The notes under the pieces: generated by a model | Told to the model about the DNA's origin: nothing | Seen by the model: only the letters and a program-made list of their open reading frames with translations | The model's database searches: none | Translations under genes and position numbers: made by a program | Source of the DNA: Cyanidioschyzon merolae | Taxonomy: Eukaryota | Length of the DNA stretch: 64,000 nt | Assembly: GCA_000091205.1 (NCBI GenBank) | Contig: AP006487.2 | Direction: 5' to 3' (one strand) | Shown here: positions 1 to 64,000 of the stretch, one piece after another | Position numbering within the stretch: position 1 is the first letter of the stretch | Layout of the letters: each line of letters begins with the position of its first letter

Positions 1-4
1 GCAG

Positions 5-653
5 TTGCAGCTCATGACCTCTGTGCTGGAGGTTGTCGGACTTGCGCTGCACTGTGCTGGCCCAGAGTCTAGTCTGAGCGACATCGCTGGACCTGAGGCA
101 ATGCCAGGCATTCTGCGAAGCCTGGCTCGGGATCTGTTGGGACTGTTTGCGACCCCGTTGCTCAAGCGAATCTGTGCATTCAGCAACGCAGGTGTATCGG
201 CACACGTGGTGCATCAGGCACTTGGCGCCTGGCACAAAGCGATTGCTGCGAGTTTCGAACACTGGCTCTCCTGGGACTCGGACACGCGCTCGGAAACGCA
301 TACGGATGTGGCGGCAACGTTCGTCGGGATTAGTTTGACGCTGGAAGAGGCGCTGAGTGGCCTCCAGCCTCCGAAAGCAGCAGCATCGACGTTCACTGAG
401 CCTCTGTCGACGACACCGGTGTTGGACGCGAACGCTGCTGCTGCGCTGGTCACGATTTGTCGCTCCTGTCGCACCTTTTGGTACCAGGTGATGGCAAGCG
501 ACGCTTTAGCGACCACGAAGGACGCGGAAATGACCGCAGCGCGGCATCCGCAAACCGACGGAACGGGCGCGAGTGGCGCTGCGGTCGCTGCTGATGAAGC
601 GCTCCATCGTATGGCGAGCGTTGCAGTTGCGATTGCAGGTGCAGTTGCACCAC

Positions 654-688
<35 letters not shown>

Positions 689-2623
689 CAGCAAAACACT
701 CCAACCGAGACGCGACGATCCCTCTACGCTGCGCAGTGCGCCCTGATCGAGATGCTCGTACCGCTACCGCTTACGCTGAACGCAATGGATGCACCGGTTC
801 ACCTCTCGAAATGGAACTGCCAACCGGAACATCGCGTGAACAAAATCACTGGACAGCTCGTGAGGTATTTCCAAGCATCCACGACATCGCTTGCCCGCTT
901 CGAGCAACAAACAGCCGTATGGATCACCGACGCGAGCGCCGATGGCGAAGCAGCGCTTCGTGCAATCGCACTAGCGACCTTGACCTATGCACTACAGATG
1001 AGCACTGCGGTCGCGGTACAGGTTGCAGGTGAGGCGGTACCCGCGATATCGACACCAGGCGAGCGTGTGCTTGCCAACAGGGACGCAAGCTCATCTTCAC
1101 ATCGACATCCACAGGTGCAGGTGCAGGCGAATCGATTCGCCCACATGATGATGATTGGACAGGCGAGTGCGATGGCGCGACTCGGACTCTGTGCAGCTGC
1201 ACTCGGTGAGGATGCGGTGATTGGGCACGAGGGTTCAAGTGTGACACATGTGTCGCTTGCCGTCCGCAACCTTTATCTGTTTGAACAGCATTTGTCGCTT
1301 TTTGTGCAACTGGCAGTGAGCGCTGCGAGGCAGGGCACCACGATCCGCCTGTTGCCGAGTTTGCTGGAGGCACTGCACGCTTGGGTGAGGCAGGGTGTCG
1401 ACTCAGGGGCGTTGCTGTTTCCAGTGGGGGTTTCTTTGGCGCAGCGATCCGGCAACATATCGCCGCTTCTCCAACGACGAGCGGTGCTGGTGCGTCGCCT
1501 CATTATGTTCGCTGCGCTTCTCGCGCTTCAGCTACCGTCTGGTGTTGCGACTGCGGCGCCGTCGTGGCGAGCGCTTGTCGAGATCGCGCTCCAACTGGGT
1601 AGCCTCTGGTTAGCGAGCCGATCCCTGATGCATACCGAGCATGCGCTGACGACGCTCCAGATCGGTATCTGGTATGGGCGTTTGCTGTGTGCGCTTCCCG
1701 CAGCGCTCTACGCGGAGCAGTCGGCCCTGGAGGCCATGCGTCACTCGTTTGTGCTCCAGTGTGTCGAGCTGCTTCCGCACCAAGCAGGTGCGGTGCATGA
1801 ACCCGACACTGCGACTCGTGGCGACGTAGCAGGCATCGCAGGCGCGGTGACGGTAGGCACAGCGCCCTGGGATGCAACCCGGTCTGCCGCCGATGCCGTG
1901 CTGACCACGTCGTTGCCGCGCTGGCATCGAAACTGCGAGCACCCCGAGTCGCCTGCGGGTACCCCACAGGCCCTGAATGGATCGCATGCGGCGCCAGGGC
2001 CGAACGATAACCGCATCCAGTCGTTCCTGCTGTGTCGTCTCGAGCTTTTACGCATCATGCTTGAACTGAATATGCACGAGAAGGTGCCCGGAGTCAGCGG
2101 TTGGAGCGATCCGGTACCCGGAGGCGACCCCATTCGTACCAGCCCACTGGCGCAGTTCATTGCCGGCAGTGCTGGCAGCACAGCGCTTCCCGCACCTCCA
2201 CGGATACGTGCCGAGCATCTATCGCTGGGACTTTTGCGGCTCGCCAGCGAATGCATCACTGCGGAACGCGCTCAGCGCGGGGCTAGTCATCGAAATGCGG
2301 CTGCGGGACCGCGCTGGGCGCTGGAGCGCCAGCAGCAACTAGAAGCGATGCGCTACCGCGAGGTGCTCGAGCGAACGCTCTGGTTCCTGTTAGCGATTTT
2401 TGAGCCGTCACCTGCAGGCGTTGCAGTACCATGGCAGGTTGCCTCGCAGCGAACACGTCACTGGATAGACTGGCTGTACCAGGAACTGGAAACGCATCGA
2501 GATGATGCACGTTGGTTACTTCGGCGACTGCTGGCGCGACGACTGCGCCAGTGGATCCCCGGTGCTCCCGCTCCGACGGTGCGTTCGGCAGGGACGCGCT
2601 CGCCACCGGTCGTTAGAGCATGA
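5..2623 (+). CDS. C-terminal 872 aa of a large low-complexity protein of unknown function; 5-prime end runs off the window
   Basis: Continuous 2.6-kb ORF that is open at the window edge; the first codon of the ORF track is TTG, not a real start. Contains (GCA)n poly-Ala and poly-Gln codon runs. No domain I can recognise. Confidence 0.4.
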
Positions 2624-2842
2624 GGGAGACCGATTTTCACAGGTTTCTGTTCTCTCTGGCAGCGGCCGTAGCAGCAGCAACAACAACAGCAGCAGCGTAT
2701 GAAGGCAGGCGGTGCGGCAAGCGGTGCGTATCTGCGATAACGCGACTGTGGGGCGCGAGCACAGACCACCCCCGAGCGTGTCGCCCCAGGTCGGCGTCGA
2801 GCGAGCGCATGTCGATACCGCTTCCATCCGTACCACGAGTTT

Positions 2843-4636
2843 TTATGGAGACGACATCGTAAAGTTGGCTTTGGCGCCCTGCCCAGAAAACCACGGTCCC
2901 AATGCCTGCTGCAACTCCGACGGAGTCGACAATCGCAGATCAAACTTATCCCAGGTAATCATTTCGTACAGCTGAATATAGCGCCGGCTGAGTTCGGTTA
3001 CGAGCTCGAGCGGTGCTTCTGGGAGCTTCTCGTCCTTGTAGGGATCGCAATGATCGCGGTACCAGAGCCTGAGGATCTCTTTGTCGATATTTTCAGGTTC
3101 TTTGCCGCTGGCGATACGCTCTTCATAGGACGTGGCGAGCCAGTAGCGACTCGAGTCGGGTGTATGGATCTCGTCGATCAAACAAATCTGACCGTCTGCA
3201 TCGCGTCCAAACTCGTACTTTGTATCCACTAGGATCAGGCCGTGCTCCGAGGCAACTTGTTGGCCGTACTCGAAGAGTCGCAACGCGTACGCTGCGCAGG
3301 CGTCAAAGTCGACCGCGCTCATGAGACCGCGGTCGATGATTTCCTGACGAGAGATGAGGGCATCGCCGATGTCCTCCTTGGTTGTTGGGGTCACCAAATT
3401 CATCCAGAGTTTTTGGTTTTTGTGAAGATTGTCGGGGAGCTTAATACCACAGTATTCCCGAACGCCTCGCTCGTAGTTCTTCCACAGGGATGTCGATGTG
3501 GAGCCCGTTGCATATCCTCGGACAACGAACTCAATCGGAAACGGATCACAGCGCTTGGCGATTGTCACATTGGGATGTGGTACAGCGATCAGGTGATTGG
3601 GCACGATGTGTTCGGTGCGGCGGAACCACCACGCCGATACCAAGTTAAGCACTGCACCCTTGAAGGGCACAGCAGCCAGCACTCGGTCGAATGCCGATTG
3701 ACGGTCTGTGGTTACGAGAATCATGTGCTTGGCAGCGTCCGAGTAGAACTGATCTCGAACCTTGCCTTGCTTCTTTCGCCAGGTACCTGCATGCTGCTGG
3801 ACCAGCGCAGACAGCACTCCATCCGTCGAGACCAGCACGTTGTTTTCGCGTGCTGCAGCCTGGATATCCGCAAGGTAGGCGCTGGTCGCGACCTCCGCGT
3901 CATCGACGTACAGCCGATCGCGATTCGCTTTCTGGAACGCCCGAACCCGGTCTCGCACGAGCGGATCGTGAATGCCCAGAATCTTCGCAGCTGTTAGGGC
4001 TGCATTGCCGGGGTCCAGAGAGACCACCGGCGCAATGCCACCCGGCATACGCAGGCTCGAGAAGATGTCAGCACCGCCAAAGGCATCCGACGGCGGCGGA
4101 CAGGCGATCACGGGCGACGCCACCGACCCGTCGAGTAGCCCCGAGAGTGCGTTCGAGCGACCAGCGACCGAGATGTATACTTTGGGTCGAGGATCGGCCT
4201 CGAGTCGACCGACAACCTCCAATAGCCGAGTAGGCACCTTGTGGGCAGAGAGCACGTGCATCTCCGTTGCCAGGCCGAAGCGATGGCAGGCTGCGGCGAT
4301 CTGATCACAGTGTTTTTTGTCGGCCTTGGATCCCATGAGAATCGGCACAAGTGGCGTCAGACGACCCTGTGCGCTATGATCGCCTATCGAATTGTTCCCA
4401 GAAGACGTCACAGGCGCAGTCAAGTCCATCGTAGAGCAATTCAGGGTTCGCAACACTCGCGGAGGCGCGAGTCGTCGGCTTCCTAGTCGTGCTGGAGCAC
4501 CGTTCGCTGTGCGACAGGTGCCTCCAAACTGATTCTTCCCAGATGATACGTGATGAAAGCAAGTGATTGTGTTTGAATGAAACGATGAGAAACGCAGTCC
4601 CAGTGGACTGCTTGTCGACGTTACGAATCCAAACAT
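2843..4636 (-). CDS. Bifunctional purine-biosynthesis enzyme: class II AIR carboxylase (PurE-like) N-terminal domain fused to SAICAR synthetase (PurC-like) C-terminal domain. Has an N-terminal organelle-targeting-like extension.
   Basis: The translation has PurE hallmarks (ILMGSKAD...SAHKVP...VAGRSNALSG...SLRMPGGIAP) followed by SAICAR synthetase hallmarks (LILVDTKYEFG...LIDEIHTPDSSRYW). The ORF is open from 4954. In-frame ATGs lie at 4636 (MFGFVTSTSSPLGLRFSS..., Ser/Thr-rich with Phe at +2, transit-peptide-like) and at 4429 (MDLTAP, just before the PurE domain). Start choice is uncertain. Confidence 0.8.
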   Translation of the reverse strand: MFGFVTSTSSPLGLRFSSFHSNTITCFHHVSSGKNQFGGTCRTANGAPARLGSRRLAPPRVLRTLNCSTMDLTAPVTSSGNNSIGDHSAQGRLTPLVPILMGSKADKKHCDQIAAACHRFGLATEMHVLSAHKVPTRLLEVVGRLEADPRPKVYISVAGRSNALSGLLDGSVASPVIACPPPSDAFGGADIFSSLRMPGGIAPVVSLDPGNAALTAAKILGIHDPLVRDRVRAFQKANRDRLYVDDAEVATSAYLADIQAAARENNVLVSTDGVLSALVQQHAGTWRKKQGKVRDQFYSDAAKHMILVTTDRQSAFDRVLAAVPFKGAVLNLVSAWWFRRTEHIVPNHLIAVPHPNVTIAKRCDPFPIEFVVRGYATGSTSTSLWKNYERGVREYCGIKLPDNLHKNQKLWMNLVTPTTKEDIGDALISRQEIIDRGLMSAVDFDACAAYALRLFEYGQQVASEHGLILVDTKYEFGRDADGQICLIDEIHTPDSSRYWLATSYEERIASGKEPENIDKEILRLWYRDHCDPYKDEKLPEAPLELVTELSRRYIQLYEMITWDKFDLRLSTPSELQQALGPWFSGQGAKANFTMSSP

Positions 4637-4914
4637 GGAATAGTGAATTCGAATCAGAGGATGCCTCGAACAAGCACTCGTCGAAAGCGAATCGGACCGT
4701 GAGAACTTCTCAGCACAGCACACAAAGCACAGTTGTTCCGTTCTGTTTCGTATAACGTGCCTCAACACCGAAACACACCCTGGTTCTACGAATAAAACGC
4801 ACAAGCGAGGCAAGCCCTGTACCAGTTTGGCAGGGGAACCGTCGACCCGCGCGGGACGATGCGTGGCGCCGAGGATGGAGGCGGCGGCGACGCCCCCCGT
4901 CGGATGCAGAGGGC

Positions 4915-5105
4915 GCCCATTCACCCGCCCATTCGCCGGCCCATTCCGGCCCATTCACCCGCCCACCCCGCCCATTCGCCCGCCATTCACCGCCTCGACG
5001 GGCGCTTCATGCGTGCTGCCATCGCCGCCTCGACGGGCGCTTCATGCGTGCAGCCATCGCCGCCTCGATCTTTCGCTTCATGCGTGCAGCCATCGTTTCC
5101 CGAAT
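4915..5105. repeat. Compound minisatellite: about 8 copies of a ~10-bp unit (gcccattcRcc) followed by about 2.5 copies of a ~33-bp unit (cgcctcgacgggcgcttcatgcgtgcWgccatcg)
   Basis: Direct tandem repetition is visible in the sequence. It lies immediately 5-prime of the PurE/PurC gene on the minus strand. Confidence 0.7.
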
Positions 5106-6600
5106 GTGCACGGCAGCTCGTTGACACGCTCGTGTACACGCGGGATACCTGATCGAGCGCTCGGTATTCGGTGTGCGGTGAGGCATCCGTCGTTCCACGA
5201 GTTGCTTCCGAGTTCAACTGCCAGCACGTTCCCTCTAAGATACTGGTTATTCATTTGTTCTATTGTGGATCGAATGCGGGCAATGAGCGTCACGGGCTTC
5301 GCTTCTAGCGTCAGAGCGGTCGTCGACTGTGCGTGATGCGGCGCGTGCGCTGAGGGCGCTGGCTGGTACTTGGCCGTGTTCAGCATCGCGGATACCGTGC
5401 TGCTGCTGTAGAATGGCGTCTCGTCGATGAACACATATAGGGGGAAAAAGGCTGGTCTTTGGGACGCAATCGATGATTCGCATTGCCGAGTTCAGCGCTA
5501 TCTCAGCATTGCTATGTGATCAAGTCATCGAGGGAAGATCTCGGGTGTTTGCTCTCGTCCATCCAGCAGCGCGAATCGCTGTACCCACAAATCCTCTTCA
5601 ACCTGATTGGTAGAAAACCTGATGCATGCAAAGTCTGCGCATACCCTGTCTGTTTGACACGGAAAAGCATGCAGATTGCTACCCAGGACCTGGACCATGA
5701 AACCGGTTGGTTTACGAATCCTCGTTCGAGGGCGTCGCCATGCATCGGTCTTGCGGTGCCGCAACGATTTCCAGTGGCACAGCGCCCAGAGCGCCACGCC
5801 CAGGAGACAAGCGAGAATCCCAAGAATTCGGACGAATCCGTAAGACCCCATTGCTACACTTCGGTTATCGAAGCTGTACACCTGAACAGCATTCCGATAA
5901 AAATGTCAAGCCAGGACTAGAGCCAGCAGTCCAGTGTCCCATTTTATTTGAACATCTGTGTCGGATACGTCGTGTGAGCGCGTTCCTAGTCGCGCGGTCC
6001 AGGGTGCCTGCACACCGTTTTTCATCAATGGGGCGGAACAAACGACGTACCGCAAAAGACCCGGCCAGGTCATGTCCGTCGCAACAACGGAATACTCGCG
6101 TCGACTAATTCCACTGTTGCATGTCGTTCTTCTTAAAGCGCGCTGAGGAAACATCCAGCGTCTTCCAAACGCAGTTTGAGCAGGGATCGCTGATGCCGAT
6201 CCACGGATTCCAGGTGCACAGATCCCGCTCAAATACCCGGAGTTGATGCGCTCCTCCAGGTGATGAGCGTTGTGCCCTGTCGTGATCGCGCGTTGCAGTG
6301 CTGGAGCACCGTGTTCCTTCCGGTGGACGCTTCGCATGACATGATGAGCATAAACAACAACGGGGCCCGTGCAGGTAGATACGGTCAGCCTTGGCTCGGA
6401 AACCTGTGCACCGCTCGCGCTTACCTATGCGTTCACGCTGCTTCATGCGGGAACACAAGCGCCACCGGCACCACGTTCATTTCGTGGCATTCGGATGTCA
6501 TGCTGGAGCAGACGTATGCCCGTGACCACATAGGAAGCGCCCGATCCAAGTCTAAACGGGGCCCCAGCGACAACCTGCAAATCACGGTGCTCCGCCGTAG

Positions 6601-7023
6601 CTACGAGTGCTGTGTAAAGCGCGTTCGACAGCGACAGCACTCATAGAGGATGGTTTGACCCTCATCTGCGCTGCGCATCTGCACAGTCTCGTAATAGAGC
6701 TCCTGACTGTTACATTTGGGACAACACTCGCCCCCGCGAACGACTTGACGCGTTGCTTCCATGGACGGATCCGTGGTCAGTGCAGCGGCGGCGGACCCAG
6801 CGCGCCCGTCCTCACCGGAGACACGCTTCGTATACGCCGCTTGCAGTTCTAAAAGAAGTTGTGTAGGTCGCACAGGGACCTCGTACACGATGGTTTTCTG
6901 AGGCAAGGGCGGCAACGAGCCACAGCCGACACACGGTTTTGGCTCGCCGGCTTCGACTGGCTCCCTGTAGCGTCCGCAGCAGTCGCAGAACTGTGTTTCC
7001 ACCCAGTCCTCAATGGAGGCCAT
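6601..7023 (-). CDS. Small RNA polymerase subunit with an N-terminal zinc ribbon and a C-terminal TFIIS-type zinc ribbon (RPA12/RPB9/RPC11 family)
   Basis: 140-aa ORF with an ATG start. N-terminal FCDCCG...CVGCG ribbon. C-terminal CPKC...Q(x)RSADEG(x)T..YEC..C motif typical of TFIIS-type ribbons in Pol I, II and III small subunits. Confidence 0.65.
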   Translation of the reverse strand: MASIEDWVETQFCDCCGRYREPVEAGEPKPCVGCGSLPPLPQKTIVYEVPVRPTQLLLELQAAYTKRVSGEDGRAGSAAAALTTDPSMEATRQVVRGGECCPKCNSQELYYETVQMRSADEGQTILYECCRCRTRFTQHS

Positions 7024-7214
7024 AAGGGCACTCTATGGAGTACGCCTAAAATACCAACCTGTCGTTGCCGCAAGCTCCGGGTTTGTGGTTTCCCGCCACC
7101 AGTTCAACAACTCGCTGCAGCAGTTGCTGGTGGACGTGCTAGAGGCACTGACCACGCAGCGGGTCGATGACGTACAACGCGCGTGGTTTTCTGTTTTGGC
7201 AGAACGTTGATCTG

Positions 7215-8560
7215 GACCATGGATACTAGATCCTGGGATGGATATTGCTGTTCGGGAAAGCGTCCATTAGTCTTCACTCTACCTCCGAATTCCATGACCC
7301 ATACTTCCCCTCGGATGTACTGGTCGTTTCGTACGTTCCATTGTGCACCGAGCGCATGCGATGGGCGTCTACGCTAGCGAATGTACTGCTGGGGCGGATG
7401 CAGCACGGACAGAGAACGGCTTGGCCATGCCATTCAGGCCGTCCACTCGAGGCGCAGTGCCTAGGGCGCGGAGTAGGAACTCATCCTCAACCTGGGAGCC
7501 AGCAAGCTGCGCAGACAGACCTACTGCCCGTGACAGTGCGGAGCGATTTGCTCGGATGATCCGGCGACCGGTGGAATACCTGGATGTAGCCTAATCACGA
7601 CTAGTCCAGGAAGAAAGTGCCTCGCGGGCGAGTTGCTCAGGTCGCAACCCCTGTATCCGCCGCGGGAGGCAGCACGAAGCACTTGCCTGGCACACTCGTC
7701 CGGCTCGTGGGACGCTCCACCTGGAAGGTAAACTTGCAGGAATGTGGAAAATTTTGCCCCCTTTTACCGTTTCTCGTCCAGGGGAAAGAAACTGTTATCG
7801 AGTTGCTCGGTAGTGGGTATTTTCTGTCTTTCGGCACAGTTGCAACGAGTAAGCGGTTACTTTCTGGTCTTAGCACCTCGGATGCCTCGTCGAATCATTG
7901 AAGACCTGTCCTGGACGTCCGGCGATGTCCTCGTACTGGACAACATGGCGTTTCACCGTTGCCCTTAAGTTCGAGCAGCAGCTTCTTATTCCTCCTCCGT
8001 GCACTCGTTTGTTGAACCGTATTGAAGGAGTGTTATCTTTCGGGAAATATCATGATCGCCCGAGTAAGCGAATCGCTGAAACGTTCAGTACACGATGACA
8101 CTAAGGCACATGTCGTCTTTTTTCCGCAAGTCCTTCGTCCTCCGGTAAGGTCCTAACCCAAGCGCATAAACAAGTGCGATCATTCCCAATAATAAAGCAT
8201 CCAAGGGATAAGCCAGAACAGACACTCCAGAAAGTCGAAAATGAGAGAAGCCAGCGGAGCGCTCCGGCGATAGAAACCCACAGAGAGCTGACAGAGCAGT
8301 AAATGGCACAGAAGAAACCAGTCCGAGGAATCTCTGGTTTGGCGAGATCAACCAGAAGTAAAATACATATAGAGTTCGTGAACCGCGACTCCAACGCCGC
8401 CATCAATATCACGAGATGTGCATTCCGAAACGCGACACCTGTGAAGCTCACACGAGCGAACTTTGCGGGACACCCCCCTGAGGATCCAAATGAACACGGA
8501 TAAACTGAAACCGATAACCGTCAACCAGGCAAAAAACGACCGCGATGCATCCGCGCCCCC
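7215..8560 (+). mobile_element. Degraded, internally deleted copy (E1) of a Fanzor/TnpB-like element. Consists of the ~600-bp family-specific 5-prime repeat (repeat C, 7215-7800) plus the C-terminal RuvC-II/RuvC-III remnant.
   Basis: 7215-7800 aligns with 24690-25270 (for example tggtcgtttcgtacgttcc, gcaagctgcgcagacag, cccccttttac blocks). 8100-8503 encodes a remnant homologous to the C-terminus of the 27026-27706 ORF (KVRGLVAFV...RDFNAAVYI vs PVRGISGLA...RDSNAAINI). The 3-prime tail motif ctgaaaccgata... is shared with the other copies. Confidence 0.6.
8303..8503 (+). pseudogene. TnpB/Fanzor-like RuvC-III C-terminal fragment (part of E1)
   Basis: Translation ...IHIEFVNRDSNAAINITRCAFRNATPVKLTRANFAGHP matches the TnpB-family RuvC-III signature (RD-x-NAA-x-NI) and the equivalent region of the larger copies at 27480-27700 and 44843-45151. 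Confidence 0.6.
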
Positions 8561-8909
8561 CGAGTACCCATCTGTAGCCCGTCGACGTGAGACGCGCGCG
8601 ATCCGGACACGTCTCGTGAACGGATCGCGCGCGTGCATGCAGGTGCCGCTGCGCCACTCGCTCGCGGAACACCAACTGCTCCCTCGATCGGCGCTCGCGG
8701 GTGGAACGGCGCAGCGGCGCTGGGGCGCTCACCTGGCGGCCGTCGCACTCGACAGCACGCAGCGCTGCGATGCGTGCCGCATCCGGATCCGTGCGGCGGG
8801 TGAATTGCGCAGCGCGCTGTGTGTGCGCGTCGCCAAACGGCAAACGGGCAGGATCCTGTTTCTAGGAGTGCGGTATCGTCCATGCGCGTCGTGCTTTGAA
8901 AGCAGGCTC

Positions 8910-11687
8910 ATGTCCTACTACGACAGCACTTCAGGACAACATCAAGCGAATATACAAGGAAGGCAGTATCCCTCAGGGGGTTCGACTTTTACGGCGAGGC
9001 CGGCTTCTGGACGCCTTGCCAACTTTAAGACAAACTGGTTATCGTCGGGGAGTGGGCGCTTCCCGTTTTCTTCCGAGAGTCAAAACTCGACAGAAGGCGC
9101 GCAGTCGTCGAACTATCGCGGATATTCCCCTGACCAAACAGGGAGGATGCAGGCGGCGCCGGCGACTGGGTCGCGTTCCTGGTCCGGGCCCGTGAACGGC
9201 GCTGGGGGCAGCGGGGACGGCCTGCGGACTCCAGTTCGCGGCTATGGTAGCTACGGAGGCGCTGCTGCGGGTGCAGGTCCTTTTGGTGCTGCTTACACGA
9301 ATCCGTACGAGTCAACGTCGACGATAGCGTTTACGGGCCAGCCGCAGAGCGAGATGCACCTCATGATCGATGAAGCGACGCGTCCGGACTTGCCGCTTGA
9401 GCCGCCGTACCCGCAGTTTGACCCTATCATCGGACAAGTGCTGACGATGGTGCGTGGCGGAGAAATCACGGCGCGTGCTGTGAAAGACCGTCTGAAAGTG
9501 AAGAACGAGCGCACGCTGCTTCTGACGCTGGCGTTGCTCCAACGACTGATGGAGGAATGTCCAAACTTTTATATGCATATAGCAAACAAGCGTTTCTTTC
9601 GCCGAATGTGGCGGCTAGTTGTTCCCGACTACAAAAACTCTATGCGCGAGCGCTTCTACGCTACGTTCGATAAGGAAGCCCTCCAGCGCAAATACGCCAC
9701 TGGGGAGATCGACAAGCCAATCTACTACCCGGCGGTGGCCATGAAAGTGATGCAGCTGATCGAAGCCTGGGGCGAAGAATTTGAGCGTTTCCGCCCTTAC
9801 GATAGCAAGGGGCAGTTCTTTGTGAAGCGTTGGCGCAACAAGTCGCGCAAATACTCTTTCCCGCCTATGCCCGCACTTGAGGTGCCGGCTGTGTATCGGC
9901 CGGGCACATCAGAGCGTGCCATCGAACTCCGTCGTCAGCGTGAGTCTGGACAGAACCCGACCACGCCTGACTCTTTCTCAGGAAGCAGTCCTAGCACAAT
10001 GAAAGCGCGAGCTTCTGGCGCGGCGGCAGGCTCGGCAGCGCGGAACCCAACTAGACCGCGCTACGAGCTGCGGGATATCAGTGAAGCCGCTGATCTTGCC
10101 GCTGCGCTCATGGACTCCGCACCGGACGCCGGTACCGTCGCCAATGATGAGGACATAGCATCGCTGATCACGACCTGCAAGGCAATGCTTCGAGAGATGG
10201 AAAACATGGTGGCAAGCATGGATTCGGAAAAGAGTGTGGTAGAGGCGATTGCTGTGAATGAAAAATTGCTCCTGGTCATCAACCGGTTCGAAGATATTTG
10301 CTTGATGGATCCGAAAACAGTCCTGAATCGAGAAGCGGCTCGAGAGGCTTCCCGTACGAACAAGAAGCCAGCAACAGTGGATGCCGCAACCGAGGCCACG
10401 GATGTGGGCGCCATGCAGTCGCGCACTGGAGGTAAGCGCAAGACGGCTGGGTCGAGCGACGAGGAAGATTCGGACGGCTCCAGTGAGAGTGAAGACGCAG
10501 CAGGCGACGACGACGGCGTCGAGGATGATGAGCGCGTTCCAGCAAGCAACTCGAGTGGAGCGGGCCGGCGTGCGCGCGGCACAGGCGGCGCAGCAGCAGC
10601 AGCAGCAGCAGCGACGGCAACGGCGGCGGCGGCGGCGGAATCGAGCAGGTTTACAAAATCCAGCGCAGCGACAAAGGAGGACACACTGCTCTGGCTGAAT
10701 TCAGACGACGAGGATGACGAGGACGAGGCATTTGAGAAAGAGCGCTCGAGTGCGATTTCCGGACAGGGACGCGGCAGCGGAGCCTCTAGCTCCAGGAAGC
10801 ACAAACAGCCGGCGTTGCAGCCGCAACCAGTGCACAGCAGTCAAGCGAGCCGTACCCGAGCCGACACGGCGGCTACAGCGGCAGCGCAGCCGCCAGCGTA
10901 CTACATCGAGTCACCGCCCAGTACACAGTACGGATCTTACGCTTCGGCATCTTCCGCTGCGCAGAATGCCTACGGTGTGCCGCCCGGCTATCCGTACATG
11001 CACCCGGCGTATTACAACCAGGGGTATCCATACGCTGGTGCTGCCTGGAACCCGTACGGCTATCCGTATGCGGCGGCTTATGGGTACGGAGGCGCGGCGC
11101 CCCAGATGGGCAACGTTCCCAGTGGCCAAGCGCCACCCGGTGCGTCCATGATGTATGGCATGCCGTACGGCGCCTATCCTGGTGGAAATGCGTATGCGAT
11201 GTACGCGGCGGGAGATGCCGCGAACATGCCCGGAACCGCTTCAACGTCAGCGGCTCGGAACCCCTTTGAGTCCGATGGTGGCAATGAAGACGCGCAACAG
11301 GCTGCCGGGGCGTGGTCGAACGAAACCACGCGTCTGCCAGCAGTGGGTCACACGGCGCTGTTGTCGCTGACGGCGGCGGAGCCGTCAGCGTCGCATTCGG
11401 CCGACATGCCGGTACCGGCTGCAGCGGCTGCGGTGCCGCCACCAGTTGTGACGAGCCGTGGTGCGCTTGCTTTACAATCGCAATCGCGCACGTCACCGCG
11501 CGATTCGGGGCTGTTTGACGAGTTGTGGCAGGAAAAGGTATCGAGAACGGAGCAGGAATCGACGGCTCGAGCAGAGACACAAACCGGAGACGCGTCAGCA
11601 GCCCCGGATGGGCAGGGAGGCGTTGGTGCGAGCGCCACTGCGATCGCGCTGGACGGCAAAGTAAGTGAGAAAAATCCGTTTGAATGA
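8910..11687 (+). CDS. VHS-GAT domain adaptor protein (TOM1/GGA-like) with a long low-complexity tail (acidic, poly-Ala, Tyr/Gly/Pro-rich) and two NPF motifs
   Basis: After the first in-frame ATG at 8910 (MSYYDS), the region ...ITARAVKDRLKVKNERTLLLTLALLQRLMEECPNFYMHIANKRFF...KVMQLIEAWGEEFERF fits a VHS domain. ...DIASLITTCKAMLREMENMVASMDSEKSVVEAIAVNEKLLLVINRFEDI fits a GAT domain. NPFE motifs occur near the C-terminus, including the last 4 residues. The ORF track start 8463 lies in GC-rich upstream sequence without an ATG. Confidence 0.6.
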   Translation: MSYYDSTSGQHQANIQGRQYPSGGSTFTARPASGRLANFKTNWLSSGSGRFPFSSESQNSTEGAQSSNYRGYSPDQTGRMQAAPATGSRSWSGPVNGAGGSGDGLRTPVRGYGSYGGAAAGAGPFGAAYTNPYESTSTIAFTGQPQSEMHLMIDEATRPDLPLEPPYPQFDPIIGQVLTMVRGGEITARAVKDRLKVKNERTLLLTLALLQRLMEECPNFYMHIANKRFFRRMWRLVVPDYKNSMRERFYATFDKEALQRKYATGEIDKPIYYPAVAMKVMQLIEAWGEEFERFRPYDSKGQFFVKRWRNKSRKYSFPPMPALEVPAVYRPGTSERAIELRRQRESGQNPTTPDSFSGSSPSTMKARASGAAAGSAARNPTRPRYELRDISEAADLAAALMDSAPDAGTVANDEDIASLITTCKAMLREMENMVASMDSEKSVVEAIAVNEKLLLVINRFEDICLMDPKTVLNREAAREASRTNKKPATVDAATEATDVGAMQSRTGGKRKTAGSSDEEDSDGSSESEDAAGDDDGVEDDERVPASNSSGAGRRARGTGGAAAAAAAATATAAAAAESSRFTKSSAATKEDTLLWLNSDDEDDEDEAFEKERSSAISGQGRGSGASSSRKHKQPALQPQPVHSSQASRTRADTAATAAAQPPAYYIESPPSTQYGSYASASSAAQNAYGVPPGYPYMHPAYYNQGYPYAGAAWNPYGYPYAAAYGYGGAAPQMGNVPSGQAPPGASMMYGMPYGAYPGGNAYAMYAAGDAANMPGTASTSAARNPFESDGGNEDAQQAAGAWSNETTRLPAVGHTALLSLTAAEPSASHSADMPVPAAAAAVPPPVVTSRGALALQSQSRTSPRDSGLFDELWQEKVSRTEQESTARAETQTGDASAAPDGQGGVGASATAIALDGKVSEKNPFE

Positions 11688-14600
11688 CGCCCACGCGATA
11701 AGTTGTTCTGCAAACTGAGCATCACAACCCAAGACGGAGGAGAATTCTAAACCGTACCGATTTCCGACGGGCTCTGCACGCAACGCAACGCAACGCATCA
11801 CGTCATGAGTATGCGGCATCGCCTCATACGTCGGACGCGTTGTGCACGACTTCCCGATCGATGTTCAAGTGGTATTCGCTGTCGCGAGTGCATTCGGCCA
11901 CTGCCGTGGGTACTCAGACCGATCGATATGCTTTTCTGCAAGCGTCGCTGCTACCGCAGCCATCCTGGCTAGTCGCTCACGAGACACCGCGACGGCATTA
12001 GCGAACGTCCGCAACGCCGGCGTCCAGTGTTCAGGGGTTGTATGCCAAGCGTGTGCCGGCACCAGCGGTATTCCCGAGATGACTGCTTATCGTAGCACTA
12101 TGCAGATCTATCGACTTGAGCGTGGTCAACTCCGCGTCTAGCGTACGCGCTCTTCCACGCACTGCACAAAACGCACCCAAGCATTTCATGCTCGTGAAGC
12201 AGCGCTTCCTATAGCATCAGGTGACGCTGGTGTATGTGAGCAGCCCTGCACGCTGCGCATGGCATGGCAAAGGCGCGTGGCACGCACACGGGACACGTAG
12301 GTTGTGATGCGTGTCTTTCGGCGACACGCACGCACGCACGCATCCGGCGATGCATGAATGATGAGCGTGCCTGCGCAATCGGCGTTAGACAGGCAATTGG
12401 GCGCAGCTCGTGTCGTGTACGGCATCATGGACGAGAGCGAGGTGTTTTCCCTGTATTGGGCGTGTTTACTATCAAGGTGAACGTTTATACACACAGAGGA
12501 GAATCGCTGGTTTGGTGCTGTAGGCGCCTATGCTATGGTTTGTGCTGCTGTTTGAAGCGCGCGGCTCGTTCGCAGCGCAGTTTCTCGGGGTTCGCGCAAC
12601 GGTGCACCCTGCGTCTAGGCGTTGACTAGAGCGTCGAGGTTCCTCAGCGCATCGCTTCGCGTCGTCGCGGCAATTCGTTCAGCCGCGCGACACGCTGGTT
12701 CCCAAGGACTGACAGCGAGTCGCGACCCCGCAAACGGTCGACGACGCCTCAAGTCGACGCTCGTGGCGTCACTGCAAAGCTTTCCTGACTCTGTGGGGTA
12801 ACCGCAGCGGCAGCGCACCTGACAGAGCAGCAAGCATTTTTGGGGTATGCTCCGCATCCAGAGGTTCGCTGGATCGATTCGGCCTAATTTGCTTCCAGAA
12901 ACACCACAAGGGGACCGGGCCACGCAGAAGCGTATCTGGAGCAATCAGGGCCTCTTCCCTGGTATTTCGTTCAGTTGGCGCTTGCGGGACCTCTGGTTAC
13001 AGAACATCACTCGTACATCGTTAGAATACTGCGTGCACCTCGGGGGCTCTGAGTAAGATTTCCCTGTTCTGCTTGAAAGAAATCAAAATCTTGCGCAGCA
13101 TCCTGGGGCCATTCGCTGTCGCCCCGCCCCGTGTCGCATGATGGATGCATTATCCACGATACTGGATCATGGTACATCGATATCGTTCGCCATTTGACCT
13201 GGAAAATCTTTCCTGGTGTATATTCACAGCGCTTCAGCGTCGCAGCGTTACTGGAACGTATCGTATGAGTGCCGTGTCCCCGGTGGATTCCAATGCCCTT
13301 TCGCATGACCATTGCATGTTTCTATCGCAAGTCTTCCGCATTTCAGCAAAACGACCAAACTCCGTGGGAAACGAATCGCCCGAAAGCTCGCTCCTTATCA
13401 AGCTGCTGGACGCTCCGGAAGCATGACACGATTCCATAGGCTGATAGAGACATTCCAGTCTCGGTGCGGAGAGCGCGTGGGTTCATGGTCGCTTGTAGAG
13501 TCACACCATGGCACGCTTGTCACCCTCGATTGCCTGGTCAACTGACGTTCGCTTATCTTACAGTGAACCGTCTCATGCAAGCGGCTTTGTTGCATTCCGT
13601 TTTTATATACCTGTTTCAGCGGTAACACATGCACCCGGTGCCTGTATGTCATCTCGAACGCCTCGTTGAGAAGCATCCAGGATCGATATCTCGATCTCTC
13701 GTTTCACGCTCGTGTCGAACGAGCACGAGTGCAGCCCCTAAGCGCTAAAGCACACCCAGCACCATAGGCTACGAGCATCGAGCAACGCTCCGTGTCTGTC
13801 ATTTGCTTCCCCAACACATTGAAGTTGGCGAATGAGCGCGCCTTGCTTGTATACGACAGAGATCATTGGCAATGCCTGCACAATCCCGGATCAACCTGCC
13901 AACTGTCGCCCGCACGAGCGATTTGGACGCTGATCCACGGTGAAAATGAAGCACAGAGTGCATCCGCCGCTTTTCGGTGCGGTGCTCAGAGCGTCGACAT
14001 GGGTCCTGACGCCGTCCCTCTACTGTTCGATATACCTCTCGACGCCTATCATGATCGACGCTTGCAATCACCTGGCCCCGGAAAAGTCGACCAGTGCCAT
14101 CTAATTTCCATTCAGGCAACTGGCTCATCCCCTTTTGCTAGAGAGGTGCGTCGACGGTCATGACGCCCATCAATCCGGGATCCACGTCCACCGCGAAGTC
14201 GTTCTCATTGTCGGCCTGGGACCGTAGAAAAACGAGTCTCATTGCTTGACGCAGGCCTCGATTTAACAAAGTGCATGGAGACAGATATTCCGTTGACCTC
14301 CAATGTCTGGGTAAACTTTATTCCATTCCATCTCTGTGAACACAGAACCATCGGCGAGAACCGCCACTGCTCTTCGAGAGGTCGTTCGAATGCTTCGAAG
14401 GTGCGCGCGAGTGCCACCCGTAGATCACTGACGTGGTCATATAGTACACACGTTCCAACTGTAATAGAATAGGCCATGATGTGACACGTGCAAACCACAA
14501 TGAATAGACGCTTGAGAAGGCCGGGGCGCTCTGATGCGGGCAGCGAGCCTTGTTTGCGCTGGACGGCGCCGTCCAGGAGCACGAAGAAACGCAAGATGCG

Positions 14601-16255
14601 AGGAAAGCAGCCATCACCTCCCAACACTGCGTCAGATACGATGTTCTTCGGTCCGAGGCAGAGAGAAACGACATGAGCTCGAGTGATTTCAAGCGGCGCT
14701 CGCTCTCGTTGCCATGCCTCTTCCGAGCTCGCTACCGTTTCGATCTCTTCCGGCAATTGGTCGTCATTTTGCCACCATCGACATCAGATGACTACCCTCC
14801 ATCAGTCCCAGATTTTCTGGTTCAGTAAGGTGAACCTACAACGCTCATGAGGAGTGCCTCACGAGGCGCTCGATATTGACCAGCGTATAATTTGATTTTT
14901 GCTTGATAAAATGTCGGTATCGGTGCTGTAGATACCCCGATCGCGGACGCGTCGAGGTATGCAGAGAAGCGTGTGTCTGCGAATCTCTGACCCTACGAGC
15001 AGGCCGTACTTCATCTTCTGTTCAGAGCATTATTTGCGTCTCGGCATGAGGGTTTGATCTATAGACCTATGTACGAGAGGAAAAGGGACAGCGGGAAGCC
15101 CTGCGTCTGGATAACGTATGAACAGCTGCATGACGATGTGTGAGAAGGCGAGAGAGGCTAAGCGCGACGTCGTCGAAAAGTCACATGATTCCTGATGCCG
15201 TTCTGCATTCAACGGTTCTCTGAATGCGAACGACTCATCTATGGATCCGTGAGCATAGAGAAAGCGTTTGAAAACATACAAGAATCGGCCGTCTGGATGG
15301 AACCAGGGATATTCAGCTGGCACAAAGAGCAGATCAACGCATGTATCTGCTGCGTACTACTTGATCGCTTACGAGCCAGGAAGAACGACGGTTTCTCTGA
15401 GCAGGACATAGGTGCGTGAGACGGAGGAGCATGAATTCCTCCGACGAAGGATGAGGTGTTGAACGATTCTTCCCGTTTGTCGATAGTTAGGCGAACACAT
15501 GATTGAATCGCTTCTAGAGCTGATCCTGTTGTCGTTTTCGCATGTCTTCTCGTTACGAACACCCGTCGCTCCTGTCGTAAGTGTTAGCGTTTCCGTATGG
15601 AAACGTTCGTTTGCTGTTCAACGCGCAGCGCTCTCGAATAGAGGCGTGCTTTTCTTCCACGCGCACTCGCGTCGCTGCATCAGAGGTCACTTCAGCGGTC
15701 CGAAACCCTCGTACCCGACGGTTTCTTTGGTAATATTCGTAGAGAAGATATGAACTGGAATGGGTTGAGATGGAACCCCGGGTATAGCTTTAGGTAGATA
15801 AGTTCTGTTTAGGGTGCACGCTGCCCAGGTGAACGACAACGACAAAGGGGGTTCATCCACCTGCCTTCCATACGATGACTGACTAGTAGCGCTAAGCTCG
15901 GTATTCGCTAGCTATCAGTGACAGCACACAGTCTCCCCGCAACAGATCCCCTATCTGCCGAATTCATTGCTTTTGCTGGAGAGCTGTGAGAAAAGCACAC
16001 GGAAATCAGTACGGTGCCGTGGTACCAGAATCGCAGACTGTACTATTCGTTCTAAATATGTACATCATAGACATAGCCCGTCGAACCGTTCTGATTTTCA
16101 AATCCCTCGGCGCGGGCGGCCACGAAACACGCCAGTGCGTTGAGGCGGCGATACAGCGCCTCTTCGCGCAGTCTCGCCTTTCCACGGGTGCCGGTGGTCT
16201 GTTCGCGAAAACCTTCAGTTTGCAGCCGATTTCTAAAATTTAGGCTTCTGAACGA

Positions 16256-19200
16256 ATGAGCACCGAAAAAAGCGATAGCTTTTCTGCTCAGGACGAAGGG
16301 ACGCACCCCACAGAGTCGCCCTGTGAGGAGACAAAGAAGCAGCGCCTCGTCATTCGTTACATCAAGCTGGAAAACTTCAAGTCATACGGAGGTCACGTCT
16401 GTATCGGTCCCCTGCATCGACAGTTCAACGCTACCGTCGGTCCCAATGGAAGCGGGAAATCCAACGTCATCGACGCTATCTTGTTCGTGTTCGGGAAGCG
16501 TGCGAAGCAAATGCGCTCCAACCGCGTAAGCGAGCTGATCCACCGCTCCGAGGCCTACCCGGATGCGGCTAGCGCGACCGTCACCATAGAGTTCGTTCAG
16601 ATCATTGATAAAGAGTACGCGAGTGAAAACGAACCAGATGAGGTGGTTCCCGGAAGCGGCTTCACCGTCACGCGAACAGCGGCGCGCAACAACACTTCTG
16701 CGTACTTGTTGAATGATGAGAGCATCACCTACACGGAGCTCCAACAGTTTCTTCGCAGCAAGGGCATCGATTTGGACAACAATCGTTTTCTCATTCTTCA
16801 AGGGGAGGTCGAGCAAATATCCCTTATGAAGCCGAAGGCTGTGAACCCGCACGATACGGGTCTCTTGGAGTACCTCGAAGACATCATCGGGTCGAACAAG
16901 CTGGTTGCACCCATTGAGGAGGCCATTCAAGAGCTCGAAACACTCACCGAAGAACGCACCGTACGCTTGAATCGCCTGAAGGCTGTCGATAAGGAGCGCG
17001 AAGCGCTCGAGGAAGCCAAGTTTGAAGCAGAGCAGTATCTCGTGTTGGAGCACGACATCTATGAGAAACGGCTGCAACTGCATGAACTTGACGCCAAAAA
17101 GCTAGAAGAGGCGAAGGCCGCTGACGAGGCGCAGTATAATCTTGCTAAGAAGCAGCTCGAGACGGAGCGCGACGAGTTCTCAGCGGCGGAAAAAGCTGTG
17201 CAGCATCTGGTCGAGCGACGGGATCAGACGAAACAGGCGCACACCGAGGTGGCGAAAGCTTTTGAGGCGGCTAAGGAGGCGTTTGCTGAGCTCGAGCGCC
17301 GCGACGTGCGTGTTCGCGAAGACTTCAAGCATTTAGCTGAGCGCGAGAAGAAGGCTGCCACCAACATTCGCAACGAAGAGCGTCGGCATGCGGAGCTGGA
17401 ACAGGCCCAACGGGCGTCTCGGGCTCGGCTGGGTGAGCTCCAGCAGGAACAGCCCAAACTAGAAACGGAGCTTGCGAACGCGGAGGCGGCCTTGCAACGC
17501 GTCTATGATTCCCTCCGAACCGAAACGACTGATTTACGGTCAGATATGGAGCGCAAACAGACGGAATTGCTACCTCTCCGCGAAAAAGCGGATGCTGCAC
17601 ACCAGCGACTCTCCGTAGCCCAGCAGCGCTTACAGTTGCTGGTCGCAAAGCAGGCTGCGCCCGAGCAGGACCGCGTAGACACGGAAAAGCTCATTCAGAC
17701 GCTGGAAAAGGAGCTCAGCGAGCTTGGTTCGCGCATTGCAAGCGAAATTGAACCCACAGCTGACGCGAAAACACGAGCACTTCGCGATGCACAAGTTCGG
17801 CTCGAAAACGCGCGGAAAGCTGAGGAAGAAGCTCGACAGCAGCTCAGTCGTCTCCGACGCCAGAACGAGGAAGCAAATGCGTCGCATGCCGCCAGCAGCG
17901 GTCGAAACCGAATGCTCGAGGCGCTGTGGAAAGCGTCACAGCGAGGCAGTATTCGTGGGTTCATTGGCCGTCTCGGTGACCTGGGCACTGTTCCGGACGC
18001 ATTTGTCGCTGCGTTAGAGGCCGCCGCTGGGTCAGCTCTCGATCATCTGGTCGTCGAGAACGTCGACGATGCCCAGGCGTGCATTGAAATGCTCCGTGAA
18101 AACAAGATGGGGCGCGCTACCTTCATTATCTTGGAGAAAATTCGTTACCTGCAGTCACAAATCGAGCAGAGCAAGTTTCCTGCTCCGGAGGGTGTCCCAC
18201 GCCTATTCGACTTGCTGGACATCTCGAACGCCGCCGGCCGGCTGCCGTTCTATTTCGTGCTCAGAAACACGTTGGTTGCTCGAGATCTGGAGCAAGCGAC
18301 ACGAATCGCGTTCCAGCCAACTCGGCGGAACAGGGTCGTCACTTTGTCGGGTCAGCTGATTGAAACATCCGGAACAATGTGCGGCGGCGGCGGCGGCGGC
18401 AGCAGCAGCAGCAGCGCAGCCTCGGGGCGTGGCACTTCGCGTTCAAACGTGAAGCAGTCGCGGACATGTGGTGGAAATGCCATTCAGGCGGCACCTCCGT
18501 CGGCAGAGGCGCTCGCGAAAGCGGAGGAATGCGCTGCAAAGGCCCTGGAAACGCTCACGGCTTGCGAACGCGAGCGAGATAGCCTTCTCGAACAGGCGCG
18601 GTCGGCGAATCAGGAATTAGAGCGCGCCCGCCTGGAGAAATCCTGTCTCGAACAGAGACTCCAGGATGCTAAGAATCGAATGAAATCCTTGAATACGCGG
18701 AGCAGTCAAGCTGTACTCGAGGTGGATGAGGCACGTGAGCTCGTTGAGCTGCAGGCAAGCATACCGCATCTTGAGCGTGAATGCGCGGAGCATGACGCCG
18801 CTGCCAGTGCGCTTGAAGCGCTCATTCGTGAACAGCAGGAGCGCATTTTGGCTATCGGCGGCGAGCGGTTGGTCCAGTCCCGCGATGCAGTCAAGAAACT
18901 GCAAGATGCGCTGCAGGCTATCGCAGACGAGATACGCAAGCTTGAAATCGCCCTTGAGTCGAATGAGAAAACGCTGGAGAAATCTTCCGAGGCAATTCGA
19001 CGTGCTCATCTAGAGCGACAAAAACTCGAAGAGCAACGTCAGCAGCGGGATGCGGAGCTGTGCGAACTCGAGCAACAAGCAGCGACTGTTTTGCAAGCGC
19101 AGCAAGAGCACGAGGCGCAAAAGAAAGCGCTGCAAAAGGATCTCCAGGAAATAGAGGCGGAGCTCACGAAGCATCAGCATGCGCTGCAGGGCTGGCGTCG

Positions 19201-20410
19201 CCACGAGCTTGACCTAACGAATCGCCTCGAGAAGCTTGCTAGGGAGCTCCAAGCGCTACAGTCGCAGATTCAGGAGCATCGCAGCCAGGCGGACGCGGCT
19301 CGCAAGTCCATGCTGGAGCTTGAGGAAAGCATGCCCCTGTTGTTTGTTCGAGATTCTGCCAGCAACGACGACAACGATGACGACGATGACAACGACGACG
19401 ACGACGATGATGATGATGATGATCATCGTAATGATGATGATGACCAGGGCGATGCAACCCGCAACGGCGAGCCGCGCATCACGGACGCTAGCTCAGAGTC
19501 TGGCACAGCAGAGAAGCAGACGCAGCGACGAGGGCGTCGAGGTCGGAGAAACGCTGGCTCGTCTGCGGCTAGCGCTGAGGCATCCATCGACCCCGCCGAG
19601 CGATTGCGTCTGGAAATTGCCGCTCTGGAGCGGAGCCTCGCGGAGCTGAAACCCAACCTCAGCGCTATTGAAGAGTACCAGAAGAAAGAGGACGAGTACC
19701 GCTCGCGAATGGCTGAGCTCGATGCCCTCACGGAGCGTCGAGACGCACGGCGGCGCGATCTTGATGACCTCCGAAAAAGGCGACTGGAGAGCTTCATGGC
19801 TGGCTTCGCCATCATCGCCACAAAGCTGAAGGAAATGTATCAAATGATCACCCTCGGGGGAGACGCCGAGCTGGAGCTTATCGACTCGCTGGATCCGTTT
19901 TCCGAGGGGATCGCGTTCACGGTACGACCGCCCAAAAAGACTTGGAAAAACATCGCCAACCTCTCCGGAGGCGAGAAGACGCTCTCCAGCCTAGCGCTGG
20001 TCTTTGCCCTGCATCACTACAAACCAACCCCTTTCTACGTCATGGATGAAATTGATGCTGCCCTGGACTTTAAGAACGTCAGTATTGTTGCACATTACAT
20101 TCGGGAACGTGCCCGTGACGCCCAGTTCTTCATCATATCACTGCGAAACGACATGTTCGAACTAGCCAGCCGTCTCGTGGGCATTTACAAGATTCATCAT
20201 ACAAGTTACAGTGTCGCGCTGGATCCAGGCGCTGTTGCCCTCAAGTCGGCCGGCGCCGCGGATGCCCCCGTCGACAAAGAGAACCAGCCCGTTGCATTCG
20301 TGGCGGATGCTGCGGCACCAGCTGCGGCCGTTGAGCGCAAGTCGGCGCTGGCTCTGTCGCAACGCTCCGTGGACGGTATAGAGACCCGAATGGATGTCGC
20401 ATTCACATAG
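16256..20410 (+). CDS. SMC4: Structural maintenance of chromosomes protein 4 (condensin SMC4), single exon, with poly-Gly/Ser and poly-Asp insertions
   Basis: N-terminal Walker A region NFKSYGGHVCIGPLHRQFNATVGPNGSGKSNVIDAILFVFGKRAKQMRSNRVSELIH. Hinge GFIGRLGDLGTV...MGRATFIILEKI. C-terminal signature LSGGEKTLSSLALVFALHHYKPTPFYVMDEIDAALDFKNVSIVAHYI...FIIISLRNDMFELASRLVGIYK. ATG at 16256. Confidence 0.9.
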   Translation: MSTEKSDSFSAQDEGTHPTESPCEETKKQRLVIRYIKLENFKSYGGHVCIGPLHRQFNATVGPNGSGKSNVIDAILFVFGKRAKQMRSNRVSELIHRSEAYPDAASATVTIEFVQIIDKEYASENEPDEVVPGSGFTVTRTAARNNTSAYLLNDESITYTELQQFLRSKGIDLDNNRFLILQGEVEQISLMKPKAVNPHDTGLLEYLEDIIGSNKLVAPIEEAIQELETLTEERTVRLNRLKAVDKEREALEEAKFEAEQYLVLEHDIYEKRLQLHELDAKKLEEAKAADEAQYNLAKKQLETERDEFSAAEKAVQHLVERRDQTKQAHTEVAKAFEAAKEAFAELERRDVRVREDFKHLAEREKKAATNIRNEERRHAELEQAQRASRARLGELQQEQPKLETELANAEAALQRVYDSLRTETTDLRSDMERKQTELLPLREKADAAHQRLSVAQQRLQLLVAKQAAPEQDRVDTEKLIQTLEKELSELGSRIASEIEPTADAKTRALRDAQVRLENARKAEEEARQQLSRLRRQNEEANASHAASSGRNRMLEALWKASQRGSIRGFIGRLGDLGTVPDAFVAALEAAAGSALDHLVVENVDDAQACIEMLRENKMGRATFIILEKIRYLQSQIEQSKFPAPEGVPRLFDLLDISNAAGRLPFYFVLRNTLVARDLEQATRIAFQPTRRNRVVTLSGQLIETSGTMCGGGGGGSSSSSAASGRGTSRSNVKQSRTCGGNAIQAAPPSAEALAKAEECAAKALETLTACERERDSLLEQARSANQELERARLEKSCLEQRLQDAKNRMKSLNTRSSQAVLEVDEARELVELQASIPHLERECAEHDAAASALEALIREQQERILAIGGERLVQSRDAVKKLQDALQAIADEIRKLEIALESNEKTLEKSSEAIRRAHLERQKLEEQRQQRDAELCELEQQAATVLQAQQEHEAQKKALQKDLQEIEAELTKHQHALQGWRRHELDLTNRLEKLARELQALQSQIQEHRSQADAARKSMLELEESMPLLFVRDSASNDDNDDDDDNDDDDDDDDDDHRNDDDDQGDATRNGEPRITDASSESGTAEKQTQRRGRRGRRNAGSSAASAEASIDPAERLRLEIAALERSLAELKPNLSAIEEYQKKEDEYRSRMAELDALTERRDARRRDLDDLRKRRLESFMAGFAIIATKLKEMYQMITLGGDAELELIDSLDPFSEGIAFTVRPPKKTWKNIANLSGGEKTLSSLALVFALHHYKPTPFYVMDEIDAALDFKNVSIVAHYIRERARDAQFFIISLRNDMFELASRLVGIYKIHHTSYSVALDPGAVALKSAGAADAPVDKENQPVAFVADAAAPAAAVERKSALALSQRSVDGIETRMDVAFT

Positions 20411-20466
20411 TGGAAGCACTACGCTGCGTGACCTTGACGAGAAGCCGGCGCACTCTCGGTCGGCTG

Positions 20467-21102
20467 TCATGAAACCGACCGCTGCTTGCGCCCCATTCGA
20501 CGGTGCGGTCGCACTGGCCGTCCGTAAAGCCGCTCTCCACGAATGTACCCGCCGGCTCCAAAGCGGCGGTTTCCGAACAGAAACCGATTCGCTTGCAACT
20601 CGGCCTCGTAGGCTTCCTGTTCCCAGAAGGCTTGCTCGCGAGCCTCTTCCCCGTCGTCTTCATCGTCGTTGACGGCGACGCCAATAGCGGCGGCAGCGGT
20701 GGCGGTAGCACTCGTTGCACCTGGCGCTTCCGCAGCGAACCACGAAGCAGTAGCTGCTGATGCTGACGCTGATGCTGACGACGTCAGGGCGTCTCCACGG
20801 CACCCTGCGTACCCGCCGTGCGCTGCGAGCCCGTAGCGTTGTACCAGCCACGGCGCTCGTCGAAGCAGTGGTAAAGGTTCCAGTTGCCAGCGTCCCGGCG
20901 CGAGAGGTGTACCGTCCAACAGCCGACGCACCAGTGCTGCCTCAAAAGCGCCCTTGCACAGCGGACATGTCGGGCGCACCGCTGCCCAGGCGATGAGGCA
21001 CAGCGCACAGAACCGGTGGCCGCACTCGGGTAAGACCAGTTGGTCGTCCTCGGGCACCTCGTCTACATAACAAATGGGACAGGAGAATGCCTCCTGTTCC
21101 AT
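20467..21102 (-). CDS. RING-finger (C3HC4-type) protein, putative E3 ubiquitin ligase
   Basis: ATG start. N-terminal CPICY...LPECGHRFCALCLIAW...CPLCK arrangement of Cys/His typical of RING domains. Rest of protein is low complexity. Confidence 0.55.
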   Translation of the reverse strand: MEQEAFSCPICYVDEVPEDDQLVLPECGHRFCALCLIAWAAVRPTCPLCKGAFEAALVRRLLDGTPLAPGRWQLEPLPLLRRAPWLVQRYGLAAHGGYAGCRGDALTSSASASASAATASWFAAEAPGATSATATAAAAIGVAVNDDEDDGEEAREQAFWEQEAYEAELQANRFLFGNRRFGAGGYIRGERLYGRPVRPHRRMGRKQRSVS

Positions 21103-21889
21103 TGCCCACCGGAAGATACCCCAGTTGGCAGGCGGGCGTCGTAGGCACGCGAGTCCAAGCGACCGTTCGGGTGCGCGCGCACGCCCGTACGCCGCTGGTG
21201 CGGCTGGGCCGCATTGTGCGCACGCTGTGGCCGCTGTGGAGCTCGCGATCTTTCGCCAACAAATGGGTGTAGGGCGCTGTAACCAACAGGTACCAAAGGT
21301 GCGTACCTGGTGGCCTGCTGCTCCGCGGAGCGAGATGCGCGCAATCGCACTGCGATTTGCAGTGTCATGCGTGGAACGATCAAATCAATGCTAACTCGAA
21401 CGGATCCCGCTGCGACCTGCGGTGCGGAGACTGAAGTTTGGGTCGATTCTTTGTGACTTGAAACAGAAGCCTTTGCGGAATATATCTGAGACTGATTTCT
21501 TTTCGTGTCGCTCGTAACTGGCTCTACATACGCGGGTGTCTGGTGCACAGCCGGCTCCGTTGTCAGCAGTGGCCGGAAGACGGTAGCGGCTGAGGTGCTG
21601 ATTTTGCAGGCCCTGGCTGACGCTGAAACCTGTCATGCATAGGCGGGGGTCGCGATCGACACCTCGCTTGCCATCTCCATGTCCTGCGCATACAGTCTCG
21701 TTGCGCCCTTCGCATCCATGATCACTGGCTGTGGTCACGTGTTGCTTCCGATCCGTGCACAGCAGCTGCTTCTCAGAGCGCCGACCTATCGCTCGTGAAT
21801 ACTCGCCTCATCGCTCGGTACATCCCCATGACGATACTGTCGGCTCGTTTCGATACCTTGTTCCGTTTTCGTGCCCGGTGCCATAACTT

Positions 21890-22300
21890 ATGATCAGGGG
21901 CTTCTTCTGGGCGATTGACGGCGCTGCATGCCGACACGCGCACGCTGTTCCATCCGATAGGCGGTTTGTGCAATGCGATGTTCACCATGATGAAACAATT
22001 ACCGTAAGCAAAATCTATACTCGTGATCCAGACAACTTTTTTCGATCCGTCAACGCTCACTTCGTCGAAAGCGCTGTCGCATTTTCCATGAGAAGCGATC
22101 TTTGCGATGATGCAAGTCCGAGAACGTTTACCACGCACACAGATGAGGCCGCCGCCTCTGCCAGCACATCCCATGAGCTGTACCAAACAGCTGTCGAATG
22201 CCGTATCGTCGATGTCCGCAAAGCGCGCAGAATTTGCCTTTCAAACGGAATCGGTTATTGAAAGTCCCAAGTCGAGTGAACGTTCGGCAGGTGTAGGTAA
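21890..22300 (+). repeat. Diverged fragment (B3) of dispersed repeat family B
   Basis: DNA and translated similarity to the 41700-41950 / 51430-51680 repeat (GFFWAIDGA... vs GFLWVDALS...; DVHHDETITVSKIYTRDPD vs DVDHDETSTTRRIQDREED). Also similar to 61060-61215 (shared tcgatgtcYgcaaag...agaatttgcYtttcaaac block). Confidence 0.5.
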
Positions 22301-23074
22301 AAAAGAGTCGCCATGCCACGACGCCGTTTCCTTTTTTGACGTGAATCCGTCGGCGCGAATTCCAGCGCCCACGAATTGCCTTGAAACAGAAGGACGGAGA
22401 ACATCAACATGCATTGATTTGACCATGCTAGTTGTGAGGAAATGTGATGCTTGATGACTCATTCGTACGCAGTCGATCATGGCACCGGTGATTCAAGAAA
22501 CCGTTGTTCAGAGGCGTTGAAAATCGAGCTAATCCGGATGACGTGACGAATCCCAGCAGCAAATCGTCAAAGGAGTGACTCCGAGAACACCCTCGGAACG
22601 CTCAAAATTAGTTATGAATCTCTCAGCCTTAATTTTTGCACGTTGCATGTCGTCGTTTTACGTGGAAAGAATTTCGTAAAAAAATCGCCATGCAGGACCA
22701 GAGCAAGCAGTTCAGTGTTCCAGGTTCAGCTACTGATATGAGCGAATGTCGTAGACTCCAGCGCACGTGCAGATGCAACGTCTATTGATGCACGGGTGGA
22801 GCGACGCGAGCGAGCTTCTCTTGAGCGAAGGCGATGCAACGCAACGTCGTCGTCCTGCCGAGCCTCATGGCATGCCGCGGACTCCACCGGGGAGCACTCA
22901 TACGAACAGACACAAACACATATACATACACTCGATGGGAATGGGTTCCAATGCGAGTATGTTTTCTGGTAAAACAGGGCGCCGTCGACAGGGTGTCTGC
23001 CCTACCATTCGCCAACGAGGTGGGCGGCAGCTTCGTCCAGGGCGCCGGCGCAAACGCTGCGGTCACTGTTTGGT

Positions 23075-24253
23075 ATGAGCAAACCAGCGGGTGGCTGTGG
23101 TGGCAGCGTCCCGGTGCCGGGCGATTGTCCCAAAAAGCTACTTTTTCTGGGTCCACGACAACTTGCAGTTGTTCCGGATGGGTCGCTGAGTCGCCCTCTG
23201 GAGCCAGACGAGGTTCGCGTCAGAGCGTTGTGCTCGGGCGTCAGCGCGGGCACGGAACTCTTGTTGTACAGGGGTCAGATTGTGGCGGACGATGCGCTGG
23301 ACGCGACCATAGCGGCGTACAAAGACCCAGATGCGGGACGGCGGGAGCATCGTAGCTTGTACCCAACGACGTTTGGCTACTGCCTCTGGGGAGAGGTGGT
23401 CGCTGTTGGGTCTGGGTTGGACCGCGAGCGCTGGGTCGGTAGCGTTGTTTTTCTCCTCGCTGGGCACGCCGAGGAGCACATTGTGAAAGCCAGTGACGTC
23501 CTTTTTTTCGCAGACGACTGGAACGGGGCCACTCGGGAGCTAGTGCTCGCTGTTCCCCAGCTGATTCCCGTCAGCGAGACGGTGACGTGCTGGCTACAGG
23601 ACGCTGCCCCGGTGCTCGGCGACCGGGTTGCAGTGGTCGGTGCTGGACTCTACGGCTCTGTGTTGGCGGTAGGCGGAGCTCTGCTTTTCCCACTGAGCAC
23701 ATGGCTCGTGGTGGAGCCAGATGCAAAACGACGGGCGCAGCTTGCTGTTGCGCTGAAAGAAGCGTCAGTCACACGTTGCCAAACGCTGGCACCCGACCAG
23801 GTTCAGGCGTACTTATCATCATCATCGTCATCAGAAACTCGCTTCGATATTGTGCTGGAGGTGTCTGGAACGACGGCGGGGCTCAATGTTGCGCTGGAAC
23901 TAGTCCGCGCCACGGGTCGAGTGATCATTGGCTCCTGGTATGGGCGCAAGGCACAGGAGGTACCGGTGGAGATGCTGGGCTCTACCCGCCTCCATCGAAG
24001 CCACGCCCAGATACTCTTCTCCCAGGTCAGTGAGATACCCCCGTGGCTCGCTGGTCGTTACGATAAGCGTCGACGATTGACAGTGGTGCAGGAATTTCTG
24101 ACGACCTTTTCCTCTGCGTTCAAGGCTATAGCTTGCACCGTTCGGAGCTTTGCGTTTGAGGAAGCACCTTACGTTTTTGGGCAGTTAGATAATGGGGCGC
24201 TATCGGACCCAGTTCGCTTCCTGTATGGGGATTCTTCAAGCGCTTTTTCCTAG
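23075..24253 (+). CDS. Medium-chain dehydrogenase/reductase (zinc-type alcohol dehydrogenase-like) superfamily protein
   Basis: ATG start. N-terminal GroES-like region (PLEPDEVRVRALCSGVSAGTELLLYRGQ). Rossmann GxGxxG motif (VAVVGAGLYGSVLAV) and the overall MDR layout. Confidence 0.55.
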   Translation: MSKPAGGCGGSVPVPGDCPKKLLFLGPRQLAVVPDGSLSRPLEPDEVRVRALCSGVSAGTELLLYRGQIVADDALDATIAAYKDPDAGRREHRSLYPTTFGYCLWGEVVAVGSGLDRERWVGSVVFLLAGHAEEHIVKASDVLFFADDWNGATRELVLAVPQLIPVSETVTCWLQDAAPVLGDRVAVVGAGLYGSVLAVGGALLFPLSTWLVVEPDAKRRAQLAVALKEASVTRCQTLAPDQVQAYLSSSSSSETRFDIVLEVSGTTAGLNVALELVRATGRVIIGSWYGRKAQEVPVEMLGSTRLHRSHAQILFSQVSEIPPWLAGRYDKRRRLTVVQEFLTTFSSAFKAIACTVRSFAFEEAPYVFGQLDNGALSDPVRFLYGDSSSAFS

Positions 24254-24689
24254 TGTCTGAGAGATTCTAATCTTTCTTTATGGTTCCGCACAGTCGCCAA
24301 TTCGCTTGCAGTATTTCGAATCGATACGCGTGGAGGTACTGAAAAGCAGTCGTATCTCAAAGCATCGTCCATATTTGGGTAACGCTGATACCTCTAAAGG
24401 TTCTAAAACCCGTGCTATCTCAAAACAAGGGACACGGCACGCCCGGCGCCTGTTCGTTCTTTGGACCCAATCAAGCATCGATACCAAAAGCAAGCCCTAT
24501 GTGGAGGCCACAAAAACGTAGAAGCATTTAGGTAGAAACTATAAACGCTCCCCTGGTATCTGGAACCCTTGCGGTATCCAGCGCGTCACATATGGCACGC
24601 TGTACGAATGCACGCCGCCCTGACCCTGCCATGCATCGACAGCAGCAGCGCGGGCGTGATTTTACTTCGATCACAAAATTCGTTTCCAG

Positions 24690-27600
24690 GGGCCATGGAT
24701 CCCAGATTGCGCGATGGGCAATGGCTCTGGGGAAAGTCTCCACGATGATGCATCCACGGCCAAGTTCCATTGCTTATACTTCCTTTCGGATGCACTGGTC
24801 GTTTCGTACGTTCTGTTGTGTGCCGAGTATCTGCCTTGATGCACCAGCAATAGCGCTTATATCCCTGGTAAGGATACAGCGCGAAGACAGAGCGGATTCT
24901 TCATACTACTGACGGCGTCGAATCGAGGAATGCTACATTTATTGACAGGGAGTCACGGCAAATTATCATTCTGGGAGTCTGCAAGCTGCGCAGACAGCAT
25001 TCTGCCTGTGGCAGCGCGAAGCGATATACTAGGAGTCCACTGCCACTAGTGCGACGTCCAGACGCAGCCTGATTGCCCCTAGTCCCAGAACAGACTGCGT
25101 TGCGGACGAGCTACGCAGATCTCTCTAAAGCACCAGCCAGTTTCGAGGCACACCGAGCACCAGCCCGGCAAACTCGTCCGGCGCGCTGCACTGTTCACCT
25201 AGAAGAAAAACTTTCGACAACATAGAATCCTTTTCCCCCTTTTAATGTTTATCACAGAGGGAGAGAAGGAATTGTAATCTCGTAAGTGGATCATAGTGAT
25301 TCTCTGTTCTTTGTTCTAAATAGTGCGGTTGATACTCGCATCTGGGAGATCTGGCCGTCACGAGGCACGACGCGCATCTCGCCGTTGAAGGGAAACACGT
25401 TTCTGATCAATACCGTGTTGCTCTAATGTACAAGTTATATTTGGGTTAAAATCATAGCGAATTATAGTCTTTCAATTCAATTCTATTTCAATTCTCAGGG
25501 GAGTGTATTCAAGTGATTTTTCGCGGTGTATATTAGAAGCTTTCAAAGAGTCTTCTTTTTCAAAAAATTAAAGAAGGAAAGATATAGAAAGGAAAGTAGA
25601 GGATCCCGGCGGGCCGTTTTCTCCGGCTGTCGGAAAGAAACGGAACGCAGTGCCAAGCAAAGAGGAACACGACAGGACGAAGAAGCGAAAGAAGGATGCC
25701 AGACGTCAAAAGCTGCGAGCAAGTCGACAGTACGACGAGATAGGAGCCAAAGCCCTTCTTCTACGCCGCAGCAAGGATCCCTAAAGCAAATAACGCATGA
25801 GGTCATCAAAAAAACGTGTCGCGTCTTACGCTATGAGTATTATAAAGGCTTCTTCAGGACTGATGCATTGTCGAAGATGTACGACAACGTGACGGAAATT
25901 CGAAGAGTCGAGGTTCCGGCAGAGTTTATCAACAGGACCTTTATTCGCCTCCTGATGGTTGGCACAGGGGAAACGCCGAGGAGAAATGAGCGAGAGCATG
26001 TCCTCCACGAAAATCACAAGGAATACCGCTTCAACGGTACTCGGCACAGGGACGGCGCGGATATCTACACATACGGTGTGAAAAGTACCTCACGAACCTG
26101 AAGAACCATTTCATAATGAGCCTCAAACGCTTCGTGATACGCGCCGTCTTTGCACTCTACCCGGGTATCTCTCGCAGAGGCAGACGGGCCAGCATCGATG
26201 GCATCACGAACGACAGCAGGAGTGAACGGGAGATCGAATTCGTCCACGAGGAGACTTCAAACCGGAGTATGAATGAAGCTTCCGTGGCCCGTGCGGCTAT
26301 GCAAGAGCACCGTGCGGTCTTAGGGCTTGTCAACCCAGCGGAAAAGATATCAGATATGAAAAAGGATGGAAAAGGTGCGATTCCCTCATCCTGCGTTATT
26401 TCGTGTCCCTGAACCGAGAGCGCGAACGCAAGGCCGATATGGCGCCGGCCCTAAAAAATCGAGAGTCGGACAAACGGAAGGCTTTCCTACGAGAGAGGCG
26501 CTTCAACGTTGTTCGGATTTGCGGGATCAAGTCGGATTTCGTGACCATCAACTCCAGCGTCCTCTACTGGATCATGAGGAAGATCAGTATAGAGTTCTGT
26601 GTAAGCAACAAGGAATTCATCGGCGAGAGCCGGGAAACGTATTGGAAGAATATCCTCGATCTGAAGCGTCTCAAAACGAGCATGCGAGGGGTATCCGCGG
26701 GGATCGTCGAAACCGATAGGGTATCCATAGGTGTTCACTGACGGCGCTTGAGGGCGGATCGCCCGGTTCCATCTTCGTTGTCACCCGTGACGGAGCATGA
26801 AGGAAAGAAGGAGGCGGATCCTGCGACGCCGGCGGTGCAGGAGAACGACCGTGTCGTTGGCACGGACCGCGGAAATACGAATACCATAATCATCGCAGTA
26901 CCCAAGCCTGGGGAAGATGGTATTGACGGCAACTTATGCGAGAAAGACACGCGACTTTTGGAGTTCGCGAGAGCGAGCTATGACCGAGAATCCGGTATAA
27001 TGAATGCCAGGAAGAAAATTGAGACATGGAATGCAGGAGTCAAGGAAGAGCTGGAAGCGATCAGCCAGGTGCCTATCCGCGGAGCGGACTTTCGAGATTT
27101 TCGGGAGCTCGTGAAAATTCGCGTTGCTCATTGCGAGGATCTGTGCAAGGGGTTTGCAAAGTACCGGCTTGGTGGGCTCGTCACCACACGAACTTGTACT
27201 GTGGGGAGCAGTGTCTATTCGCGAGCTTTTCCAACCAGCTGGGCGCCCTCAAGGAAGACGATAGTCAAAGGCTCGTAACAGCGTGTGAAGCAGAGCGCTG
27301 GGCGCCAAAACAAAAGGAGTGTACGCCCGCTCCGTCGCCACGAGCGTACAAGGAGTACGCACGGCGTTTTGTTACGATACATGTAGATGAGTTCCGAACT
27401 TCATACATACAATACGAGTTGGGGTGTCCGCTCCAGAGGGACGAGATGGAAAAGTGCCATCGACGCTCTGAGGATATAGAAAAGTACGGACCGCTGACGG
27501 AAGAGCGAATGGAAAGGAGGGCGAAAGTTCGAGGACTAGTCGCATTCGTAAGTAGAAACAGAGGCGAGAAAGGTGTGGAGTGTGCGAACCGAGACTTTAA

Positions 27601-27800
27601 TGCCGCTGTGTATATCAGGAGATGCGCAGTGCCGGAGAAGAGACCCGAGGAGTCGACGAGGGCCAACTTTGTGGGGCACCCCTATTCCCCCTCCGCCCCG
27701 AGGTGAAATTGCACGCGAATACGTTGAAACCAGCAGTAGGTGGCCAGTCAAGGAAAACGGGTAGGCGTCTGCACGCCGGTGCGTGGACATCCAGCCTACG
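24690..27800 (+). mobile_element. Most complete copy (E2) of the Fanzor/TnpB-like element: ~600-bp 5-prime repeat C, fragmented nuclease gene, and conserved 3-prime tail
   Basis: 24690-25270 matches 7215-7800. 25640-27665 is about 95% identical to the inverted copy at 47040-44975. The 3-prime tail (27690-27790, ...ttgaaaccagcagtaggtggccagtcaaggaaaacgg...) aligns with the tails of the other three copies. Confidence 0.65.
25526..27706 (+). pseudogene. Fanzor/TnpB-like RNA-guided-nuclease-family gene (RuvC-I, RuvC-II, degenerate zinc finger, RuvC-III). Either interrupted by several frame changes and one in-frame stop, or contains unannotated introns.
   Basis: Ordered ORF pieces in frames 2,1,0,0,2. 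Basic Lys/Arg/Ser-rich N-terminal segment (NLS-like). RuvC-I-like RVVGTDRGNTNTIIIAV (~26850). RuvC-II-like FVTIHVDEFRTSY (~27385). RuvC-III RDFNAAVYIRRCAVP (~27590). A frameshift near 27680 moves the conserved tail EVKLHANTLKPAVGG...RRLHAG into another frame (ORF 27622-27900). Confidence 0.6.
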
Positions 27801-27969
27801 GCCGGGCGGCGCGCTGCCCGCCACCACTGCACACCAGAAGCGCAGCGTTTGCCGCCTGGAAGAGAGTCGTTGCTGCCGGTGTTCCTCTAGTCGAGTTTAA
27901 GAGTTTGGACCGGTCGTTCCTGTAAATCTCGATGAGATTGGGATTTTAAACGGGTGGTCATCACCGCTT

Positions 27970-29220
27970 ATGAGTGCCTTCTTCGCCAAAGTTCGGGGGG
28001 CGTTCCAGAACGTAACTTCGTTTGCGGCGGACGCCAGCTACGACGAGGAGCTCAATCGCCTCATTCAGCGCTGCAAGCAGTACAAGGATGTGAACGATAT
28101 GATTATCAAGCAGGCCAAGCTATATGACACGTCGCTGCGGGACCTTTCATCCGTGGGACGTGCAGCCGGAGAAACGTACATGTCCATAGCTAGCTTTCGA
28201 AGCTTCCCTGGCGGCGCTGTCGCGGGAGAGTCAGACTTGCGGCTGGCGCAGGCGCAAGGTTCGTTTCGAACCAGGAGTATAAGCTCGCTTAGCACGGCGG
28301 ATGCCAGTGACCGGAGCACAGGAGCGGGATCCTTCTATCTGTACCGGAGCGACGAACGTCGCGTGCTAGCGCAGCTCGGCCGAGCAGAGCGCGCTGCGCA
28401 CCAGGCACAGGCTGTGTTCGCAGAACGTATTTCGGCCCCGATTATCCTCGAGGGCCGTCAGTTTAAAGAGCGGTACGATGAGTTGCGACGGCTCAAGTCG
28501 CTCTACAAACGATGTAAGCGAAGGTACATTCAGGCACAAAGAGCTCTGGCATCGGAGAAAGCGAAGCGGGTTCCTTCTATGGAAGCACAGGTGAAGCTCG
28601 TGGCCAAGCTTGCGGAGCACGAGGAAGAGTTCAAACGCGTGACAGAGAAACTGTTCGTTCACGCAAAGGCACTCGAAGATGAACATCACTATTCGGTCAT
28701 GCAACATGTTTGCGGCTTTCTATTGCACCATTACAACGCACTCGTTATCTCCTTGCGCGCTATCAAGAACGTGATCGCCATCGCAGAGAAACACATTCCG
28801 GAGAAAATTCAGCTTGAGAGGCTGGAAAGCCTTGCCATCGAATTACACAAACTCTTGCCGTCAGCGGAAGCATTTGAACACGCTGGATTGGGAGGGACGG
28901 ACGCCGTACCTAGTTTGCCGGATAGTTCCCAGAGTTCGTCTGCTGGACGTGAGGATGAGTCGGAGCTTCGTCTGCGAATACAGCGCTCGGAAGAACTACT
29001 CAGCGTGGCGAATGCCGAGTCTCAGCGGTGGAAGATGCTTTATCTCCAAGCAGAGCGAAAGAATCGCGCACTTTACCTCGAGAATCACCGTCTTAAGAAT
29101 ATGATGCATGGAGTTGATTGCTCCTCTATCCGAGACGACCGACAGTCCACTTCTTCGTTCATGTTCGATGATCAGCGGTTGATGACTGAGGCGCAGGCCC
29201 GGCGAGGTCATATCACCTAG
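27970..29220 (+). CDS. Coiled-coil protein, possibly BAR-domain-like; function unknown
   Basis: 416-aa ORF with ATG start. N-terminal MSAFFAKVRGAFQNVT...DEELNRLIQRCKQYKDVNDMIIKQAKLYDTSLRDL resembles the N-terminal helices of BAR/amphiphysin-type proteins. Long heptad-like segments follow. No firm family assignment. Confidence 0.35.
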   Translation: MSAFFAKVRGAFQNVTSFAADASYDEELNRLIQRCKQYKDVNDMIIKQAKLYDTSLRDLSSVGRAAGETYMSIASFRSFPGGAVAGESDLRLAQAQGSFRTRSISSLSTADASDRSTGAGSFYLYRSDERRVLAQLGRAERAAHQAQAVFAERISAPIILEGRQFKERYDELRRLKSLYKRCKRRYIQAQRALASEKAKRVPSMEAQVKLVAKLAEHEEEFKRVTEKLFVHAKALEDEHHYSVMQHVCGFLLHHYNALVISLRAIKNVIAIAEKHIPEKIQLERLESLAIELHKLLPSAEAFEHAGLGGTDAVPSLPDSSQSSSAGREDESELRLRIQRSEELLSVANAESQRWKMLYLQAERKNRALYLENHRLKNMMHGVDCSSIRDDRQSTSSFMFDDQRLMTEAQARRGHIT

Positions 29221-30099
29221 CGAGCATCATGTGCATCATCGTACTAGTCCGGGGCGCGAGCGTGCTTCCAGACGCAGCAGAGGCGCCCGCGACTCCGCTT
29301 GTGCAGAAGGACGCCGCGCTGCGCTCCACTTCACCGCGTGAATAGCGATGCGGCCGATTTCCGTTCCTCGGCCATCACCCGGACCTGACATGGCATTACT
29401 TGTCCAAGACTGCTTTCATGGACGGGTGCATGTCACCAGGAGTAACGCGTGCTGTGTTTGAGCAGAGAGCAGAGCCTGAGGCAGGTTCCGGGTACTGCGG
29501 CAAGTTCGTGACATCGCTCTACTGGAGCGTGTTACAAGCGGTAGAACCGAATCGCCCCTTGTCAATGAAAAGCAAACGCTTTCGGGTTGGGTAACAATCT
29601 AGAAATCAGGTACAGGAAAGCTCCATGACCGCGATGCGACCTATATTGGTTCGTTTGCACGCGGTGTCGTATTCGCTGTGGCTCCTCGGGCAGTGCAGTC
29701 GTGAGCAGAGCGCAATTTCGCGGACGACACCGGCACATGGAAGCAGTACCCCATTTCCTGGAAATGGAAGCCATAACAAACACGCGAGTCCACCGAAGAA
29801 CGTCAACACGTTCTCACTCCATGCAGATGTCAACATCGGATTCTCCCACACAAAGCGGACCTCGCGCTTTCGTTCGCTCTACGGTGTGTTTCGGGATGAG
29901 AAAGGGAATGGAGGCTGAAGGGCGTCCCAGAAACGCGCGCTCTCTTCTGACGAGGTCTCACGGTACCTTGAGCACCGGAGACAGCTACGACTGCAGTCTT
30001 GAACCAAAACCGAGAGAGCACTGTTACGTCGAGAGTGTCCGCATGAGAGATGCGGCCTTGTAGTACGATCGGTTTGGTTTTAGTCAAAGAACGACCCCT

Positions 30100-30300
30100 A
30101 CAAAGAGCTATCGAGTACCGAATAGTGTAAAGATTCAGATGAGAACTCTAGATACCCGCCTTTGTTTTCCTCCGGCTGTTGTCGACTGAGCAACCAGATT
30201 TGAAGCGTGAAACCACGCGTGCGGTGAGCCATCGAGTACCGACTGGGTGCAAAGGTTCAGATGAGAACTCGAGATCGACCCCTTGATTTTCTCTAGTTAT
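30100..30300. repeat. Two-copy tandem duplication, ~126-bp unit, diverged
   Basis: atcgagtaccgaatagtgtaaagattcagatgagaactctagatacccgcctttgttttcctc (30106-30170) recurs as atcgagtaccgactgggtgcaaaggttcagatgagaactcgagatcgaccccttgattttctc (30230-30295). Confidence 0.6.
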
Positions 30301-31397
30301 CGAGCAGGGAGCGAGCGCTTCTATGAAATGACAGTGAAAATGTCCGGGCGCACTCTCTGAACCAACAGGCATGCTGCTTTGGACGCAAGTCTGCTATGCT
30401 CCGGGCGGAGTGGAAATCTGAGCGTTCGCGGAAGTGGCGAGGTTCACACCTCGATCGACCGCTTGAGCGGTGTTTCTGGATTACGCAGCTAGCTTCATCG
30501 ACGCTGAACCAGAAACGATTGAGACCAGACGGGGCTGGCTCGGAGTGCCGTTCACGCATTCGCAGGGAAACTGTTTTGGAAATCGAGTGTGTTCTAGTGC
30601 TTGTCCCGGTTTTCCTCTCGCACCGGATGATCAGAAAAACGGCGGACAGTTAGCCGCTGTGCTCCTGGCACCTGAATTTCACGTGACCCATCCGGGTCTA
30701 TGAAAGCGTGCCCAACTCGGGTACTCGCGATCCTCCCATGCTGAGTACAGAGACGCGTATGCGCAGCTCATACGCGAACACGTCTGTTTGTGCCGACGTA
30801 TTTTCCCACATTTCCGCAAACATCTGCCTTCAACACGGAATGCGCGTGCGCACTATCAAACACCTTTTTTCGAGGCTCGAAACACAGATCAAATGTCGCC
30901 GCCTTTCACGCAGTCTTACGACGACCTCGTGGTTTCGTTCCTACTTTCGTTCGAACTGTCACGACAGGAATTTTACAATGGAAAAGATCCTATTTCCACA
31001 AAAAAGCGTTCCAAAGAGATGCTCGTAGGGTTCCGGCTTTGAACATTCCGTGAAATGGGCCAGCGGATACCTCATGGAGTTCGACGCTCTCGGCAAAATC
31101 CCGAGACATTCGCAAGCTCCGCAGCGGAGCGACACTGGTGAATTCGCTCCGCATCGCATTGCTGGACCTTGAGGATGACTCCATGAAACGCTGTGGTTGT
31201 CTCCATGGAGGCTCAGGCGTAGGAACTTTTGTTCTTTACGTGCCATCCTGCCCAATGAAGACACCACCAAAGATGTTCTGCGCTTCGCCCGCAGGAGCTG
31301 CGTGTATTCGTCAGCGCGCGACTCGCGCCCACTCGTCTCGCTTTCGATCGCTCGTTCAAGTAGTACGTACAACGGTTGCTTACTGAACGTTTTGAGT

Positions 31398-31611
31398 ATG
31401 GCGAGCACTTCGACCATGTCAGGCAGCCGACGGAAGGAATTTACTGATGAGGATCGGGAGGAGTTCCAAGAAGCATTCAACCTGTTCGATCGCGACGGTG
31501 ATGGCCTCATCTCAGCGAGCGAGCTTGGCTCAGTGCTTCGCTCGCTCGGACAGACTCCAACTGAGGCTGAGATCCAGGCTCTCATAGCCGAGGCGGACTC
31601 GGATGGTAAAG
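31398..31611 (+). CDS. Calmodulin-like EF-hand protein, exon 1 (EF-hands 1-2)
   Basis: ATG at 31398. ...[51 protein letters not shown]. The exon ends in phase 1 at a GTAAGT donor at 31612. Confidence 0.8.
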
Positions 31612-31761
31612 GTAAGTGTCAGGGTACAAGAGCGGTCTTCAAAGCAGACGGGATTTATTGACGCGTGTACGAGAAACCTTGCTTTTTTCCGTCAAGCAGA
31701 AACTAACCAAGGGGCCTGGTGGAGTTCAAAAAACCCATGTGTTCGTCCCTATGAACTGCAG

Positions 31762-32042
31762 GTTCTGTAAACTTTGAAGAGTTCCTCGCGCTAATGACAC
31801 AGCACGCGAAGGATCCAGCTGAGACTGAGGAGGCACTGAGACAAGCGTTTCGTGTGTTTGACCGCGACGGGGACGGCACCATCAGCACCAGTGACTTGCG
31901 CTACTTTATGGTTACTTTAGGTGAAAAGCTCTCCGAGGACGAGGCCGATGAAATGATCCGTATGCTCGATGAAGACGGCGATGGTCGCGTCCAATGGGAA
32001 GATTTTGCTCGGCTGCTTAAAAGCAGTGTCAATACTCAGTAA
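31762..32042 (+). CDS. Calmodulin-like EF-hand protein, exon 2 (EF-hands 2-4)
   Basis: The CAG acceptor ends at 31761. The splice restores GSVNFEEFLALMTQHAKDPAETEEALRQAFRVFDRDGDGTISTSDLRYFMVTLGEKLSEDEADEMIRMLDEDGDGRVQWEDFARLL. Intron 31612-31761 (150 nt) has ACTAAC about 45 nt upstream of the acceptor. Stop at 32040-32042. Confidence 0.8.
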
Positions 32043-35000
32043 TACCGAATCACGGAACACCATTATCGTACCCCAACTGCACATGAAAAGCCTTCCCTGT
32101 GTATGTGAAGCGCACGAATCATGCTGGATTGCTGCCGCGTGTCACACTAGTGCCATATCTCTTGGAAACGGATTCTTTCCATCGACATTCTTCAACGTTT
32201 CAGCACAACGCATGCACTGAGAACTAAACGATGCCCTCGCATGTTTGCCAGAAACAAAACTGCTAGAGGCTTCTGGTGCACGAGACATTTCCGGATTTCG
32301 ACCGAGGCGCTCGACTCTCGGTGCGGGAGTGCTTGTGTGCATTGTTGCGGGTGGAATCACGAAATCGTTGGCCGCTCACCTTTGACTGCGCCGCCATCGT
32401 ACGAGCGGTCATCTTAATCTGCACCATCTCGTGCATCCGGCTCTGCTTCATACTCTTCGTCTCTGCCAGTTTCAACGCGCACCAGTGCTCGTGATGCATC
32501 TATGTCGTCCTGAACGCATCGATCGGAGTCGAACACGACCGATGCCTGGTCTCGTTGTACGATCTCGTCGAGTGAGCAGGAATGTCGCGATTGCGCGCTG
32601 TGGAACGTCTAGCGCCACAGAGCACCAAAGAAACGACACGACTTGCAGTCATTTCATATTCCAGCTCATAAAAATGAATCGGGGAATGCACGTTTCTTGC
32701 GTTCGCTGGACGGCAACCGCTGGCGGCCCCAGCGCGAGTCATTCGAAGACTCACGTGCTCGCCAAGCGCACAAAGCATTCCGCTTTGCTCACTATGGTGA
32801 CCAGAGCAACGATACTGGTTTTGACGCGGTCATCCCAGTTGTTCGTATGCTTCCTGAGGTGCATCATGCCTGGCGCCGGGTCCAACCTAGCTTTCGAAAA
32901 GTTGAACGGATGCGTTCGCTTTCCGTTCGCGTTCTTCGACTGCGTCCTCTTGATTTAACGGGACGGCGACGGCCACGAAGCCCTTGAAACCGTGATAAAC
33001 GTTTATGACGACTTTTTTCTCTTTATATACCTTGAACGGCTGAAAATGAGTCTCGTTACCCGACACAGGCTTGGGTTTCAAAACAAAAGCTGGTTGATAT
33101 TCTCCATCGTCCTTCATCAGCTCTATGAGCCTCTGTCCATTCCGTCCCTGTAAACGGGGAATCTTCAGCAATATCCGCCAGTGCTCGTCGCAAACTTTTG
33201 CCCATGCTTTGTACTTGCTCACGAAGGACAACTCTTTCTTCTTCTCCTCTACTTGACCTGTTGGCATGCATGTGGTCACTATGCTCTATACCAGTCTTTT
33301 CTTCCAAGGGATCTAGACGCGCGAGGTGGATACCATGACAGGAACTCGCCCAACTTATTTATGTAAGAGTCGACTACACTTCAAGTACCTTTGGGCACCG
33401 TCTCCTCCGTGAGCAAGCCCATGTAAAGGAGCCGTCGCTCTGCTCCATCCAGCGGACGAGCAGAGAAGCAACAGTCATCCGGGGCTGGTTTGAGTTCGAG
33501 AACGACTGGTTGGAGAACAGATTCACATATACGAGACAAGCAACTAGTGATTCTTATGTGTGGAAGTGACTTATGGAAACGGAGACGACGCCTTCGACAG
33601 ACTGAACCATTCGAACGGGTTGGTAAGCAGAGCAACTCAACGCCGATTTCAACCGCGTGTTCCTCGACTGCTTCTGAGTGACGGATAGCGGCTCTGTCCA
33701 AGAGCAGGAGAAGGGAATTGCCGAACGAGATGCTCCAAGCATTGCGTCTCACGAAGCATGGGGTTTCAATGACCCTGTCCGTTTTACGAGCCGTTGGCGA
33801 CTCTACAAATGAATACCTATACGCGTTACGAATCTCGGAATGCTCGATTGTCTCTTCTCTATGACCAGTGATTTGCCCTTCTTGGAGATGCCATATACAC
33901 GTCCACTATTCTTCCTGAATAGGGTCTCACCGAATGAGACGAATACCCGCCTCTCGTGTAGTGAGCGTTCGTATTCCAGTGCGAGATCGATCGGGTGTGT
34001 GTTGTGAGGCACGCGACGGTCTCGCCTAGAAGTGTGCGTTCCTCTTTGTTCGTCCGTGTTTCTTCGTCACCGTTCGTATCAGCAGTATGGAAAGTTCATG
34101 TTGCGTGGGTTGTTTGATAGCCTTTCATGGACGACATAGAGGGTGGAAAAGATTGACGGGGCTAGGTTCGAGCTGATAGCGTTTGATCGACTTTGGTCTG
34201 GACGCACAACGTTCCGAATATTGTCTACGAGACGGGTGATTCGTCCACTTGCTGACCGTTGAATGACTGACTCAAAGTATGGTCGTTCTTCGCAGACTAA
34301 AATTCACAGCATCAAATCTTTCCGTGATGTTTCTCCAACCCACAAAACGCAATATGTTTGAGTACCTATGGAGCAAACAACCAAAAGGCAAAACAGTGCG
34401 TGCTGGTGCATGTGTGCCGAAAAATTCACTGCTCAGCCTGATACTGCGCTCTCGGCCAGGCACACGGACTGCAGCGCTCGATGACTCCGGCCTTTGGAAG
34501 ACGATGCGTATCACATGCAGACGACGCTGAGCATTTCGCGAACTGCTGCCCGCATGGGTCCTTTTCTAGTGGAACAGTTCATTTTCGAGCATGGCGAATA
34601 TAGCAGTTTTCTCTCTGAAAAAGTATCATGGCTTTTATGTCTATGATACAGCGGAACTGACCGACATCTGCGTCGCGGCTTAAATAAAACTGATTCAACG
34701 CTACTGTTGTTCCTGAAAAAGGCAACGCTACACCTACCTGCATTTTTTGTTTTCTTAGCGCCCGTGCGCGCCTGTATCCTCCATCTGAGCAACTGAGGCG
34801 GCGACCCTGTCCCGCGCGCGCAGGACTCGCCCGGTCTTACTCTAGAGCAGTTGCGCTTTCCAGTGCTACCACAAAAGCAGCACAACGGAGCGAAGGACAG
34901 CTGGCCGCTCTTCATTCTCTTATGCTACAACTCCTTCGTCCTCTCGATCGATTCGGATGCCGTGAGTCGGAAAATCAATTTGCAAATTCGTTGCCCGAGG

Positions 35001-36567
35001 GCGCCGCAAACTCTGCCCCTCGAGTGAGTCGAACACCGATGCTGTGAAACGTTACGTCCTCAACCGTTCTCCATGGGCACGCGCGCGGTTCGAACCAGCG
35101 TCTGGCGCGTTTGCTCGCGATGCCCGTTCTCCAGTAGGGCCAGCATTAGAAGACGCCACGACTAGACGGGCTCCAGACTCAAGCTTCTTGAGCGCTTACA
35201 TAAAGCCAGCGTGCACAGAGGCTCCGAGAAGCGTTGGCATCTCTCCATGGCGTTTGCGACGACGCATCCGGCCGTGCAGTAAGCGCCTGCGATCGTTCGG
35301 CGCATGGAGCATCTCCGGATTCATCATGCCAAGTTTCGAAGTCGAATGCTGCGCTGGATATCCCGAAGCGTCGAAGCATCCGTGGACTGACTGAGGCCTC
35401 TTCTCTTCCTCTTGAGATCGTCCACGAATACTGAACAGTATAGTTGTATCCGTCATTCCAACTAAGTCATGAGATGGATATTGCGCACCAGGAAAATAAG
35501 GGAAAAGTGCTCGTGGTCTACGCAACCAGCATACTGGAGTTGGGGTGCAGACGAAGCCCGCGGGCAGTATCTTTACAAACAGCACGGCGAACCAGCGACA
35601 TCCTTCCGAACGAATGAGCGCGGGTGCTTGTACACCACGGCGATGTTGAACGCTCTGCGCCCTGTTACAGACCCGCACCTGTTTCATGGAAGAGTACCTG
35701 GATCATACTCCTACTCACGCATGATTTTACGTATGTAGGATGTAACCTTATTTACACGAACAACGGGATACCGACTAAGCGATGATTATCTACATTTAGG
35801 AAAACCTTCCGCAGTTCGCACGAGATCTCCGAGGTCCACCTGCAACCAACATCCGCACCCCCATTCGAAGATCATAGCAGAATCAAGCTACCCTCCGGGT
35901 GTCGAGCTTGCCATAACCATCCTATAGGCTTTAAGCTCAATTGTATTCCATCTCCAGGTGAATGGAATCCGACGCTTTTTCGCGGTTTCTAGCAGAAGTG
36001 TTCGACGTGCGTCTATGATCAAAGAAAAAACTCCACGAGAGAGGCAAGGACATGGAAGCCGGGCATCATGGGAGGCCTTGATCGCCAGCTGCCGGACAAG
36101 GAAAGAGACATGCCCTTCTTGCCGACTATCGAGCGAAGAAGAGCAAGTAACGAAGAAGCACAGGGCAGGCAGGAATGCGTCTGCTGTTCATCGCGAAACA
36201 GCGTTCGATTACGCGCTCCCTGGGGTGGAACACAATTGGGGTGAAAGGTGGGAAAGCGCGACGTGTCGGTACGTTTCCGATAGCGGCGGCGGTGCGGTAA
36301 CGACGTGCCGCTGTGCGATGTACACGTGTACACGTCGCGAAACGGCTATCGTTTCCGTTCCGGGCGCGCGAAACAATACTTGTGTAGCTTCAGTTCGAAA
36401 GCTTGGAATGTTTGTATGCGCTTTTGAACATGATTGTTCCATCATGAAGTTATTAGCTCTAGCGGGTAAAATGTCTCTGTAGAGCTTTCGCTTGCCCGTG
36501 AAAAGCAACCCATTTGAAGCGGTTTGGTGCGAAGGCAGTAACGTTGAACTGACAGCCTTGGCGTGTC

Positions 36568-37605
36568 GTGTTCGTAAATCCTAGGAACACTGTTTCTGGA
36601 GAGGGAGACACCATGAGACCTCCAGTGACGTCACTTGTGATTCAAACGTGGAAGGATCAAGGTAGGCCGAAGCCGTGGAAGCAGACCAGTAGGCGTTCAA
36701 GCTCGCCGGACTCGACAGACTCAGACGGTGCTGCCTCGGATGAACGCGAACGGGACCATGTTGCTCTTCCGTCTAGGGCGGAACAAAACGTGTTTCAAAA
36801 CTCAGTCGATGCTTCTGACCCAGGGTTGAAGAGCAGTAGTACGACGCTGCTTGGTAGGGAGCCTTCGCGCTCTGGGGTCCTGGTCCGTGGCGACCTCAGA
36901 GCGCTCCGTTATGGAGCGCACCAGGTAATGGCTCCGAGCCTGGTGCGTTCCTATTCCGTGGATAGTGGTCTGAGTCTGTCCGTTCAGGCCAAACATGCCA
37001 ATATCCAATTTTTGCGGCACCACATGAGGAACTCTTTACATCGAGATGGATGCCTTCACGAGAGAATCCCGCATTTCTATTCCTCGAGTAATATTCACAA
37101 ATCGCGTTTGAATGGATTTTCGCATCCGCCCGTGTATCCAAAACAGCCTCCAAACCATCGCGTACAGCTGCATGGCGGCTGTGGACTTGATCCAAGAGCG
37201 CCGGAGCGGCTATCTCGTTCGATGTCGCATATGGAGGGACTCGTGATCACGGATTTGGTTTCCTCCTCAATGCCGCGCTCGCGCTCCATGGATTCCGAGT
37301 TAACGGTGAACGGAATGAGCTCATCTGTGAGGCACGTGGAACTTACGAGTTCGGCAGACCAGCACGTTGCCGCTGCGGATCGCGCAGCCTCTCCGGGCAT
37401 TGTCTGTCGAACTCTTACAGTGCGTCGGTCTCTAAGCATGGACGAGGGACTCGTAGCTGCGCTCAAAGACTTTGACCGCCGCGTGTGCCTGAATCGGCAG
37501 GTCATGAAGAAAAAGAGAATGAATTGTCTAGATTCCATTGCGGAGAGCCCAGTGTCTCCAGGCACCGAAGAACAGAAAAAAGTAGCTGTCGTAGATGCAT
37601 CATAG
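36568..37605 (+). CDS. Hypothetical Ser-rich protein with repeated R-S-x-S-M-D/E-x-x-L motifs
   Basis: 345-aa ORF with no recognisable domain. Motif copies RSMSHMEGLV, RSRSMDSELTV, RSLSMDEGLV. The antisense ORF 37095-37919 is judged a GC-driven artefact. Confidence 0.3.
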   Translation: MFVNPRNTVSGEGDTMRPPVTSLVIQTWKDQGRPKPWKQTSRRSSSPDSTDSDGAASDERERDHVALPSRAEQNVFQNSVDASDPGLKSSSTTLLGREPSRSGVLVRGDLRALRYGAHQVMAPSLVRSYSVDSGLSLSVQAKHANIQFLRHHMRNSLHRDGCLHERIPHFYSSSNIHKSRLNGFSHPPVYPKQPPNHRVQLHGGCGLDPRAPERLSRSMSHMEGLVITDLVSSSMPRSRSMDSELTVNGMSSSVRHVELTSSADQHVAAADRAASPGIVCRTLTVRRSLSMDEGLVAALKDFDRRVCLNRQVMKKKRMNCLDSIAESPVSPGTEEQKKVAVVDAS

Positions 37606-38908
37606 AGCATCATGGGCCGTCTTCGGATTTCTGGAGGCATCGGGGAAACAGGTTCGTCTCGGAATGAAAAATCACATAGCGTAAATTTATATCGTACTAT
37701 GGCAAAGCTTACCCCTTTCAGAAGAACCGCAGTCAGCGCAAAAGGCGCGCTACTTGCGAACGCCCAGCAGACTTTCAAGTTACCCTGGGCACACGCGTAC
37801 TGCGCTGGAGCTATTTTGCACAGTTTTCGTAAAGGATGTTTTACTGGAGTGTAAGACCGTTTACAAGGGCCAGCGATTCCCGATTGCGAGAATGATATCG
37901 GCACCGGGGAGAGCGTCACAAAAGGTTGCGCAGATCTAACGGCGTACTTCTCGGCTGCTGTGTGATCACAGCTTGGTCCAGGTAAGCTTGTTCTTCAGGT
38001 AGTGTCCTCGAAAGAGAGCTCTCGTTCCGAACTCGGAAAAGAAACAGTTTCTGTCAAGCACTGATTACCGTGATCGACGAATGCACCTGCCCCTGTCGCT
38101 TCACGCACCTCCAGGTTGTCTGTTCGCTGCCAGATGTGCGCCTTCATGGCAGTCTCAGAAACAGACAGACCTCCTTGGGGCAGGCTTCCGAGCAGCGCTC
38201 GCCAACGCCTGTCCTGTTGCCTGTCTCCGAATCGAGCCGAAACGCCGAAAGCCAAACGAGGCTCGCCTTCGAAACGCACAGGATTACGCCCGTACATCAT
38301 GCTTGTCAAGATCTGCCGCAACCTACACACAGACACCAGAAAGTTTTCCGCTTCGTGACGCCGCGAGTTGCGCGTTTGTCAACACCCCGACCCGAACGAA
38401 CCCGTTCCACACTGCGCACCTGAACAAGTCACCCGAAATCTGTTAAGCGTTGAACGAGCGTGCAGCAACCGGCACATACAACTCTCCTGCTGGTCTTGCA
38501 AACCGAAATGCAACGACCATAAAGCCGTCCAAACCAAGGAGCTGCGCGCACCACAGTTAAACTCCTCTACCGAACCTTCTAGGCTGTCCTGCTGCCAGTC
38601 GTGTTTTCCAGTTATTCCTCAGAACTCAAGTTACGTAGCTCTTACTCTACAAGATGCACATGCAAACGCACATGCTTTTATCGATTGGGGCCCTGATCGG
38701 CGACAACTGCGAGCAGGGTCACCACAAAGTGCTTGGCCCGACAATCTGGTCCAGTACCCGAACAACTGCAGGAGCGGAGGTGCGCAGGCGCGGCCGCCGC
38801 GATGGGGAGCTCATACTGCACTGGTAGCTGAAAGCTGTCCGCTTCCGCTTCCCTTGCTTTTTGTCGCTCCGGGGTGGCGTTAGCCAAGAGACTAGTTTAC
38901 GCTACACT

Positions 38909-40582
38909 ATGCACACAAACCTAGTTTTGTGGAGCGTTTGGCAGGATAGACCTCGGTTTGGCTTTAGAAGCGCCGCGAATTTTACTGGGAAAGTCGAGTT
39001 CGTACCGAAACGGAGAGTCTGCAAACAGGTTACAATGCAGCGACGCGGTTCCAGCTCCAGATCCCATGGGCGCCTCCGATGTGCCGAGAATGATCTTGCG
39101 TGGTATGCACGGGCACGGACAGTCTTTTACAACACACTGAGTAGGCGCAAGGAGCCTTTCGAGACGAGCTCGGCGGACGGCGTCGTTCGCTTCTACTCGT
39201 GCGGACCGACAGTTTACGACTATGCGCACATTGGCAACTTTCGTGCCTTTCTCACATATGATCTCGTCAAGCGCTGGCTAATGTTTTGTGGGTACAAGGT
39301 ACGTCATGTCATGAATATAACAGATGTCGACGACAAAATCATCCAGAGGTCTCAGCGGGAACAGCGTCGCGCGGAGGATATCACTCGACAATTCGCTGCG
39401 GAATTTTTCCAGGATCTCAAGGCCCTCAACATCATTCCAGCAGATGCGTATCCCTGTGCAACAGCGCACATTGATGATATGGCTGATCTGGTGAGGGAGC
39501 TCCTTTCGCGAGGCTTCGCATACAAACTAGGCGACTCTGTGTACTATTCGGTTGAGAGATTTGCCCGATACGGCACGCTGGCGCGAATAAATTTTGAGAG
39601 CTTGTTGTCTTCAAACGGTGAAGAAGAGGATGCAGGCCCACACACTGCTTTGAAACGAGATCCACGAGATTTTGTTCTCTGGAAAGGTCACAAGCCGGAT
39701 GACGGTGATGTCAAATGGGATACGCCTATTGGGTGCGGTCGGCCCGGCTGGCACACGGAATGTGCAGCAATGGCAATGAAGTATCTAGGCTCGAGCGTCG
39801 ATATCCATGCCGGAGGCTCAGATCTGGTGTTTCCGCATCATGAAAACGAAATCGCACAATGCGAAGCGGTAACCGGAACGATGTTCGCTCGATTCTGGAT
39901 CCATAACGGATTCGTGAATATCAATGGGGAGAAAATGAGCAAGAGCCTGGGGAACTATATCACTTTGCGTGATCTGGTCCGCGATCCGCTGGATGCTCGT
40001 GCGTTCCGCTACGCCGTTATCACATCCTTGTACCGAATGCCGCTGAATTTCACTGACGATACTCTGGGAGCAGCGGCAACGACACTTCGCCGACTGGATC
40101 TGTTCCGAAAGAGCATCATTGACTTGGAACGATCAGAAGCAAGCACACCGGGTCAAAAGGCTGATCAAGGACTGCGAGCGAGCTGTGAAGCATACCTGCG
40201 TGATTTTTGCGACCACATGGCGGATGATCTGAACACAGCTCGTGCTGCAGCGGTGATCTTCGAAGCGCTGCGGCATTTCGAAGCGCTCCGCCGCGATGCG
40301 CGATTACGCCCCGCAGACGCGAGTCTGATTCTCGGAATGCTTCGTGAAATGGACCGCGTTTTTGGTGTATTCTACGAACCGGAGCTCGCGCATTTGTCTG
40401 AAACCAGTGAACCAAGTTCGACCGGAATCCCACCCGAAGTCCTCGAACTTGCGCGACTTCGAGCAGATGCCCGTGCCCGAAGGGATTTTGCTATGGCAGA
40501 CAAGTTGAGGGAACAGTTGAGATTGTATGGCTTTGCGGTGCGAGATACCGCTCAAGGCCCCGAAATCACAAGACTCTCTTAA
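38909..40582 (+). CDS. Cysteine--tRNA ligase (cysteinyl-tRNA synthetase, class I)
   Basis: [13 protein letters not shown] (HIGH-type motif), ...[11 protein letters not shown]..., KMSKSLGN (KMSKS motif), and a CysRS-like anticodon-binding C-terminus. First in-frame ATG is at 38909. An N-terminal extension of ~70 aa may be a targeting sequence, or the true start may be the ATG at 39035. Confidence 0.88.
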
Positions 40583-41114
40583 AAGCTGTCCGGTCGAGAT
40601 ACGCTCTATTGAAAGAATCGGATCGCTGGAGTTTCTGAAGGAGCCGCGCACCCGCGCCCATCAATGGAGCTCAACCAGCTACCGCGACGTACTGGAGGTG
40701 CCGCGAGCCTTCGCTTCGGCGAGAATACACGCTTCATCATGAAACTGAGACGAGATCATCGTTATCCGGGCTCATTCAAGGCGCGAAATTTCGCAAGTCC
40801 GCTGCTTGGGATTTTCCGCAACGAGAGCGCATTGTCGCTCGTGGAGGCACTCGCATGGCCGCAGCGGAACCTAGCGCGAACCCGTTGCAACCGGACATCT
40901 AAATTGTCCAGCTAGGGGAAACTTTGTTTCAAGGTTGATGAAGCTTGAAGAACCGAAGAAGACACGATGCTGAGACCCCGAATATCCTGCTGTTTTCGAC
41001 CATGCAGCGGAGCCCGGATAGGGTCATCGGCGCTTCTTGCTAATCTTTTGGCAACCACTGATGCCATGCACTGAAAGCGAATGCCAATTGTGGTTCAACG
41101 CTACGCCAATGTGT

Positions 41115-42300
41115 CAGATTAACATGGAACACTGAACTGCATGATCTGTGGCTGCATTTCGATTTTTTACGAAGCTTTTTAAGATGTCTAGCCTCGATAT
41201 CCGGAGTGCAGTGATGCGGGCTCACGGTTCCATGCATAGATTCAGGATTCTCGGTAGTGTTTTCGGAGTGACTCCCTCCGCTCTTTGAAGCTGGAATTCG
41301 GTACTTTATCGGAATTAAGATGATTCGTGACGCCATCGATCAGCGGTTCATAGAATAACAGATGCCAATATCGAGTCTATACGTACGAGCGTCCACGCTT
41401 CCCCTTTCGTTACGTGTAGCGTGCCCAGGTCACGCATGCTTCAAGTCTTCGATCGCTCGGTTTCACGGCAACTCATGGGCGCAGCGATCCGTGCCGTTCA
41501 ACAGACGATGTGGAAGATTCGCCTTAGTCAGTTGACGACCTGTTCAGAAGCTCATGCCGGGAGTTCCCTGGACTTTTCGCACCAAATGATGAAAGGACTG
41601 TTCGGAAAACGAATCCTATGCTCTCTGTGGATATCCACGCAGAGGCATCCCATTGCAGCACGATACCTCCCGCATGATACGCTCCATGCGGCTCCACAGT
41701 CTTCCGTCTACATCGGAAGGGGTCTTGGAGTCGGGCTCGAGCCATTGCTGCGATCGTTTCGAATAGTGCATATGTCACCGGAGTGCACTAGCGGAGCGTT
41801 GAAGGATAGAAACTTCTCGTCCTCTTCTCTGTCCTGGATTCTCCTAGTGGTACTTGTTTCATCATGGTCGACATCGCGTTCCACAAAGACTCGATCGAAC
41901 GTGACGCAGAGCGCTTTCGAGTGCAGCGTCCAGACTGCTCGCTGAGGGCATCGACCCAAAGAAACCCGTGATCATCGGATACGACACGAGGCGCAGAAAC
42001 AAAGCATGGCATCAAGGCGAGCCACCTGTACCCGGACTGGGCATGTACCGAGCGTTACAGCAAGTGCTCAAGCGCCGCAGTAAAGTCCCCATAGGAGGAG
42101 TCTGGGTATTATTTCGTAACACTTGACCGCAGCCAAGTGTTACCGGCGCGAAGGGCTCGCCGCAGCTGTGGAGAAGTAAGATGAGCATGGCAAGCGAACC
42201 GTTGATCGCCCTTGCATCTTTGCACGGAATACGTCGATGACAGCCTGAGGCAGTGAAATCGGGACTCAGACGCCGCCACCAACAGTGCTCAACTCCAAAC
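41115..42300. repeat. Repeat family B, copy B1 (~1.2 kb). It is one arm of an inverted pair with 51080-52268.
   Basis: Near-identical to the reverse complement of 51080-52268 (174-aa ORF identical except 2 residues; 98/112-aa ORFs identical for the first ~70 residues). Boundaries found where the two alignments break down (~41115 vs ~52268; ~42300 vs ~51080). Confidence 0.7.
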
Positions 42301-42488
42301 CATGGAGCTGGCTGGAGAGAAGCGAACTAGGTATTAAAAGCCATCGATAAGACAAAGGAGAAGCAAGCATTTGTAGAAAAATTCCGCAGAGCTGGTTTTG
42401 ATGACTATGGTAAGAGACGCAAACTTAAGTTTATACTCTCGACTGATGCAAAAACCTGCGTTTTATTCTGAAAGGGGCATGCTCCTCG

Positions 42489-43781
42489 ATGGCTAGCGAT
42501 ATCCGCAGAGGTTGCACGGAGTGCAAGCGCTATCCCGCGCGCCAAAATCCAAGAACGTTTTCGTGCGCGCCCCGGCTGTTGCCAGCTTCAACAGTGAGCT
42601 CAATGGACGCAGGAAAACAGCCGCTCTTTGCTAAAGTTCGGCTTTGGGCAGAGAAGGGCACCCCCGGCGAGGTGCTCCTGCTATGGAAGAAGCACGGTGG
42701 CAAAGTCGTGGAAAAGCCGGAGCAAGCTATGGTTTTGATCTCGGACAACGAACAGGCGCCAACAACTTTGGAAATCCTCACAAAGCGATACACAAAGTTT
42801 CCCAACGGAGCACATAAGCCCGTATGGTCAAGCGACATTGTGCAATATTGGATCGAAGAGGGCGCCCTTGTCACGAATCCAGCGGTGACAAAAGTGTACC
42901 TTCGGAAACCACCGCCGGAGCTCTCTTTCGACCTACTCGAGCTCTCGGACGCAGAGAACAGTCTCGATGGCTTCTTTCAAACAGAGGACGCCCAATCCAA
43001 GGGCAGCTCCTCCGACGAGGATCACTCTGGATCTCCTGCACCAGAGCTCGGCAGCGAAAAGAGCCGCGGTGCAGTCCCAAGAATACGTATCCGAGGCGGG
43101 CGTGGCGCTGACGGACATGAGCGACAAATAGAAACCGCTCCTCGCGCCGGTAGACGTTCACGCCGTCTGGCCAGTGGTCCGTTGTGGATGTCACCCAAGC
43201 CAGAGCACAGAACTGACGCCTCTACTGCACCTCGAAAACCACCGAAGCACATGACACGGCCACTTAGTATGCCAGAGCTCAAACATGTCCATCGCCGCAA
43301 CGTCCTCTGCAGGGTATGCAACCCAAATGGTGTCAAAATACGGAAGCCCCGTTCACCAGATGCCCACTATCATCGGCGTGGCGTAGCCTGCCCCGCATGT
43401 GTCGTCCAGAGGCAAAGTAGGTCGGCTCGCGACAAGAGCAAAAATGGATCGAAATTCTTGCCCAAGCAGGGAGCACCCATGGAAGCGGTTTCAATGCACA
43501 GCAATTCGAAACCTGGAACCAACAAAGTTGAAGTCGCTTCAAGAAACCTGACAAATGCCCCTATCGCCACGAAAAACGGCAGAGAGAACCCGAAACGCAT
43601 GGCCTATACCAGCGGTTCAAAACCTCGAAAGGCCGACTCTGACAGTGGCGGCGCACTTTCCGCAATAGAAACTCTTCAGGAGCTCCGCAGTAGGTACGCC
43701 AAGTACATCGAGTTCGGAGCGGGTATCTCACGGATTGTAATAGGCCGCGATGGATTCGCGCTTCGCATCCAAGATGCATGA
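42489..43781 (+). CDS. BRCT-domain protein with a basic, low-complexity C-terminal tail
   Basis: PLFAKVRLWAEKGTPGEVLLLWKKHGGKVVEKPEQAMVLISDNEQ...KPVWSSDIVQYWIEEGALV fits the BRCT fold pattern, including the conserved W and hydrophobic positions. First ATG probably at 42603 (MDAGKQPLF). The ORF track start is upstream. Confidence 0.45.
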   Translation: MASDIRRGCTECKRYPARQNPRTFSCAPRLLPASTVSSMDAGKQPLFAKVRLWAEKGTPGEVLLLWKKHGGKVVEKPEQAMVLISDNEQAPTTLEILTKRYTKFPNGAHKPVWSSDIVQYWIEEGALVTNPAVTKVYLRKPPPELSFDLLELSDAENSLDGFFQTEDAQSKGSSSDEDHSGSPAPELGSEKSRGAVPRIRIRGGRGADGHERQIETAPRAGRRSRRLASGPLWMSPKPEHRTDASTAPRKPPKHMTRPLSMPELKHVHRRNVLCRVCNPNGVKIRKPRSPDAHYHRRGVACPACVVQRQSRSARDKSKNGSKFLPKQGAPMEAVSMHSNSKPGTNKVEVASRNLTNAPIATKNGRENPKRMAYTSGSKPRKADSDSGGALSAIETLQELRSRYAKYIEFGAGISRIVIGRDGFALRIQDA

Positions 43782-44799
43782 TGAGTGCGGAAGTTGCTTC
43801 ACCGGAGCAACATTGTAATGGACTGGTCTGTTCACCGGTTCGGGCAACTAGGCAGGCACATGTCTGAAACTTGCCTTCACACTTTCGAAAAAGTCACAGA
43901 TTCTGCGGAAATATGCAGCGCATTTTTTCGGCAGGAACTCCTGGTTACTTTGCATCTACTCGCATTGTATGAGTATTTCTGAAAAATTCCCTATGTAGCT
44001 ATCTTTGATGGCGAAAAGCCTCGTATCGTTACCCCGCTCTGTTGGAATTACACACGAGGAGACTGCCTGTACGGCACCGCAGAAGAATGCTGTCAGCTGC
44101 GTTAAGCTTGGCAGCATGTGCTGATTCCGGACTCTGCAAAGACAACTGTACACCCTATCGGAGCTCTTACGCACTTTTTTTGCGAAATCTGGTAAATCTT
44201 GGAGGATGCATCGTCTTCTACACGCGAAGACGGTCCAGCTCTCTCCAGTGTCAAGCACTTTCCCCTCAAAAAACGCTGGACTCGACAGAGGCTCTAAAAA
44301 TGAACTCTGCACCTATCAATACTGAGTGTAGTGAGCGGCGGATGTCTTCCCTGGTGCACCCAAGGTGTGAGCGACGTAATACGTGGGCGTCTCATACAGA
44401 AACGAAGCCTGCTCTGGTCACGTTGGGCGCACAGGCTCTAGCTCGGGTAGTCACGCTTGTAAATAAACTCTTGGCTCAATGATGGGTCAAGTTTGCGAGA
44501 CTCATAGCCCTGTGCTCCGCGGCTCTGCCAAACGATGTTTCCAGGCGCTCAACACAGCTGCAAGCGTCGTCCCGAGCTGCGGGAAAGCACACTGTTTAAG
44601 AACTCTGTCCGAGGCGACCTCGTGCTCGCTATAAAGCCGTTCTGCAGTTCCCAATGCATCCAGCAGATCCCGTGCATAGAAAGACTAGCACTCATGCCTC
44701 AATCCGTAGCCAAGTGCAGCCCTGCGGCATTTTGAAGGACATATGAGCACTGTAGAATACGTGCAAGTTTCCGGTTCCGTAGGTTGTCTTTGCGGGCCA

Positions 44800-47250
44800 T
44801 GCCTATGATTTTTCCAGTTCAGTGGAAAAGAATATCCCAAGATCATATACGGTAAATTAGTCCGCACCCGCATACTCTTACCCGCCTTTCTCGACCTGAC
44901 CCTTCAATCGGTTTCAGGTGCTCGCTGTATACTTCGATTTTGAGAGGTTGCCAAACGATGATGGCTCGTGTCAGCTGCTCGGGTCTCTTCTCCGGCACTG
45001 CGCATCTCCTGATATACATAGCGGCATTAAAGTCTCGGTTCGCACACTCCACACCTTTCTCGCCTCTGTTTCTACTTACGAATGCGACTAGTCCTCGAAC
45101 TTTCGCCCTCCTTTCCATTCGCTCTTCCGTCAGCGGTCCGTACTTTTCCATATCCTCAGAGCGTCAATGGCACTTTTCCATCTCGTCCCTCTGGAGCGGA
45201 CACCCCAACTCGTATTGTATGCATGAAGTTCGGAACTTATCTACATGTATCGTAACAAAACGCCGTGCGTACTCCTTGTACGCTCGTGGCGACGGAGCGG
45301 GCGTACACTCCTTTTGTTTTGGCGCCCAGCGCTCTGCTTCACACGCTGTTACGAGCCTTTGACTATCGTCTTCCTTGAGGGCGCCCAACTGGTTGGAAAA
45401 GCTCGCGAATAGACACTGCTCCCCACAGTACAAGTTCGTGTGGTGACGAGCCCACCAAGCCGGTACTTTGGAAACCCCTTGCACAGATCCTCGTAATGAG
45501 CAACGCGAATTTTCACGAGCTCCCGAAAATCTCGAAAGTCCGCTCCGCGGATACGCACCTGGCTGATCGCTTCCAGCTCTTCCTTGACTCCTGCATTCCA
45601 TGTCTCAATTTTCTTCCTGGCATTCATTATACCGGATTCTCGGTCATAGCTCGCTCTCGCGAACTCCAAAAGTCGCGTGTCTTTCTCGCATAAGTTGCCG
45701 TCAATACCATCTTCCCCAGGCTTGGGTACTGCGATGATTATGGTATTCGTATTTCCGCGGTCCGTGCCAACGACACGGTCGTTCTCCTGCACCGCCGGCG
45801 TCGCAGGATCCGCCTTCTTCTTTCCTTCATGCTCCGTCACGGGTGACAACGAAGATGGAACCGGGCGATCCGTCCTCAGGCGCCGTCAGTGAACACCTAT
45901 GGATACCCTATCGGTTTCGACGATCCCCGCGGATACCCCTCGCATGCTCGTTTTGAGACGCTTCAGATCGAGGATATTCTTCCAATACGTTTCCCGGCTC
46001 TCGCCGATGAATTCCTTGTTGCTTACACAGAACTCTAGACTGATCTTCCTCATGATCCAGTAGAGGACGCTGGAGTTGATGGTCACGAAATCCGACTTGA
46101 TCCCGCAAATCCAAACAACGTTGAAGCGCTTCTCTCGTAGGAAAGCCTTCCGTTTGTCCGACTCTCGATTTTTTAGGGCCGGCGCCATATCGGCCTTGCG
46201 TTCGCGCTCTCGGTTCAGGAACACGAAATAACGCAGGATGAGGGAATCGCACCTTTTCCATCCTTTTTCATATCTGATATCTTTTCCGCTGGGTTGACAA
46301 GCCCTAAGACCGCACGGTGCTCTTGCATAGCCGCACGGGCCACGGAAGCTTCATTCATACTCCGGTTTGAAGTCTCCTCGTGGACGAATTCGATCTCCCG
46401 TTCACTCCTGCTGTCGTTCGTGATGCCATCGATGCTGGCCCGTCTGCCTCTGCGAGAGATACCCGGGTAGAGTGCAAAGACGGCGCGTATCATGAAGCGT
46501 TTGAGGCTCATTATGAAATGGTTCTTCAGGTTCGTGAGGTACTTTTCACCCCGTATGTGTAGATATCCGCGCCGTCCCTGTGCCGAGTACCGTTGAAGCG
46601 GTATTCCTTGTGATTTTCGTGGAGGACATGCACTCGCTCATTTCTCCTCGGCGTTTCCCCTGTGCCAACCATCAGGAGGCGAATAAAGGTCCTGTTGATA
46701 AACTCTGCCGGAACCTCGACTCTTCGAATTTCCGTCACGTTGTCGTACATCTTCGACAATGCATCAGTCCTGAAGAAGCCTTTATAATACTCATAGCGTA
46801 AGACGCGACACGTTTTTTTTTGATGACCTCATGCGTTATTTGCTTTAGGGATCCTTGCTGCGGCGTAGAAGAAGGGCTTTGGCTCCTATCTCGTCGTACT
46901 GTCGACTTGCTCGCAGCTTTTGACGTCTGGCATCCTTCTTTCGCTTCTTCGTCCTGTCGTGTTCCTCTTTGCTTGGCACTGCGTTCCGTTTTTCGTCGGA
47001 AACCGCGACACCAGGCCCTCAGCATCATCGACTTGCAGCCCCATATCTTTCCTTTAGATTTTTCTTTCTTCACAATCAACGCACTTCGAACGTGCCTGCT
47101 GTAAACCACGATAAAGAATTTGATTACAACCATCTGCGCGTAGAACACGGTTGACTTGGAAAACTATCAGGTTCCGGGTAGTCGCTTCGCGCACGGCAGT
47201 GGCAAACGCTCGTCTGCGATTTGCGAGCTCTGCAGACTCGTTTTGACATG
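44800..47250 (-). mobile_element. Inverted copy (E3) of the Fanzor/TnpB-like element. About 95% identical to E2 over ~2 kb, with more disablements and a truncated 5-prime repeat C remnant.
   Basis: ORF series 46735-47148, 46215-46511, 45886-46224, 45349-45849, 45164-45601, 44843-45151 (all minus) mirrors the E2 ORF series. Extra lesions: CGA->TGA stop at ~45168, homopolymer A7->A9 frameshift at ~46807. 47160-47250 aligns (reverse complement) with the repeat C segment tcgcttcgcgc...gtctgcgcagcttgcagactc. The C-terminal tail QPLKIEVYSEHLKPIEG is intact here. Confidence 0.65.
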
Positions 47251-48027
47251 ACTCGGGGTGTATCGATTACTGTTCGGAACCCAAATACTCTGGATAACAC
47301 ACGCTGGATTGTTCGGCATCGCGGAAAGAAGAGCGTGAAGCGTTCGCGCGCTGCACGTTTTCTCTCAAAGTCAGGACCCTACCTGCACTCGAACGACAGC
47401 AAGAAAGCTGAGCAAAAGCTTGTCTTTAGCTGTTCTCACAGTCAATCGCCCGAAAAAGATTTATCGCTGCCATTTCCAGCTCGGTCGGAGGAAGCCTCAG
47501 CACCGCTTTGCAGCGCTAGAGGTTCCCCTGGGACTACGTACCCTGAACGTCGCTTTCCTGGGCTGCTACCCACAGAGAATAGCCAGAGCTTGGGTACGGT
47601 TACCGCAGTGAAGCAGCTGCTTCGGAAGCTTATAAAGTTCCAAGCACGCCTCGCTCGAGACCAAAGCCGGAAGCTGCGAGCACATAAACGATACGTATGC
47701 GGCATTCGCGAATGCACTCGTTTGTTGCGCGCGAAACAGTGTTTGCTACTTATTGTGCCCTCGAATGGAATACTGCCATGTGCGGCAGCCAATCTTCAAG
47801 AAACGCTCGCTCTAGCAGAAGAGCACTCTGTGCCCATAATCAGAGATATTTCGGCAACTGAGTTATGCCGACTTCTGCGTCGAGTTCAAGCTAGTCGCTT
47901 GAACGCTCGCCCCGCGTGCTGTGTTGGCGTGAAGAGTTGCGAAGGTGCATCGCTCGAAATGCAGAGAGTGTTTGATGCCCTAGCTTTACAGGCTGGAAAC
48001 ATTTACCCAACGGCCGCATCTGAATAG
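47248..48027 (+). CDS. L7Ae/L30e-fold RNA-binding protein, SBP2-like (SECIS-binding-protein-2-type domain)
   Basis: ...[64 protein letters not shown]...ACCVGVKSCEGA matches the SBP2-type L7Ae domain pattern (RLVLGLREV...CVIISPNC...ALGR...VSVVGIFSYDGA). First ATG at 47248. The gene abuts the truncated element E3, so its 5-prime part may be missing. Confidence 0.45.
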   Translation: MTRGVSITVRNPNTLDNTRWIVRHRGKKSVKRSRAARFLSKSGPYLHSNDSKKAEQKLVFSCSHSQSPEKDLSLPFPARSEEASAPLCSARGSPGTTYPERRFPGLLPTENSQSLGTVTAVKQLLRKLIKFQARLARDQSRKLRAHKRYVCGIRECTRLLRAKQCLLLIVPSNGILPCAAANLQETLALAEEHSVPIIRDISATELCRLLRRVQASRLNARPACCVGVKSCEGASLEMQRVFDALALQAGNIYPTAASE

Positions 48028-48071
48028 ATCCCTGAATGAAGCCTCGGACCTTTTCTTTGTGGTTAGCACGG

Positions 48072-49055
48072 CTACCCGGTCGTTTCTTTGTTTTGCCCTG
48101 AAACGGCTTGCTCTCTTTTCCGTAGCTCTTCCTCCGCCTCTTGAGCTTTTCGTGCTAGCTCGTCGGCAATGCGCGCGCGCTCCCGTGCCTCCAGTTCTTT
48201 GAACATAACCTCTGCTTGGGTGAGCTTCTCCATACTCATTTGATATGTTCCAATATCCTGATCGAGCCGTGCGTACGAGATTTTGAGCATATTGGCCCAT
48301 TTTTTCACAGATTCGAGATTGATTTCCACTCCACATGAACTCATGATTTTCATCAAACCTATACCAAATAACCGTGTGTAGTAATATTCACCATCTGCCC
48401 GACGACATGCGCGGAGCGCTGCGATGACTGGTTGCGCTTCGGCACTGTCTTCCCCGGTATCTCGCTCGATCTCCTCTATGAGCTCTGCCTCTGTCTTGCC
48501 CTGCACATATGCCAAAGCGTCGTCAGCTTCCTTGGTGACTTGGCCCACGTCAAGATCCAGCGCATCGCAAATGCACCGGAAGAGGCTCTCTCGCTCGTCC
48601 GGTCGCGGATACGAGCGGAAAAAATCGCGATATACGGATACAAAACCGAGCGCGAAGATGACGTCGTATCGAAACATGGCACAAACGAGCGCGAGATGAG
48701 CAGTTGTCAGAATCTCGTCCACAGCCTGCTGGTAATAGAATACCACAGGACGTTTTAGATTCCGATAGAAACGGGTCACGGTCTCGCTGACGGTGCGCAC
48801 AGGTTTTCCTCGAAAAGGTGCGAACTTTCTAGCAAAGTCTGTGTCAGCTGGCTCTGTGATGAGACCGAGAGCTTCTATGTCTTTTCTGAACTCATCTAAA
48901 CCCGCGAAGCGCGGTTCATCGCCAGTGCCCGCACAGAGCACTTGCCGACTTGTCCGAGAACCCTTCGCGTGAATACCAGCACCCCGCAAACCCGACTTGG
49001 AGAGCTTCCCATAAGCACTCCTGGGTAAACTAAAGCTAAAGGCTGCAGTGAACAT
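48072..49055 (-). CDS. THF1: Thylakoid formation protein Thf1/Psb29 with an N-terminal organelle-targeting presequence
   Basis: YDVIFALGFVSVYRDFFRSYPRPDERESLFRCICDALDLD...YYYTRLFGIGLMKIM...INLESVKKWANMLKISYARLDQDIGTYQMSMEKLTQAEVMFKELEARERAR matches Thf1/Psb29 along its length. ATG at 49055 gives MFTAAFSFSLPRSAYG... (Phe-rich, hydroxylated, basic: plastid-transit-like). Confidence 0.85.
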   Translation of the reverse strand: MFTAAFSFSLPRSAYGKLSKSGLRGAGIHAKGSRTSRQVLCAGTGDEPRFAGLDEFRKDIEALGLITEPADTDFARKFAPFRGKPVRTVSETVTRFYRNLKRPVVFYYQQAVDEILTTAHLALVCAMFRYDVIFALGFVSVYRDFFRSYPRPDERESLFRCICDALDLDVGQVTKEADDALAYVQGKTEAELIEEIERDTGEDSAEAQPVIAALRACRRADGEYYYTRLFGIGLMKIMSSCGVEINLESVKKWANMLKISYARLDQDIGTYQMSMEKLTQAEVMFKELEARERARIADELARKAQEAEEELRKREQAVSGQNKETTG

Positions 49056-49208
49056 GGGGTAAAAGTGTACGCAGAGTGAACCACACTGTGTCACCCTGTT
49101 TGCAGCCCTCTGACAAGAAGCTGCTTCTCGCTCTAGGCCTCTATGATTCGCAAACCCGCGTACCACATCAGTTCACATCGATTGAGGCGCTGCAGGGCAT
49201 CGAATGGA

Positions 49209-49211
49209 TGC

Positions 49212-49242
<31 letters not shown>

Positions 49243-49245
49243 GGG
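49209..49245. repeat. (GGC)n / (GCG)n microsatellite, about 11 units
   Basis: Uninterrupted gcggcggcgg... run, 150-190 bp upstream of the Thf1 start codon (minus-strand gene). Confidence 0.8.
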
Positions 49246-50680
49246 GTCGCGTGCGACGTTTCATGGTGTGGGCGCGCTGTGGAGCGCGATGTCTTTGCGA
49301 TGAATGCCTCGTTTATGCAGGTTGCCAAGAAATCGTACAACGATTATCTCCGGAGGCTTCCATGCTCTGCAAGTCCCATTACCATGTTCTCATAGGACAT
49401 TGAAATTTTAGTGGACCATTTACCTTTAGGGAAACAGAATACACGGCAATCATCGCAAAGAGATTTTACGGAGCATGCCGGTGCGTGCCTCAGCCGACGC
49501 GCACAAGTCTATGTCAAAGCAGTACTGTTTGTGTTCCGCATACGCGTAGGCGTTGTAGGCTTCGTGGTGGACGCTCACGACAGGCACTCGGCACCGAGAG
49601 AATCGAACGATCTGACCAAGATATCGGGGGAGAAGCAGAATTGATTTCTGGTGCAATGAATGGTATAGTGCGGCATGTTTGATGCTCTCGCAGTTGTCGA
49701 AAATGATCGAGCTATCGGGAATCCTATGGTTAGCGCAAATCATCCTGGAACCCCGAAAAACAATGTTCTGCTGTAGACCACAGTGGGCTTGAGATGGGGG
49801 TCGAGTTTGCCGCAGCCTGCGGGCGGTTTACCGGCGCCGCGCATCCCCGAACACCAGTGCGACGCAGACGACATGCACCGATCCGGAGACACGGCCCAGG
49901 AGGCCAGATTGTAGCGGGAGCCGGTCTGAAGCACGAGAGATCGGTAATGACTATGCAAGCAAAGCGTCTACTCACGGTAGGGAGCGCGAAACCGTTTATG
50001 TTTGCATGGACCGATAGTCTGCATTTGAAACCAATGAATCTGAGGAGACTTTTCTGCGGAGCGTTCAGCGTTGCGCAACGCCAGCAGCATATTGAGGCAT
50101 CTTGGCGAATTTTCGGGCTGTCCAAGCTGCGGAAATGTATGGGGACCAGTTGTAACTTCTGCGTGCTTTTTTCGACTCCGAATATAGACAGGAGCCTGAG
50201 AAGCAGGTCCGCCAGGTCGCACGGCGAATATCAAATGAGCTTGTCGCCACGGTAACTGTCTTTATCCGAGACTTTCGAGGATGCAGCGGTGCAACGTTTC
50301 CCTAGGGCAGTCTCCAGAACGAAGATGGTCACGCACAGGCCTGCATTGTCTGGAAGCAAGCGGCTGCGTTGTATGCGGGTGAGTCTTGGCGGTGCGCAAC
50401 TCTGTTGCTTCGAGTCGCGCGCCGTTGATGCCCGTTGAGCATCCGGATAGCTTCGGGTGACTGTTCGGAGTGCAGCAATGACTGGACTCGGTACTTGTGC
50501 CACCGTTTCGAAAGTACATACAAAAAAGAAAAGCCCTGCCCCAAGCCGCAGCGAATGTAACGCGGTATTCGAGGTCTGGTGCAGTTTGCCAGTGAACATG
50601 TAGGGCGTGCAAACCATGCAGTCACAGACGCACTGCCTCAGTCGTACTTGTGCAACTTGCGTTTTAGGAGTCAAAAGCGA

Positions 50681-50751
50681 TGCGCTAGCCGGGAATCGAA
50701 CCCGGGGCAACTGCTTGGAAGGCAATTATGTTACCATTACACCACTAGCGC
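50681..50751 (-). tRNA. tRNA-Gly (anticodon UCC)
   Basis: The reverse complement folds as a canonical cloverleaf: acceptor GCGCTAG/CTAGCGC + discriminator A; D-arm GTGT/ACAT with AATGGTA loop; anticodon stem ATTGC/GCAGT with loop CTTCCAA (anticodon TCC, U33, A37); T-arm CCGGG-TTCGATT-CCCGG. No encoded CCA, as expected for eukaryotes. Confidence 0.85.
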
Positions 50752-51079
50752 GATCAAATGTCCAGCGGCCACTGGCATCCTGTACGCCAAGATCAACCCG
50801 AACTCCGCCCGCGCAATTCATGCTATAAAGTGTTCGCACGCCGCGTCATGATCGATATGTACAATATCTGGCATAATGGTGCAGGGGCATCTCGCCTCCG
50901 TGTCCTTTTACACTGTTGTCCAACCAACATGGAAACAGCACCTAAGACGGCATACATACCAAATTTTGCGTCTCTTTCCACAGTCATCAACACCAGCCTT
51001 TGCGGGCCTGTACGAGAGGCCGTTTCCTATTCCGATCTCTTTTATCCGCTTTAAATACGCCGTCTCTGTTTTGGTATTG

Positions 51080-52268
51080 CTGCATTGCCAGCAGTGAAAG
51101 TGGGTTCGCGGCGTCGCGAAAGCCTCGATTTCACTGCCTCAGGCTGTCATCGACGTATTCCGTGCAAAGATGCAAGGGCGATCAACGGTTCGCTTGCCAT
51201 GCTCATCTTACTTCTCCACAGTTGCGGCGAGCCCTTCGCGCCGGTAACACTTGGCTGCGGTCAAGTGTTACGAAATAATACCCAGACTCCTCCTATGGGG
51301 ACTTTACTGCGGCGCTTGAGCACTTGCTGTAACGCTCGGTACATGCCCAGTCCGGGTACAGGTGGCTCGCCTTGATGCCATGCTTTGTTTCTGCGCCTCG
51401 TGTCGTATCCGATGATCACGGGTTTCTTTGGGTCGATGCCCTCAGCGAGCAGTCTGGACGCTGCACACGAAAGCGCTCTGCGTCACGTTCGATCGAGTCT
51501 TTGTGGAACGCGATGTCGACCATGATGAAACAAGTACCACTAGGAGAATCCAGGACAGAGAAGAGGACGAGAAGTTTCTATCCTTCAACGCTCCGCTAGT
51601 GCACTCCGGTGACATATGCACTATTCGAAACGATCGCAGCAATGGCTCGAGCCCGACTCCAAGACCCCTTCCGATGTAGACGGAAGACTGTGGAGCCGCA
51701 TGGAGCGTATCATGCGGGAGGTATCGTGCTGCAATGGGATGCCTCTGCGTGGATATCCACAGAGAGCATAGGATTCGTTTTCCGAACAGTCCTTTCATTA
51801 TTTGGTGCGAAAAGTCCAGGGAACTCCCGGCATGAGCTTCTGAACAGGTCGTCAACTGACTAAGGCGAATCTTCCACATCGTCTGTTGAACGGCACGGAT
51901 CGCTGCGCCCATGAGTTGCCGTGAAACCGAGCGATCGAAGACTTGAAGCATGCGTGACCTGGGCACGCTACACGTAACGAAAGGGGAAGCGTGGACGCTC
52001 GTACGTATAGACTCGATATTGGCATCTGTTATTCTATGAACCGCTGATCGATGGCGTCACGAATCATCTTAATTCCGATAAAGTACCGAATTCCAGCTTC
52101 AAAGAGCGGAGGGAGTCACTCCGAAAACACTACCGAGAATCCTGAATCTATGCATGGAACCGTGAGCCCGCATCACTGCACTCCGGATATCGAGGCTAGA
52201 CATCTTAAAAAGCTTCGTAAAAAATCGAAATGCAGCCACAGATCATGCAGTTCAGTGTTCCATTTTAA
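51080..52268. repeat. Repeat family B, copy B2 (inverted partner of 41115-42300)
   Basis: See B1. The two arms face each other across ~8.8 kb that contains the BRCT gene, element E3, the SBP2-like gene, Thf1 and tRNA-Gly. Confidence 0.7.
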
Positions 52269-53091
52269 TCTAGCGTGGGTGGACGCAACCTTAGCTTGCA
52301 CTGTTGCAGCGCGAAGACAGGTCACTATGCGCTCGCTTGTCCGTTCATTCCAGCAGCAATCATGCAGTTCGGGCGTTGCATACTTTTGAGAGATAACAGT
52401 ATTTTTACTATTCGGCGAGGATCGGGCAGCGATCAAAGGATAAATCGACCCGCAACGCATGGTATTACATAATCAAAGAATGCAGTAAGAAACTGTTCAG
52501 CGGCAAGCGTCCACATGCTCCCGACTGCAAGATCCAGCATCGTGCGTTCCCGGTTATCCGCAAAAGCAGCTGCCGCATGATTCCCAGCGCGCCTCATGTT
52601 GGTGACGATGCAAACGTAGCGTACGCGCTCAAAACGCTCGAGACGCTCATGGACGCGGCCGAGCTGCGACCCTTGTCCCGTTGGACAGTATAAGTTTAAG
52701 CAACTCACAGGAACAAGATTATTTCGCGGATTACGGAAGGTGCCAAGGCGATACAGCTGCACACCAGGTATCACTATCTCGAACAGATTCACGTATTCTG
52801 TTCGATGAGTATTCAAACGGCCTGCATGCCTTCGAGCTGCGTCGTGCGTGGCCGCATCTAGCCATGTTTTGGGCTACAGATGTTCTGGATCGCCACAAAA
52901 CAATAGATGACAGGCGGAAGATTGCCACGAGAAAATGATACTGTTCAAATTCTGGGGCAATTCCATTCGGCGCGTCCCGTAGACACTTTCTGATAATCCA
53001 ATCCCACAGATGTCCACAGAGCACGGTTTGCTGTGATAGATTCGAACGGTTTGGACGACTGCCGAAGAAATCCTTCCTGGGCAACTTTGCA

Positions 53092-54783
53092 CTACCCTAA
53101 GGGGTCTTGTTTCACGAAACGACCGCGAATTCTAGGGCGGCTATCGGCTAAAATTTTTCGGCAAGAGTACCTCACGATTTTGATGAAGCGCCGCTCTCTC
53201 TTCTTCTGACGATAGCGAATAATGGCAGCCTGTCTGGTCTTTTGCTTGAATTCCCTCACGGAGAAGAGTTTCTCGATCTCTTTCCGAGTTCCTTCGGGCA
53301 TATCCGGCCGTACCGCAGGAATATGATGGTGCGCGTAGATTGTAGGTGACGGAACGTACGCAATATCCTCGCATTCGGAGGTTCTTTCCGAGTTTTCGGC
53401 AGCAAGAGCGCTCTCCGAGCGCCAGCTGCCAATCGAAGCGCCCACCCGGCTGGAGTAGCAGTGCCCAACGGTCTGCGATCCCGACAGTCCGCTTTCCCGA
53501 ACACAGGCTTGAACCATTTTGGCGCCTTCTTCCTCCGAAACCAGAGCTGACTCAAGAGTCGACGGATTCTGGACAAGAGGGACGAGCACGGGAATGTACA
53601 CAATTTTCATCTGGCTGCCGTCTGGATTGTATCGGTCCTCGACGACAGGACGTATTTGATCCCAGGGTTGCAGCCAGAGAGGCTGCGCTCTTCGATATCT
53701 TTCAACAAGCTCATTGAACAATTCTTGCAGTGAATCTGGTGGGAATGCATGTTTCCCGTGCATGAGTTCGAGATAGCTATCAATGCATGAAGAGCTCTCC
53801 GGGATAGCGTCTTGCTCGTCATCTTTGTCCTGTGGATTTGCTTTCCGACTGTGAGAATCGAGATGCGTGCGTTTTCTTTTCTGCGGCAAGGTCGACGCGA
53901 GCTGTTCCGATGTCGGCTGCAGGATATCGAGCTGCACAGCATAATTTTGATCTGCCTCGTCGGGGCTGCTCTTGAACATAGGCAAACTTGCCGCATTTCG
54001 TTTTCCGTCATGGGGAACCGCAGTATCAGCCCCTGTAATCTCCCCAGAAGCCCGCGATTCTCCGTGCAAGCGAAAACGGCTATTGGGTTCGTCATCGAGC
54101 CCAGCGGGCGTCGATGCGCTCTCTCCTACAAGCGCGTCGAGCATTGCTGCAGTCGAGCTGTGTGCATAGCGGGCACCTGGAAGAGGTGTATTCTCCGCGT
54201 TAAAATTCCTCGTTCCGTGGAAAGGCCCGCTTTCAGTTAGGTCGCGAATGCAGGGGGATAGGCTGCCCAGGCGGGTCGACTGCAACAAGTGGAAGCTTCC
54301 TGAAAGAGGCGCACCGGTCGGACGTCTTGCGTCTCCGTCTCGACTATTTGGCGCGAAATACTGTTGCTGAAGAGCACCTGAGAAAGTCTGCCATCGGGGC
54401 GAAGTTCCGCCCAACGCATCAAGGCCGGAAACGCTCTGGTCGTTCAGTGCTTGCGGTGTCAGAGCGGCAGAGTTGATACTGCCCCCGAGAATCCCAGAAA
54501 ACATGGGCGTGGCAGTCCCGTTACGCGGATAAAACTCAAAATAAGGTGAGCTCCTCAGGGCCAAACCGGGAAACAACGGTTTACCGTTGGCGCCCTGTAC
54601 CGAGGACGGCGCACCTATTGCGGGCGAGGCTGAGAGTCGGAAAAGTGCCTCAGCCGCTTGTGCGTCACCAGAATGCGCTTCGGTGCCAGCTGATTGGCCT
54701 TGGTCGACCACTCTCGTAAACATTCCAGGTTCTAGTGTGGTAGCCCCTTCCCTTTTTTGCGCAGAACTAGTTCTACGCGGCAT
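53092..54783 (-). CDS. CCT-motif protein (CONSTANS/CO-like/TOC1-type C-terminal motif). The rest is low-complexity Ser/Pro/Gly-rich.
   Basis: C-terminal REFKQKTRQAAIIRYRQKKRERRFIKIVRYSCRKILADSRPRIRGRFVK matches the CCT motif (R..A..RY.EK.K.R.F.K.IRY..RK..A..RPR.KGRFVK). First in-frame ATG at 54783. The ORF track start is GTG at 54798. Confidence 0.65.
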   Translation of the reverse strand: MPRRTSSAQKREGATTLEPGMFTRVVDQGQSAGTEAHSGDAQAAEALFRLSASPAIGAPSSVQGANGKPLFPGLALRSSPYFEFYPRNGTATPMFSGILGGSINSAALTPQALNDQSVSGLDALGGTSPRWQTFSGALQQQYFAPNSRDGDARRPTGAPLSGSFHLLQSTRLGSLSPCIRDLTESGPFHGTRNFNAENTPLPGARYAHSSTAAMLDALVGESASTPAGLDDEPNSRFRLHGESRASGEITGADTAVPHDGKRNAASLPMFKSSPDEADQNYAVQLDILQPTSEQLASTLPQKRKRTHLDSHSRKANPQDKDDEQDAIPESSSCIDSYLELMHGKHAFPPDSLQELFNELVERYRRAQPLWLQPWDQIRPVVEDRYNPDGSQMKIVYIPVLVPLVQNPSTLESALVSEEEGAKMVQACVRESGLSGSQTVGHCYSSRVGASIGSWRSESALAAENSERTSECEDIAYVPSPTIYAHHHIPAVRPDMPEGTRKEIEKLFSVREFKQKTRQAAIIRYRQKKRERRFIKIVRYSCRKILADSRPRIRGRFVKQDPLG

Positions 54784-56205
54784 CTTTTCGAAAGGCACAA
54801 ATTATCTTCCTCCCCGAGGTGCAGCCGCACCGTCCATCACCAGGACGTACACACTCTCACCAGTGAACTCGGATTGAATGGTCCAGAGGATTGGCGGCGG
54901 ATGGCGGCCGCCGCACGGCTACTTCGCCGCGGCAGTCCGCCGCCGCACATGCTTGGAGTCGCTCGCGCGCCATGGCCGAATCGCATTCAGCTGAACTCTG
55001 TTCCTCTCCTTTTTAGAGAAGGAAATTGAAATCGATATGCAATGCATCCTATGGATCGGAGACGAATTGCCCCTAGGATGTATGTTTCACCGAATAGTGC
55101 AGGGATGATTGTATTTCTCTTTCAGGGCAATCATAATATAATTATCAGGTAGTTAAGGAACACTGGAAGAAAGAAAAAGATGCGCTGCCCGCCAAAAACC
55201 GATATTCTCAAACCGTGTTTGTGGGCAATGGTAGAAAAGGACCCGTTGAGCACTTTACGGAAAGCAAAGAGCGACGATAGTTGCCACCACGGGCGTCTCT
55301 GTTTCCCAACAGCTTGTTCGCTTGGTCCTGAAACCCCTAGGATACAGTCGCGAAAAAAGAGTCCTGGTTCACGCACGGCCATCTTCCATCTAAATCGCAA
55401 TAACAGCGTTCCTGAAACTCGGGGATCGGTATGCAGTACAGAGACGTTGATTTGTATTTTCAGTCGATGAGACTTGCCTCGGACCAAACGTTGGTACATA
55501 TTTGAGTATTCGCGGAGAGGGAGCCCGTTGTATGTACGATCGCTCTCGACGAGAACGAGGGCATCATCTATTCTAGCTGCGGTGGATTCATTTGGCGGCC
55601 GCCGTTTTGCTGGCACAGAGGGCTCGCACAACAGGACCAACCACTTTGTCCAACCATTGAAGACTCTTCCCTGCCGTCTGGCGACGTTCCCCTATCGGAA
55701 ATCGTGGGGTATAACCATTCCCCTGGGGTTCGAGTTTTCGAAGAATCTTTCGGGGTAGAGCTGTTTTTCATTCCTCCACACGCTCCAGGGTTGAAGCCCA
55801 TCTATGGAGTGTTTTCTATCGTGAAACGTTATGATCGCCTCACCGAGCGCATCGCTGCAGCTTTCTGTACACGGTGATACAGCGGCACATTCCGTCCTTC
55901 TTCTGCAAGTGCCTCTCACTCCGGAAAGATCCTCATCTAAGCGAATAAAGGAGAACGTTCATTTGATGAAATAAAAAATCCGAGGGAAAGGTACGGTCAT
56001 ATAAGTCAAGGATCCTGGAGGTACATGTCGTCGGCTGACAAAAGAAAATGAAAAATCCTCTTCTCGCCGACCATCGAGCGAAGAAGAAGAGGGGAGATAG
56101 ACCAGGAAAGGTGTTTGCCCTGCGGGACAAAAACTAGACTGTAGGGTCACTGACGGCACGAGTTCTAGGACTCCCTGAACAGCTAAATCCCATCAAAAGC
56201 AACAA

Positions 56206-56500
56206 ATGCATATCGTTCTTGAACGGAGACTTCAACGACGCCATCAATATCAGACGATGTGCAGTGCTGAATACGAGGCCTGCGGAGCTGACTCGACCGA
56301 ATGTTCTGGGGCAACCTCTCAGGCTCGAAGTCTACAGAGAGAAGCTGAAGCCGATGGCAGGGCGCCTTTCGGGAAAGGCTGTGAGGCGTCTGCGAGTGGG
56401 TTACATAAATAGAAATATATGCTCTATAGTAGCGAACGGTTTTCCGTTTTGCTCTATATATAGGTTCGATTTGAAACACATTCTCAGCAGGGCGTAGCCT
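56206..56500 (+). pseudogene. Fourth, short fragment (E4) of the Fanzor/TnpB-like gene: RuvC-III plus conserved C-terminal tail
   Basis: ...GDFNDAINIRRCAVLNTRPAELTRPNVLGQPLRLEVYREKLKPMAGRLSGKAVRRLRVGYINRN aligns with the E3 tail (QPLKIEVYSEHLKPIEGSGRERRVRVCGCGLIYRI) and with the frame-shifted E2 tail. No upstream RuvC-I/II sequence is present. Confidence 0.55.
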
Positions 56501-56819
56501 TCGTCTAGAGACAGTCGAGACCAAACGCTCAGAAAGTTAATGTTACCACAAAATCTCGTCATTCGATTCAAGAAGCGGTACGTGCATGTCTTTGGTTGAC
56601 GCGCACCCTAGCAACGCGTACCGAGAACCATCCAGGCACGAAAATACGTGCCGGGCGACGGCGTTGCAGAATCCGGATTTTGGTGATAACACGTAGGGTA
56701 TTCTTAGCACCCGTCTTACTGTTCTCGCGTTCGCAAGAATCACGCCGCGGGACGCTGTAGGGACCGACTTGTTGTGACGGAAGTGATCCGCACTCTTCAT
56801 CGTACCTCGAGTGCCGAAG

Positions 56820-59800
56820 ATGGTTCGTCTATACCCCACGTTCAAGGCAGAAAAAGTCCTCGGGGTGGTTGCTAGCCCGTACGGGACTGTCATAGGCGCA
56901 CATGGAGGGGGTGGTAGTTACTTCGTTGGAAACCAGACGATAGGTTTCTTCCGATTGCCATGCGCACCATCCAGTACGCGGAAAAGCGTTTCAGACCTGG
57001 ACTCGCAACCGCGAAAGGATCGGAGTCTGAAGCGTGGCCCACTTCTGTACGTTGCAGTGGCCGCTGTGGAGGCCGTTCACGTTTGGGAGACACGACGTGC
57101 CCGCCTTGTCGCGAGACTGACCAATGTGTCAGTGCTATCTCCGGTAACGTGCATCAGCTGCACCCTGGATCTCGGGTCACTGACTAAGCACACAGACCAG
57201 GATCAACGACGCTCTTCGGGTCCACAAATGGTGTCGTCTGTATGGTATATGATTGCTGCCGGCCATGCTGACGGTACGATATCGCTCTACGTGCTCCAAG
57301 CGAGCGAAGGACAAGCCAGGAGTACTTGGTACGACAAAGCAGCGTACCCGTTTGGGCAAACCCAAGGAGACGCTACCCAGTCGGAGCCATCAGCCGCATC
57401 AGGTGGCGTGGATCACGCTGTGTTCAGACTCTGCGATACGAAGCGGCTTCAGGGGCATCGAAGTGGCGTGACTTGTCTCGCCTTCTCTGGAGACAGCGCC
57501 CATCTCGCCTGCGGATGCCGAAACGGAGATGTCAGCCTCTGGGACATTTGGTCGGAACAGTGCATTCTCCAGCTTCGCGGTCTTCATTCGGATCTGGTGA
57601 CCTCGCTGTGCTTCATTGGGAATTCCGAAGACAACATTACGTTCGATGCAATGCAAAGCACCAGACGAGGTAACGCGCTGTACCGAGGAAAAGTGCTTCT
57701 GAGCAGCGGCAAGGATGCCGTGATTAAACTGGTGGATCTGGAAACGCAAGACTGCCTTCAGGCGCTGTTTTGTGAACAGAGCGCCATATGGAGCACCGTA
57801 TACCTAGCGAAGCGGAAACTGTTTCTCGCTGGAAATAACGACGGGGACATTCACCTTTGGCGGCAGAATGCAGCGGCCTCTGGTGACGCGCACGCATGGC
57901 GCCCGCCGTCGCATGGCACGCATTTCACGAAGATCGGCGTCGTGCATCGAGCCCGCGCACGATCGCGACTTTTGGGCCTCTGCGCGGCGCCTGATGATTC
58001 TTTTGTGATCGGCTTCGATGCGGATCGAAACTTGGAGTTTTACGAGGTACGTGATGAGAGTGGTGTCAAGCGACATATCAAGAGAAGGCGCAAACGGGCA
58101 GCGAAAAAACATGCGATGGAGCATGTTTCAAGTGCGAATTCATGCCTCGAGGGCGAATCCGGTGACGGAGACGATGCGATGCGCAATGAGCTGGAAGCGT
58201 CGGATTTTCTCTGTCTGCGCTTGCAAACCAAGTTTGAGTGTAAGATCTTATCACTTGCATGTATTACAAACGGTGATAGATTCGGAAAAGATCGCATGGA
58301 AAACTTAATGTTTATCGTTCATCGCGCAAATAACGCTGTGAGCGTTGAAAACGCATGCATGATTCTCGGAGACACACAAAACGAGGTTTCGGGCGAGATA
58401 AGCCTAGCAAATGTGACGAATGCTACTCGCGAGACCAGGCTCGAAACGTCCCCCGTTCGAGTGTCTGGAGTGGAGTGCGCATTGTATATTGGCGGCGACG
58501 GGCATCCGCAACCTGTCACCGCCCTTGCCCTATCTGATGACTTCGATCAGTTTCTGAGCGCCAGTATGAAATCCGTTCCATTACCTCGAGTCGGCCATCC
58601 GCTGATCCTATCAGCGGCGCAGGACATTCGAATTTGGAATAGTGGCACAGGGCAGTGCCTGTGCTCTATAGAGCTTCCGGATGCAGGTGAAAGGAAGAGA
58701 CCAACCGTGACTGCTGTCATGTTTCTGCGCCCGCCGTCCGACGCGGGAGCTTCCTTTGTCGAGGGGAAGTATGCAGCTGTAGCAACGAACAAAGGTGCCG
58801 TCATGATTCTCGACTGCGAATCGGGAGTGATTCTGGAAAAGCAATCGATAGCGCCAGCGAATGGGGCACCTACAGGACCAGTCATTCGGGCGATGGCACA
58901 ATCAGCTTCGGGTAATTTCATAGCAGTGGGCGGCAACGCCGGCTTTGTTAGTTTCCACCGCTTGAGCTTCTCTGGAACAACCTGGAGCGTTCACGATGCT
59001 CCTCGACTCGAGGTTGCAAATGAAATTACAGCGCTATGCTTCACGCCTAACGAGGAACTCATCCTTGTTGCGCTCACGGATATGACGGTTCGTGCGTTCC
59101 GAATGGATTCACTCTCTTTTGCACTTTCTTTCTATGGACACAAGTTGCCGGTAACCACCATGGACATTAGTGGTGACTCGAAGATGCTTGTTACGGGCTC
59201 CATGGACAAATCGATCAGACTTTGGGGGCTGCAATTCGGCGACTGCATTAGATGCATCTCGCGCGCCCACGAAGATGGTGTCACATGCGTGCGCTTCGAC
59301 TATAGTAATCCTCGCTGCTTTTGGTCTGGCGGACGGGACGGCAGTCTGCGCTACTGGGACGCTGATCTTGCTGCTGATCGAAGTTTTATTTGCACACTTG
59401 ACGGCAAGAATGTGCTCGCTGAAAATGGCTGGGGCCACCGCAGCGGTACGGTCACAAGCATCGCGCCAAGCGGTCGAGGGGAAATCGTCGTCAGCGCTGG
59501 AACGGACCATAGCATCCGTGTTTGGCATCGTCTGGATGATCAGATTGTTGCTGGAGAAGAAGGCGAACGAGCTCTTCGAGAGCACTTCGAAACGGACGCT
59601 CTGAAGGATCAAGAATCGGACTACATAGGAATCATTGAGGCAGAGGAGAATGAAAGTGAAGCAGCCTACGAGCCAGCGACCAGCGTCGGGAGCATTCACA
59701 ACACACCAAACTCTCTGAAAACCCTGGACAGTATTGCTGCTACAGATCGAATCATTGAGCAGATGGCGAGATTCGAGGATGAAACTCGTTTGGATGGGTC

Positions 59801-60167
59801 CTCCGCGAAAAAACAGCGCATCAGCGAATTGCTTCCACTTCTGCGGAGTATCCGCACAACGCATTACAATGCGGCGCTCACCGCGTTACCGATGGGCTCA
59901 GCATTGATGCTCGCTCGAATTTGCCTCGAAACGGCGGAACACCCGGAAGATTTCATCCAGTGCTCTCTAAGTGATCGAGAGTTACTCATTCGCACGGTTT
60001 TGAAATTGATCAAGGATCGATTTCGAGAATTCTGTGTTCATATTGCAGGTCCCGAAGGAAACCAGACCAGAAAATTCGTTTCGACTTTCCGGCAGCGAGC
60101 ACAAGCTTTTGTACGCGATTCGCGCAGCATTGTCGGGATGAATATCGCCGCTTTGCGGATGATTTAG
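56820..60167 (+). CDS. WD40-repeat small-subunit processome protein, WDR3/UTP12 (Dip2)-like, with a C-terminal Utp12 domain
   Basis: Multiple WD repeats (GDVSLWDIWSEQC; TGSMDKSIRLWGLQFGDCIRCISRAHEDGVTCVRFD; GGRDGSLRYWDADLAADRSFICTLDG; SAGTDHSIRVWHRLDDQ) followed by a Utp12-like helical C-terminus (...AATDRIIEQMARFEDE...LLPLLRSIRTTHYNAALTALPMGSALMLARICLE...). First ATG at 56820. The ORF track start is GTG at 56811. Confidence 0.8.
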   Translation: MVRLYPTFKAEKVLGVVASPYGTVIGAHGGGGSYFVGNQTIGFFRLPCAPSSTRKSVSDLDSQPRKDRSLKRGPLLYVAVAAVEAVHVWETRRARLVARLTNVSVLSPVTCISCTLDLGSLTKHTDQDQRRSSGPQMVSSVWYMIAAGHADGTISLYVLQASEGQARSTWYDKAAYPFGQTQGDATQSEPSAASGGVDHAVFRLCDTKRLQGHRSGVTCLAFSGDSAHLACGCRNGDVSLWDIWSEQCILQLRGLHSDLVTSLCFIGNSEDNITFDAMQSTRRGNALYRGKVLLSSGKDAVIKLVDLETQDCLQALFCEQSAIWSTVYLAKRKLFLAGNNDGDIHLWRQNAAASGDAHAWRPPSHGTHFTKIGVVHRARARSRLLGLCAAPDDSFVIGFDADRNLEFYEVRDESGVKRHIKRRRKRAAKKHAMEHVSSANSCLEGESGDGDDAMRNELEASDFLCLRLQTKFECKILSLACITNGDRFGKDRMENLMFIVHRANNAVSVENACMILGDTQNEVSGEISLANVTNATRETRLETSPVRVSGVECALYIGGDGHPQPVTALALSDDFDQFLSASMKSVPLPRVGHPLILSAAQDIRIWNSGTGQCLCSIELPDAGERKRPTVTAVMFLRPPSDAGASFVEGKYAAVATNKGAVMILDCESGVILEKQSIAPANGAPTGPVIRAMAQSASGNFIAVGGNAGFVSFHRLSFSGTTWSVHDAPRLEVANEITALCFTPNEELILVALTDMTVRAFRMDSLSFALSFYGHKLPVTTMDISGDSKMLVTGSMDKSIRLWGLQFGDCIRCISRAHEDGVTCVRFDYSNPRCFWSGGRDGSLRYWDADLAADRSFICTLDGKNVLAENGWGHRSGTVTSIAPSGRGEIVVSAGTDHSIRVWHRLDDQIVAGEEGERALREHFETDALKDQESDYIGIIEAEENESEAAYEPATSVGSIHNTPNSLKTLDSIAATDRIIEQMARFEDETRLDGSSAKKQRISELLPLLRSIRTTHYNAALTALPMGSALMLARICLETAEHPEDFIQCSLSDRELLIRTVLKLIKDRFREFCVHIAGPEGNQTRKFVSTFRQRAQAFVRDSRSIVGMNIAALRMI

Positions 60168-60849
60168 CTCTGAGTACCTGGCTTCGTGAAGGCGAGCTAG
60201 ATCTCACTAAAAATGATTCAGATGCAAATATTCTGGCCAGGCGCGGAGGTTCGAGTTTCGACTCTGGAACCATCGACAGCCGCCAACGAATCCTGCTTCT
60301 AAAGTGCTACGTTCACACCCAGTTCGCAGTCAGCGTGTAACAGCCCGCCTCCGATAATTCGGTCGTAAAAACTAATGTTTGGGAATGCTCCCGCTGTCGA
60401 AAAAATCAGCCTTTGCGGTCCTTTTCTCCAAGGGCTGCCTTTTCCTCTCTCGTAGCCGCAGCTTTAAATATTTCGGTCTCCCGTGACCCTCCAGCTCCCG
60501 TTTCAGAACTCTAGAAATGTTGATGGCGGCGTTAAAATCCCGTGTTCGCAGCTTCTGGTAGTTGTCGTCGCGTTTGGTGCACAGGCGGATGTTGCGATCT
60601 ACGCCTCGCTTGCCTTTTTTTCATCTTTGTGTACGGCCAAGGAGCGTCCTCTGCAGCGGTGGCACCTGGCTTTTGTACGGTGTTCCTATATGTGCAACGC
60701 GCCTTCCCCAATGAGGTTCACACTGTAGCCTGTGAACGCTCGCTTCAGCGCTCGATCCATGCCCTAGACGGTCGCAGAGCGATCCTGTCGATACATCCAT
60801 CGATTTTAGAGCCCGCTGTCGTATCCCGCTATCATGGAAGTCTTGTACG

Positions 60850-61260
60850 TGAGCCACTTAGCGAGTACTCTCCGTTCTGCAGACGCAACCGCATGGCGTT
60901 CCATTCGGTAGAGCATTTGCGGAGCGCGATATTGCTGATGATGAAACAAAAATCGGAAAGAAAATCATGGATAGAGAACAAGTCAGGAAGTGTTTATCCG
61001 TCAATGCTCCATTCGCGCAAAGCGGTGACGTACACTCGACTACAAGCGATCGCAATGATGAATCAAGTCCGAGTCCAAGAAAATTCTCCATGTAAGAAGA
61101 GGAGTCGGGAGCCTTTGAGAGCATATCCCGCCAGAGATATCTCGCTGCTGCCGAACGCGGTTTCTTCGATGTCTGCAAAGATTGGAGAATTTGCTTTTCA
61201 AACTGAAGGGATTAACTGTGTTGAGAAATTCAGCGTAGTTTCAGCATGAGTTCGTGAAAA
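60850..61260 (+). repeat. Diverged fragment (B4) of repeat family B, overlapping the 60542-61249 ORF
   Basis: Translated and DNA similarity to B1/B2 (HSVEHLRSAILLMMKQKSERKSW...SVYPSML vs RSIESLWNAMSTMMKQVPLGESRTEK...SFYPSTL) and to B3 (VSSMSAKIGEFAFQTEG vs VSSMSAKRAEFAFQTES). The 235-aa ORF is therefore probably repeat-derived, not a host gene. Confidence 0.5.
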
Positions 61261-62390
61261 AGTTGCCAAAGGGCGACGTCGATATTTATTTATCGCCGAT
61301 CCACTGGCGCGAATTTGTACGGCCACAAGTAGACTTACAACAGGGAGATCGAGTACTTGAAGAATGCATGGTTTCAGCATTCTAAACAGGAAAAAAGGGG
61401 AAGAACGGAGGCTTCTGCGTATGAACTGGTAAATGATATAGGTAATTTGACGTAATCATGTTCATCGGCGTCGTTATTCAACTTAAAGACAGTGACGTAA
61501 CAAATTCCGGCTCCAAAATGTCGAAAAGGTCACTCCCTAAAGACGACCGAGAATCCTAAAACGAAGCGTGAATCTGTAAGCTTTTGCTGCCGCACTTCAA
61601 ATGCCGACGCTGCACGCCTAACAAAGTTCCATTAAAATCCAAAGATGGTAACAGAGCTAGCGGTTCAGTGCCCCATATTAATCTTTTGCGGATGCAGAGG
61701 CTGCGGTGCGGAGTCGGCCATAGGTAGCTCGCAGCCGCTTTCGCGACATATCCGTATATGGGCCTCGTCGCTGCAATTTCCGGCGCCATGCAGGAGGATA
61801 TCTGCGTTTGCGTGCGGTTCGACGACACTTTGTCTTCGACTGAGGGTCTGGGCCTGTGTCTCGAGCAGGTAAGCAGTGTGGACTCCAGCAAATGGAGTCA
61901 GGGACATCATGGATGTTCCGAGGTCCATGCATCTCATTCGGAAATTCATGTCCGGAGCCGGCTGCCGTAATAGGCATATGCCGCAATGATGATTTCCTCT
62001 GACTTGGCTATCGAAAGATGTCTCGGGGCATCGAAATTCTACAGAGTCCGTCTAGAGTATCTATTTCTGTGCGTGGAGACACAACAGCACGAATAGGCAA
62101 TGCTATGATATTGTGGCTCTTATCACACGAGCGAGCAAGATGATGCGAATCATGTGCGATCATTGCGAGTCCACTTTCCAGTGGCGAAGAAAGAGCCAGA
62201 GCGAAGGCAACTTATGCCGTTTGTTGAACCGCGAGAGGTAAGACGGTTCCCGGGCACGGAGGCGAGCTGATCGTGTTGTAACCGCCCCAGCTAAACTTCC
62301 ATCAAGAAACCTTTCCCGCAAACTTCACGACAAGTAAACTCGTAGCTCGTCCATGTACCTAGAAAGGAGACTTCTCTGGTTAGGAGCGCT

Positions 62391-62915
62391 TCACGGTGCG
62401 CGCGAAGTTTGAACTGATTGCGTCAACGAGCCCTCGCGATCATGCCTCAATTCTGTTGTTGACTGTGCCGCTGCATCTTGCAAATGCCTAATTTTCCTAT
62501 CATTCTTCGAGCTTTCGGAAGAGAAGGACTTTTTCAAGTCATACCTATACTCTACAGCCTCGCAGAACAAGAAAATCGCGGCAGCTGGAAGTAGTGCGTA
62601 GAGAAAGTTGCGCAAGTGCCAGTCCCACTTTAAGCGTCTCCTATACGGAGACCAAGCGACATCGTGGCGTGTTCGCTCGTTGTACGGTGTAAAGAGGGCC
62701 TTAAACATGTTTTCATCCTCAACCATTCGAGAAGGTTGTCGCCAGCTGGCAAGCGGCTTCCTTTGTAGGCAACATGCAATTCGGATCGTTTCGTTCACAG
62801 ATCGCGTGCGATCGCGGTTCCTGCCCGCGGCCCTCAGGAGCATCCAGTCGATGAACCGTGTTCTATACGGGTCTGCCAACGGTGAGACAAAAGCTGAGAC
62901 GATTGTCATTTTCAC
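62391..62915 (-). CDS. Hypothetical small protein with one predicted transmembrane helix
   Basis: 174-aa ORF. Hydrophobic stretch FLYALLPAAAIFLFCEAV preceded by a basic segment. No family recognised. Weak call. Confidence 0.25.
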   Translation of the reverse strand: MKMTIVSAFVSPLADPYRTRFIDWMLLRAAGRNRDRTRSVNETIRIACCLQRKPLASWRQPSRMVEDENMFKALFTPYNERTRHDVAWSPYRRRLKWDWHLRNFLYALLPAAAIFLFCEAVEYRYDLKKSFSSESSKNDRKIRHLQDAAAQSTTELRHDREGSLTQSVQTSRAP

Positions 62916-63577
62916 ACGCTGCGACTGTTTTTGCTGTCAACAGTCGATCATGTGGGCGTGGCGTATCGTTTCAAGGGACGGGTTGGCAGACCAAATCATT
63001 TGAAACGGGCGGTCTTGTACGGTATCGAGCGGATATTGCATTTAACTCCACGCATCATGCATGGAGCTCTTCAGTCGTACCAAAAGTTGGCAACGTCGGT
63101 GACCGGTGGAAGGGGGCAGCTCAGTGATGTCCGCGGAGACGCCTCATCCACAGAGTCTCCGTAAACCGTCACGGCGCAGCGTTTCGCATACCACCGTGCT
63201 GGCTTTGACCAAATGGAGGCCGCCGCAGTCACGTGGAGAGTAAACGATGCTTTTCCAAGTGATATGCCGATCATACCCGTCTGGCGTCCATACAGAAACC
63301 CGATAGATCCAGCCTTCTGCCCGTCTATTTTCGCAGCCGAAGTCATTGGCGCGATGACAGCACTCCGAAGATCGCGCCACGCTAACCGGAAGGGAATTCC
63401 CTTCCGCGGCGGAAAGGTTTCCGTCTGAACCACAATGTCCATCTCGCTGGTTTAGAGGAATACCTCGCCATTAGGGAATTTGTTTCGGCGCCACCGTCGT
63501 CCTGAACGATCCTGCGATAGAGGCCTTTTTCCTACGTTGCATTGTTAGAGCGTTGGAAAGCTAGGACTTGATTTTCA

Positions 63578-63796
63578 ATGGCAAAGTCAAAGAACCACAC
63601 AAACCATAATCAGTCACGGAAAGCGCATCGCAACGGAATAAAGCGGCCCCGTAGTCACCGGTACGCGTCAACGAAAGGAATGTACCAAAAGTTTCTGCGG
63701 AACCAGCGGTTTGCCCGGAAGGGTTCGGTGCTGGCTCTGAAACTTGCACGAAGACAAGCGCGCAGAGCCGCGGAGCAGAAAATGGAGACGGTGTAG
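63578..63796 (+). CDS. RPL29: 60S ribosomal protein eL29
   Basis: [49 protein letters not shown]... is a near-canonical eL29 N-terminus ([22 protein letters not shown]). ATG start, 72 aa, in-frame stop. Confidence 0.85.
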
Positions 63797-64000
63797 GTTT
63801 CGCGTGTTACCTCAAATATGAAGACGAGTTCCGATGATCGAGAGGTCGCAACCGGCTCGAAGCGGGTTTCGGCTTCTGGACCATAGTCCCGTTCAGCAGC
63901 TTGGCACGCTGGGTTCACCGGCAAGCATCTCTTGCCTCAACTTCAGGTGACAGGAAACCAGGGTGACCGATACTTTGCGAGCGAAGTTGCGTAACGACGG

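What the first reader, a model, noticed from the sequence alone, without database searches (positions are those of the whole stretch)
2843..4636. PurE-PurC fusion with domain order opposite to metazoan PAICS, plus a transit-peptide-like N-terminus
One ORF encodes a class II (animal-type, SAHK-containing) AIR carboxylase domain followed by a microbial/plant-type SAICAR synthetase domain. Animal PAICS has the order SAICAR synthetase then AIR carboxylase; here the order is reversed and the PurC half looks like the fungal/plant/bacterial type. That suggests an independent fusion event. Upstream in-frame sequence (MFGFVTSTSSPLGLRFSSFHSN..., ATG at 4636) looks like a plastid/organelle presequence, consistent with plastid-localised purine synthesis in photosynthetic lineages.
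Basis: partly seen in the sequence, partly recalled or inferred. Interest (0 to 1): 0.5.

Follow-up and report, generated by a model that had tools for sequence, protein, structure and literature searches.

The report
Red-algal PurE–PurC purine enzyme gene
This is an ordinary nuclear gene of a hot-spring red alga for a two-step purine-synthesis enzyme (AIR carboxylase fused in front of SAICAR synthetase) with a plastid-type targeting peptide; the fusion arose separately from the animal one, but it is already annotated in other red algae.

Summary
Window 2843-4636 (- strand) is one uninterrupted 597-codon gene. It encodes a 93-residue disordered presequence, a class II PurE (AIR carboxylase; SAHK and AGRSNALSG motifs; closest solved structure Treponema denticola PurE), a short helical linker, and a long yeast/mycobacterial-type PurC.

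The start at ATG 4636 is supported. Strain variants carry an indel and non-synonymous changes only upstream of it. An 87%-identical relative has an in-frame stop just before its own MFSFVS start. Red-algal orthologues share the M-x-F-V N-terminal motif typical of red-algal and glaucophyte transit peptides. Homologues from non-photosynthetic protists such as Blastocystis lack the extension.

The fusion is independent of metazoan PAICS. PurC identity to a sponge PAICS is 29%, against 50-67% to bacterial enzymes, and PAICS splits off with 100% bootstrap. It also differs from prokaryotes, where purC always comes before class II purE.

It is not new. About 70 proteins with the same domain order exist, among them a Chondrus crispus protein explicitly named a fusion of these two enzymes, and others in Galdieria, Cyanidium, Porphyridium and Blastocystis. 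This is a new member of a known, little-discussed family. Plastid localisation and enzyme activities are inferred, not tested.

The parts
2843..4636 (-). Complete CDS of the bifunctional PurE(class II)-PurC protein, 597 codons plus a stop codon at 2843-2845
   Evidence: One uninterrupted ORF. Both Pfam domains lie in one frame. It is 100% identical to metagenome protein P0001 and 68% identical to the Cyanidium caldarium orthologue.
4358..4636 (-). N-terminal presequence (residues 1-93), starting MFGFVTSTSS; a putative plastid transit peptide
   Evidence: pLDDT is below 50 for residues 1-88. Composition is 27% Ser+Thr, 10% Arg+Lys and 2% Asp+Glu. The M-x(0-5)-F-[VIL] motif is shared with red-algal orthologues. 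Relative L084 starts MFSFVS after an in-frame stop. The extension is absent from Blastocystis and other protist homologues. The Phe motif is described in PMC2222254.
4427..4429 (-). Second in-frame ATG (Met70), 24 codons before the PurE core; either a relic of the ancestral start or an alternative start
   Evidence: 21 of 28 homologues with a presequence have a Met in the last 30 residues of the extension. Met frequency is 27/840 there against 6/1037 elsewhere in the presequence.
3875..4357 (-). Class II PurE (AIR carboxylase) domain, residues 94-254; SAHK at 4238-4249 and AGRSNALSG at 4139-4165
   Evidence: PF00731 E 2.5e-34. T. denticola PurE 3rg8 E 8e-44, aligned without gaps. Foldseek TM 0.94-0.95, rmsd 1.2 A, 48% identity.
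3779..3874 (-). Inter-domain linker (residues about 255-286), partly helical and variable in sequence and length among homologues
   Evidence: Alignment A1 columns about 280-320. The AlphaFold model shows helices 255-263 and 276-281.
2930..3778 (-). Long-type PurC (SAICAR synthetase) domain, residues 287-569, followed by a 28-residue C-terminal tail (2846-2929)
   Evidence: PF01259 E 1.9e-65. NF009251/PRK12607 scores 386.8, above the cutoff of 371. Foldseek matches M. abscessus and yeast PurC with TM about 0.8.
4637..4954 (-). Upstream in-frame ORF extension that is not coding (5' leader or promoter region)
   Evidence: Against strain variants L001 and L002, this stretch carries an indel of about 46 bp that removes ATG 4954, plus 7 substitutions (P0001 differs here at the amino-acid level). 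From ATG 4636 onward there are only 3-4 substitutions in 1794 bp, all silent because the protein is 100% identical. The stretch is not conserved in Cyanidium or Galdieria, and the relative has a stop codon here.
4914..5095 (.). Tandem repeats (periods 12/22 and 35) upstream of the gene, variable in copy number between strains
   Evidence: Tandem Repeats Finder; indel inside the array.

Best explanation
This is a nuclear gene of a cyanidiophycean red alga; the closest named relative is Cyanidium caldarium. It encodes a bifunctional enzyme for two consecutive steps of de novo purine synthesis. The N-terminal class II PurE domain carboxylates AIR directly with CO2 to give CAIR, without ATP and without PurK. 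The C-terminal long-type PurC domain ligates CAIR and aspartate, using ATP, to give SAICAR. Fusion keeps the two activities at a 1:1 ratio and probably allows CAIR to be handed over around a PurE oligomeric core, as in PAICS, but with PurC attached to the C-terminus of PurE rather than the N-terminus. A 93-residue presequence starting MFGFV most likely directs the protein into the plastid and is then removed. Shown here: the domain content, order and class, the start codon, orthology with annotated red-algal fusion proteins, and a separate origin from PAICS. Inferred: the catalytic activities, the oligomeric state and channelling, and the plastid localisation.
For: Domains and order. Class II assignment: SAHK and AGRSNALSG motifs, E 8e-44 to the characterised T. 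denticola AIR carboxylase against about 1e-12 for class I enzymes, and the class I equivalog model below its cutoff. The catalytic motifs of both halves are invariant across 57 E>C homologues. The AlphaFold model has pTM 0.78, is folded from residue 94 to 593 and is disordered from 1 to 88. The same architecture occurs in about 70 proteins, including transcript-derived ones (MMETSP P0007, Gracilaria changii Trinity P0034) and named red-algal proteins. Start codon. Transit-peptide motif and its restriction to the red-algal subclade: with literature. The neighbouring genes are eukaryotic (SMC, VHS/GAT, CysRS, WDR3), and synteny with a relative is conserved. Separate origin from PAICS.
Against: There is no biochemical, transcript or localisation evidence for this organism. 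No targeting predictor could be run, so a mitochondrial or dual location is not excluded. The single-domain NJ trees are poorly supported (bootstrap 15-47). The concatenated tree assumes that both halves share one history. Whether the genome lacks purK could not be checked from one window.
Confidence: 0.82

Rival explanations
1. The two halves are separate genes, and the single ORF is a read-through or an assembly artefact.
For: No transcript data exist for this organism. In prokaryotes purC and class II purE are often separate adjacent genes.
Against: The frame is continuous with no stop. The same E>C architecture is seen in about 70 independent sequences, including transcript-derived ORFs and two independent metagenome contigs with an identical protein. 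The helical region just after the PurE core (QKANRDRLYVDDAE) is conserved, and the model is folded continuously.
Confidence: 0.02
2. The protein starts at ATG 4954 (703 residues), and the MFGFV stretch is internal.
For: The ORF is open up to 4954. A metagenome gene caller produced a 694-residue model.
Against: ATG 4954 lies in a tandem repeat and is deleted in strain variants. The 4637-4954 stretch accumulates substitutions that change the predicted protein, whereas the CDS from 4636 has only silent changes. An 87%-identical relative has an in-frame stop 17 codons before its MFSFVS start. Orthologues start at the F motif.
Confidence: 0.03
3. The presequence targets mitochondria, or both organelles, or a second cytosolic isoform is made from Met70, rather than the protein being purely plastid-located.
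For: The composition (rich in Ser, Thr and Arg, poor in acidic residues) also fits mitochondrial presequences. A second in-frame Met is enriched just before the core in 21 of 28 homologues.
Against: The N-terminal Phe motif is the described hallmark of red-algal and glaucophyte plastid transit peptides. It is shared by most red-algal orthologues.
Confidence: 0.2
4. The E>C protein descends from a PAICS-like or bacterial PurC-PurE fusion by domain swapping (for example tandem duplication and trimming), not from a fusion of separate genes.
For: Both halves resemble the bacterial PurC-PurE protein P0101 (60% and 50% identity). In the concatenated tree the nearest neighbours of the E>C clade are mostly bacterial C>E proteins (bootstrap 75).
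Against: PAICS itself is excluded: its PurC is 29% identical and the split has 100% bootstrap. No intermediate C-E-C-E architecture was seen among the sequences examined. The trees cannot distinguish a swap from a de novo fusion.
Confidence: 0.15

Closest known systems
Red-algal PurE-PurC fusion proteins (e.g. Chondrus crispus XP_005715985.1 / R7QFE3; Cyanidium caldarium CDCA14G3779; Galdieria, Porphyridium and Gracilariopsis orthologues)
   Same: They share the domain order, the class II PurE, the long PurC and an N-terminal F-motif extension. Identity is 57-68% over 80-95% of the length, and they fall in the same well-supported clade (bootstrap 99).
   Different: This copy comes from an unnamed cyanidiophyte seen so far only in metagenomes. 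It has the longest presequence of the set (93 residues) and a slightly longer C-terminal tail.
Metazoan PAICS (PurC-PurE; PDB 2h31, 4ja0, 6yb8)
   Same: It catalyses the same two reactions and has a class II PurE domain (41-43% identity, rmsd 1.3 A). The concept of a bifunctional enzyme is the same.
   Different: The domain order is opposite. Its PurC belongs to a different, shorter subfamily (29% identity with many gaps). It has no presequence and a separate origin (100% bootstrap split).
Bacterial purC-purE(class II) gene pairs and PurC-PurE or PurQ-PurC-PurE fusions (Patescibacteria/Magasanikbacteria, Marinimicrobia, Spirochaetes, Myxococcota; operon example L003)
   Same: These are the closest relatives of both halves outside eukaryotes: PurC 50-67% identity and PurE 38-60%. 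They have the same class II motifs.
   Different: The order is always C then E: 50 of 80 loci have this order, and none has an adjacent E>C pair. The genes sit in purine operons and have no targeting sequence.
Treponema denticola PurE (stand-alone bacterial AIR carboxylase, PDB 3rg8)
   Same: It is the closest solved structure for the PurE half. The alignment has no gaps, identity is 48%, and both have SAHK and AGRSNALSG.
   Different: It is a stand-alone 159-residue protein.
Plant and fungal PurK-PurE (ADE2-type, class I) plus separate PurC
   Same: It belongs to the same pathway segment. Plant purine synthesis is organellar (general knowledge). The PurC half is of the same long type as yeast Ade1.
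   Different: Those lineages use the ATP-dependent PurK with a class I mutase. The window protein fails the class I equivalog cutoff and has no PurK domain.

Membership tests
Class II PurE (AIR carboxylase, EC 4.1.1.21) | PurE fold (Pfam AIRC) | tested here: met
   PF00731 E 2.5e-34. Foldseek TM 0.95 to 3rg8.
Class II PurE (AIR carboxylase, EC 4.1.1.21) | Class-specific loops: SAHK rather than SAHR, and AGRSN(A/G)L(S/G) rather than AGGAAHLPG. The motif definitions come from my own knowledge of the Kappock and Stubbe literature and are consistent with the sequences. | tested here: met
   SAHK is at residues 130-133 and AGRSNALSG at residues 158-166.
Class II PurE (AIR carboxylase, EC 4.1.1.21) | Closer to biochemically characterised class II enzymes than to class I mutases | tested here: met
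   E 8e-44 (T. denticola) and 1e-33 (human PAICS), against 5e-16 or weaker for class I. TIGR01162 scores below its cutoff.
Class II PurE (AIR carboxylase, EC 4.1.1.21) | Direct CO2-dependent carboxylation of AIR, with no requirement for PurK | not testable with these tools
   This needs an enzyme assay or complementation, and a whole-genome check for purK.
Long-type PurC (SAICAR synthetase, PRK12607 / yeast Ade1 type) | Scores above the curated equivalog cutoff | tested here: met
   NF009251 scores 386.8 against a cutoff of 371.
Long-type PurC (SAICAR synthetase, PRK12607 / yeast Ade1 type) | Conserved nucleotide and CAIR binding motifs (GKVRD, TTDRxSAFD, LVDTKxEFG, DExxTPDSSRxW) | tested here: met
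   These motifs are invariant in alignments A1 and A2. Assigning them to ligand binding rests on my own knowledge.
Eukaryotic E>C PurE-PurC fusion family (red algae, Blastocystis and other protists) | PurE N-terminal to PurC in one polypeptide | tested here: met
Eukaryotic E>C PurE-PurC fusion family (red algae, Blastocystis and other protists) | Groups with the other E>C proteins in a phylogeny | tested here: met
   In the concatenated NJ tree the 48-member E>C clade has bootstrap 80 and the red-algal subclade has bootstrap 99. The single-domain trees are weak.
Metazoan PAICS | PurC N-terminal to PurE, with a PAICS-type short PurC | tested here: not met
   The order is reversed. PurC is 29% identical with 35 gaps. 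Human PAICS 2h31 aligns only over its PurE part.
Red-algal/glaucophyte-type plastid transit peptide | Phenylalanine within the first few residues; hydroxylated and basic, poor in acidic residues; unstructured | tested here: met
   The sequence starts MFGFV. It has 27% Ser+Thr and 2% Asp+Glu, and pLDDT below 50. The motif is described in PMC2222254.
Red-algal/glaucophyte-type plastid transit peptide | Actual import into the plastid, and cleavage | not testable with these tools
   This needs localisation or import experiments. No targeting predictor was available.

The most novel reading that the evidence does not exclude
The E>C fusion arose once, from a bacterial-type purC / class II purE pair, in an ancestor shared by or exchanged between red algae and Blastocystis-like protists. 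It would then be a rare genomic marker of red-algal gene flow into stramenopile-like lineages. In red algae the conserved second Met just before the PurE core would give a cytosolic isoform alongside the plastid one, so that one gene serves two compartments.
Probability: 0.15. Interest if true: 0.45.

Novelty: new member of a known kind. Interest (0 to 1): 0.22.

Why it matters
The main value is for annotation. It fixes the gene model: start at 4636, one bifunctional product with a presequence. It also shows that red algae, unlike green plants and fungi, use the ATP-independent 'animal-type' AIR carboxylase. The comparison documents that PurE and PurC were fused more than once and in both orders: PAICS, bacterial PurC-PurE, this E>C family and a second small E>C group. 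That is a tidy example of convergent gene fusion of consecutive pathway steps. No paper on it turned up in the searched library. It does not open a new question by itself.

Tried and rejected
Literature searches for a description of the PurE-PurC order in algae or protists found nothing specific. Only database names document the fusion. The Tranchimand 2011 paper on T. denticola PurE could not be opened.

Single-domain NJ trees were too weakly supported (bootstrap 15-47) to name a sister group, so I do not rely on them. No ML tree program was available.

I first took P0028 to be Cyanidioschyzon merolae. The cluster look-up showed it is Chondrus crispus.

Cluster look-ups gave no organism names for the unnamed bacterial C>E group or for most Logan contigs.

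Three readings were considered and rejected. A bacterial contaminant is excluded because the neighbouring genes are eukaryotic. The longer 703-residue product is excluded. Descent from PAICS is excluded.

Full report
**What is in the sequence**

On the minus strand one ORF runs from 4954 to 2843 (703 codons). Pfam places an AIRC (PurE) domain, E 2.5e-34, in front of a SAICAR_synt (PurC) domain, E 1.9e-65, in the same frame.

NCBIfam puts the PurC half above the curated cutoff of the PRK12607 equivalog (386.8 against 371). The PurE half stays below the cutoff of the class I purE model TIGR01162 (124.5 against 149.6).

Against solved structures, the PurE half is closest to the biochemically characterised AIR carboxylase of Treponema denticola (3rg8, E 8e-44, aligned without gaps). 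Insect and human PAICS follow (E 6e-37 and 1e-33). Class I mutases reach only about 1e-12 to 5e-16. The PurC half is closest to Mycobacterium and yeast PurC. Human PAICS (2h31) matches only through its PurE part.

The class II loop motifs are present: SAHK at residues 130-133 (window 4238-4249) and AGRSNALSG at residues 158-166 (4139-4165).

**Context and organism**

The neighbouring ORFs encode eukaryotic proteins: an SMC protein, a VHS/GAT protein, cysteinyl-tRNA synthetase, a CCT-motif protein and WDR3/Utp12. The window is 50-61% G+C. The gene is thus nuclear and eukaryotic.

The protein is 100% identical to a product on two JGI metagenome contigs and 87% identical to one on a third. The best named relatives are Cyanidium caldarium (68%) and then Galdieria, Porphyridium, Chondrus and Gracilariopsis (57-62%). 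The source is most likely an unnamed cyanidiophycean red alga. Synteny with the 87% relative is kept, with the VHS/GAT gene on the same side.

**Gene model and start codon**

The in-frame stretch upstream of 4636 is not coding, for three reasons.
- Against the two near-identical strain contigs, 4637-4954 carries an indel of about 46 bp inside a tandem repeat, which removes ATG 4954, plus 7 substitutions. The predicted proteins differ there.
- From 4636 onward there are only 3-4 substitutions in 1794 bp. All are silent, since the proteins are identical.
- In the 87% relative an in-frame stop lies 17 codons upstream of an ATG that opens MFSFVSISTNT. This corresponds to the window's MFGFVTSTSS.

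The orthologues from Cyanidium (MFVSSF), Galdieria (MVAFVTSSS), Porphyridium (MAFVFGG), Chondrus (MPIAFIP) and Gracilariopsis (MPAFVTS) start in the same way.

**The presequence**

Residues 1-93 are rich in Ser, Thr and Arg and nearly free of acidic residues (27% Ser+Thr, 2% Asp+Glu). They are not conserved beyond the first few residues. The AlphaFold model predicts them to be disordered: pLDDT is below 50 for residues 1-88, whereas residues 94-593 fold with high confidence (pTM 0.78).

Most E>C homologues with an extension of 25 residues or more begin M-x(0-5)-F. A phenylalanine close to the N-terminus is the described hallmark of glaucophyte and red-algal plastid transit peptides (PMC2222254).

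In the concatenated tree the extension is confined to the red-algal subclade. The Blastocystis proteins and other protist homologues start directly at the PurE core; one of these lies on a contig with myosin and Sec16 genes. Plastid targeting is therefore the best reading. It remains an inference, because no predictor or experiment was available.

**Structure and function**

Foldseek matches the PurC half to M. abscessus and yeast SAICAR synthetase (TM about 0.8). It matches the PurE half to T. denticola PurE (TM 0.94-0.95, rmsd 1.2 A, 48% identity). PAICS aligns over the PurE part only. The catalytic motifs of both halves are invariant in 57 E>C sequences.

The most likely function is AIR + CO2 -> CAIR, without ATP and without PurK, followed by CAIR + Asp + ATP -> SAICAR. 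In PAICS the PurE domains form an octameric core and CAIR is thought to pass to PurC through a channel (PMC9376930 and PMC10484210). A similar assembly is plausible here, but PurC hangs from the other end of PurE, so the geometry must differ. This is inference.

**Is the fusion independent of PAICS?**

Yes.
- Against a sponge PAICS, the PurE halves are 41% identical. The PurC halves are only 29% identical, with 35 gaps.
- Against a bacterial PurC-PurE protein encoded in a purine operon, the values are 60% and 50%.
- Against many other bacteria, PurC identity reaches 60-67%.
- In a concatenated NJ tree (434 columns, 200 bootstraps) PAICS is split off with 100% support. 48 E>C sequences form a clade with 80% support, and the red-algal part of it has 99%. 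Two further E>C sequences (P0198, P0244) lie elsewhere, which points to yet another fusion.

The single-domain trees are weak and are not used.

Among the best 80 prokaryotic loci, 50 have purC followed by a class II purE. In 44 of these the two lie within 400 nt, and some are fused, occasionally with PurQ in front. None has an adjacent E>C pair. The eukaryotic order is thus not a simple fusion of the bacterial gene pair.

**Is it new?**

No. About 70 of the best 120 database hits have the same E>C architecture. They include transcript-derived ORFs, so the fusion is real in relatives. They also include a Chondrus crispus protein whose name states that it is a fusion of these two enzymes.

I found no paper that discusses the reversed order, so the family is known in annotation rather than studied.

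**Verdict**

The finding is real and correctly interpreted, but it is ordinary. It is a new member, from an unnamed cyanidiophyte, of an annotated family of red-algal PurE-PurC enzymes with a plastid-type presequence. Interest is low to moderate.

The points worth keeping are these:
- the corrected gene start;
- the contrast with the PurK plus class I PurE system of green plants;
- the repeated, order-independent fusion of these two pathway steps;
- a possible second initiation codon just before the mature protein.

Noticed in passing
window 4427-4429 (Met70 of the PurE-PurC protein) and homologues in alignment A2: A second in-frame Met lies 8-25 residues before the PurE core in 21 of 28 homologues with a presequence. 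Met frequency is 27/840 there against 6/1037 in the rest of the presequence (Fisher p 2e-5, but the sequences are related). In Chondrus the stretch 'MSAAPLKPLVP' resembles the Blastocystis start 'MSAPLVV'. It could be a relic of the ancestral start, or a second initiation site giving a cytosolic isoform.
   Followed up: partly
window 4914-5095: Tandem repeats (12/22-nt unit CGCCCATTCACC-like, and a 35-nt unit in 3.2 copies) lie just upstream of the gene. Copy number differs between the window and metagenome strain contigs L001 and L002 (an indel of about 46 bp).
   Followed up: partly
loci L004-L083 (GTDB genomes), proteins P0071, P0083, P0101: purC followed by a class II purE, as adjacent genes or as PurC-PurE fusions, is widespread in Marinimicrobia, Spirochaetes, Patescibacteria, Verrucomicrobia and Myxococcota. 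Magasanikbacteria even have PurQ-PurC-PurE triple fusions of about 890 residues. Class II PurE is clearly not an 'animal-type' rarity in bacteria.
   Followed up: partly
loci L007, L009, L012, L016, L017, L025, L026, L037, L061: Legionella and Coxiellaceae, which are intracellular parasites of protists, carry stand-alone PurC genes 60-65% identical to the red-algal PurC half. This is as close as any bacterium and hints at gene exchange between eukaryotes and these bacteria in one direction or the other.
   Followed up: no
proteins P0113/P0125 (ENA metagenome) and P0059 (JGI): Other architectures occur inside the E>C clade: a protein of about 924-954 residues with ATP-grasp (PurK-type) Pfam domains in front of PurE-PurC, and a peroxiredoxin (Redoxin/AhpC-TSA) domain fused in front of PurE-PurC.
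   Followed up: no
proteins P0198, P0211, P0244: A second small group of E>C PurE-PurC proteins sits far from the red-algal clade (bootstrap 98 in the PurE tree for their own group, together with the stand-alone P0161). This suggests that the E>C order arose more than once. Their organisms are unknown.
   Followed up: partly
protein P0131 (Myxococcota MAG, MFO0749263.1): This is a bacterial C>E fusion whose PurE domain (54% identical) fell inside the eukaryotic E>C cluster in the weakly supported PurE NJ tree.
   Followed up: no
window 5-2623 (+): An 872-codon ORF with no Pfam match converges on the PurE-PurC gene; their stop codons are 220 bp apart. It contains a CAG repeat (657-693) that encodes a poly-Ala/Gln run.
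   Followed up: no
window 8463-11687, 16256-20410, 38861-40582, 53092-54798, 56811-60167, 50681-50751: Other genes in the window are a VHS/GAT-domain protein, an SMC protein, cysteinyl-tRNA synthetase, a CCT-motif protein, a WDR3/Utp12-like WD40 protein and a tRNA-Gly(TCC). All long ORFs are uninterrupted, as expected for an intron-poor cyanidiophyte genome.
   Followed up: partly

Follow-up and report, generated by a model that had tools for sequence, protein, structure and literature searches.

A non-coding repeat of Cyanidioschyzon merolae identified by sequence as the 5' arm of the Fanzor1-carrying transposon family CMe-1A

Comparison with published consensus sequences identifies repeat C—a non-coding module that an earlier note on this DNA had described as linked to three copies of a Fanzor-like nuclease gene (E1, E2 and E3)—as the non-coding 5' arm of CMe-1A, a Fanzor1-carrying transposon family of C. 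merolae; the same comparison equates it also with the ORF-less dispersed repeat TE-N2_CMe. The window, the whole stretch of 64,000 nucleotides that we analyzed, is part of chromosome 5 of C. merolae 10D, its ORFs at 23075-24253 and 27970-29220 being identical to BAM79265.1 and BAM79266.1 (CME033C), and all the copies of the family that it contains are old, neutrally decayed relics. In the reading that we favor, and to which we would give somewhat better than even chances, the arm is a cis-acting 5' end mobilized in trans, with a one-ended spread resembling that of Helitron2.

Repeat C and its relatives in the window

The CMe-1A consensus, which we took from the supplement of Bao and Jurka, is a Fanzor1 transposon of 3169 bp whose ORF is preceded by 905 bp (Repbase; Bao & Jurka, Mobile DNA 2013, PMC3627910). 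Those authors reported ~150 copies of CMe-1A, at a level of ~80% to the consensus, along with ~70 copies of the 635-bp TE-N2_CMe, a separate ORF-less repeat to whose whole length the first 635 bp of CMe-1A are 95% identical; TIRs were absent from both, and TSDs could not be determined. The linkage of repeat C to Fanzor1 in C. merolae is accordingly already known: since a repeat of ~635 bp was connected with Fanzor1 in print in 2013, the present finding is in itself not new. The linkage is nevertheless of some value, Fanzor having since been recognized as an RNA-guided nuclease while the transposition mechanism of CMe-1A and TE-N2 is still unclassified.

Both copies of repeat C in the window conform to that family. 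The arm of copy 1 (7197-7831) corresponds to consensus 4-636 at 76% identity (blastn, E 1e-123), and copy 2 together with E2 (24668-27775) to consensus 1-3087 at 80% (blastn; nhmmer E 0); the host is C. merolae, and ORF-less copies of the arm are found. That the two copies align block for block, as the earlier note had it, is borne out (7214-7775 against 24690-25253, 64.8% over 571 columns, E 8e-21; self-blastn and MAFFT), the 65% identity between the arms being what is expected of copies at 76% and 80% to the consensus, in keeping with neutral decay; the alignment is thus real, but the homology of E1 and E2 does not end at 7800, running on to 8052 (consensus 858). The segments of the family are the following, with positions in the window:

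7185-7835, plus strand: repeat C copy 1, of the TE-N2_CMe type; T-rich run at 7185-7196 plus consensus 4 to ~657 (blastn, nhmmer).
7836-8052, plus strand: E1, CMe-1A 5' region continued; consensus ~658-858, comprising the linker and a portion of the 5' UTR (nhmmer).
8221-8513, plus strand: E1 tail; consensus 2750-3044, residues 616-701 of 734, including NRDxNAAxNI (tblastn, 51% identity, E 6e-18).
24658-25317, plus strand: repeat C copy 2; T-rich run GATTTTACTT at 24658-24667 plus consensus 1 to ~660.
25318-25583, plus strand: E2 linker and 5' UTR; consensus ~661-905, A+T-rich.
25584-27786, plus strand: E2 Fanzor1 ORF, a pseudogene (three-frame translation, tblastn).
27787-27860, plus strand: non-coding 3' tail of E2, reaching to consensus 3164; remains of a 3' hairpin.
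44867-47168, minus strand: E3, Fanzor unit only, consensus 786-3087, without repeat C.
47182-47240, minus strand: claimed remnant of repeat C; marginal likeness at most, to consensus ~305-350; unconfirmed.
5135-5320, plus strand: repeat-C fragment, consensus 20-202, no nuclease attached (nhmmer E 1.5e-6; copy profile E 1.4e-5).
12446-12813, minus strand: repeat-C fragment, consensus 190-554, downstream and not upstream of an old Fanzor remnant (nhmmer E 5e-18).
13383-14768, minus strand: remnant of a very old Fanzor ORF, consensus 1698-2996, residues ~211-689 at 26-46% identity.
32241-33021, minus strand: old Fanzor ORF remnant, consensus 2172-2995.
35918-36163, plus strand: fragment from the 5' boundary of the Fanzor unit, consensus 781-1012.
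37854-37932, plus strand: short solo left-end fragment of repeat C, consensus 8-85; weak match (nhmmer E 2e-4 to 1e-3).
49487-49738, minus strand: repeat-C fragment standing alone, consensus 15-257; separated from E3 by two host genes (L7Ae-family, Thf1).
55956-56402, plus strand: short derivative of the Fanzor unit with an internal deletion, consensus 874-1005 plus 2839-3093, without repeat C.

The three linked copies of module and gene that had been counted are really two, one of them with no more than a stub of the gene. E1, which had been taken for a gene, is an element with an internal deletion that leaves it consensus 4-858 and 2750-3044; its 5' stretch, 7197-8052, matches consensus 4-858 at E 7e-105 (nhmmer) and is followed by the deletion; its tail, a 3' remnant covering residues 616-701 of 734, is the sole Fanzor-coding sequence of that copy. 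The position of the module upstream of the Fanzor sequence and in the same orientation holds for E1 and E2, but not for E3, whose homology begins at consensus 786 (window 47168), past the whole of repeat C. A remnant of the module had been placed beside E3 at 47160-47250; we reject it, as neither a profile HMM of 10-11 copies nor nhmmer with the whole consensus sees it. The gap-rich pairwise match of 47182-47240 to copy 2 (score 35) is reached by 0 of 500 shuffles, and the weak one to the consensus by 17 of 500. That stretch is located where a host L7Ae-family ORF of the opposite strand has its 5' edge.

No intact nuclease ORF occurs among E1, E2 and E3. E2 starts with ATA instead of ATG, and its homology to the consensus protein crosses at least five frame changes (tblastn frames 3, 2, 1, 3, 2, 1); E3, which is 98.4% identical to E2 over 25638-27681, has the same frameshifts, there being at least five frame changes in each. 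E2 and E3 are frameshifted pseudogenes, and E1 is internally deleted. Read by eye, the Fanzor motif of Bao and Jurka, D-X(125,275)-[TS]-[TS]-X-X-[zinc finger]-X(5,50)-RD, is present: the translation of E2 contains VVGTDRGNTN, HVDEFRTSY...C...C and ANRDFNAA, and the consensus protein VVGADPGNTN, PVDEFRTSY and NRDFNAAINI. The zinc finger of the consensus protein is atypical in having two Cys only. Pfam gave no match for either the E2 fragments or the 734-aa consensus, nor did phmmer yield any PDB chain at E up to 1; the assignment to Fanzor1 consequently rests on those motifs together with the phylogeny of Bao and Jurka, because no curated profile or structure matches.

The density of family fragments in this region—13 segments in 64 kb—is unusually high, and a 2-kb tract of E2 recurs in E3 at 98.4% identity; both circumstances could suggest that the adjacency of repeat C and nuclease in the window is a coincidence or a local segmental duplication. 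The same junction (consensus 1-905 plus ORF) is, however, found at three other, independent sites that have different host genes on their flanks and is present in the published consensus, and E1 and E2 have unrelated flanks. The independent joined copies contradict that explanation, to which we attach next to no credence.

Composite architecture of CMe-1A

Three parts make up the composite CMe-1A: the TE-N2 arm (consensus 1 to ~660), a linker of ~125 bp and a Fanzor unit extending from ~787 to the 3' end. The arm and the Fanzor unit are each also found separately. We found the arm joined to Fanzor sequence at five independent sites; Fanzor-only copies beginning at consensus 781-791 at four; and, at three independent metagenome sites, solo arms that all end at consensus 640-661, along with many shorter solo copies. 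That the Fanzor unit has its own 5' boundary, at consensus ~787, as well as its own short deletion derivatives, is, as read from these alignments, new here. The mobile unit does extend beyond the ORF, with a defined left arm, as the earlier note had proposed: the consensus has 905 bp ahead of the ORF, and five independent sites have the two joined.

Among the repeat-C sites in the window and in metagenome contigs, ~14 of the ~19 independent ones are solo or right-truncated. Copies that possess the 5' end stop at consensus ~85, 202, 257-273, 302, 538-581 or 640-661, and deletion derivatives retaining both ends are present at four sites. The copies used for mapping the ends were located by means of a 19-mer, consensus 119-137, so that metagenome copies without the 5' part were not findable; in the window, the fragment corresponding to consensus 190-554 lacks the 5' end. 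We rejected the notion of the right-truncated copies as a separate family, the sequence past the truncation points not being common to them. Each of the 15 insertion sites that were inspected falls in the space between long host ORFs. A likeness between the 3' ends of TE-N2 and CMe-1A, and another between the two 5' ends, appeared plausible by eye; neither scores better than shuffles, and both were rejected.

Dispersal of repeat C independently of the nuclease gene had been named in advance as the observation that would make the linkage coincidental, and such dispersal is in part what we find: the window fragments 5135-5320, 37854-37932 and 49487-49738 adjoin no nuclease sequence and, with 12446-12813, make up four window fragments that precede no nuclease gene; to these are added the ~14 of ~19 sites and the ~70 copies of TE-N2_CMe. 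Even so, the linkage is no coincidence, the fused form having itself multiplied to ~150 copies. On the whole, then, the earlier observation is confirmed in part and its interpretation has partial support.

Alternatively, the arm might serve chiefly for expression, as the promoter and 5' UTR of Fanzor, with the solo copies as leftovers of deleted elements. Wherever the two are joined, the arm precedes the ORF in the sense orientation, a eukaryotic nuclease gene borne on a transposon requires its own promoter, and several solo copies are near the starts of host genes. Yet the A+T-rich 245 bp directly preceding the ORF (consensus 661-905) lie outside the arm; Fanzor-only copies retain consensus 787-905 without it; solo arms have a common 3' end (640-661) at three independent sites; and the ~70 published copies of TE-N2_CMe have a separate consensus, to which the arm is 95% identical. 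An expression module is on these grounds unlikely. The most likely role of the arm is that of the cis-acting 5' end of a non-autonomous element mobilized in trans.

Element ends and mode of spread

The earlier note had set the left boundary at ggRccatggatMc (7213 and 24688); the true edge lies ~30 nt further to the left, at a T-rich run that begins at 7185 in copy 1 and at 24658 in copy 2. At 18 independent sites the homology starts at this run, beyond which nothing is conserved: the T fraction is 0.67 in the 10 nt before consensus position 1 versus 0.21 further upstream. The last four bases before the element in those sites are TTTT (5), TTTC (3), CTTT (2), or TCTT, CTTC, ATTT and others, with C and not T/U directly before the element in 5 of the 18. 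The run is nearly fixed in length and has a conserved (G)AT end, reading AAARAAAAATC on the minus strand; it could be part of the target or part of the element. As judged from the alignments, two observations on the ends are new here, namely that the repeat would start ~10 nt upstream of the published consensus, at the T-rich run, and that the 3' homology reaches ~15-20 nt beyond the published end of CMe-1A.

As to the other end, a hairpin, GCCGCCA...TGGCGGC, at consensus ~3124-3151 is kept or compensated in three of the five full-length copies (alignment, by eye). The earlier note had seen no TIR between the left arm and the right tail, and both our shuffle comparisons and Bao and Jurka agree: the left end of the arm compared with the reverse-complemented 3' region of TE-N2, and that of the Fanzor unit compared with the reverse-complemented 3' end of the element, scored no better than shuffles. 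Between the left end of the arm and the 3' end of the element the only inverted match has 10 nt, consensus 5-14 GACAAAACGT being complementary to 3100-3109 ACGTTTTGTC; 18 of 2000 shuffles reach it, individual copies do not keep it, and the site at 3100-3109 is the loop of a small hairpin with a sequence that varies between copies. The match was weighed against the asymmetric terminal inverted repeats of Helitron2, in which the 5' terminus pairs with a site shortly before the 3' hairpin.

Both a search for TSDs and a comparison with empty sites had been proposed in the earlier note. The best flank matches within a copy averaged 7.9 nt in 14 copies versus 7.4 ± 1.2 nt in mismatched pairs, so that no TSD exceeds the cross-copy control; since the copies are old, short TSDs could have decayed. 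Two longer flank matches (S17 and S18), situated ~27 nt outside the T-run, were taken as chance. The metagenome contigs, 98.6-99.4% identical to the window, contain the same insertions and provided no empty site.

A constant end bearing the run AAARAAAAATC on the minus strand, with the other end variable, is also what one would see if TE-N2 were a SINE-like retroposon on the opposite strand, in which the T-run was the A-rich 3' tail, the variable ends were 5' truncations from target-primed reverse transcription, and the fusion to Fanzor arose by antisense read-through; the boundary of the Fanzor unit moreover reads GAAAAACTAT on the minus strand. We regard this explanation as improbable, even more so than that of the expression module, on several counts: the flanks show no TSDs (7.9 nt vs. 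7.4 ± 1.2 in the control); the run, unlike a poly(A) tail, is near-fixed in length and has the conserved (G)AT end; deletion derivatives retain both ends at four sites; Rfam recognizes no tRNA-, 7SL- or 5S-like head; and a bioRxiv re-annotation finds in C. merolae no elements other than those of class II.

The Helitron2-like reading is the one that best fits the pattern, because insertion follows a T-rich run, the 5' end is kept, the 3' end is variable and there are neither TIRs nor TSDs. The arm would then constitute a cis-acting 5' end used by an enzyme supplied in trans, which enzyme may mobilize either the arm alone or the arm plus the downstream Fanzor unit; transposition would be one-ended, of the rolling-circle type; and the Fanzor gene with its 3' guide-RNA region would be cargo, reached by read-through of the arm's own end. 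In the bioRxiv re-annotation 24% of the C. merolae TEs are labeled 'helitron', on the basis of the automatic EDTA pipeline, which includes HelitronScanner. The T-run at the 5' junctions, the kept 5' ends, the two-unit composite and the absence of TIRs and TSDs thus make a one-ended, Helitron2-like mobilization a testable hypothesis.

The arm as RNA, and comparison with known systems

The description of the module as non-coding stands: the tblastx matches fall in all frames and on both strands, the arm consensus has 7-13 stops in every frame, and its longest ORF has no match in Pfam. A hidden coding capacity, such as that of a decayed TnpA-like gene, was rejected on those grounds and because the ORF is not kept, the 110-aa ORF from an ACCATGG start being lost in the copies.

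Bacterial IStrons are group I introns fused to an IS200/IS605 TnpB element, with a non-coding 5' module of ~600 nt, a TnpB-family ORF and a structured 3' tail or guide-RNA region; they are not known to have TIRs or TSDs, and solo 5' modules and ORF-less derivatives of them are also dispersed. The layout of CMe-1A resembles theirs in the order of the parts, in the absence of TIRs and TSDs and in the ORF-less derivatives, and the arm could by analogy encode a large structured RNA—a self-splicing intron module or a second RNA partner of Fanzor—or else be an ssDNA module of a eukaryotic IStron-like Fanzor element, of which the solo TE-N2 copies would be ORF-less derivatives. If this were true, a catalytic, self-splicing or regulatory arm RNA might enable residence in transcribed DNA or act as a partner of the nuclease.

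The 641-nt consensus does fold better than shuffles (z -4.4; with 60 shuffles -4.2 for the plus and -3.8 for the minus strand; -4.9 and -6.9 in an initial run), and on the minus strand there is a weak excess of pair-preserving changes, 79 against 60 ± 8 expected, which 2 of 300 controls reach. A control stretch from within the ORF, however, folds about as well (z -3.7 with 60 shuffles), for which reason a distinctive RNA or ssDNA fold of the arm was rejected; locally, only consensus 401-600 stands out. RNAalifold found one small hairpin and hardly any other shared structure, and the plus-strand fold has neither an excess of pair-preserving changes nor covariation, the former again in keeping with neutral decay. 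The arm in the window matches nothing in Rfam at the gathering thresholds, and six loci with well-kept copies plus a lone 741-nt stretch matched no family at E up to 10, group I and II introns included; since the copies are 13-25% diverged, weak Intron_gpI matches could be lost. Contrary to IStrons, then, the arm has no group I intron signature, and the nuclear copies examined all lie between host genes and never inside one, with C as the base before the element in 5 of 18 sites. We hold the structured-RNA explanation to be very improbable and retain that of the arm as a cis-acting 5' end.

With respect to CMe-1A and TE-N2_CMe themselves, the window copies belong to the family and differ in nothing essential, the published lack of TIRs and recognizable TSDs being reproduced here. 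A partial likeness exists to the Fanzor1 element MCi-2 of Mucor circinelloides (PMC3627910), which also combines a constant 3' part, the one bearing Fanzor, with a 5' region that can be separated from it, lacks TIRs and is 'fuzzy' on its 5' side; in MCi-2, though, the 5' region comes in several alternatives and the TSDs measure 11-12 bp (PMC3627910), whereas the C. merolae family has one dominant 5' arm that is itself a dispersed repeat.

The closest analogue is the group of Fanzor1 carriers of Chlamydomonas, CRe-1/2/3. These are non-autonomous Helitron2 elements whose 5' 200 bp recur in ORF-less elements of 657 and 673 bp; their insertion points follow T-rich tetranucleotides, and they transpose by one end. 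The differences are that for the C. merolae family no verified autonomous Helitron with common ends, and no transposase or RepHel partner, is known; that asymmetric terminal inverted repeats and a 5' hairpin are not demonstrated in it; that its shared 5' part measures 635 bp as opposed to 200 bp; and that the 3' ends of TE-N2 and CMe-1A are dissimilar, with no variable-length TSDs seen. In common, the two groups have a Fanzor1 ORF located behind a 5' region that recurs in ORF-less elements of ~650 bp, insertion directly after T-rich tetranucleotides with no conventional TIRs, one-ended copies and a hairpin near the 3' end.

Relics of a published family in the window

We mapped the consensus of the Fanzor1-carrying transposon family CMe-1A (3169 bp, with an ORF at 906–3110 encoding 734 aa; supplement of PMC3627910) onto the window, which procedure yielded the following segments, E1–E3 being the three Fanzor-like nuclease loci and consensus positions those of CMe-1A.

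Segments of the CMe-1A/TE-N2 family in the window
5135–5320, +, repeat-C fragment (consensus 20–202)
7197–8052, +, E1, 5' part (consensus 4–858)
8221–8513, +, E1, 3' part (consensus 2750–3044)
12446–12813, −, repeat-C fragment (consensus 190–554)
13383–14615, −, old Fanzor remnant (consensus 1698–2996)
24670–27860, +, E2, full length (consensus 3–3164)
32241–33021, −, old Fanzor remnant (consensus 2172–2995)
35918–36163, +, 5' piece of the Fanzor unit (consensus 781–1012)
37854–37932, +, repeat-C fragment, weak match (consensus 8–85)
44867–47168, −, E3 (consensus 786–3087)
49487–49738, −, repeat-C fragment (consensus 15–257)
55956–56090, +, short derivative, 5' part (consensus 874–1005)
56151–56402, +, short derivative, 3' part (consensus 2839–3093)

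It follows that E1 carries an internal deletion and that E2 is full length. The mapping also establishes what repeat C is: the ~600-bp module drawn in the earlier note is the TE-N2-type portion of a longer common 5' region, and the feature as a whole is an already published transposon architecture that survives in the window only as decayed relics. CMe-1A is present in ~150 copies in C. merolae, each ~80% identical to a ~3-kb consensus encoding a Fanzor1 protein, and TE-N2_CMe, the ORF-less repeat equal to its 5' part, in ~70; both are described as lacking terminal inverted repeats (TIRs), their target-site duplications (TSDs) as not determinable, and their class as unassigned (Bao & Jurka, Mobile DNA 2013, PMC3627910). 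With 13 segments in 64 kb, or ~1 per 5 kb, against ~1 per 75 kb genome-wide from the published copy numbers, the relics are strongly enriched in this stretch of chromosome 5.

The elements are surrounded by long host genes without introns—SMC, WDR3, PAICS, a VHS/GAT protein, Thf1, and CysRS among them—and the ORFs at 23075–24253 and 27970–29220 are identical to the C. merolae 10D proteins BAM79265.1 and BAM79266.1 (CME033C). A tRNA gene at 50681–50751 (−) is the sole above-threshold Rfam match in the entire window (RF00005, 66.5 bits). A second repeat family, unrelated to CMe-1A, forms an inverted pair (41116–42261 versus 52271–51126; 1146 bp, 99.65% identity), each member of which carries an ORF of 174 aa without a Pfam hit; 22351–22726, 41121–41496, 51891–52262, and 41723–41926 versus 60877–61080 belong to it as well, and its older copies stand at 65–68% identity. 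From 5398 on, the window is matched at 98.6% identity by a contig from another strain (L029), but positions 1–3024 of that contig, which hold a short derivative of the Fanzor unit (consensus ~787 to the 3' end), have no match in the window; the breakpoint adjoins the repeat-C fragment at 5135–5320 and marks a structural variant or else a chimeric assembly at a repeat.

Linkage of the arm to the nuclease gene

The two arms—the copies of repeat C at E1 and E2—align as the earlier note had claimed (7214–7775 versus 24690–25253; 64.8% identity over 571 columns, E 8e-21, self-blastn). This 65% is what would be expected of two copies whose identities to a shared consensus are 76% and 80%, so that the arm is without detectable constraint here. 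The third linked copy, supposed to lie beside E3, was not borne out: E3 starts at consensus 786 and hence has no arm, and the stretch read as its remnant aligns best to consensus 786–853, outside repeat C. Past 47168, the only trace is a gap-rich 59-nt match to the second copy, with a score of 35 that 0 of 500 shuffles reached; the same stretch matched the consensus weakly (17 of 500 shuffles), and both a profile HMM of 10–11 copies and nhmmer with the entire consensus missed it. A better fragment exists at 49487–49738, but two genuine host genes, for an L7Ae-family protein and for Thf1, stand between it and E3, and it is a solo copy in its own right. Nor is E1 a gene, its nuclease-derived sequence being confined to 8221–8513 (residues 616–701 of 734), just 3' of which the long ORF 8463–11687 encodes the host VHS/GAT protein. 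The core observation is thus confirmed, and the interpretation placed upon it was right in part.

Apart from this alignment, the sole large repeat in which self-blastn placed the nuclease genes was the E2/E3 pair (25638–27681 versus 46991–44946, reverse strand; 98.4%). Both translations are those of a TnpB/Fanzor-like protein (motifs VVGTDRGNTN, HVDEFRTS, and NRDFNAA) and are broken by the same frameshifts, each copy giving six tblastn pieces in alternating frames with the family protein as query; the E2 start codon is lost, being now ATA. Identity falls to the family level (~70% or less) on either side of this ~2-kb tract, both in the 5' UTR and past consensus ~3025. The tract looks like gene conversion between two old pseudogene copies, inverted and separated by 17 kb, and not like a recent duplication. 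In one metagenome contig (L035) the 5' flank of E2 runs into the 3' flank of E3, as though both copies had been collapsed in assembly.

A 19-mer taken from the arm and run against metagenome contigs gave 39 loci, 33 with family sequence, in a sample biased to copies containing consensus 119–137; the contigs are C. merolae-like (~99% identity to the window in overlaps). Grouped by flanks together with the window copies, these loci constitute ~19 independent sites beside differing housekeeping genes (V-ATPase, GATA factor, MutS, DAG kinase, ataxin-2), the arm standing alone in ~14 and joined to Fanzor sequence in 5. The earlier note had held that dispersal of repeat C independently of the nuclease gene would make their adjacency a coincidence. 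This applies in part: the repeat is dispersed on its own, as the solo sites, the window fragments, and the published TE-N2_CMe copies (~70) attest; but because the joined form multiplied too, the linkage is real, though not obligatory, and the joined copies at independent sites contradict coincidence.

At three independent loci (window 7185–12813; L017 202–6982; L025 92–7304) a + strand arm-plus-Fanzor copy is followed after 2.8–3.9 kb by a − strand TE-N2 copy, the T-rich ends therefore facing outwards, with exactly one host gene between (VHS/GAT, V-ATPase subunit, and GATA factor); this arrangement may simply come from the family being clustered where TEs are abundant. In another contig (L043 5929–7146) two arms stand head to tail, the first stopping at consensus 538 and the second, complete (1–661) and with its own T-rich run, beginning at most 5 nt later; the pair arose either in tandem or by insertion of one arm into the other at a T-rich site.

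Ends and composition of the element

In 18 independent sites homology starts at a T-rich run of ~10 nt, (G)ATTTTTYTTT, immediately 5' of consensus position 1 (T fraction 0.67, versus 0.21 in the preceding 40 nt), upstream of which those sites have no sequence conservation. The left boundaries in the window therefore fall at 7185 and 24658, ~30 nt to the left of the motif at which they had been placed; the run itself could be part of the target or of the element. Arm-only copies end at consensus ~261, 273, 302, 538, 574–581, or 640–661, the complete ones with a T-rich stretch at ~640–661. Arm-less Fanzor copies begin at consensus 781–791 (ATAGTTTTTC...) in four independent sites, and short derivatives of the Fanzor part at four sites join roughly 790–1040 to 2831–3130, two of them (window, L018) beginning later, near 871–874. 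Given these separate arm ends and Fanzor-only starts, CMe-1A is a composite in which the TE-N2 arm and the Fanzor unit are joined by a linker of ~125 bp that occurs nowhere but in this joined form. That the arm might be a promoter or 5' UTR of the nuclease gene is weakened by the arm-less Fanzor copies, which retain their own upstream 120 bp, and by the solo arms, which form a family.

We found no TIRs for the arm and no TSDs above the cross-copy control. To the eye, TE-N2 and CMe-1A resemble each other at their 3' ends, and a likeness was also seen between the two 5' ends, but neither scored above shuffles. The idea of a minus-strand retroposon with an A-rich tail loses ground because TSDs are lacking, the run has a fixed length, and one annotation reported no elements other than class II.

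The arm has no coding capacity. Its consensus folds better than dinucleotide shuffles (z −4.4 in one run; with 60 shuffles, −4.2 on the plus and −3.8 on the minus strand), a control ORF stretch of equal length giving −3.7. The local signal is confined to consensus 401–600; RNAalifold on 17 copies retained one small hairpin; and pair-preserving substitutions were not enriched for the plus-strand fold and weakly so for the minus-strand fold, where 2–3 of 300 controls reach the observed counts. We regard secondary structure as unproven. An IStron-like structured RNA is a weakened reading as well, in that the copies sit between genes and the arm matched no Rfam family, with gathering thresholds applied in the window and E values up to 10 allowed for well-kept copies.

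At the other end, 3' homology extends ~15–20 nt beyond the published consensus. By eye (consensus 3095–3151, window 27790–27850, L017, L019, L025, and L028), a small hairpin AGAC-loop-GTCT at the stop codon keeps its stem while its loop varies between copies. In a second, GCCGCCA...TGGCGGC, a C-G pair is once replaced by T-A, and several C-to-T changes would leave G-U pairing intact in plus-strand RNA. The pattern would be compatible with an RNA element, for instance the Fanzor guide-RNA scaffold.

Possible mobilisation of the arm

As to how the arm works, we infer that it is probably the cis-acting 5' end of a non-autonomous element that is mobilised in trans. Four features point this way: copies retain the 5' end and differ at the 3' end; a T-rich run precedes every 5' junction; neither TIRs nor TSDs are present; and the composite pairs the 5' end of the arm with the 3' end of the Fanzor unit. 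Of the asymmetric inverted repeat typical of Helitron2, there is here only a 10-nt match in the CMe-1A consensus, not kept in the copies. The four features match the behaviour of the Chlamydomonas Fanzor1 carriers CRe-1/2/3, Helitron2 non-autonomous elements with documented one-ended rolling-circle behaviour, whose 5' 200 bp recur in ORF-less elements 657 and 673 bp long and which insert after T-rich tetranucleotides (PMC3627910).

Follow-up and report, generated by a model that had tools for sequence, protein, structure and literature searches.

Pieces of one protein with RuvC signatures are encoded at several places in a 64-kb stretch of DNA (the window), and the first-pass annotation took them for a multi-copy family of eukaryotic, TnpB-like (Fanzor) RuvC-nuclease transposons. 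The best preserved of these loci, E2, raises the questions of which element it belongs to, whether it can still make a nuclease, and whether its close likeness to another locus, E3, speaks of recent activity. Our answer, which we give with high confidence, is that 24670-27860 is a full-length dead copy of CMe-1A, that the other loci are decayed members of the same family, and that E2 and E3 probably came to resemble each other through ectopic gene conversion, which would have affected 2 kb inside the element.

The element, its host and its copies in the window

CMe-1A is not a new family, as its consensus, copy number and Fanzor1 protein have been public since 2013. It was described as a transposable element of Cyanidioschyzon merolae encoding Fanzor1 (Bao & Jurka 2013, Mob DNA 4:12; PMC3627910), with ~150 copies, ~80% identity to the consensus, a 734-aa protein, and a 5' region of 635 bp that corresponds to TE-N2_CMe. 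We took the consensus (3169 bp, with the ORF at 906-3110) from supplementary file 2 of that paper; nhmmer aligned it to E2 with a score of 2106, and to 11 further places within the window. E2 is ~80% identical to this consensus, with an identity per alignment window of 0.74-0.87 across most of the element. It comes from the same species, and has the same 5' module and the same layout of the 734-aa Fanzor1 ORF; nothing essential differs from the published element, of which E2 is a member copy.

Both ORFs flanking E2 (23075-24253 and 27970-29220) exactly match C. merolae 10D proteins, BAM79265.1 and BAM79266.1 (CME033C) respectively, and the host is therefore C. merolae 10D. The genes for these two proteins are consecutively numbered, and the E2 locus between them carries no annotation. 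The 5' module is common to E1 and E2, and is also present as solo fragments in the window. Homology between these two copies (24614-25313 and 7142-7833; nhmmer, E = 2e-60) reaches ~55 bp further upstream than the published CMe-1A 5' end, to position 24614. A T-run stands before the CMe-1A 5' end, and TT[TCG]G follows the 3' end. No terminal inverted repeats were seen in the end alignments.

Where four copies had been counted, at least 7 loci in the window have homology to the encoded protein, and 5 further fragments of the element are non-coding (Table 1). The internal deletion proposed for E1 was confirmed, only the two consensus segments listed being present. E4, described as a 300-bp stub, spans more than that: besides its own two consensus segments it has another ~350 bp in common with E1 (55644-55996 resembles 7885-8217). 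No intact Fanzor1 ORF was found in the window, all copies being frameshifted, truncated or deleted, and none of them is able to make the Fanzor1 protein. A second repeat family, whose 174-aa ORFs had no Pfam match, showed no link to Fanzor except an adjoining C-terminal fragment.

Table 1. CMe-1A copies, fragments and RuvC motifs, in window coordinates
Feature	Position	Strand	Basis or remark
E1, internally deleted copy	7197..8513	+	consensus 4-858 at 7197-8052, 2750-3044 at 8221-8513; nhmmer, tblastn
E1 RuvC-III RDSNAAINITR	8384-8416	+	motif search
E2, full-length CMe-1A	24670..27860	+	nhmmer with published consensus, 3-3164 of 3169
E2 5' non-coding module, TE-N2_CMe equivalent (consensus ~1-645)	24670..25313	+	nhmmer; equated via the statement of Bao & Jurka
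E2 Fanzor1 pseudo-CDS (consensus ORF 906-3110)	25584..27800	+	tblastn, indel list, frame translation
E2 RuvC-I VVGTDRGNTNTIIIAV (consensus VVGADPGNTNIITIAA)	26853..26900	+	aspartate retained
E2 RuvC-II HVDEFRTSY	27380..27406	+	glutamate retained
E2 RuvC-III RDFNAAVYIRR	27590..27622	+	motif search
E3, 5'-truncated CMe-1A pseudogene (consensus 786-3087)	44867..47168	-	nhmmer with consensus
E3 tract 98-100% identical to E2 25638-27650 (putative gene-conversion tract)	44975..46991	-	pairwise alignment, nhmmer
E3 RuvC-III RDFNAAMYIRR	45005-45037	-	motif search
E3 RuvC-II equivalent HVDKFRTSC (E to K)	45221-45247	-	motif search
E4, deleted copy	55644..56402	+	consensus 874-1005 at 55956-56090, 2839-3093 at 56151-56402
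E4 RuvC-III DFNDAINIRR	56228-56257	+	motif search
Old diverged copy	13383..14628	-	consensus 1679-2996
Old diverged copy	32241..33021	-	consensus 2172-2995
Isolated C-terminal fragment with RDFNAAINI	60414..60596	-	family profile positions 565-618, iE = 7e-6
5'-module fragment, TE-N2_CMe-like	5135..5320	+	nhmmer with consensus
5'-module fragment	12446-12813	-	nhmmer with consensus
5'-module fragment	35918-36163	+	nhmmer with consensus
5'-module fragment	37854-37932	+	nhmmer with consensus
5'-module fragment	49487-49738	-	nhmmer with consensus

Coding state of E2 and its likeness to E3

E2 had been called near-complete, which holds for the DNA but not for the gene: it is a pseudogene which, compared with the consensus CDS, is broken by 9 frameshifting indels (near 25783, 25808, 25868, 26081, 26367, 27163, 27682, 27781 and 27799) and by in-frame stops, e.g., at 26742. 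Five frameshifts, at consensus positions 1106, 1191, 1408, 1695 and 2493, are common to E2 and E3. The latter had been put at 95% identity to E2, but the alignment of E2 25638-27681 with E3 46991-44946 gave 98.4% over 2046 bp, and this concerns the internal 2 kb only, as identity is 0.98-1.00 only over consensus ~1050-2850 and drops to 0.51 and 0.33 in the flanks. Outside the high-identity tract the flanks of both copies still align to the CMe-1A consensus. E2 25462-25659 and E3 47169-46970 are homologous but diverged (nhmmer, E = 5e-14), while the 3' flanks gave no significant local alignment under strict scoring and were weakly homologous by nhmmer. Because five frameshifts are shared, and because the identical tract is internal with diverged homologous flanks, the explanation that fits best is gene conversion between two copies that were both old and already dead, a reading drawn entirely from the E2-E3 identity profile. 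The likeness of E2 and E3 does not show recent activity, nor the repeated activity over time that had been deduced from the range of copies.

It could be supposed instead that E3 is the product of recent transposition or copying of an E2 that was already dead, mobilised in trans as a non-autonomous element, and that the family was recently active. Such an event would suit the contrast between the identity of the 2046-bp alignment and the ~80% to consensus of typical copies, and rare intact relatives exist that could act in trans. The high-identity tract, however, begins and stops inside the element (at consensus ~1040 and ~2960), it leaves out the 3' terminus, the end at which the family is most conserved, and on either side of it E3 goes on as CMe-1A-homologous sequence diverged from E2. 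We consider recent transposition improbable for these two copies, and retain gene conversion.

Hardly any credence can be given to the idea that E2 still functions, as a spliced Fanzor gene whose frame changes are bridged by introns. Its coding signal does run on through three frames (tblastn with the CMe-1 protein gave six pieces, at 45-73% identity), and all three catalytic residues are kept; every frame change, however, coincides with an indel of 1-14 bp relative to an uninterrupted consensus ORF, and protein homology passes straight through the junctions in tblastn, and we reject introns as the cause. In addition, the in-frame stops fall within conserved segments, and no annotation covers the region, the proteins on its two sides bearing consecutive numbers. 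That only ~26-27 genes of C. merolae have introns also counts against a spliced E2.

Fanzor1 membership of the encoded protein

The four RuvC-III peptides quoted in the first-pass annotation were found where it had placed them, its RuvC-I and RuvC-II peptides are present as well, and the split D...E...D site is present in E2 (VVGTDRG, VDEFRTS, NRDFNAA) and conserved across the family. In a 50-sequence family alignment no variation is seen at D484, E656, R724, N727 and N731, and conservation of D725 is 90% or more; in E4, the R of RuvC-III is changed to G (GDFNDAINI). A loose RuvC-III pattern occurred 5 times in the six-frame translation versus 0 in each of 20 shuffles.

In profile searches, which had been proposed as a check, neither Pfam nor NCBIfam gave a match for the raw ORF pieces, and a profile of 11 sequences (A1) found no solved structure among PDB sequences. 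The link of the CMe-1 family to Fanzor1 required a broader profile: upon widening of the family by representative search, profile A2 (50 sequences) matched Parasitella PpFz1 (E = 1.7e-23), SpuFz1 (9.4e-14) and GtFz1 (1.7e-8) in hmmsearch against PDB sequences, with the TDG, DPG, DEFRT and NRD motifs aligned between the family and the solved proteins. On intact relatives, Pfam gave only a weak PF07282 match (18/50), and the entry DUF8286 labels relatives.

Structure prediction behaved likewise, as AF2 with the shallow 11-sequence alignment reached a pLDDT of 36, and a usable model was obtained only with the widened family. The protein modelled, P0004, is an intact relative 71% identical to the CMe-1 consensus (pLDDT 80.3, pTM 0.79). 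In Foldseek, the model matched SpuFz, PpFz and GtFz (E = 7.5e-18 to 7e-15, TM 0.47-0.70), and Cas12 proteins only at E values of at least 3e-3. The 50 Foldseek matches listed consist of Fanzor1, Cas12 and weak unrelated chains, and neither bacterial TnpB nor Fanzor2 is found among them or among the four matches of profile A2 (E ≤ 10). No recombinase-like ORF (TnpA-like or serine) adjoins the copies. Membership in Fanzor2 or IS607-type TnpB finds no support, there being no such profile or listed fold match and no adjoining recombinase ORF. The proposed transposon family is thus borne out by the CMe-1A consensus alignment and by the profile and predicted-structure matches, and so is its Fanzor nature, but the likeness to IS607-type proteins is not, the family being Fanzor1 and not IS607-type Fanzor2. 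That the copies, for all their TnpB-type RuvC motifs, are a family of domesticated host genes, or a contaminating bacterial TnpB, is scarcely conceivable, as all those in the window are broken, truncated or deleted, the best profile and structural matches, bacterial TnpB being absent from those listed, are eukaryotic Fanzor1 proteins, and the neighbours of E2 are exact C. merolae nuclear genes, which upholds the earlier view that the element is integrated in a eukaryotic genome.

Profile and fold matches to SpuFz1 (8GKH, 9CEU), PpFz1 (9CF0) and GtFz1 (9CER) extend across the WED, REC and RuvC regions, and the TDG strand, RuvC-I D(P)G, RuvC-II DE(F/Y)(R/K)TS and RuvC-III NRD are alike; in SpuFz1 the catalytic residues are D383, E541 and D606 (PMC10432273). 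Sequence identity between the CMe-1 family and the solved Fanzor1 proteins is just 13-16%. The zinc ligands CxxC...C..C that the latter carry in the nuclease-adjacent domain are missing from the CMe-1 clade, which has a variable-length disordered linker of 25-aa tandem repeats before RuvC-I. Between RuvC-II and RuvC-III no C4 zinc finger was found, this feature being largely absent or degenerate in the clade: the region reads TSYTHHELGCTLQRVEMEKC...RGLLALVS (TSYTHHELGC...RGLLALVS) versus CPKC...C..SC in PpFz, the family consensus keeps one Cys only (WC), and the PpFz CPKC is aligned to h-h-e-d. The C4 zinc finger belongs to the Fanzor motif, yet CMe-1 was listed as Fanzor1 (Bao & Jurka 2013, PMC3627910). 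Bacterial TnpB (IS200/IS605, IS607) and Fanzor2 share the RuvC superfamily with the CMe-1 protein, with a guide RNA expected from the element 3' end, but the latter is about twice as big as bacterial TnpB.

The CMe-1 lineage and its possible mode of action

The 3' 130 nt of the element and its terminus, ...CGTTCGACTTTCGAACGGCG (...GAACGGCG), are sharply conserved among 30 loci. In a hand-built four-helix model of these 130 nt, taken as a candidate omegaRNA region, the candidate helices were 82.5% paired, with covariation no better than in shuffles (220/500), and the RNAalifold consensus was weak, at -7.6 kcal/mol for the 3' 300 nt and -5.4 kcal/mol for the 3' 130 nt. An Rfam scan at gathering thresholds returned only a tRNA, and no match for the element 3' end.

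Fanzor1 biochemistry was published in 2023-2024, and by analogy with the characterised proteins, an intact CMe-1 protein would be brought into the nucleus by a basic N-terminus, where it would bind an omegaRNA that originates as a transcript of the element's conserved 3' end; its RuvC D-E-D site would then cut guide-matching DNA beside a short target-adjacent motif, and such guided cutting would help the element to persist or spread. No publication on Fanzor activity in C. merolae was found, and in the literature searched only Bao & Jurka treat the Fanzor of this alga.

At ~70 distinct environmental loci, one ORF of at least 650 aa carries all three RuvC motifs. In environmental relatives the Fanzor part often begins at consensus ~611-660, preceded by other 5' modules or by a TE-N2 in inverted orientation. 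It is conceivable, even though we think it doubtful, that the CMe-1 lineage represents a mechanistically distinct branch of Fanzor1, without a zinc finger and with a variable 25-aa-repeat linker, in which a Fanzor module that ends in a conserved 3' hairpin moves apart from interchangeable 5' modules, one being TE-N2_CMe after T-runs, as in Helitron2-associated Fanzor elements. If true, omegaRNA-guided cleavage would be linked, in a thermoacidophilic alga, to a one-ended or Helitron-like mobilisation.

Our results have more immediate implications for annotation, in that CMe-1A debris occupies the intergenic segment 24670-27860 and no fewer than 11 further places of these 64 kb, and that Pfam DUF8286 belongs to Fanzor1 proteins. 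The intact relatives on environmental metagenome contigs might have applied interest. As for the history of this family in its host, near-identical copies of a transposable element in C. merolae can mean gene conversion rather than activity, and should be interpreted with caution.

CMe-1A and its place among the Fanzor1 proteins

The elements in the window are a rediscovery of CMe-1A, a Fanzor1 family described from C. merolae by Bao & Jurka in 2013 and reported to have about 150 copies at about 80% identity to a 3169-bp consensus, which encodes a 734-aa protein, CMe-1 (PMC3627910). In that paper the family was described without TIRs, TSDs were not determined, and the 5’ 635 bp corresponded to the published element TE-N2_CMe (PMC3627910). 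When the consensus from supplementary file 2 of the same work was aligned to the window, 13 matches were obtained at 12 places, E2 included; the four loci of the first-pass annotation (E1 to E4) are thus confirmed, but they are only part of the set, to which a family-profile scan adds one fragment. E2, the best copy, is 74-87% identical to the consensus over most of its length, and the CMe-1 protein aligns to it in six pieces and three frames at 45-73% identity. The six peptides quoted in the annotation were each found where claimed, and a loose RuvC-III pattern gave 5 matches in the six-frame translation of the window vs 0 in 20 shuffles.

Features located in the window
Feature	Position	Strand	Basis or consensus range
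RuvC-III peptide RDFNAAVYIRR	27590-27622	+	
RuvC-III peptide RDSNAAINITR	8384-8416	+	
RuvC-III peptide RDFNAAMYIRR	45005-45037	-	
RuvC-III peptide DFNDAINIRR	56228-56257	+	
E2 RuvC-I peptide VVGTDRGNTNTIIIAV	26853-26900		
E2 RuvC-II peptide HVDEFRTSY	27380-27406		
E2	24670-27860	+	3-3164, full length
E3	47168-44867	-	786-3087
E1	7197-8052 and 8221-8513	+	4-858 and 2750-3044
E4	55956-56090 and 56151-56402	+	874-1005 and 2839-3093
Old CMe-1A copy	14628-13383	-	1679-2996
Old CMe-1A copy	33021-32241	-	2172-2995
Five more fragments			CMe-1A 5’ part, consensus alignment
C-terminal fragment	60414-60596	-	Family-profile scan of six-frame translation
tRNA gene	50681-50751	-	Rfam RF00005, 66.5 bits

Pfam and NCBIfam scans of the raw ORF pieces gave no match, and support for membership came from a 50-member family profile and from a predicted fold. 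A frame-corrected composite found 75 relatives, with 57% identity across 98% of the query for the best, among which is a full-length 752-aa protein (P0004), while 2228 clusters, typically of 600-700 aa, were found at E <= 1e-3 among 1.84 billion cluster representatives. In the 50-member alignment, D484, E656, R724, N727 and N731 (P0004 numbering) are invariant, and the consensus reads RVxGxDPGRxNI, VDEFRTT and VRGLLWC...FVNRDLNAAxNIRRC. The profile matches the solved Fanzor1 proteins of Parasitella (1.7e-23), Spizellomyces (SpuFz1, 9.4e-14) and Guillardia (1.7e-8), with the TDG, DPG, DEFRT and NRD motifs lining up, and the residues aligned to the SpuFz1 metal ligands D383, E541 and D606 (PMC10432273) are conserved. 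An AF2 model of P0004, built with the 50-member alignment, was confident (pLDDT 80.3, pTM 0.79), and Foldseek against the PDB returned the same three Fanzor1 proteins alone at 7.5e-18 to 7e-15, with TM up to 0.70, Cas12 proteins coming next at E >= 3e-3. Because both the profile and the predicted fold match solved Fanzor1 proteins, assignment of the family to Fanzor1 is supported, and together with the host genes this bears out the earlier interpretation of a Fanzor-type family in a eukaryote. A listed Fanzor feature, the C4 zinc finger, was not found in the alignment of the CMe-1 clade, where it is degenerate (TSYTHHELGC...RGLLALVS vs CPKC...C..SC in Parasitella PpFz1). Many of the relatives (P0001-P0065) carry PF26935, or DUF8286, as their sole precomputed Pfam label; since they are Fanzor1 by profile and fold, DUF8286 can be named.

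The ORFs flanking E2 (23075-24253 and 27970-29220) match exactly the C. merolae 10D proteins BAM79265.1 and BAM79266.1 (CME033C), which reside on a 528,682-bp record; this places E2 in unannotated sequence between genes on a nuclear chromosome of a red alga. Contigs of the JGI metagenomes 3300050357-59 (L002-L004) encode a protein identical to CME033C and start within the E2 3’ end; the assemblies evidently break at the E2 repeat, and the samples contain an organism very closely related to strain 10D. A calmodulin-like gene (31437-32027, +) aligns in a single frame to human calmodulin residues 4-149 and spans 591 nt, an excess of about 150 nt consistent with an in-frame intron or insertion; the decayed copy at 32241-33021 is directly downstream.

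Decay of the copies and the E2/E3 tract

Although E2 had been called near-complete, this is true of its DNA only, as its coding signal spans three reading frames with in-frame stops and no protein is encodable. Scored against the uninterrupted consensus ORF (906-3110), frameshifting indels lie near 25783, 25808, 25868, 26081, 26367, 27163, 27682, 27781 and 27799; E3 has frameshifts in common with E2 at consensus 1106, 1191, 1408, 1695 and 2493, and its RuvC-II carries an E to K change (VDKFRTSC). Introns were ruled out as the cause of the frame changes in E2, since protein homology is unbroken across the junctions, which are therefore mutations. No copy in the window is able to encode a Fanzor1 protein, and all are dead.

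The range of copies had been read as repeated activity, with E3 as a 95%-identical inverted copy. We measured 98.4% identity over 2046 bp (E2 25638-27681 vs E3 46991-44946, minus strand), and the most economical reading of these sequences would be that two old, dead copies, each inserted independently, underwent ectopic gene conversion. A recent transposition fits less well: identity is 0.98-1.00 at consensus about 1050-2850, 0.83 and 0.92 in two border windows, and 0.51 (consensus 751-900) and 0.33 (3001-3150) beyond them, where both copies still align to the consensus, and the tract leaves out the 3’ terminus, which is the family’s best-conserved end. Diverged flank homology was detected by nhmmer upstream (25462-25659 vs 47169-46970, E = 5e-14) and downstream (27640-27783 vs 44987-44863, E = 0.009).

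An inverted pair of 1146 bp (41116-42261, +, and 51126-52271, -), 99.65% identical, brackets about 8.9 kb holding E3 and the tRNA gene, and has diverged relatives (about 65%) at 21939-22726 and 60877-61207. Within each copy is an ORF of 174 aa for which Pfam gave no match; the pair probably represents a further repeat or TE family, or else a second case of recent homogenisation.

Modular anatomy and the 3’ end

Comparison with environmental metagenome relatives suggests that CMe-1A as published joins two elements, a Fanzor module and TE-N2_CMe, because starts are shifted, 5’ modules are swapped or inverted, TE-N2-like units also occur downstream, and T-runs and tandem repeats are found. Many environmental elements, in fact, begin at consensus about 611-660 instead of position 1, preceded by a different upstream module or by an inverted TE-N2-like one, and a T-run (TTTTT[C/G]) regularly precedes the TE-N2-like 5’ end in relatives and window copies, resembling the TTTT target reported for Chlamydomonas Helitron2-associated Fanzor elements. 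Within the ORF, a 75-80-bp unit (consensus 2117-2196) occurs as 1-4 tandem repeats in environmental relatives; its product, a variable acidic repeat of 25 aa, falls within the disordered linker that precedes RuvC-I (pLDDT below 50 at P0004 residues 374-470 in the AF2 model), so that tandem repeats lengthen this linker.

Individual loci illustrate these arrangements: the inverted unit lies directly upstream of the Fanzor part (start about 611-700) in L025, L028, L032, L061 and L076; about 56 bp downstream of the Fanzor 3’ end there is a TE-N2-like unit in L031 (2512-2568), L038 (3642-3698) and L067 (1803-1859); the T-run is just upstream of consensus position 1 in L016, L031, L044, L050, L064, L073, L077 and L083; and the 75-80-bp repeat is seen at L019 4202-4498 (surveyed loci L005-L084). 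Homology between E1 and E2 reaches about 55 bp upstream of the published 5’ end (24614-24670 / 7142-7197).

At the other end, 30 non-redundant environmental loci share a sharp terminus, ...CGTTCGACTTTCGAA(A/C)GGCG, beyond which TT[TCG]G or GTGG gives way to unrelated flank. In L001 and L008-L083, the first 15-20 nt past this end open with TT[TCG]G or GTGG and often run on into NTG-like triplets (e.g. TTTGTTGTCGCTGCCG, GTGGTGGTGCTGG); these could represent a favoured target site, a tail of the element that has gone unrecognised, or guide sequence that was retained. When folded individually, most of the 130-nt 3’ ends can form a long-range helix of 13 bp (CAGTAGT.GGTGGC paired with GCCGCCACTACTG) and a hairpin at the terminus; consensus energies from RNAalifold are poor, a hand-built four-helix model is 82.5% paired with covariation not above shuffles (220/500), and an Rfam scan gave no match for the 3’ RNA, the tRNA being the sole gathering-level match in the window. 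Evidence for RNA structure at this end is weak.

By analogy with SpuFz1, GtFz1 (from Guillardia) and TnpB, an intact CMe-1 protein would combine WED, REC and RuvC domains with a basic N-terminus (KKRK and KKQKR in CMe-1), and the element 3’ end may give rise to a putative omegaRNA with its guide extending into the flank. Among about 70 distinct environmental loci, only one ORF of at least 650 aa with all three motifs was found, a scarcity that agrees with the account by Bao & Jurka, in which the family is old and intact members are rare.

Follow-up and report, generated by a model that had tools for sequence, protein, structure and literature searches.

Two copies of a broken nuclease gene, E2 and E3, lie 17.3 kb apart and in inverted orientation in a 64,000-nucleotide stretch of Cyanidioschyzon merolae DNA (contig AP006487.2), referred to below as the window. 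How did two copies come to be broken at the same places? According to the original prediction, the shared breaks might be unannotated spliceosomal introns, or might have been inherited from a dead copy that was mobilised in trans or copied segmentally.

Two Decayed Copies of a Known Repeat

E2 and E3 are broken members of CMe-1A, a repeat already described in 2007 and 2013. The host is that of the family: the Psb29 ORF at 48072–49166 is 100% identical to the C. merolae 10D protein at NCBI. When the 3169-bp CMe-1A consensus (PMC3627910, Additional file 2) is compared with the window by blastn, E2 aligns with consensus positions 1–3087 over 24668–27775 (79.8% identity), and a local alignment carries it on to consensus 3154 at 27850. 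E3 aligns with consensus 787–3025 over 47167–44928 (79.5%), and its 3′ end can be extended to consensus 3084 at 44870. Nucleotide homology of ~80% to the consensus thus assigns both copies to CMe-1A. The 5′ 636 nt of E2 correspond to the element TE-N2_CMe (PMC3627910); a separate copy of this 5′ part of CMe-1A is found at 7197–7831.

CMe-1A comprises ~150 copies that are ~80% identical to the consensus, some with intact ORFs; it lacks terminal inverted repeats, and the CMe-1 protein is listed as 734 aa in one exon (Bao and Jurka 2013, Mob DNA 4:12; PMC3627910). E2 encodes the CMe-1 Fanzor1 as a broken ORF. In a frameshift-aware alignment the 734-aa protein is collinear with E2 over aa 1–731, interrupted by six frameshifts, loss of the start codon, and stop codons, namely TAA and TGA, which both lie after the first frameshift and before the second, and the TGA at 26739. 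The earlier report concerns a C. merolae “novel interspersed repetitive element” of 253 copies with a mean length of 3.2 kb, which makes up ~5% of the genome, is transcribed, and has a truncated ORF weakly similar to WSV486 of WSSV (Nozaki et al. 2007, BMC Biol 5:28; PMC1955436). Bao and Jurka list a Fanzor1 from WSSV (PMC3627910).

Fanzor1 Homology

A family profile built from 100 sequences matches Fanzor1 structures in the PDB, those of Parasitella parasitica (9cf0, E=9e-23), Spizellomyces punctatus (8gkh, 1.7e-15), and Guillardia theta (9cer, 4e-9); a shallow profile of 11 sequences gave no match to the PDB. The RuvC-I DPGR, RuvC-II DEFRT, and RuvC-III NRD motifs of the characterised Fanzor1 nucleases align with the CMe-1 family profile. 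No usable match was obtained for the six ORF pieces and intact relatives in a copy of Pfam that does not include PF26935/DUF8286, and NCBIfam returned only a marginal guided_TnpB match (E=0.016) at the C-terminus of P0039. An AlphaFold2 model of P0039 from 44 sequences had a mean pLDDT of 44 and was left unused. An Rfam scan of the window detected a single tRNA and nothing else.

All three codons of the catalytic triad are present in E2 (26865, 27389, and 27593), and E3 has a Glu-to-Lys change at 45238. The state of the triad makes no difference, as an intact protein can be translated from neither ORF.

A zinc finger that looked degenerate had been taken as a sign of inactivity. This argument fails, since HHELGC...EKC is likewise what the intact 734-aa consensus and every intact relative contain. 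In the consensus and these relatives the stretch reads TSYTHHELGC...EKCQ, with two His, two Cys, and zero CxxC pairs. The C4 zinc finger that Bao and Jurka place after the [TS][TS] motif and before RD is absent from the CMe-1 family. The degenerate-looking finger is a trait of the whole CMe-1 lineage and not a lesion of E2.

Shared and Private Lesions

The E2 nuclease ORF is indeed split into the pieces first recognised (25526–26101, 26116–26412, 26403–26741, 26748–27278, and 27026–27706), with an in-frame TGA at 26739–26741. E3 has every one of the E2 frame breaks originally listed, plus some that had been overlooked. The first ~98 codons lie outside the long ORF 25526–26101, in another frame, and contain three further E2 lesions that had been missed: ATG→ATA at 25584, a 1-nt deletion at 25783 creating TAA, and a 4-nt deletion at 25869. 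Sizes of the shared indels (−1, −4, −1, −1, and +5 nt; Table 1) were scored by DNA alignment against the intact relatives L005 and L006 and the published consensus. Intact relatives are single ORFs of 586–752 aa. At the 5-nt insertion, tblastn passes from aa 584 to aa 585 uninterrupted, with 5 nt between the HSPs.

Table 1. Positions of E2, E3, the probable conversion tract, and individual lesions and motifs in the window
Feature	Position	Strand	Details
E2	24668–27850	+	Full-length decayed CMe-1A copy; consensus 1 to ~3154 of 3169
E3	44870–47167	−	CMe-1A copy without first 786 consensus nt; consensus 787 to ~3084
Gene-conversion tract, E2 side	25638–27650	+	2013 bp, 98.9% to E3; probable donor
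Gene-conversion tract, E3 side	44977–46991	−	2015 bp; probable recipient
Start codon lost, private to E2	25584–25586	+	ATG→ATA; beyond tract; alignment with consensus, L005, L006
Shared lesion 1	25782–25784	+	1-nt deletion, TACAAG→TA-AAG, makes TAA and frameshift; E3 ~46846
A-run	25808–25814	+	A7 in E2, A9 in E3 (46813–46821), A8 in L010, A6 in intact relatives
Shared lesion 2	25869–25870	+	4-nt deletion, frameshift; E3 ~46758; protein alignment unbroken across
Shared lesion 3	26081–26082	+	1-nt deletion, frameshift; E3 ~46546
Shared lesion 4	26367–26368	+	1-nt deletion, frameshift; E3 ~46260
Shared lesion 5	26739–26741	+	In-frame TGA for conserved Tyr (TAT in consensus); E3 45886–45888
RuvC-I Asp codon	26865–26867	+	GAC kept in E2, motif VVGTDRGNTN; aligns to DPGR of Fanzor1 structures via family profile
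Shared lesion 6	27163–27167	+	5-nt insertion, frameshift; E3 45460–45464
RuvC-II Glu codon	27389–27391	+	GAG kept in E2, VDEFRTS
Non-canonical “zinc finger” stretch	27413–27463	+	YELGC...EKCH in E2; HHELGC...EKCQ in intact consensus
RuvC-III Asp codon	27593–27595	+	NRDFNAA, kept in E2 and E3
Insertion private to E2	27682–27695	+	14 nt, C-terminal tail; beyond tract
Stop private to E3	45164–45166	−	CGA→TGA at CpG; derived, recent; equals E2 codon 27461–27463
RuvC-II catalytic Glu loss, private to E3	45236–45238	−	GAG→AAG; derived, recent

Each copy also has lesions of its own. E3 retains the family ATG, at 47042–47044; outside the near-identical tract it has lost 1 nt close to codon 13 (~47007). 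The two private E3 lesions that had been predicted both exist, though at 45164–45166 and 46813–46821 and not at ~45168 and ~46807. At the stop site, C is the base in L010 (an independent contig described below) and also in the consensus, L005, and L006. The second lesion had been read as a slip from A7 to A9. The difference in length is real, but A8 in L010 and A6 in the intact relatives favour neither direction of change; for the same reason A9 of E3 was not accepted as the ancestral state. Relative to A6, A9 is +3 and frame-neutral, and A7 is +1.

The two copies have drifted neutrally by ~1% since the copying, with 9 derived changes in E2 and 10 in E3. Their dN/dS, proposed at the outset as a test for pseudogenes, is 1.45 and does not differ from 1 (p=0.78). 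There are 3 synonymous and 15–17 nonsynonymous substitutions, and the data reject omega values up to 0.3 (p<0.005); among intact relatives, which served as the control, dN/dS is 0.29–0.38. Purifying selection was thus not detected on the supposedly exonic pieces of E2 and E3. Decay of the RIP type or driven by CpG was considered and set aside: the 20 core substitutions, with 14 transitions and 3 changes at CpG, show nothing unusual.

A Near-Identical Tract within Diverged Homology

In blastn, E2 25638–27681 matches E3 46991–44946 in inverted orientation at 98.4% over 2046 bp. Within the core of this match (1993 of 2015 positions identical) there are 20 substitutions and one homopolymer difference. 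Outside it, only 107/178 positions agree on the 5′ side (60.1%) and 81/140 on the 3′ side (57.9%), the stretches compared being the 175 nt adjoining the core on the 5′ side and only 117–140 nt on the 3′ side. Two copies that are each ~80% identical to the consensus would be expected to share ~60–64%, and the flanks come close to that value. A core of 98.9% against homologous flanks of 58–60% is a likeness far beyond chance.

Both flanks are CMe-1A in E2 and in E3, collinear and in register. High identity breaks off at consensus 962 toward the 5′ end of the element, ~970 nt in from that end, and at consensus 2976 toward the 3′ end, ~200 nt before it is reached. What is seen, then, is a sharp block of near-identity within diverged, collinear homology, the pattern expected of gene conversion. 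The partners were distinct and already in place: consensus 1–786 is present in E2 only, and the private lesions beyond the tract differ.

The Shared Breaks in an Independent Contig

L010, a contig from another metagenome project that is 99.3% identical over 7 kb, spans the E3 orthologue of another strain. All the shared lesions recur in it, with the tract edges unchanged, and the private TGA and the Glu-to-Lys change of E3 are absent. Because this independent contig carries the same lesions, sequencing error is ruled out as their source. No E3 allele in the unconverted state turned up; L010, the one spanning contig found, is already converted, which places the event before the two strains separated. 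Three sites (26134, 26407, and 27239) are at odds with a single clean event and later divergence, and point either to additional exchange or to L010 being a chimera of short-read assembly. For E2, no contig on record encodes the ORF 27026–27706, and the orthologue from another strain (L004) is covered only from 27505 onward.

Origin of the Shared Breaks

The shared breaks very probably arose through one ectopic gene-conversion event between two old, independently decayed CMe-1A copies. A CMe-1A sequence would first have gained five frameshifting indels and a stop codon. Some 2.0 kb of this dead copy would then have replaced the homologous part of the other by non-allelic conversion, after which both copies would have drifted neutrally by ~1%, E3 acquiring its second stop and losing the catalytic glutamate. 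Every break would be shared because the ~2-kb sequence was already dead when conversion copied it, and neither an intron nor transposition is needed. That the mechanism was gene conversion, and not some other homology-dependent replacement, is suggested by the mosaic pattern.

The direction of transfer was most likely from E2 into E3, as the 5′ flank indicates. E2 is uniformly 80–81% identical to the consensus (80.4% in its far 5′ part, 81.2% in the 5′ flank, and 80.5% in the core), whereas E3 rises from 69.4% in the 5′ flank to 80.4% in the tract. In the 3′ flank the copies are about equally distant from the consensus (62–63%). The source could also have been a third CMe-1A copy elsewhere, the comparison having covered the copies in this window, out of ~150–250 in the genome.

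It is very unlikely that, instead, an active Fanzor or transposase acting in trans moved an already-dead, non-autonomous CMe-1A copy into the E3 site. In favour of this reading, the lesions are older than the duplication, CMe-1A exists in many copies of which some are reported to have intact ORFs (PMC3627910), and there are intact relatives under purifying selection. A transposed copy, however, would be expected to remain ~99% identical to its termini and then to give way to unrelated DNA. Here the near-identity stops inside the element at both edges and at neither terminus, and past those edges the two copies continue as CMe-1A in register at 58–60% mutual identity.

Even less likely is a non-homologous segmental duplication of the 2-kb E2 piece to the position of E3. 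The tract edges are sharp and do not coincide with the ends of the element, as such an event would allow, but the E3 flanks are CMe-1A collinear with the consensus and include the family start codon. Random insertion in exact register within an old copy amounts to homologous replacement. The suggestion of a dead copy mobilised in trans or copied segmentally was therefore right in placing the lesions before the copying and wrong in both mechanisms, for which homologous replacement must be substituted.

It is highly improbable that the frameshifts or the near-identity are artefacts of assembly or sequencing, such as homopolymer errors or homogenisation of repeats in polishing. In favour of an artefact, every frame shift is in one direction (−1, or its equivalent +2). 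Yet the indel sizes include −4 and +5, most of the indels are not in long homopolymers, and the shared TGA is a substitution; the lesions and tract edges recur in L010, the source genome is 100% finished (PMC1955436), and neighbouring genes have long intact ORFs.

The idea that the shared breaks mark unannotated spliceosomal introns, the Fanzor gene being functional, can for practical purposes be dismissed. The genome does splice, as had been noted: a calmodulin-like gene has a 150-nt intron at 31612–31761 (GTAAGT...ACTAAC...CAG). Multi-exon Fanzor genes also occur in other eukaryotes, such as the CRe elements with 5–10 exons (PMC3627910). At four of the five breaks, though, bases are missing that the intact, intron-less relatives have, and at the fifth 5 nt are inserted; protein homology is unbroken at all of them, and none contains extra DNA bounded by splice signals. 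The sole GTAAGT in E2 (27548) lies downstream of all the shared lesions, within conserved codons; ACTAAC is absent, and zero sets of GTRAGT, branch site, and YAG span any lesion. The shared in-frame TGA and TAA would remain in any case, CMe-1 is published as one exon, introns occur in only 0.5% of C. merolae genes (PMC1955436), and the dN/dS of 1.45 also speaks against a functional gene. Programmed −1 frameshifting was considered as well, all shifts being in the same direction, and was rejected on the stop codons, the −4 and +5 indels, and the neutral dN/dS.

Implications and Comparison with Known Systems

The state of E2 and E3 is ordinary repeat decay of a known family, and a false lead, that of cryptic introns in a red-alga Fanzor gene, is removed. 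There is a small addition to what is known of the family: CMe-1A copies of C. merolae very probably exchange sequence by gene conversion. Copy-to-copy identity is therefore no safe transposition clock, and shared lesions in CMe-1A copies are no evidence for amplification of a dead master. This is relevant to dating Fanzor activity, or to reconstructing active CMe-1 sequences from genomic copies.

There is a slim chance that the conversion was not spontaneous but began with an RNA-guided double-strand break in or beside one copy, cut by a CMe-1 Fanzor1 still active elsewhere in the genome and repaired from the other copy. Homing-like retention has been shown for bacterial TnpB, and such a break would provide its eukaryotic counterpart. 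The run-wise mosaic of E2-like and E3-like sites in E3 of L010 would then reflect repeated rounds of exchange, and the process could help to explain intact ORFs in an old family that has diverged by ~20%.

Set beside the structurally solved Fanzor1 proteins, the CMe-1 family differs in that even its intact members have no CxxC...CxxC zinc ribbon, and E2 and E3, unlike the experimentally characterised nucleases, are unable to make a Fanzor1 protein. E2 agrees with the CMe-1A of Bao and Jurka (PMC3627910) in genome, family, ~80% identity to the consensus, and an ORF collinear with CMe-1; at the family level there are no differences, but their paper gives no description of exchange between copies. 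The element of Nozaki et al. (PMC1955436) matches E2 in size and ORF state, although its kinship to TnpB/Fanzor was not recognised there and relationships between copies were not analysed.

The closest parallels to the E2/E3 tract itself are of another kind, and E2 and E3 resemble them in having sharp, kilobase-scale near-identity within older, diverged homology, between inverted copies that lie near each other. Dispersed or inverted repeats are known to undergo ectopic gene conversion, as in yeast Ty elements and the palindrome arms of sex chromosomes. Unlike those cases, it is two pseudogenes that would have been homogenised here, and conversion would have spread lesions rather than preserved function.

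Shared lesions in E2 and E3

The original prediction, that E2 and its inverted counterpart E3 are broken at the same places, is confirmed, with corrections. The listed ORF pieces of E2 and its TGA at 26739 are present, and E3 is an inverted near-copy: a blastn self-comparison of the window pairs 25638–27681 with 46991–44946 at 98.4% over 2046 bp. Base-by-base alignment limits the near-identity to a core (25638–27650 versus 46991–44977) in which 20 bases are substituted and one homopolymer differs in length; the remaining 11 mismatches of the blastn match all fall in its final 31 nt, past the point where identity drops away. Both lesions claimed as private to E3 exist, at adjusted positions. 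The CGA-to-TGA change is at 45164–45166 rather than ~45168, and the A-run difference (A7 at 25808–25814 in E2, A9 in E3) is at 46813–46821 rather than ~46807. The first ~98 codons, which lie outside the long ORF 25526–26101 and in another frame, had been overlooked; they hold the first two indels and, at 25584, an ATG-to-ATA change of the start codon.

To call lesions, E2 and E3 were aligned at the DNA level with the published consensus of CMe-1A, the 3.2-kb repeat to which both copies are assigned below, and with L005 and L006, loci from two intact relatives. The protein alignment, by tblastn and by frameshift-aware dynamic programming, continues through each break.

Features of the window (cons, CMe-1A consensus position; P0039, the protein to which the relics are compared)
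Feature	Position	Strand	Remark
Shared lesion	E2 25783	+	-1 nt, TACAAG to TA-AAG, yields TAA
Shared lesion	E2 25869	+	-4 nt
Shared lesion	E2 26081	+	-1 nt
Shared lesion	E2 26367	+	-1 nt
Shared lesion	E2 26739	+	TGA replaces conserved Tyr
Shared lesion	E2 27163-27167	+	+5 nt
CMe-1A fragment	7197-7831		TE-N2_CMe-like 5′ unit, cons 4-636, 76%
CMe-1A fragment	8222-8475		3′ piece, cons 2751-3007
CMe-1A fragment	35923-36099		solo piece; begins at cons 786, same start as E3
CMe-1A fragment	55969-56055 + 56199-56393		copy with internal deletion
Decayed Fanzor1 relic, more distant lineage	13377-14892	-	26-39% aa identity to P0039 (both relics)
Decayed Fanzor1 relic, more distant lineage	32329-33234	-	26-39% aa identity to P0039 (both relics)

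The zinc finger had been described as degenerate and read as a sign of inactivity. The feature is indeed there, but every intact relative, like the intact consensus, reads TSYTHHELGC...EKCQ; it is not evidence against activity of E2. The broader family consensus has no CxxC pairs, and the non-canonical finger characterises the whole lineage, in which purifying selection maintains it.

A probable gene-conversion tract

Over the core (2013–2015 nt), E2 and E3 agree at 1993/2015 positions (98.9%). Identity is 60.1% (107/178) in the 175 nt directly 5′ and 57.9% (81/140) in the 117–140 nt directly 3′; both flanks are CMe-1A in both copies, in register with the consensus. Two independent copies, each ~80% identical to the consensus, should share ~60–64%. 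Outside the core, consensus positions 1–786 are present in E2 and absent from E3; the start codon in the 5′ flank is ATA in E2, which also has a 14-nt insertion at 27682, and is the family ATG (47042–47044) in E3, which has a 1-nt deletion near codon 13. The near-identical core, the diverged in-register flanks, and the different extents and private lesions beyond it are together characteristic of gene conversion overlying two old copies that had decayed separately. By this mechanism, which we infer from sequence comparison, an already broken ~2-kb stretch of one CMe-1A copy would have replaced the homologous part of the other.

Judged by one 175-nt flank, the tract seems to have originated in E2 and to have been brought into E3. 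Against the consensus, E2 is uniform (80–81% in its far 5′ part, 5′ flank, and core), whereas E3 jumps from 69% in the 5′ flank to 80% in the core. An unseen third CMe-1A copy may be the source instead.

The original suggestion that a dead copy was copied is right in outline, but the diverged in-register flanks point to homologous conversion rather than mobilisation. Transposition would have carried the ~99% identity all the way to the ends of the element, and the collapse of identity in the flanks makes it a very improbable origin of E3. Non-homologous duplication is slightly less credible still, as it predicts unrelated DNA beside the tract, and the E3 flanks are CMe-1A.

That the shared breaks are unannotated spliceosomal introns is refuted: introns insert DNA, yet at four of the five indel sites DNA has been lost. 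This genome does splice: a calmodulin-like gene (31416–32043, plus strand) has, as had been remarked, a real intron of 150 nt at 31612–31761 (GTAAGT...ACTAAC...CAG). In protein-to-genome alignment, however, homology runs unbroken across every frame break. The sole GTAAGT of E2 (27548) lies downstream of all shared lesions, within conserved codons; E2 contains no ACTAAC, and no donor/branch/acceptor set spans any of its lesions. The ORF of the CMe-1 family is single-exon (PMC3627910). Introns occur in only 0.5% of C. merolae genes (PMC1955436), and that of the calmodulin-like gene is among these rare ones.

Drift and possible continuing exchange

Three of the 20 core substitutions are synonymous and 17 nonsynonymous (the stop counted). 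The proposed dN/dS comparison of E2 with E3 gave the result of a pseudogene, a Nei–Gojobori ratio of 1.45, indistinguishable from 1 (p = 0.78); ω ≤0.3 is rejected, and values among intact relatives are 0.29–0.38. Polarised by the consensus and L005/L006, 9 derived changes fall in E2 and 10 in E3. Both copies are drifting.

A search with a 20-mer from the E3-private 5′ flank found four contigs in metagenomes, 99.3–99.7% identical and from the same species. One of them, L010, an E3 orthologue from another strain, covers the whole of E3. Sequencing error is excluded as the cause of the shared lesions because L010 shows all of them, along with identical tract edges. It lacks the E3 TGA and the Glu-to-Lys change at 45238, which marks both as recent, derived changes of E3 in the window. 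The A-run of L010 is A8. Along L010 4253–6297 (window 46991–44946), E2-like and E3-like states alternate in 7 runs over 20 sites, and at three sites L010 has a derived state in common with E2, where E3 of the window retains the base of the consensus, which contradicts a single clean event. This mosaic suggests either continuing exchange between E2 and E3 or a chimera made in assembling short reads of a 99% repeat.

Short-read contigs of this alga (L001–L004, L008, L009, and L011) stop 0–160 bp inside the tract. Assemblies break at this near-identical 2-kb repeat, and the shared core will therefore be under-represented or chimeric in metagenome-derived data.

Other repeats in the window

Six regions of the 64-kb window have protein-level similarity to Fanzor1: E2, E3, the two relics, which blastn with the CMe-1A consensus did not detect, and the CMe-1A pieces at 8129–8476 and 56138–56461. 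That starts recur at consensus 786/787 tentatively suggests a subfamily whose 5′ end differs, and not truncated copies.

A 1146-bp inverted repeat (41116–42261 and 51126–52271; 99.65% identity, sharp edges) encloses 8.9 kb of sequence, in which E3 and a tRNA gene (50681–50751, minus strand) are found. In metagenome contig L008, 38918–42261 is joined directly to 51125→46835, with the inner segment inverted relative to the window. In this arrangement E3 would run in the same direction as E2; it may reflect a genuine flip-flop inversion, or else an error in joining short reads across the repeat.

Relation to known elements

The concatenated conceptual translation retrieved 44 relatives, all from JGI metagenomes, several with uninterrupted ORFs of 586–752 aa at 50–57% identity. 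Direct family assignment of the ORF pieces and intact relatives gave no match in Pfam and a weak one to guided_TnpB in NCBIfam (E=0.016); a shallow profile matched nothing in the PDB, and an AlphaFold model (pLDDT 44) was too low in confidence for use. The family proved large in an exhaustive profile search, with 2008 clusters reaching E≤1e-3. When 100 diverse members were combined into a profile, it picked up the Fanzor1 structures solved for Parasitella (9cf0, E=9e-23), Spizellomyces (8gkh, E=1.7e-15), and Guillardia (9cer, E=4e-9), with the RuvC-I, II, and III motifs aligned.

CMe-1A is present in Cyanidioschyzon merolae in ~150 copies, each ~80% identical to a 3169-bp consensus; it is without TIRs, encodes a 734-aa Fanzor1 in one exon, and has its 5′ 635 bp in common with TE-N2_CMe (Bao & Jurka 2013, PMC3627910). 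An earlier record gives this 3.2-kb element 253 copies and describes its ORFs as truncated (Nozaki et al. 2007, PMC1955436). Against the consensus (Additional file 2 of Bao & Jurka, PMC3627910), E2 aligns over positions 1–3087 (24668–27775; 79.8%), extendable to position 3154 (27850), and E3 over positions 787–3025 (47167–44928; 79.5%). At the Psb29 ORF, the window and C. merolae 10D are 100% identical. Because the consensus aligns to both copies, Psb29 matches 10D, and the element was published in 2007 and 2013, E2 and E3 both represent a known repeat and lie in the very genome from which it was described. The element is already known, and its conversion is ordinary repeat biology.

Follow-up and report, generated by a model that had tools for sequence, protein, structure and literature searches.

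The DNA analysed here is a 64,000-nucleotide stretch of chromosome 5 of Cyanidioschyzon merolae 10D (the window in what follows), and it is nuclear DNA. CME033C and the gene next to it are matched exactly by two of its ORFs (27970-29220 and 23075-24253), and between them lies a copy, which we call E2, of the Fanzor1 element CMe-1A. This element is found in C. merolae in ca. 150 copies, each ca. 80% identical to a consensus of 3169 bp; it has no TIRs, its TSDs could not be determined and its TE class is unknown (Bao and Jurka, 2013; PMC3627910). The 5' 635 bp of the same consensus correspond to TE-N2_CMe (PMC3627910). We took the consensus from Additional file 2 of that paper, which gives no RNA or structure for the 3' end and predates the discovery of ωRNA, and mapped it onto the window by blastn. 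The consensus ORF runs from 906 to 3110 (734 aa) and is followed by 59 nt after the stop codon.

Among the copies in the window only E2 resembles the whole consensus, both ends included. Consensus positions 1-3087 align by blastn to 24668-27775 with 79.8% identity over 3122 nt, and alignment with other family members carries the similarity past this limit, to consensus ca. 3169. None of the ORFs in the four copies considered here (E1 to E4, Table 1) is intact. At least five changes of frame are required to read through each of E2 and E3 by tblastn and, C. merolae being an intron-poor red alga, we take these changes within the gene as decay and not as introns; both copies are pseudogenes. The bodies of these two copies are nearly the same sequence: in a self-comparison of the window, E2 25638-27681 and E3 46991-44946 (on the opposite strand) were 98.4% identical over 2046 bp. 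This identity stops abruptly at 27681/44946, ahead of the tail that concerns us below. The body of E3 was homogenised with that of E2, and its tail is of the E4 type, in frame up to a stop at 44843 and without the 3' UTR of the family.

The two remaining copies keep only the last 70-90 residues of the Fanzor protein, preceded by transposase-like remnants. The DDE_3 similarity of the latter is weak (E 9e-4, below the Pfam cut-off), and the ORF fragments of the window had otherwise no Pfam match. Elements combining a Tc1/mariner-type transposase with Fanzor1 have been described (PUl-1 type; Bao and Jurka, 2013), and in our own collection the relatives L092-L094 have a DDE transposase gene, TIRs and TA target duplication all present. 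The transposase remnants of E1 and E4 occupy the same position as in those elements, but a search for TIRs around E1, E3 or E4 found none. E1 and E4 do not belong to CMe-1A in the strict sense but are what is left of a relative associated with a Tc1/mariner-like transposase. In E1, E3 and E4 the family similarity is lost at consensus ca. 3095 and the UTR is unrecognisable; hairpins are found 30-90 nt past their tails. Two further Fanzor remnants, older, more decayed and uncounted in the first-pass annotation of this DNA, lie on the minus strand at 13407-14768 and 32371-32628.

Table 1. Fanzor-related features of the window, ordered by position.
Feature	Position	Strand	Basis
TE-N2_CMe copy beside E1	7197..7831	+	blastn to consensus 4-636, 76% identity
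E1, transposase-like remnant homologous to the E4 DDE_3 remnant, then Fanzor C-terminal remnant (consensus 2751-3007)	7889..8516	+	blastn, window 8222-8475; ca. 40 nt of tail recognisable
E2, full-length frameshifted CMe-1A copy	24668..27869	+	blastn, tblastn, alignment with 40 independent copies
RuvC-III motif of E2 (NRDFNAAVYIRR); catalytic Asp codon 27593-27595	27587..27622	+	translation of ORF 27026-27706; columns invariant among relatives
Right edge of the 2046-bp E2/E3 block, 98.4% identical (consensus 3007)	27681..27682		tails diverge from here
C-terminal coding tail remnant of E2 (consensus ca. 3008-3110), frameshifted, with insertions; includes 27724-27761	27682..27799	+	57.6% identity to consensus
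Helix H1, predicted 5' strand in E2 (GCAGTAGGTGGC)	27733..27744	+	in E2 MFE structure; matches family helix, consensus 3041-3050 / 3124-3133
Degenerate counterpart of internal hairpin H3 (GTAGGC...GCCTAC), over the ancestral stop-codon position	27762..27799	+	family H3, 3075-3083 with 3096-3104
Helix H1, predicted 3' strand in E2 (GCCACCACTGC), in the former 3' UTR	27820..27830	+	E2 MFE structure, model alignment
Degraded terminal hairpin and right end of E2	27840..27871	+	MAFFT with family copies, to ca. 27869; covariance-model alignment halts at 27850, hairpin deleted
Flank that would hold the copy-specific guide of a putative ωRNA	27870..27889	+	position
E3, 5'-truncated frameshifted Fanzor copy (consensus 787-3025)	44865..47167	-	blastn piece 47167-44928
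E4, DDE_3 (Tc1/mariner-like) transposase remnant, then short Fanzor remnant (consensus 888-969 and 2890-3084)	55648..56398	+	blastn

The first-pass annotation had recognised TnpB/Fanzor-type proteins here, and this identification holds. The consensus protein alone had no match in Pfam or PDB, and a 5-sequence profile likewise gave nothing useful. We collected relatives by a homologous-protein search plus an exhaustive profile search, which gave 3700 cluster representatives at E≤0.001, and built a profile from 50 sequences with CMe-1-type proteins included. This profile matched the solved Fanzor1 structures of Parasitella parasitica (PpFz1, 9cf0, 7e-24), Spizellomyces punctatus (SpuFz1, 8gkh, 2e-18) and Guillardia theta (GtFz1, 9cer, 6e-14). 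The RuvC motifs GxDPG, DEFRT[ST] and NRDxNAA, in the order D … E … RD, are found in the consensus protein and are invariant among the relatives; their counterparts in the window are GTDRGNTN, VDEFRTS / VDKFRTS and NRDFNAA in E2/E3, NRDSNAA in E1 and NGDFNDA in E4. The Pfam family Cas12f1-like_TNB, for the Zn-ribbon/TNB domain expected between RuvC-II and RuvC-III, matched 16 of the 50 relatives (best E 5.6e-5) and the CMe-1 consensus only at E=0.51. In the profile alignment the solved Fanzor1 proteins end ca. 15 residues past RuvC-III, and red-algal relatives (31-43% identical) end soon after a conserved GQPL, 20-25 residues before CMe-1. By this comparison, the last ca. 25 residues of CMe-1 are a lineage-specific extension.

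Downstream of RuvC-III the first-pass annotation had described a DNA block of ca. 100 bp as alignable in all four copies (27660-27800 in E2), and had proposed it as a candidate ωRNA or right-end region. The strings that it quoted are all there, within ca. 5 nt of where they were said to be (8505-8538, 27724-27761, reverse complement of 44882-44918, and 56344-56379). The one in E2 corresponds to consensus ca. 3037-3075 and falls inside the consensus ORF (…LEAVVGGRSKKTGRRL…), in the lineage-specific extension. We compared the tails using only sequence downstream of the RuvC-III block or of the E2-E3 breakpoint, against 500 shuffles. The similarity was strong between E3 and E4 (z 14.3) and between E2 and the consensus (18.6), and clear for E4 and E3 with the consensus (7.0 and 5.3). 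However, E1 shared only ca. 40 nt, essentially CTGAAACCGAT, with E4 (4.2) and E3 (3.5), and the pairs E1-E2, E2-E3 and E1-consensus were not significant, so that the block as described does not extend to all four copies. In the tail of E2 tblastn confirmed the reported frameshift, with frame 2 read to 27682 and frame 1 read from 27667 onward; the break in E1, at 8476, was confirmed as well. Similarity had been said to end 60-150 bp past the block; this suits E2, where it continues to ca. 27869-27871, but E1 (ca. 8516-8540), E3 (44865) and E4 (56398) end ca. 0-25 nt from it. In E1, E3 and E4 the strings represent the protein tail of E2 (…GQPL..EVY..LKP…) as it survives in relatives that are older, diverged and truncated; this tail is read in shifted frames in E1 and E2. 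The resemblance among the four copies is therefore due to shared descent and former protein constraint.

A family-wide view of the tail was obtained from environmental DNA. Metagenome contigs were scanned with the C-terminal protein alignment, giving 471 stretches that encode relatives. The best 80 of the 471 had an identity of 82-93% with the consensus tail, which almost every one of them covered down to the last few residues. Removal of loci with the same flank from these 80 left 40 independent copies. They come from a few JGI metagenome datasets and we take them to be from hot-spring Cyanidioschyzon, because one dataset (Ga0078972) also holds the E3 and CME033C loci. Column conservation across the 40 copies was 0.84-0.95 in the coding tail and 0.70-0.90 in the 59-nt UTR, and collapsed to ca. 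0.4 just past consensus 3169, that is, window ca. 27869. The mapping of the right end from many copies, which the first-pass annotation had suggested, thus gives a sharp boundary, and the published end of the consensus coincides with it. Past 3169 the first 4-9 nt of the flanks are T/G-rich (TTTGG, KTGRTGGTG) and the sequence is then unrelated between copies. As these first nucleotides are biased, a candidate boundary between scaffold and guide is not exact.

The same alignment bears on whether the tail is conserved beyond what the protein needs, as had been argued. It is not measurably so: third-position diversity was 0.215 in the last 24 codons vs. 0.252 upstream (p=0.21). Synonymous sites are about as free here as elsewhere, so that the argument from conservation fails by the refuting observation that the first-pass annotation had itself named. 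Diversity at positions 1+2 was in turn higher in the tail than upstream (0.172 vs. 0.114, p=0.0012), which means that the extreme tail is weakly constrained as protein. Codon periodicity is visible to consensus ca. 3065 and is lost only in the last 14 codons.

For the intact copies a common structure can be predicted. Its components come from pairing probabilities computed copy by copy and averaged over the 40 copies. On the sense strand, the last ca. 70 coding nt and the 59-nt UTR are predicted to fold together into ca. 130 nt (consensus ca. 3041-3169), in which a long-range helix joins part of the block discussed above (3041-3062, the 5' strand) with the 3' UTR (3111-3133). Consensus 3042-3050 (CAGTAGTGG), in the block, is the exact complement of 3124-3132 (CCACTACTG), in the UTR. 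In the averaged model, H1 pairs 3042-3049 with 3126-3133, H2 extends it (ca. 3051-3061 with 3111-3122) and encloses H3, which spans the stop codon (3075-3083 with 3096-3104); a terminal hairpin closes the series and ends at the right end of the element, consensus ca. 3169. An apparent local hairpin past the stop codon, GGCG(N7)CGCC, had also been considered, but in most subfamilies this sequence makes more sense as the 3' strand of the long-range helix. The subfamilies differ in pairing register for the inner helix and the terminal hairpin.

Thermodynamic support is specific to the 3' segment: its folding z averaged -2.25, with 47% of copies below -2, vs. -1.0 to +0.5 for five upstream coding segments of the same length, and the antisense strand gave a mean of -1.2. 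The support from covariation is moderate. In the MAFFT alignment 79.2% of the cells were paired, vs. 38-60% with slid partners, a comparison biased in favour of the helices as they derive from the same sequences. None of 500 shuffles reached 79.2%, and 12 of 500 reached the 15 pairs with double changes found in that alignment, counts that are not probabilities since the 40 copies are related. Realignment to a covariance model, a step that favours the structure, gave 60 double-change cells (24.8±3.9 expected), with compensatory changes in 9 of the 10 pairs of the terminal hairpin. In the long-range helix, the pair 3046/3128 is A-U in the consensus, C-G in copies L070 and L071 and U-A in L007. 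On the other hand, RNAalifold on the plain MAFFT alignment gave only -4.77 kcal/mol and no covariation. In a search space of 977 nt the best duplex partner of the UTR strand was 3036-3051 in 18 of the 40 copies, and an equal or better one lay elsewhere in the other 22. G·U cells exceeded A·C cells (409 vs. 88, a ratio of 4.65), which is moderately above slid controls (0.7-6.3) and, because the strand is G-rich, is weaker evidence once composition is controlled. Altogether we consider the 3' structure, as modelled here, a probable feature of the family. The model had no match in the relatives of 31-43% identity, the 3' regions of L092-L094-type relatives included, and no solo copies were found in the loci examined. 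Searches of Rfam 15 gave no match in the window at gathering score, and none at E≤1 in 27500-28000.

E2 itself is a poor representative of this structure. In a covariance-model search of the window it was matched with 65 bits (E 7.6e-13), compared with 95-154 bits for intact copies, with its terminal hairpin aligned as a deletion; E1, E3 and E4 had no match. Folded by itself, E2 does not outdo shuffled sequence (z -0.2 to -0.8). It matches the consensus with 80.7% identity in its 5' part and 80.4% in the body, but with 57.6% in 27682-27871, its worst-kept part. From the alignments the right end is most likely at 27869, within a range of 27850 to 27871. The insertion of E2 is old and fixed: every related strain examined has it upstream of its CME033C orthologue. 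At orthologous loci the identity between strains is 97.4% for the tail, 97.1% for the dead body, 98-99% for the flanking spacer and 99.3% for the host gene. As the tail changes as fast as the dead body, 27660-27800 is a drifting relic and not a maintained RNA gene. What stands at this locus is a relic, with a broken nuclease ORF, a degraded terminal hairpin and a tail that drifts at the rate of the dead body. An apparent inversion between E2 and E3 in other strains was rejected, as two 392-aa gene calls had coincided and the contigs were of the E3 locus.

Structures in this position have a well known counterpart. In bacterial IS200/IS605 elements (e.g., ISDra2), where TnpB is paired with a TnpA transposase, the scaffold of the ωRNA or reRNA combines the 3'-terminal part of the nuclease ORF with the transposon right end, and the flank provides the guide. 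No TnpA-like gene was seen here. RNA adjoining the right end has been co-purified with other Fanzors, and the published Fanzor1 ωRNAs sit at the 3' end of the element (PMC10432273). In Guillardia theta the ωRNA sequence of GtFz1, a protein homologous to that of CMe-1, takes in the last 17 codons of the nuclease gene and continues as far as the right end (PMC10432273). The overlap proposed for CMe-1A would be longer (ca. 70 nt, 23 codons), with a helix between coding and UTR sequence closing the predicted structure, and there are no TIRs. SpuFz1, also homologous, has its scaffold at the 3' end of the element and a variable guide of 14-15 nt from the flank (PMC10432273), but this scaffold, of 75 nt, is wholly downstream of the stop codon and has the 3' inverted repeat as part of it, whereas CMe-1A has only 59 nt past the stop codon and no inverted repeat. 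Among the papers searched, none linked Fanzor ωRNA to Cyanidioschyzon.

With these precedents, we favour the interpretation that the segment of ca. 130 nt is the ωRNA scaffold of the CMe-1 Fanzor nuclease and that the guide lies in the adjoining flank, and we would give it a probability of about 60%. The scaffold RNA would be transcribed with the Fanzor message, or cut from its 3' end. Some 70 coding nt would have been recruited, beside the 59-nt UTR, to complete a scaffold that ends at the boundary of the element, and the adjacent sequence, which differs from copy to copy, would serve as guide. What our analysis shows is which elements these are, where the right end lies, the complementarity with its folding signal and some of the compensatory changes; we infer that such an RNA would exist, that the nuclease would bind it and that cleavage would be guided by it. 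The proposal of an ωRNA at the 3' end of the ORF, made in the first-pass annotation, is thus partly supported, for the family, where the predicted 3' structure ends at the right end; within the window only E2 fits the model.

The simplest alternative would be that there is nothing here beyond protein coding and shared ancestry, the C-terminal extension being weakly constrained and its folding incidental to a G+C-rich, repeat-like sequence (GTAGTGGGTGG / CCACTACTG). Much of what has been described above agrees with it: the block lies inside the consensus ORF, codon periodicity persists to consensus ca. 3065, synonymous sites are as free as elsewhere, GQPL is kept as protein in relatives only 31-43% identical, and the tail of E2, the least conserved part in the window, drifts neutrally. 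Even partners slid by 3 columns still pair in 49-62% of cells, owing to the 3-nt periodicity. However, this explanation would not lead one to expect a folding signal restricted to the 3' segment, nor compensatory changes at several pairs, above all in the terminal hairpin. Half of the structure, moreover, is in the untranslated 59 nt, which can be aligned up to a sharp boundary, and in about one quarter of the 40 copies the consensus stop codon is gone while the sequence downstream is nevertheless kept. We consider it unlikely that coding and descent alone account for the 3' end.

A second possibility is that the selected object is DNA. The terminal hairpin, and perhaps other inverted repeats, would then be recognised as a right-end signal by the enzyme that mobilises the element, much as happens with subterminal hairpins in IS200/IS605 or with the hairpin at the 3' end of Helitrons. 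For an element without TIRs, with undetermined TSDs and of unknown class (PMC3627910), such a signal would be fitting; the hairpin abuts the right end and varies in sequence with its pairing kept, the antisense strand also folds somewhat better than shuffles, and the hairpins past the tails of E1, E3 and E4 could be seen in the same light. Yet G·U, a weak pair in DNA, is frequent among the consensus pairs, folding is clearly better on the sense strand than on the antisense, and it is RNA in which long-range helices that have internal loops are more usual. Besides, a non-exhaustive search saw no HUH/Y1 or RepHel gene beside the copies. As the whole explanation of the 3' end, a DNA signal seems to us distinctly improbable, although it would be compatible with an ωRNA role, as in TnpB systems, in which the same transposon end serves as both DNA signal and ωRNA. 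Least of all do we expect an element of the Fanzor message (for stability, 3' processing or translational control) devoid of guide function: the structure is indeed on the sense strand, runs across the stop codon and terminates in a hairpin with a U/G-rich stretch after it, but it stops exactly where the element does, all characterised Fanzor1 loci place the ωRNA there, and no precedent is known in Fanzor genes, which makes this reading very improbable.

Returning to the ωRNA scaffold, its consequences differ for the window and for the family. The window itself is an ordinary relic of a catalogued transposon and offers no new feature for annotation. The element, its protein and the position of the ωRNA in Fanzor systems were already known; what is new is the model of the 3' structure of CMe-1A, its overlap with the ORF (ca. 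23 codons), the confirmed right end and the many intact environmental copies. For the family this amounts to a testable model of a candidate C. merolae Fanzor1 ωRNA, with boundaries, helices and right end. C. merolae is a genetically tractable thermo-acidophile, and a working pair of Fanzor and ωRNA from it, if real, would be attractive for practical purposes, as a compact nuclease with activity at ca. 40-45 °C.

One could go further and speculate that CMe-1A is a Fanzor-only element, keeping its ca. 150 copies without a transposase of its own, with a scaffold in which the coding tail pairs with the very short UTR. The partly conserved T/G-rich nucleotides that open the flanks (TTTGG / GGTGGTG) would then reflect homing directed by the guide or by a motif, unlike the spread of its TIR-bounded mariner-Fanzor relatives. 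We regard this fuller scenario as rather a long shot. If true, CMe-1A would offer a natural supply of an RNA-guided, heat-tolerant eukaryotic nuclease whose guide is compact and partly embedded in the ORF, since hundreds of intact copies are found in populations of the thermo-acidophilic Cyanidioschyzon. At the opposite end of the element, copies begin at consensus 1-6, ca. 648 or ca. 787, and the window contains two left-end flanks.

The E2 and E3 copies, both old pseudogenes lying 17 kb apart, share an inverted block with 98.4% identity (see table) whose edges are sharp, falling at positions 960 and 3007 of the published CMe-1A consensus, whereas outside it the neighbouring sequence of E2 and E3 agrees at only about 57-70%. 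Such a pattern is suggestive of gene conversion between E2 and E3. Furthermore, in another strain the ORFs of the E2 tail (P0035) and the E3 tail (P0028) have identical private substitutions in common, which suggests that the concerted evolution of the pair is still ongoing.

The first-pass annotation had recognised four copies, but left uncounted two further Fanzor1 remnants, whose amino-acid identity with the CMe-1 consensus is 26-46%. In all, the 64-kb window contains at least six Fanzor-derived pieces. Degenerate remnants of DDE_3 (Tc1/mariner-like) transposases were found directly upstream of the Fanzor remnants E1 and E4. In relatives at 31-43% identity the DDE_3 gene also comes first, followed by the Fanzor gene, and this is probably the ancestral arrangement. 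These relatives have terminal inverted repeats (TIRs) of 28-41 bp with TA at their ends, as does the mariner-type locus L092.

Coordinates of features in the window and in other loci (L-numbers)
Feature	Position	Strand	Details
E2/E3 block	25638-27681 and 46991-44946	opposite	2046 bp
Fanzor1 remnants	13407-14768 and 32371-32628	minus	heavily decayed, stop codons inside
DDE_3 remnants, E1 and E4	7744-8208 and 55648-55987
DDE_3 gene	L094 412-1599		395 aa, apparently complete
DDE_3 fragment	L093 871-1284		137 aa
Tandem 73-79-bp units	L102 3721-3874; L103 3540-3618; L104 3426-3651
Hairpin past E1 tail	8592-8634		20-nt arms, 90% complementary
Hairpin past E4 tail	56425-56462
Hairpin past E3 tail	44803-44822	minus
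Second large inverted repeat	41116-42283 and 51104-52271		1168 nt, 99% complementary
Related 78-nt pieces	21938, 41837, 51473, 60889
174-aa ORFs (exact length)	35958, 41421, 51442, 62391
tRNA gene	50681-50751	minus	Rfam RF00005, 66.5 bits
ORF with thylakoid-formation protein (Thf1) domain	48072-49166	minus	E 1.7e-45

In several copies the first consensus position is not 1 but ~786-787 or ~648 (window 47167 and 35923; L102 2175), which suggests that the CMe-1A consensus, as published, is composite and combines the repeat TE-N2_CMe with a shorter Fanzor unit. At the other end, the first 4-9 nt after the element (loci L005-L084; e.g., L057 1704-1712) are biased and T/G-rich, with motifs such as TTTGG, TTGTTGGTG and GTGGTGGTG, beyond which the flanks are unrelated from copy to copy; this could reflect a target-site preference or a few extra element bases. 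Hairpins are located 30-90 nt past the point where the tail similarity of E1, E4 and E3 stops. Their sequences are unrelated to one another, and each may be what is left of a terminal hairpin or else part of a neighbouring gene. Within the coding region, just upstream of RuvC-I, otherwise intact environmental copies carry a 73-79-bp unit (consensus 2117-2195) repeated in tandem and in frame 2-4 times, encoding ca. 25 aa rich in KHEE…QEVQDND.

The second large inverted repeat, together with the 78-nt pieces and the 174-aa ORFs, may represent another repeat family; a Pfam scan of three of the four ORFs gave no match. The window also holds a tRNA gene and, as expected for a photosynthetic host, an ORF with a Thf1 domain.
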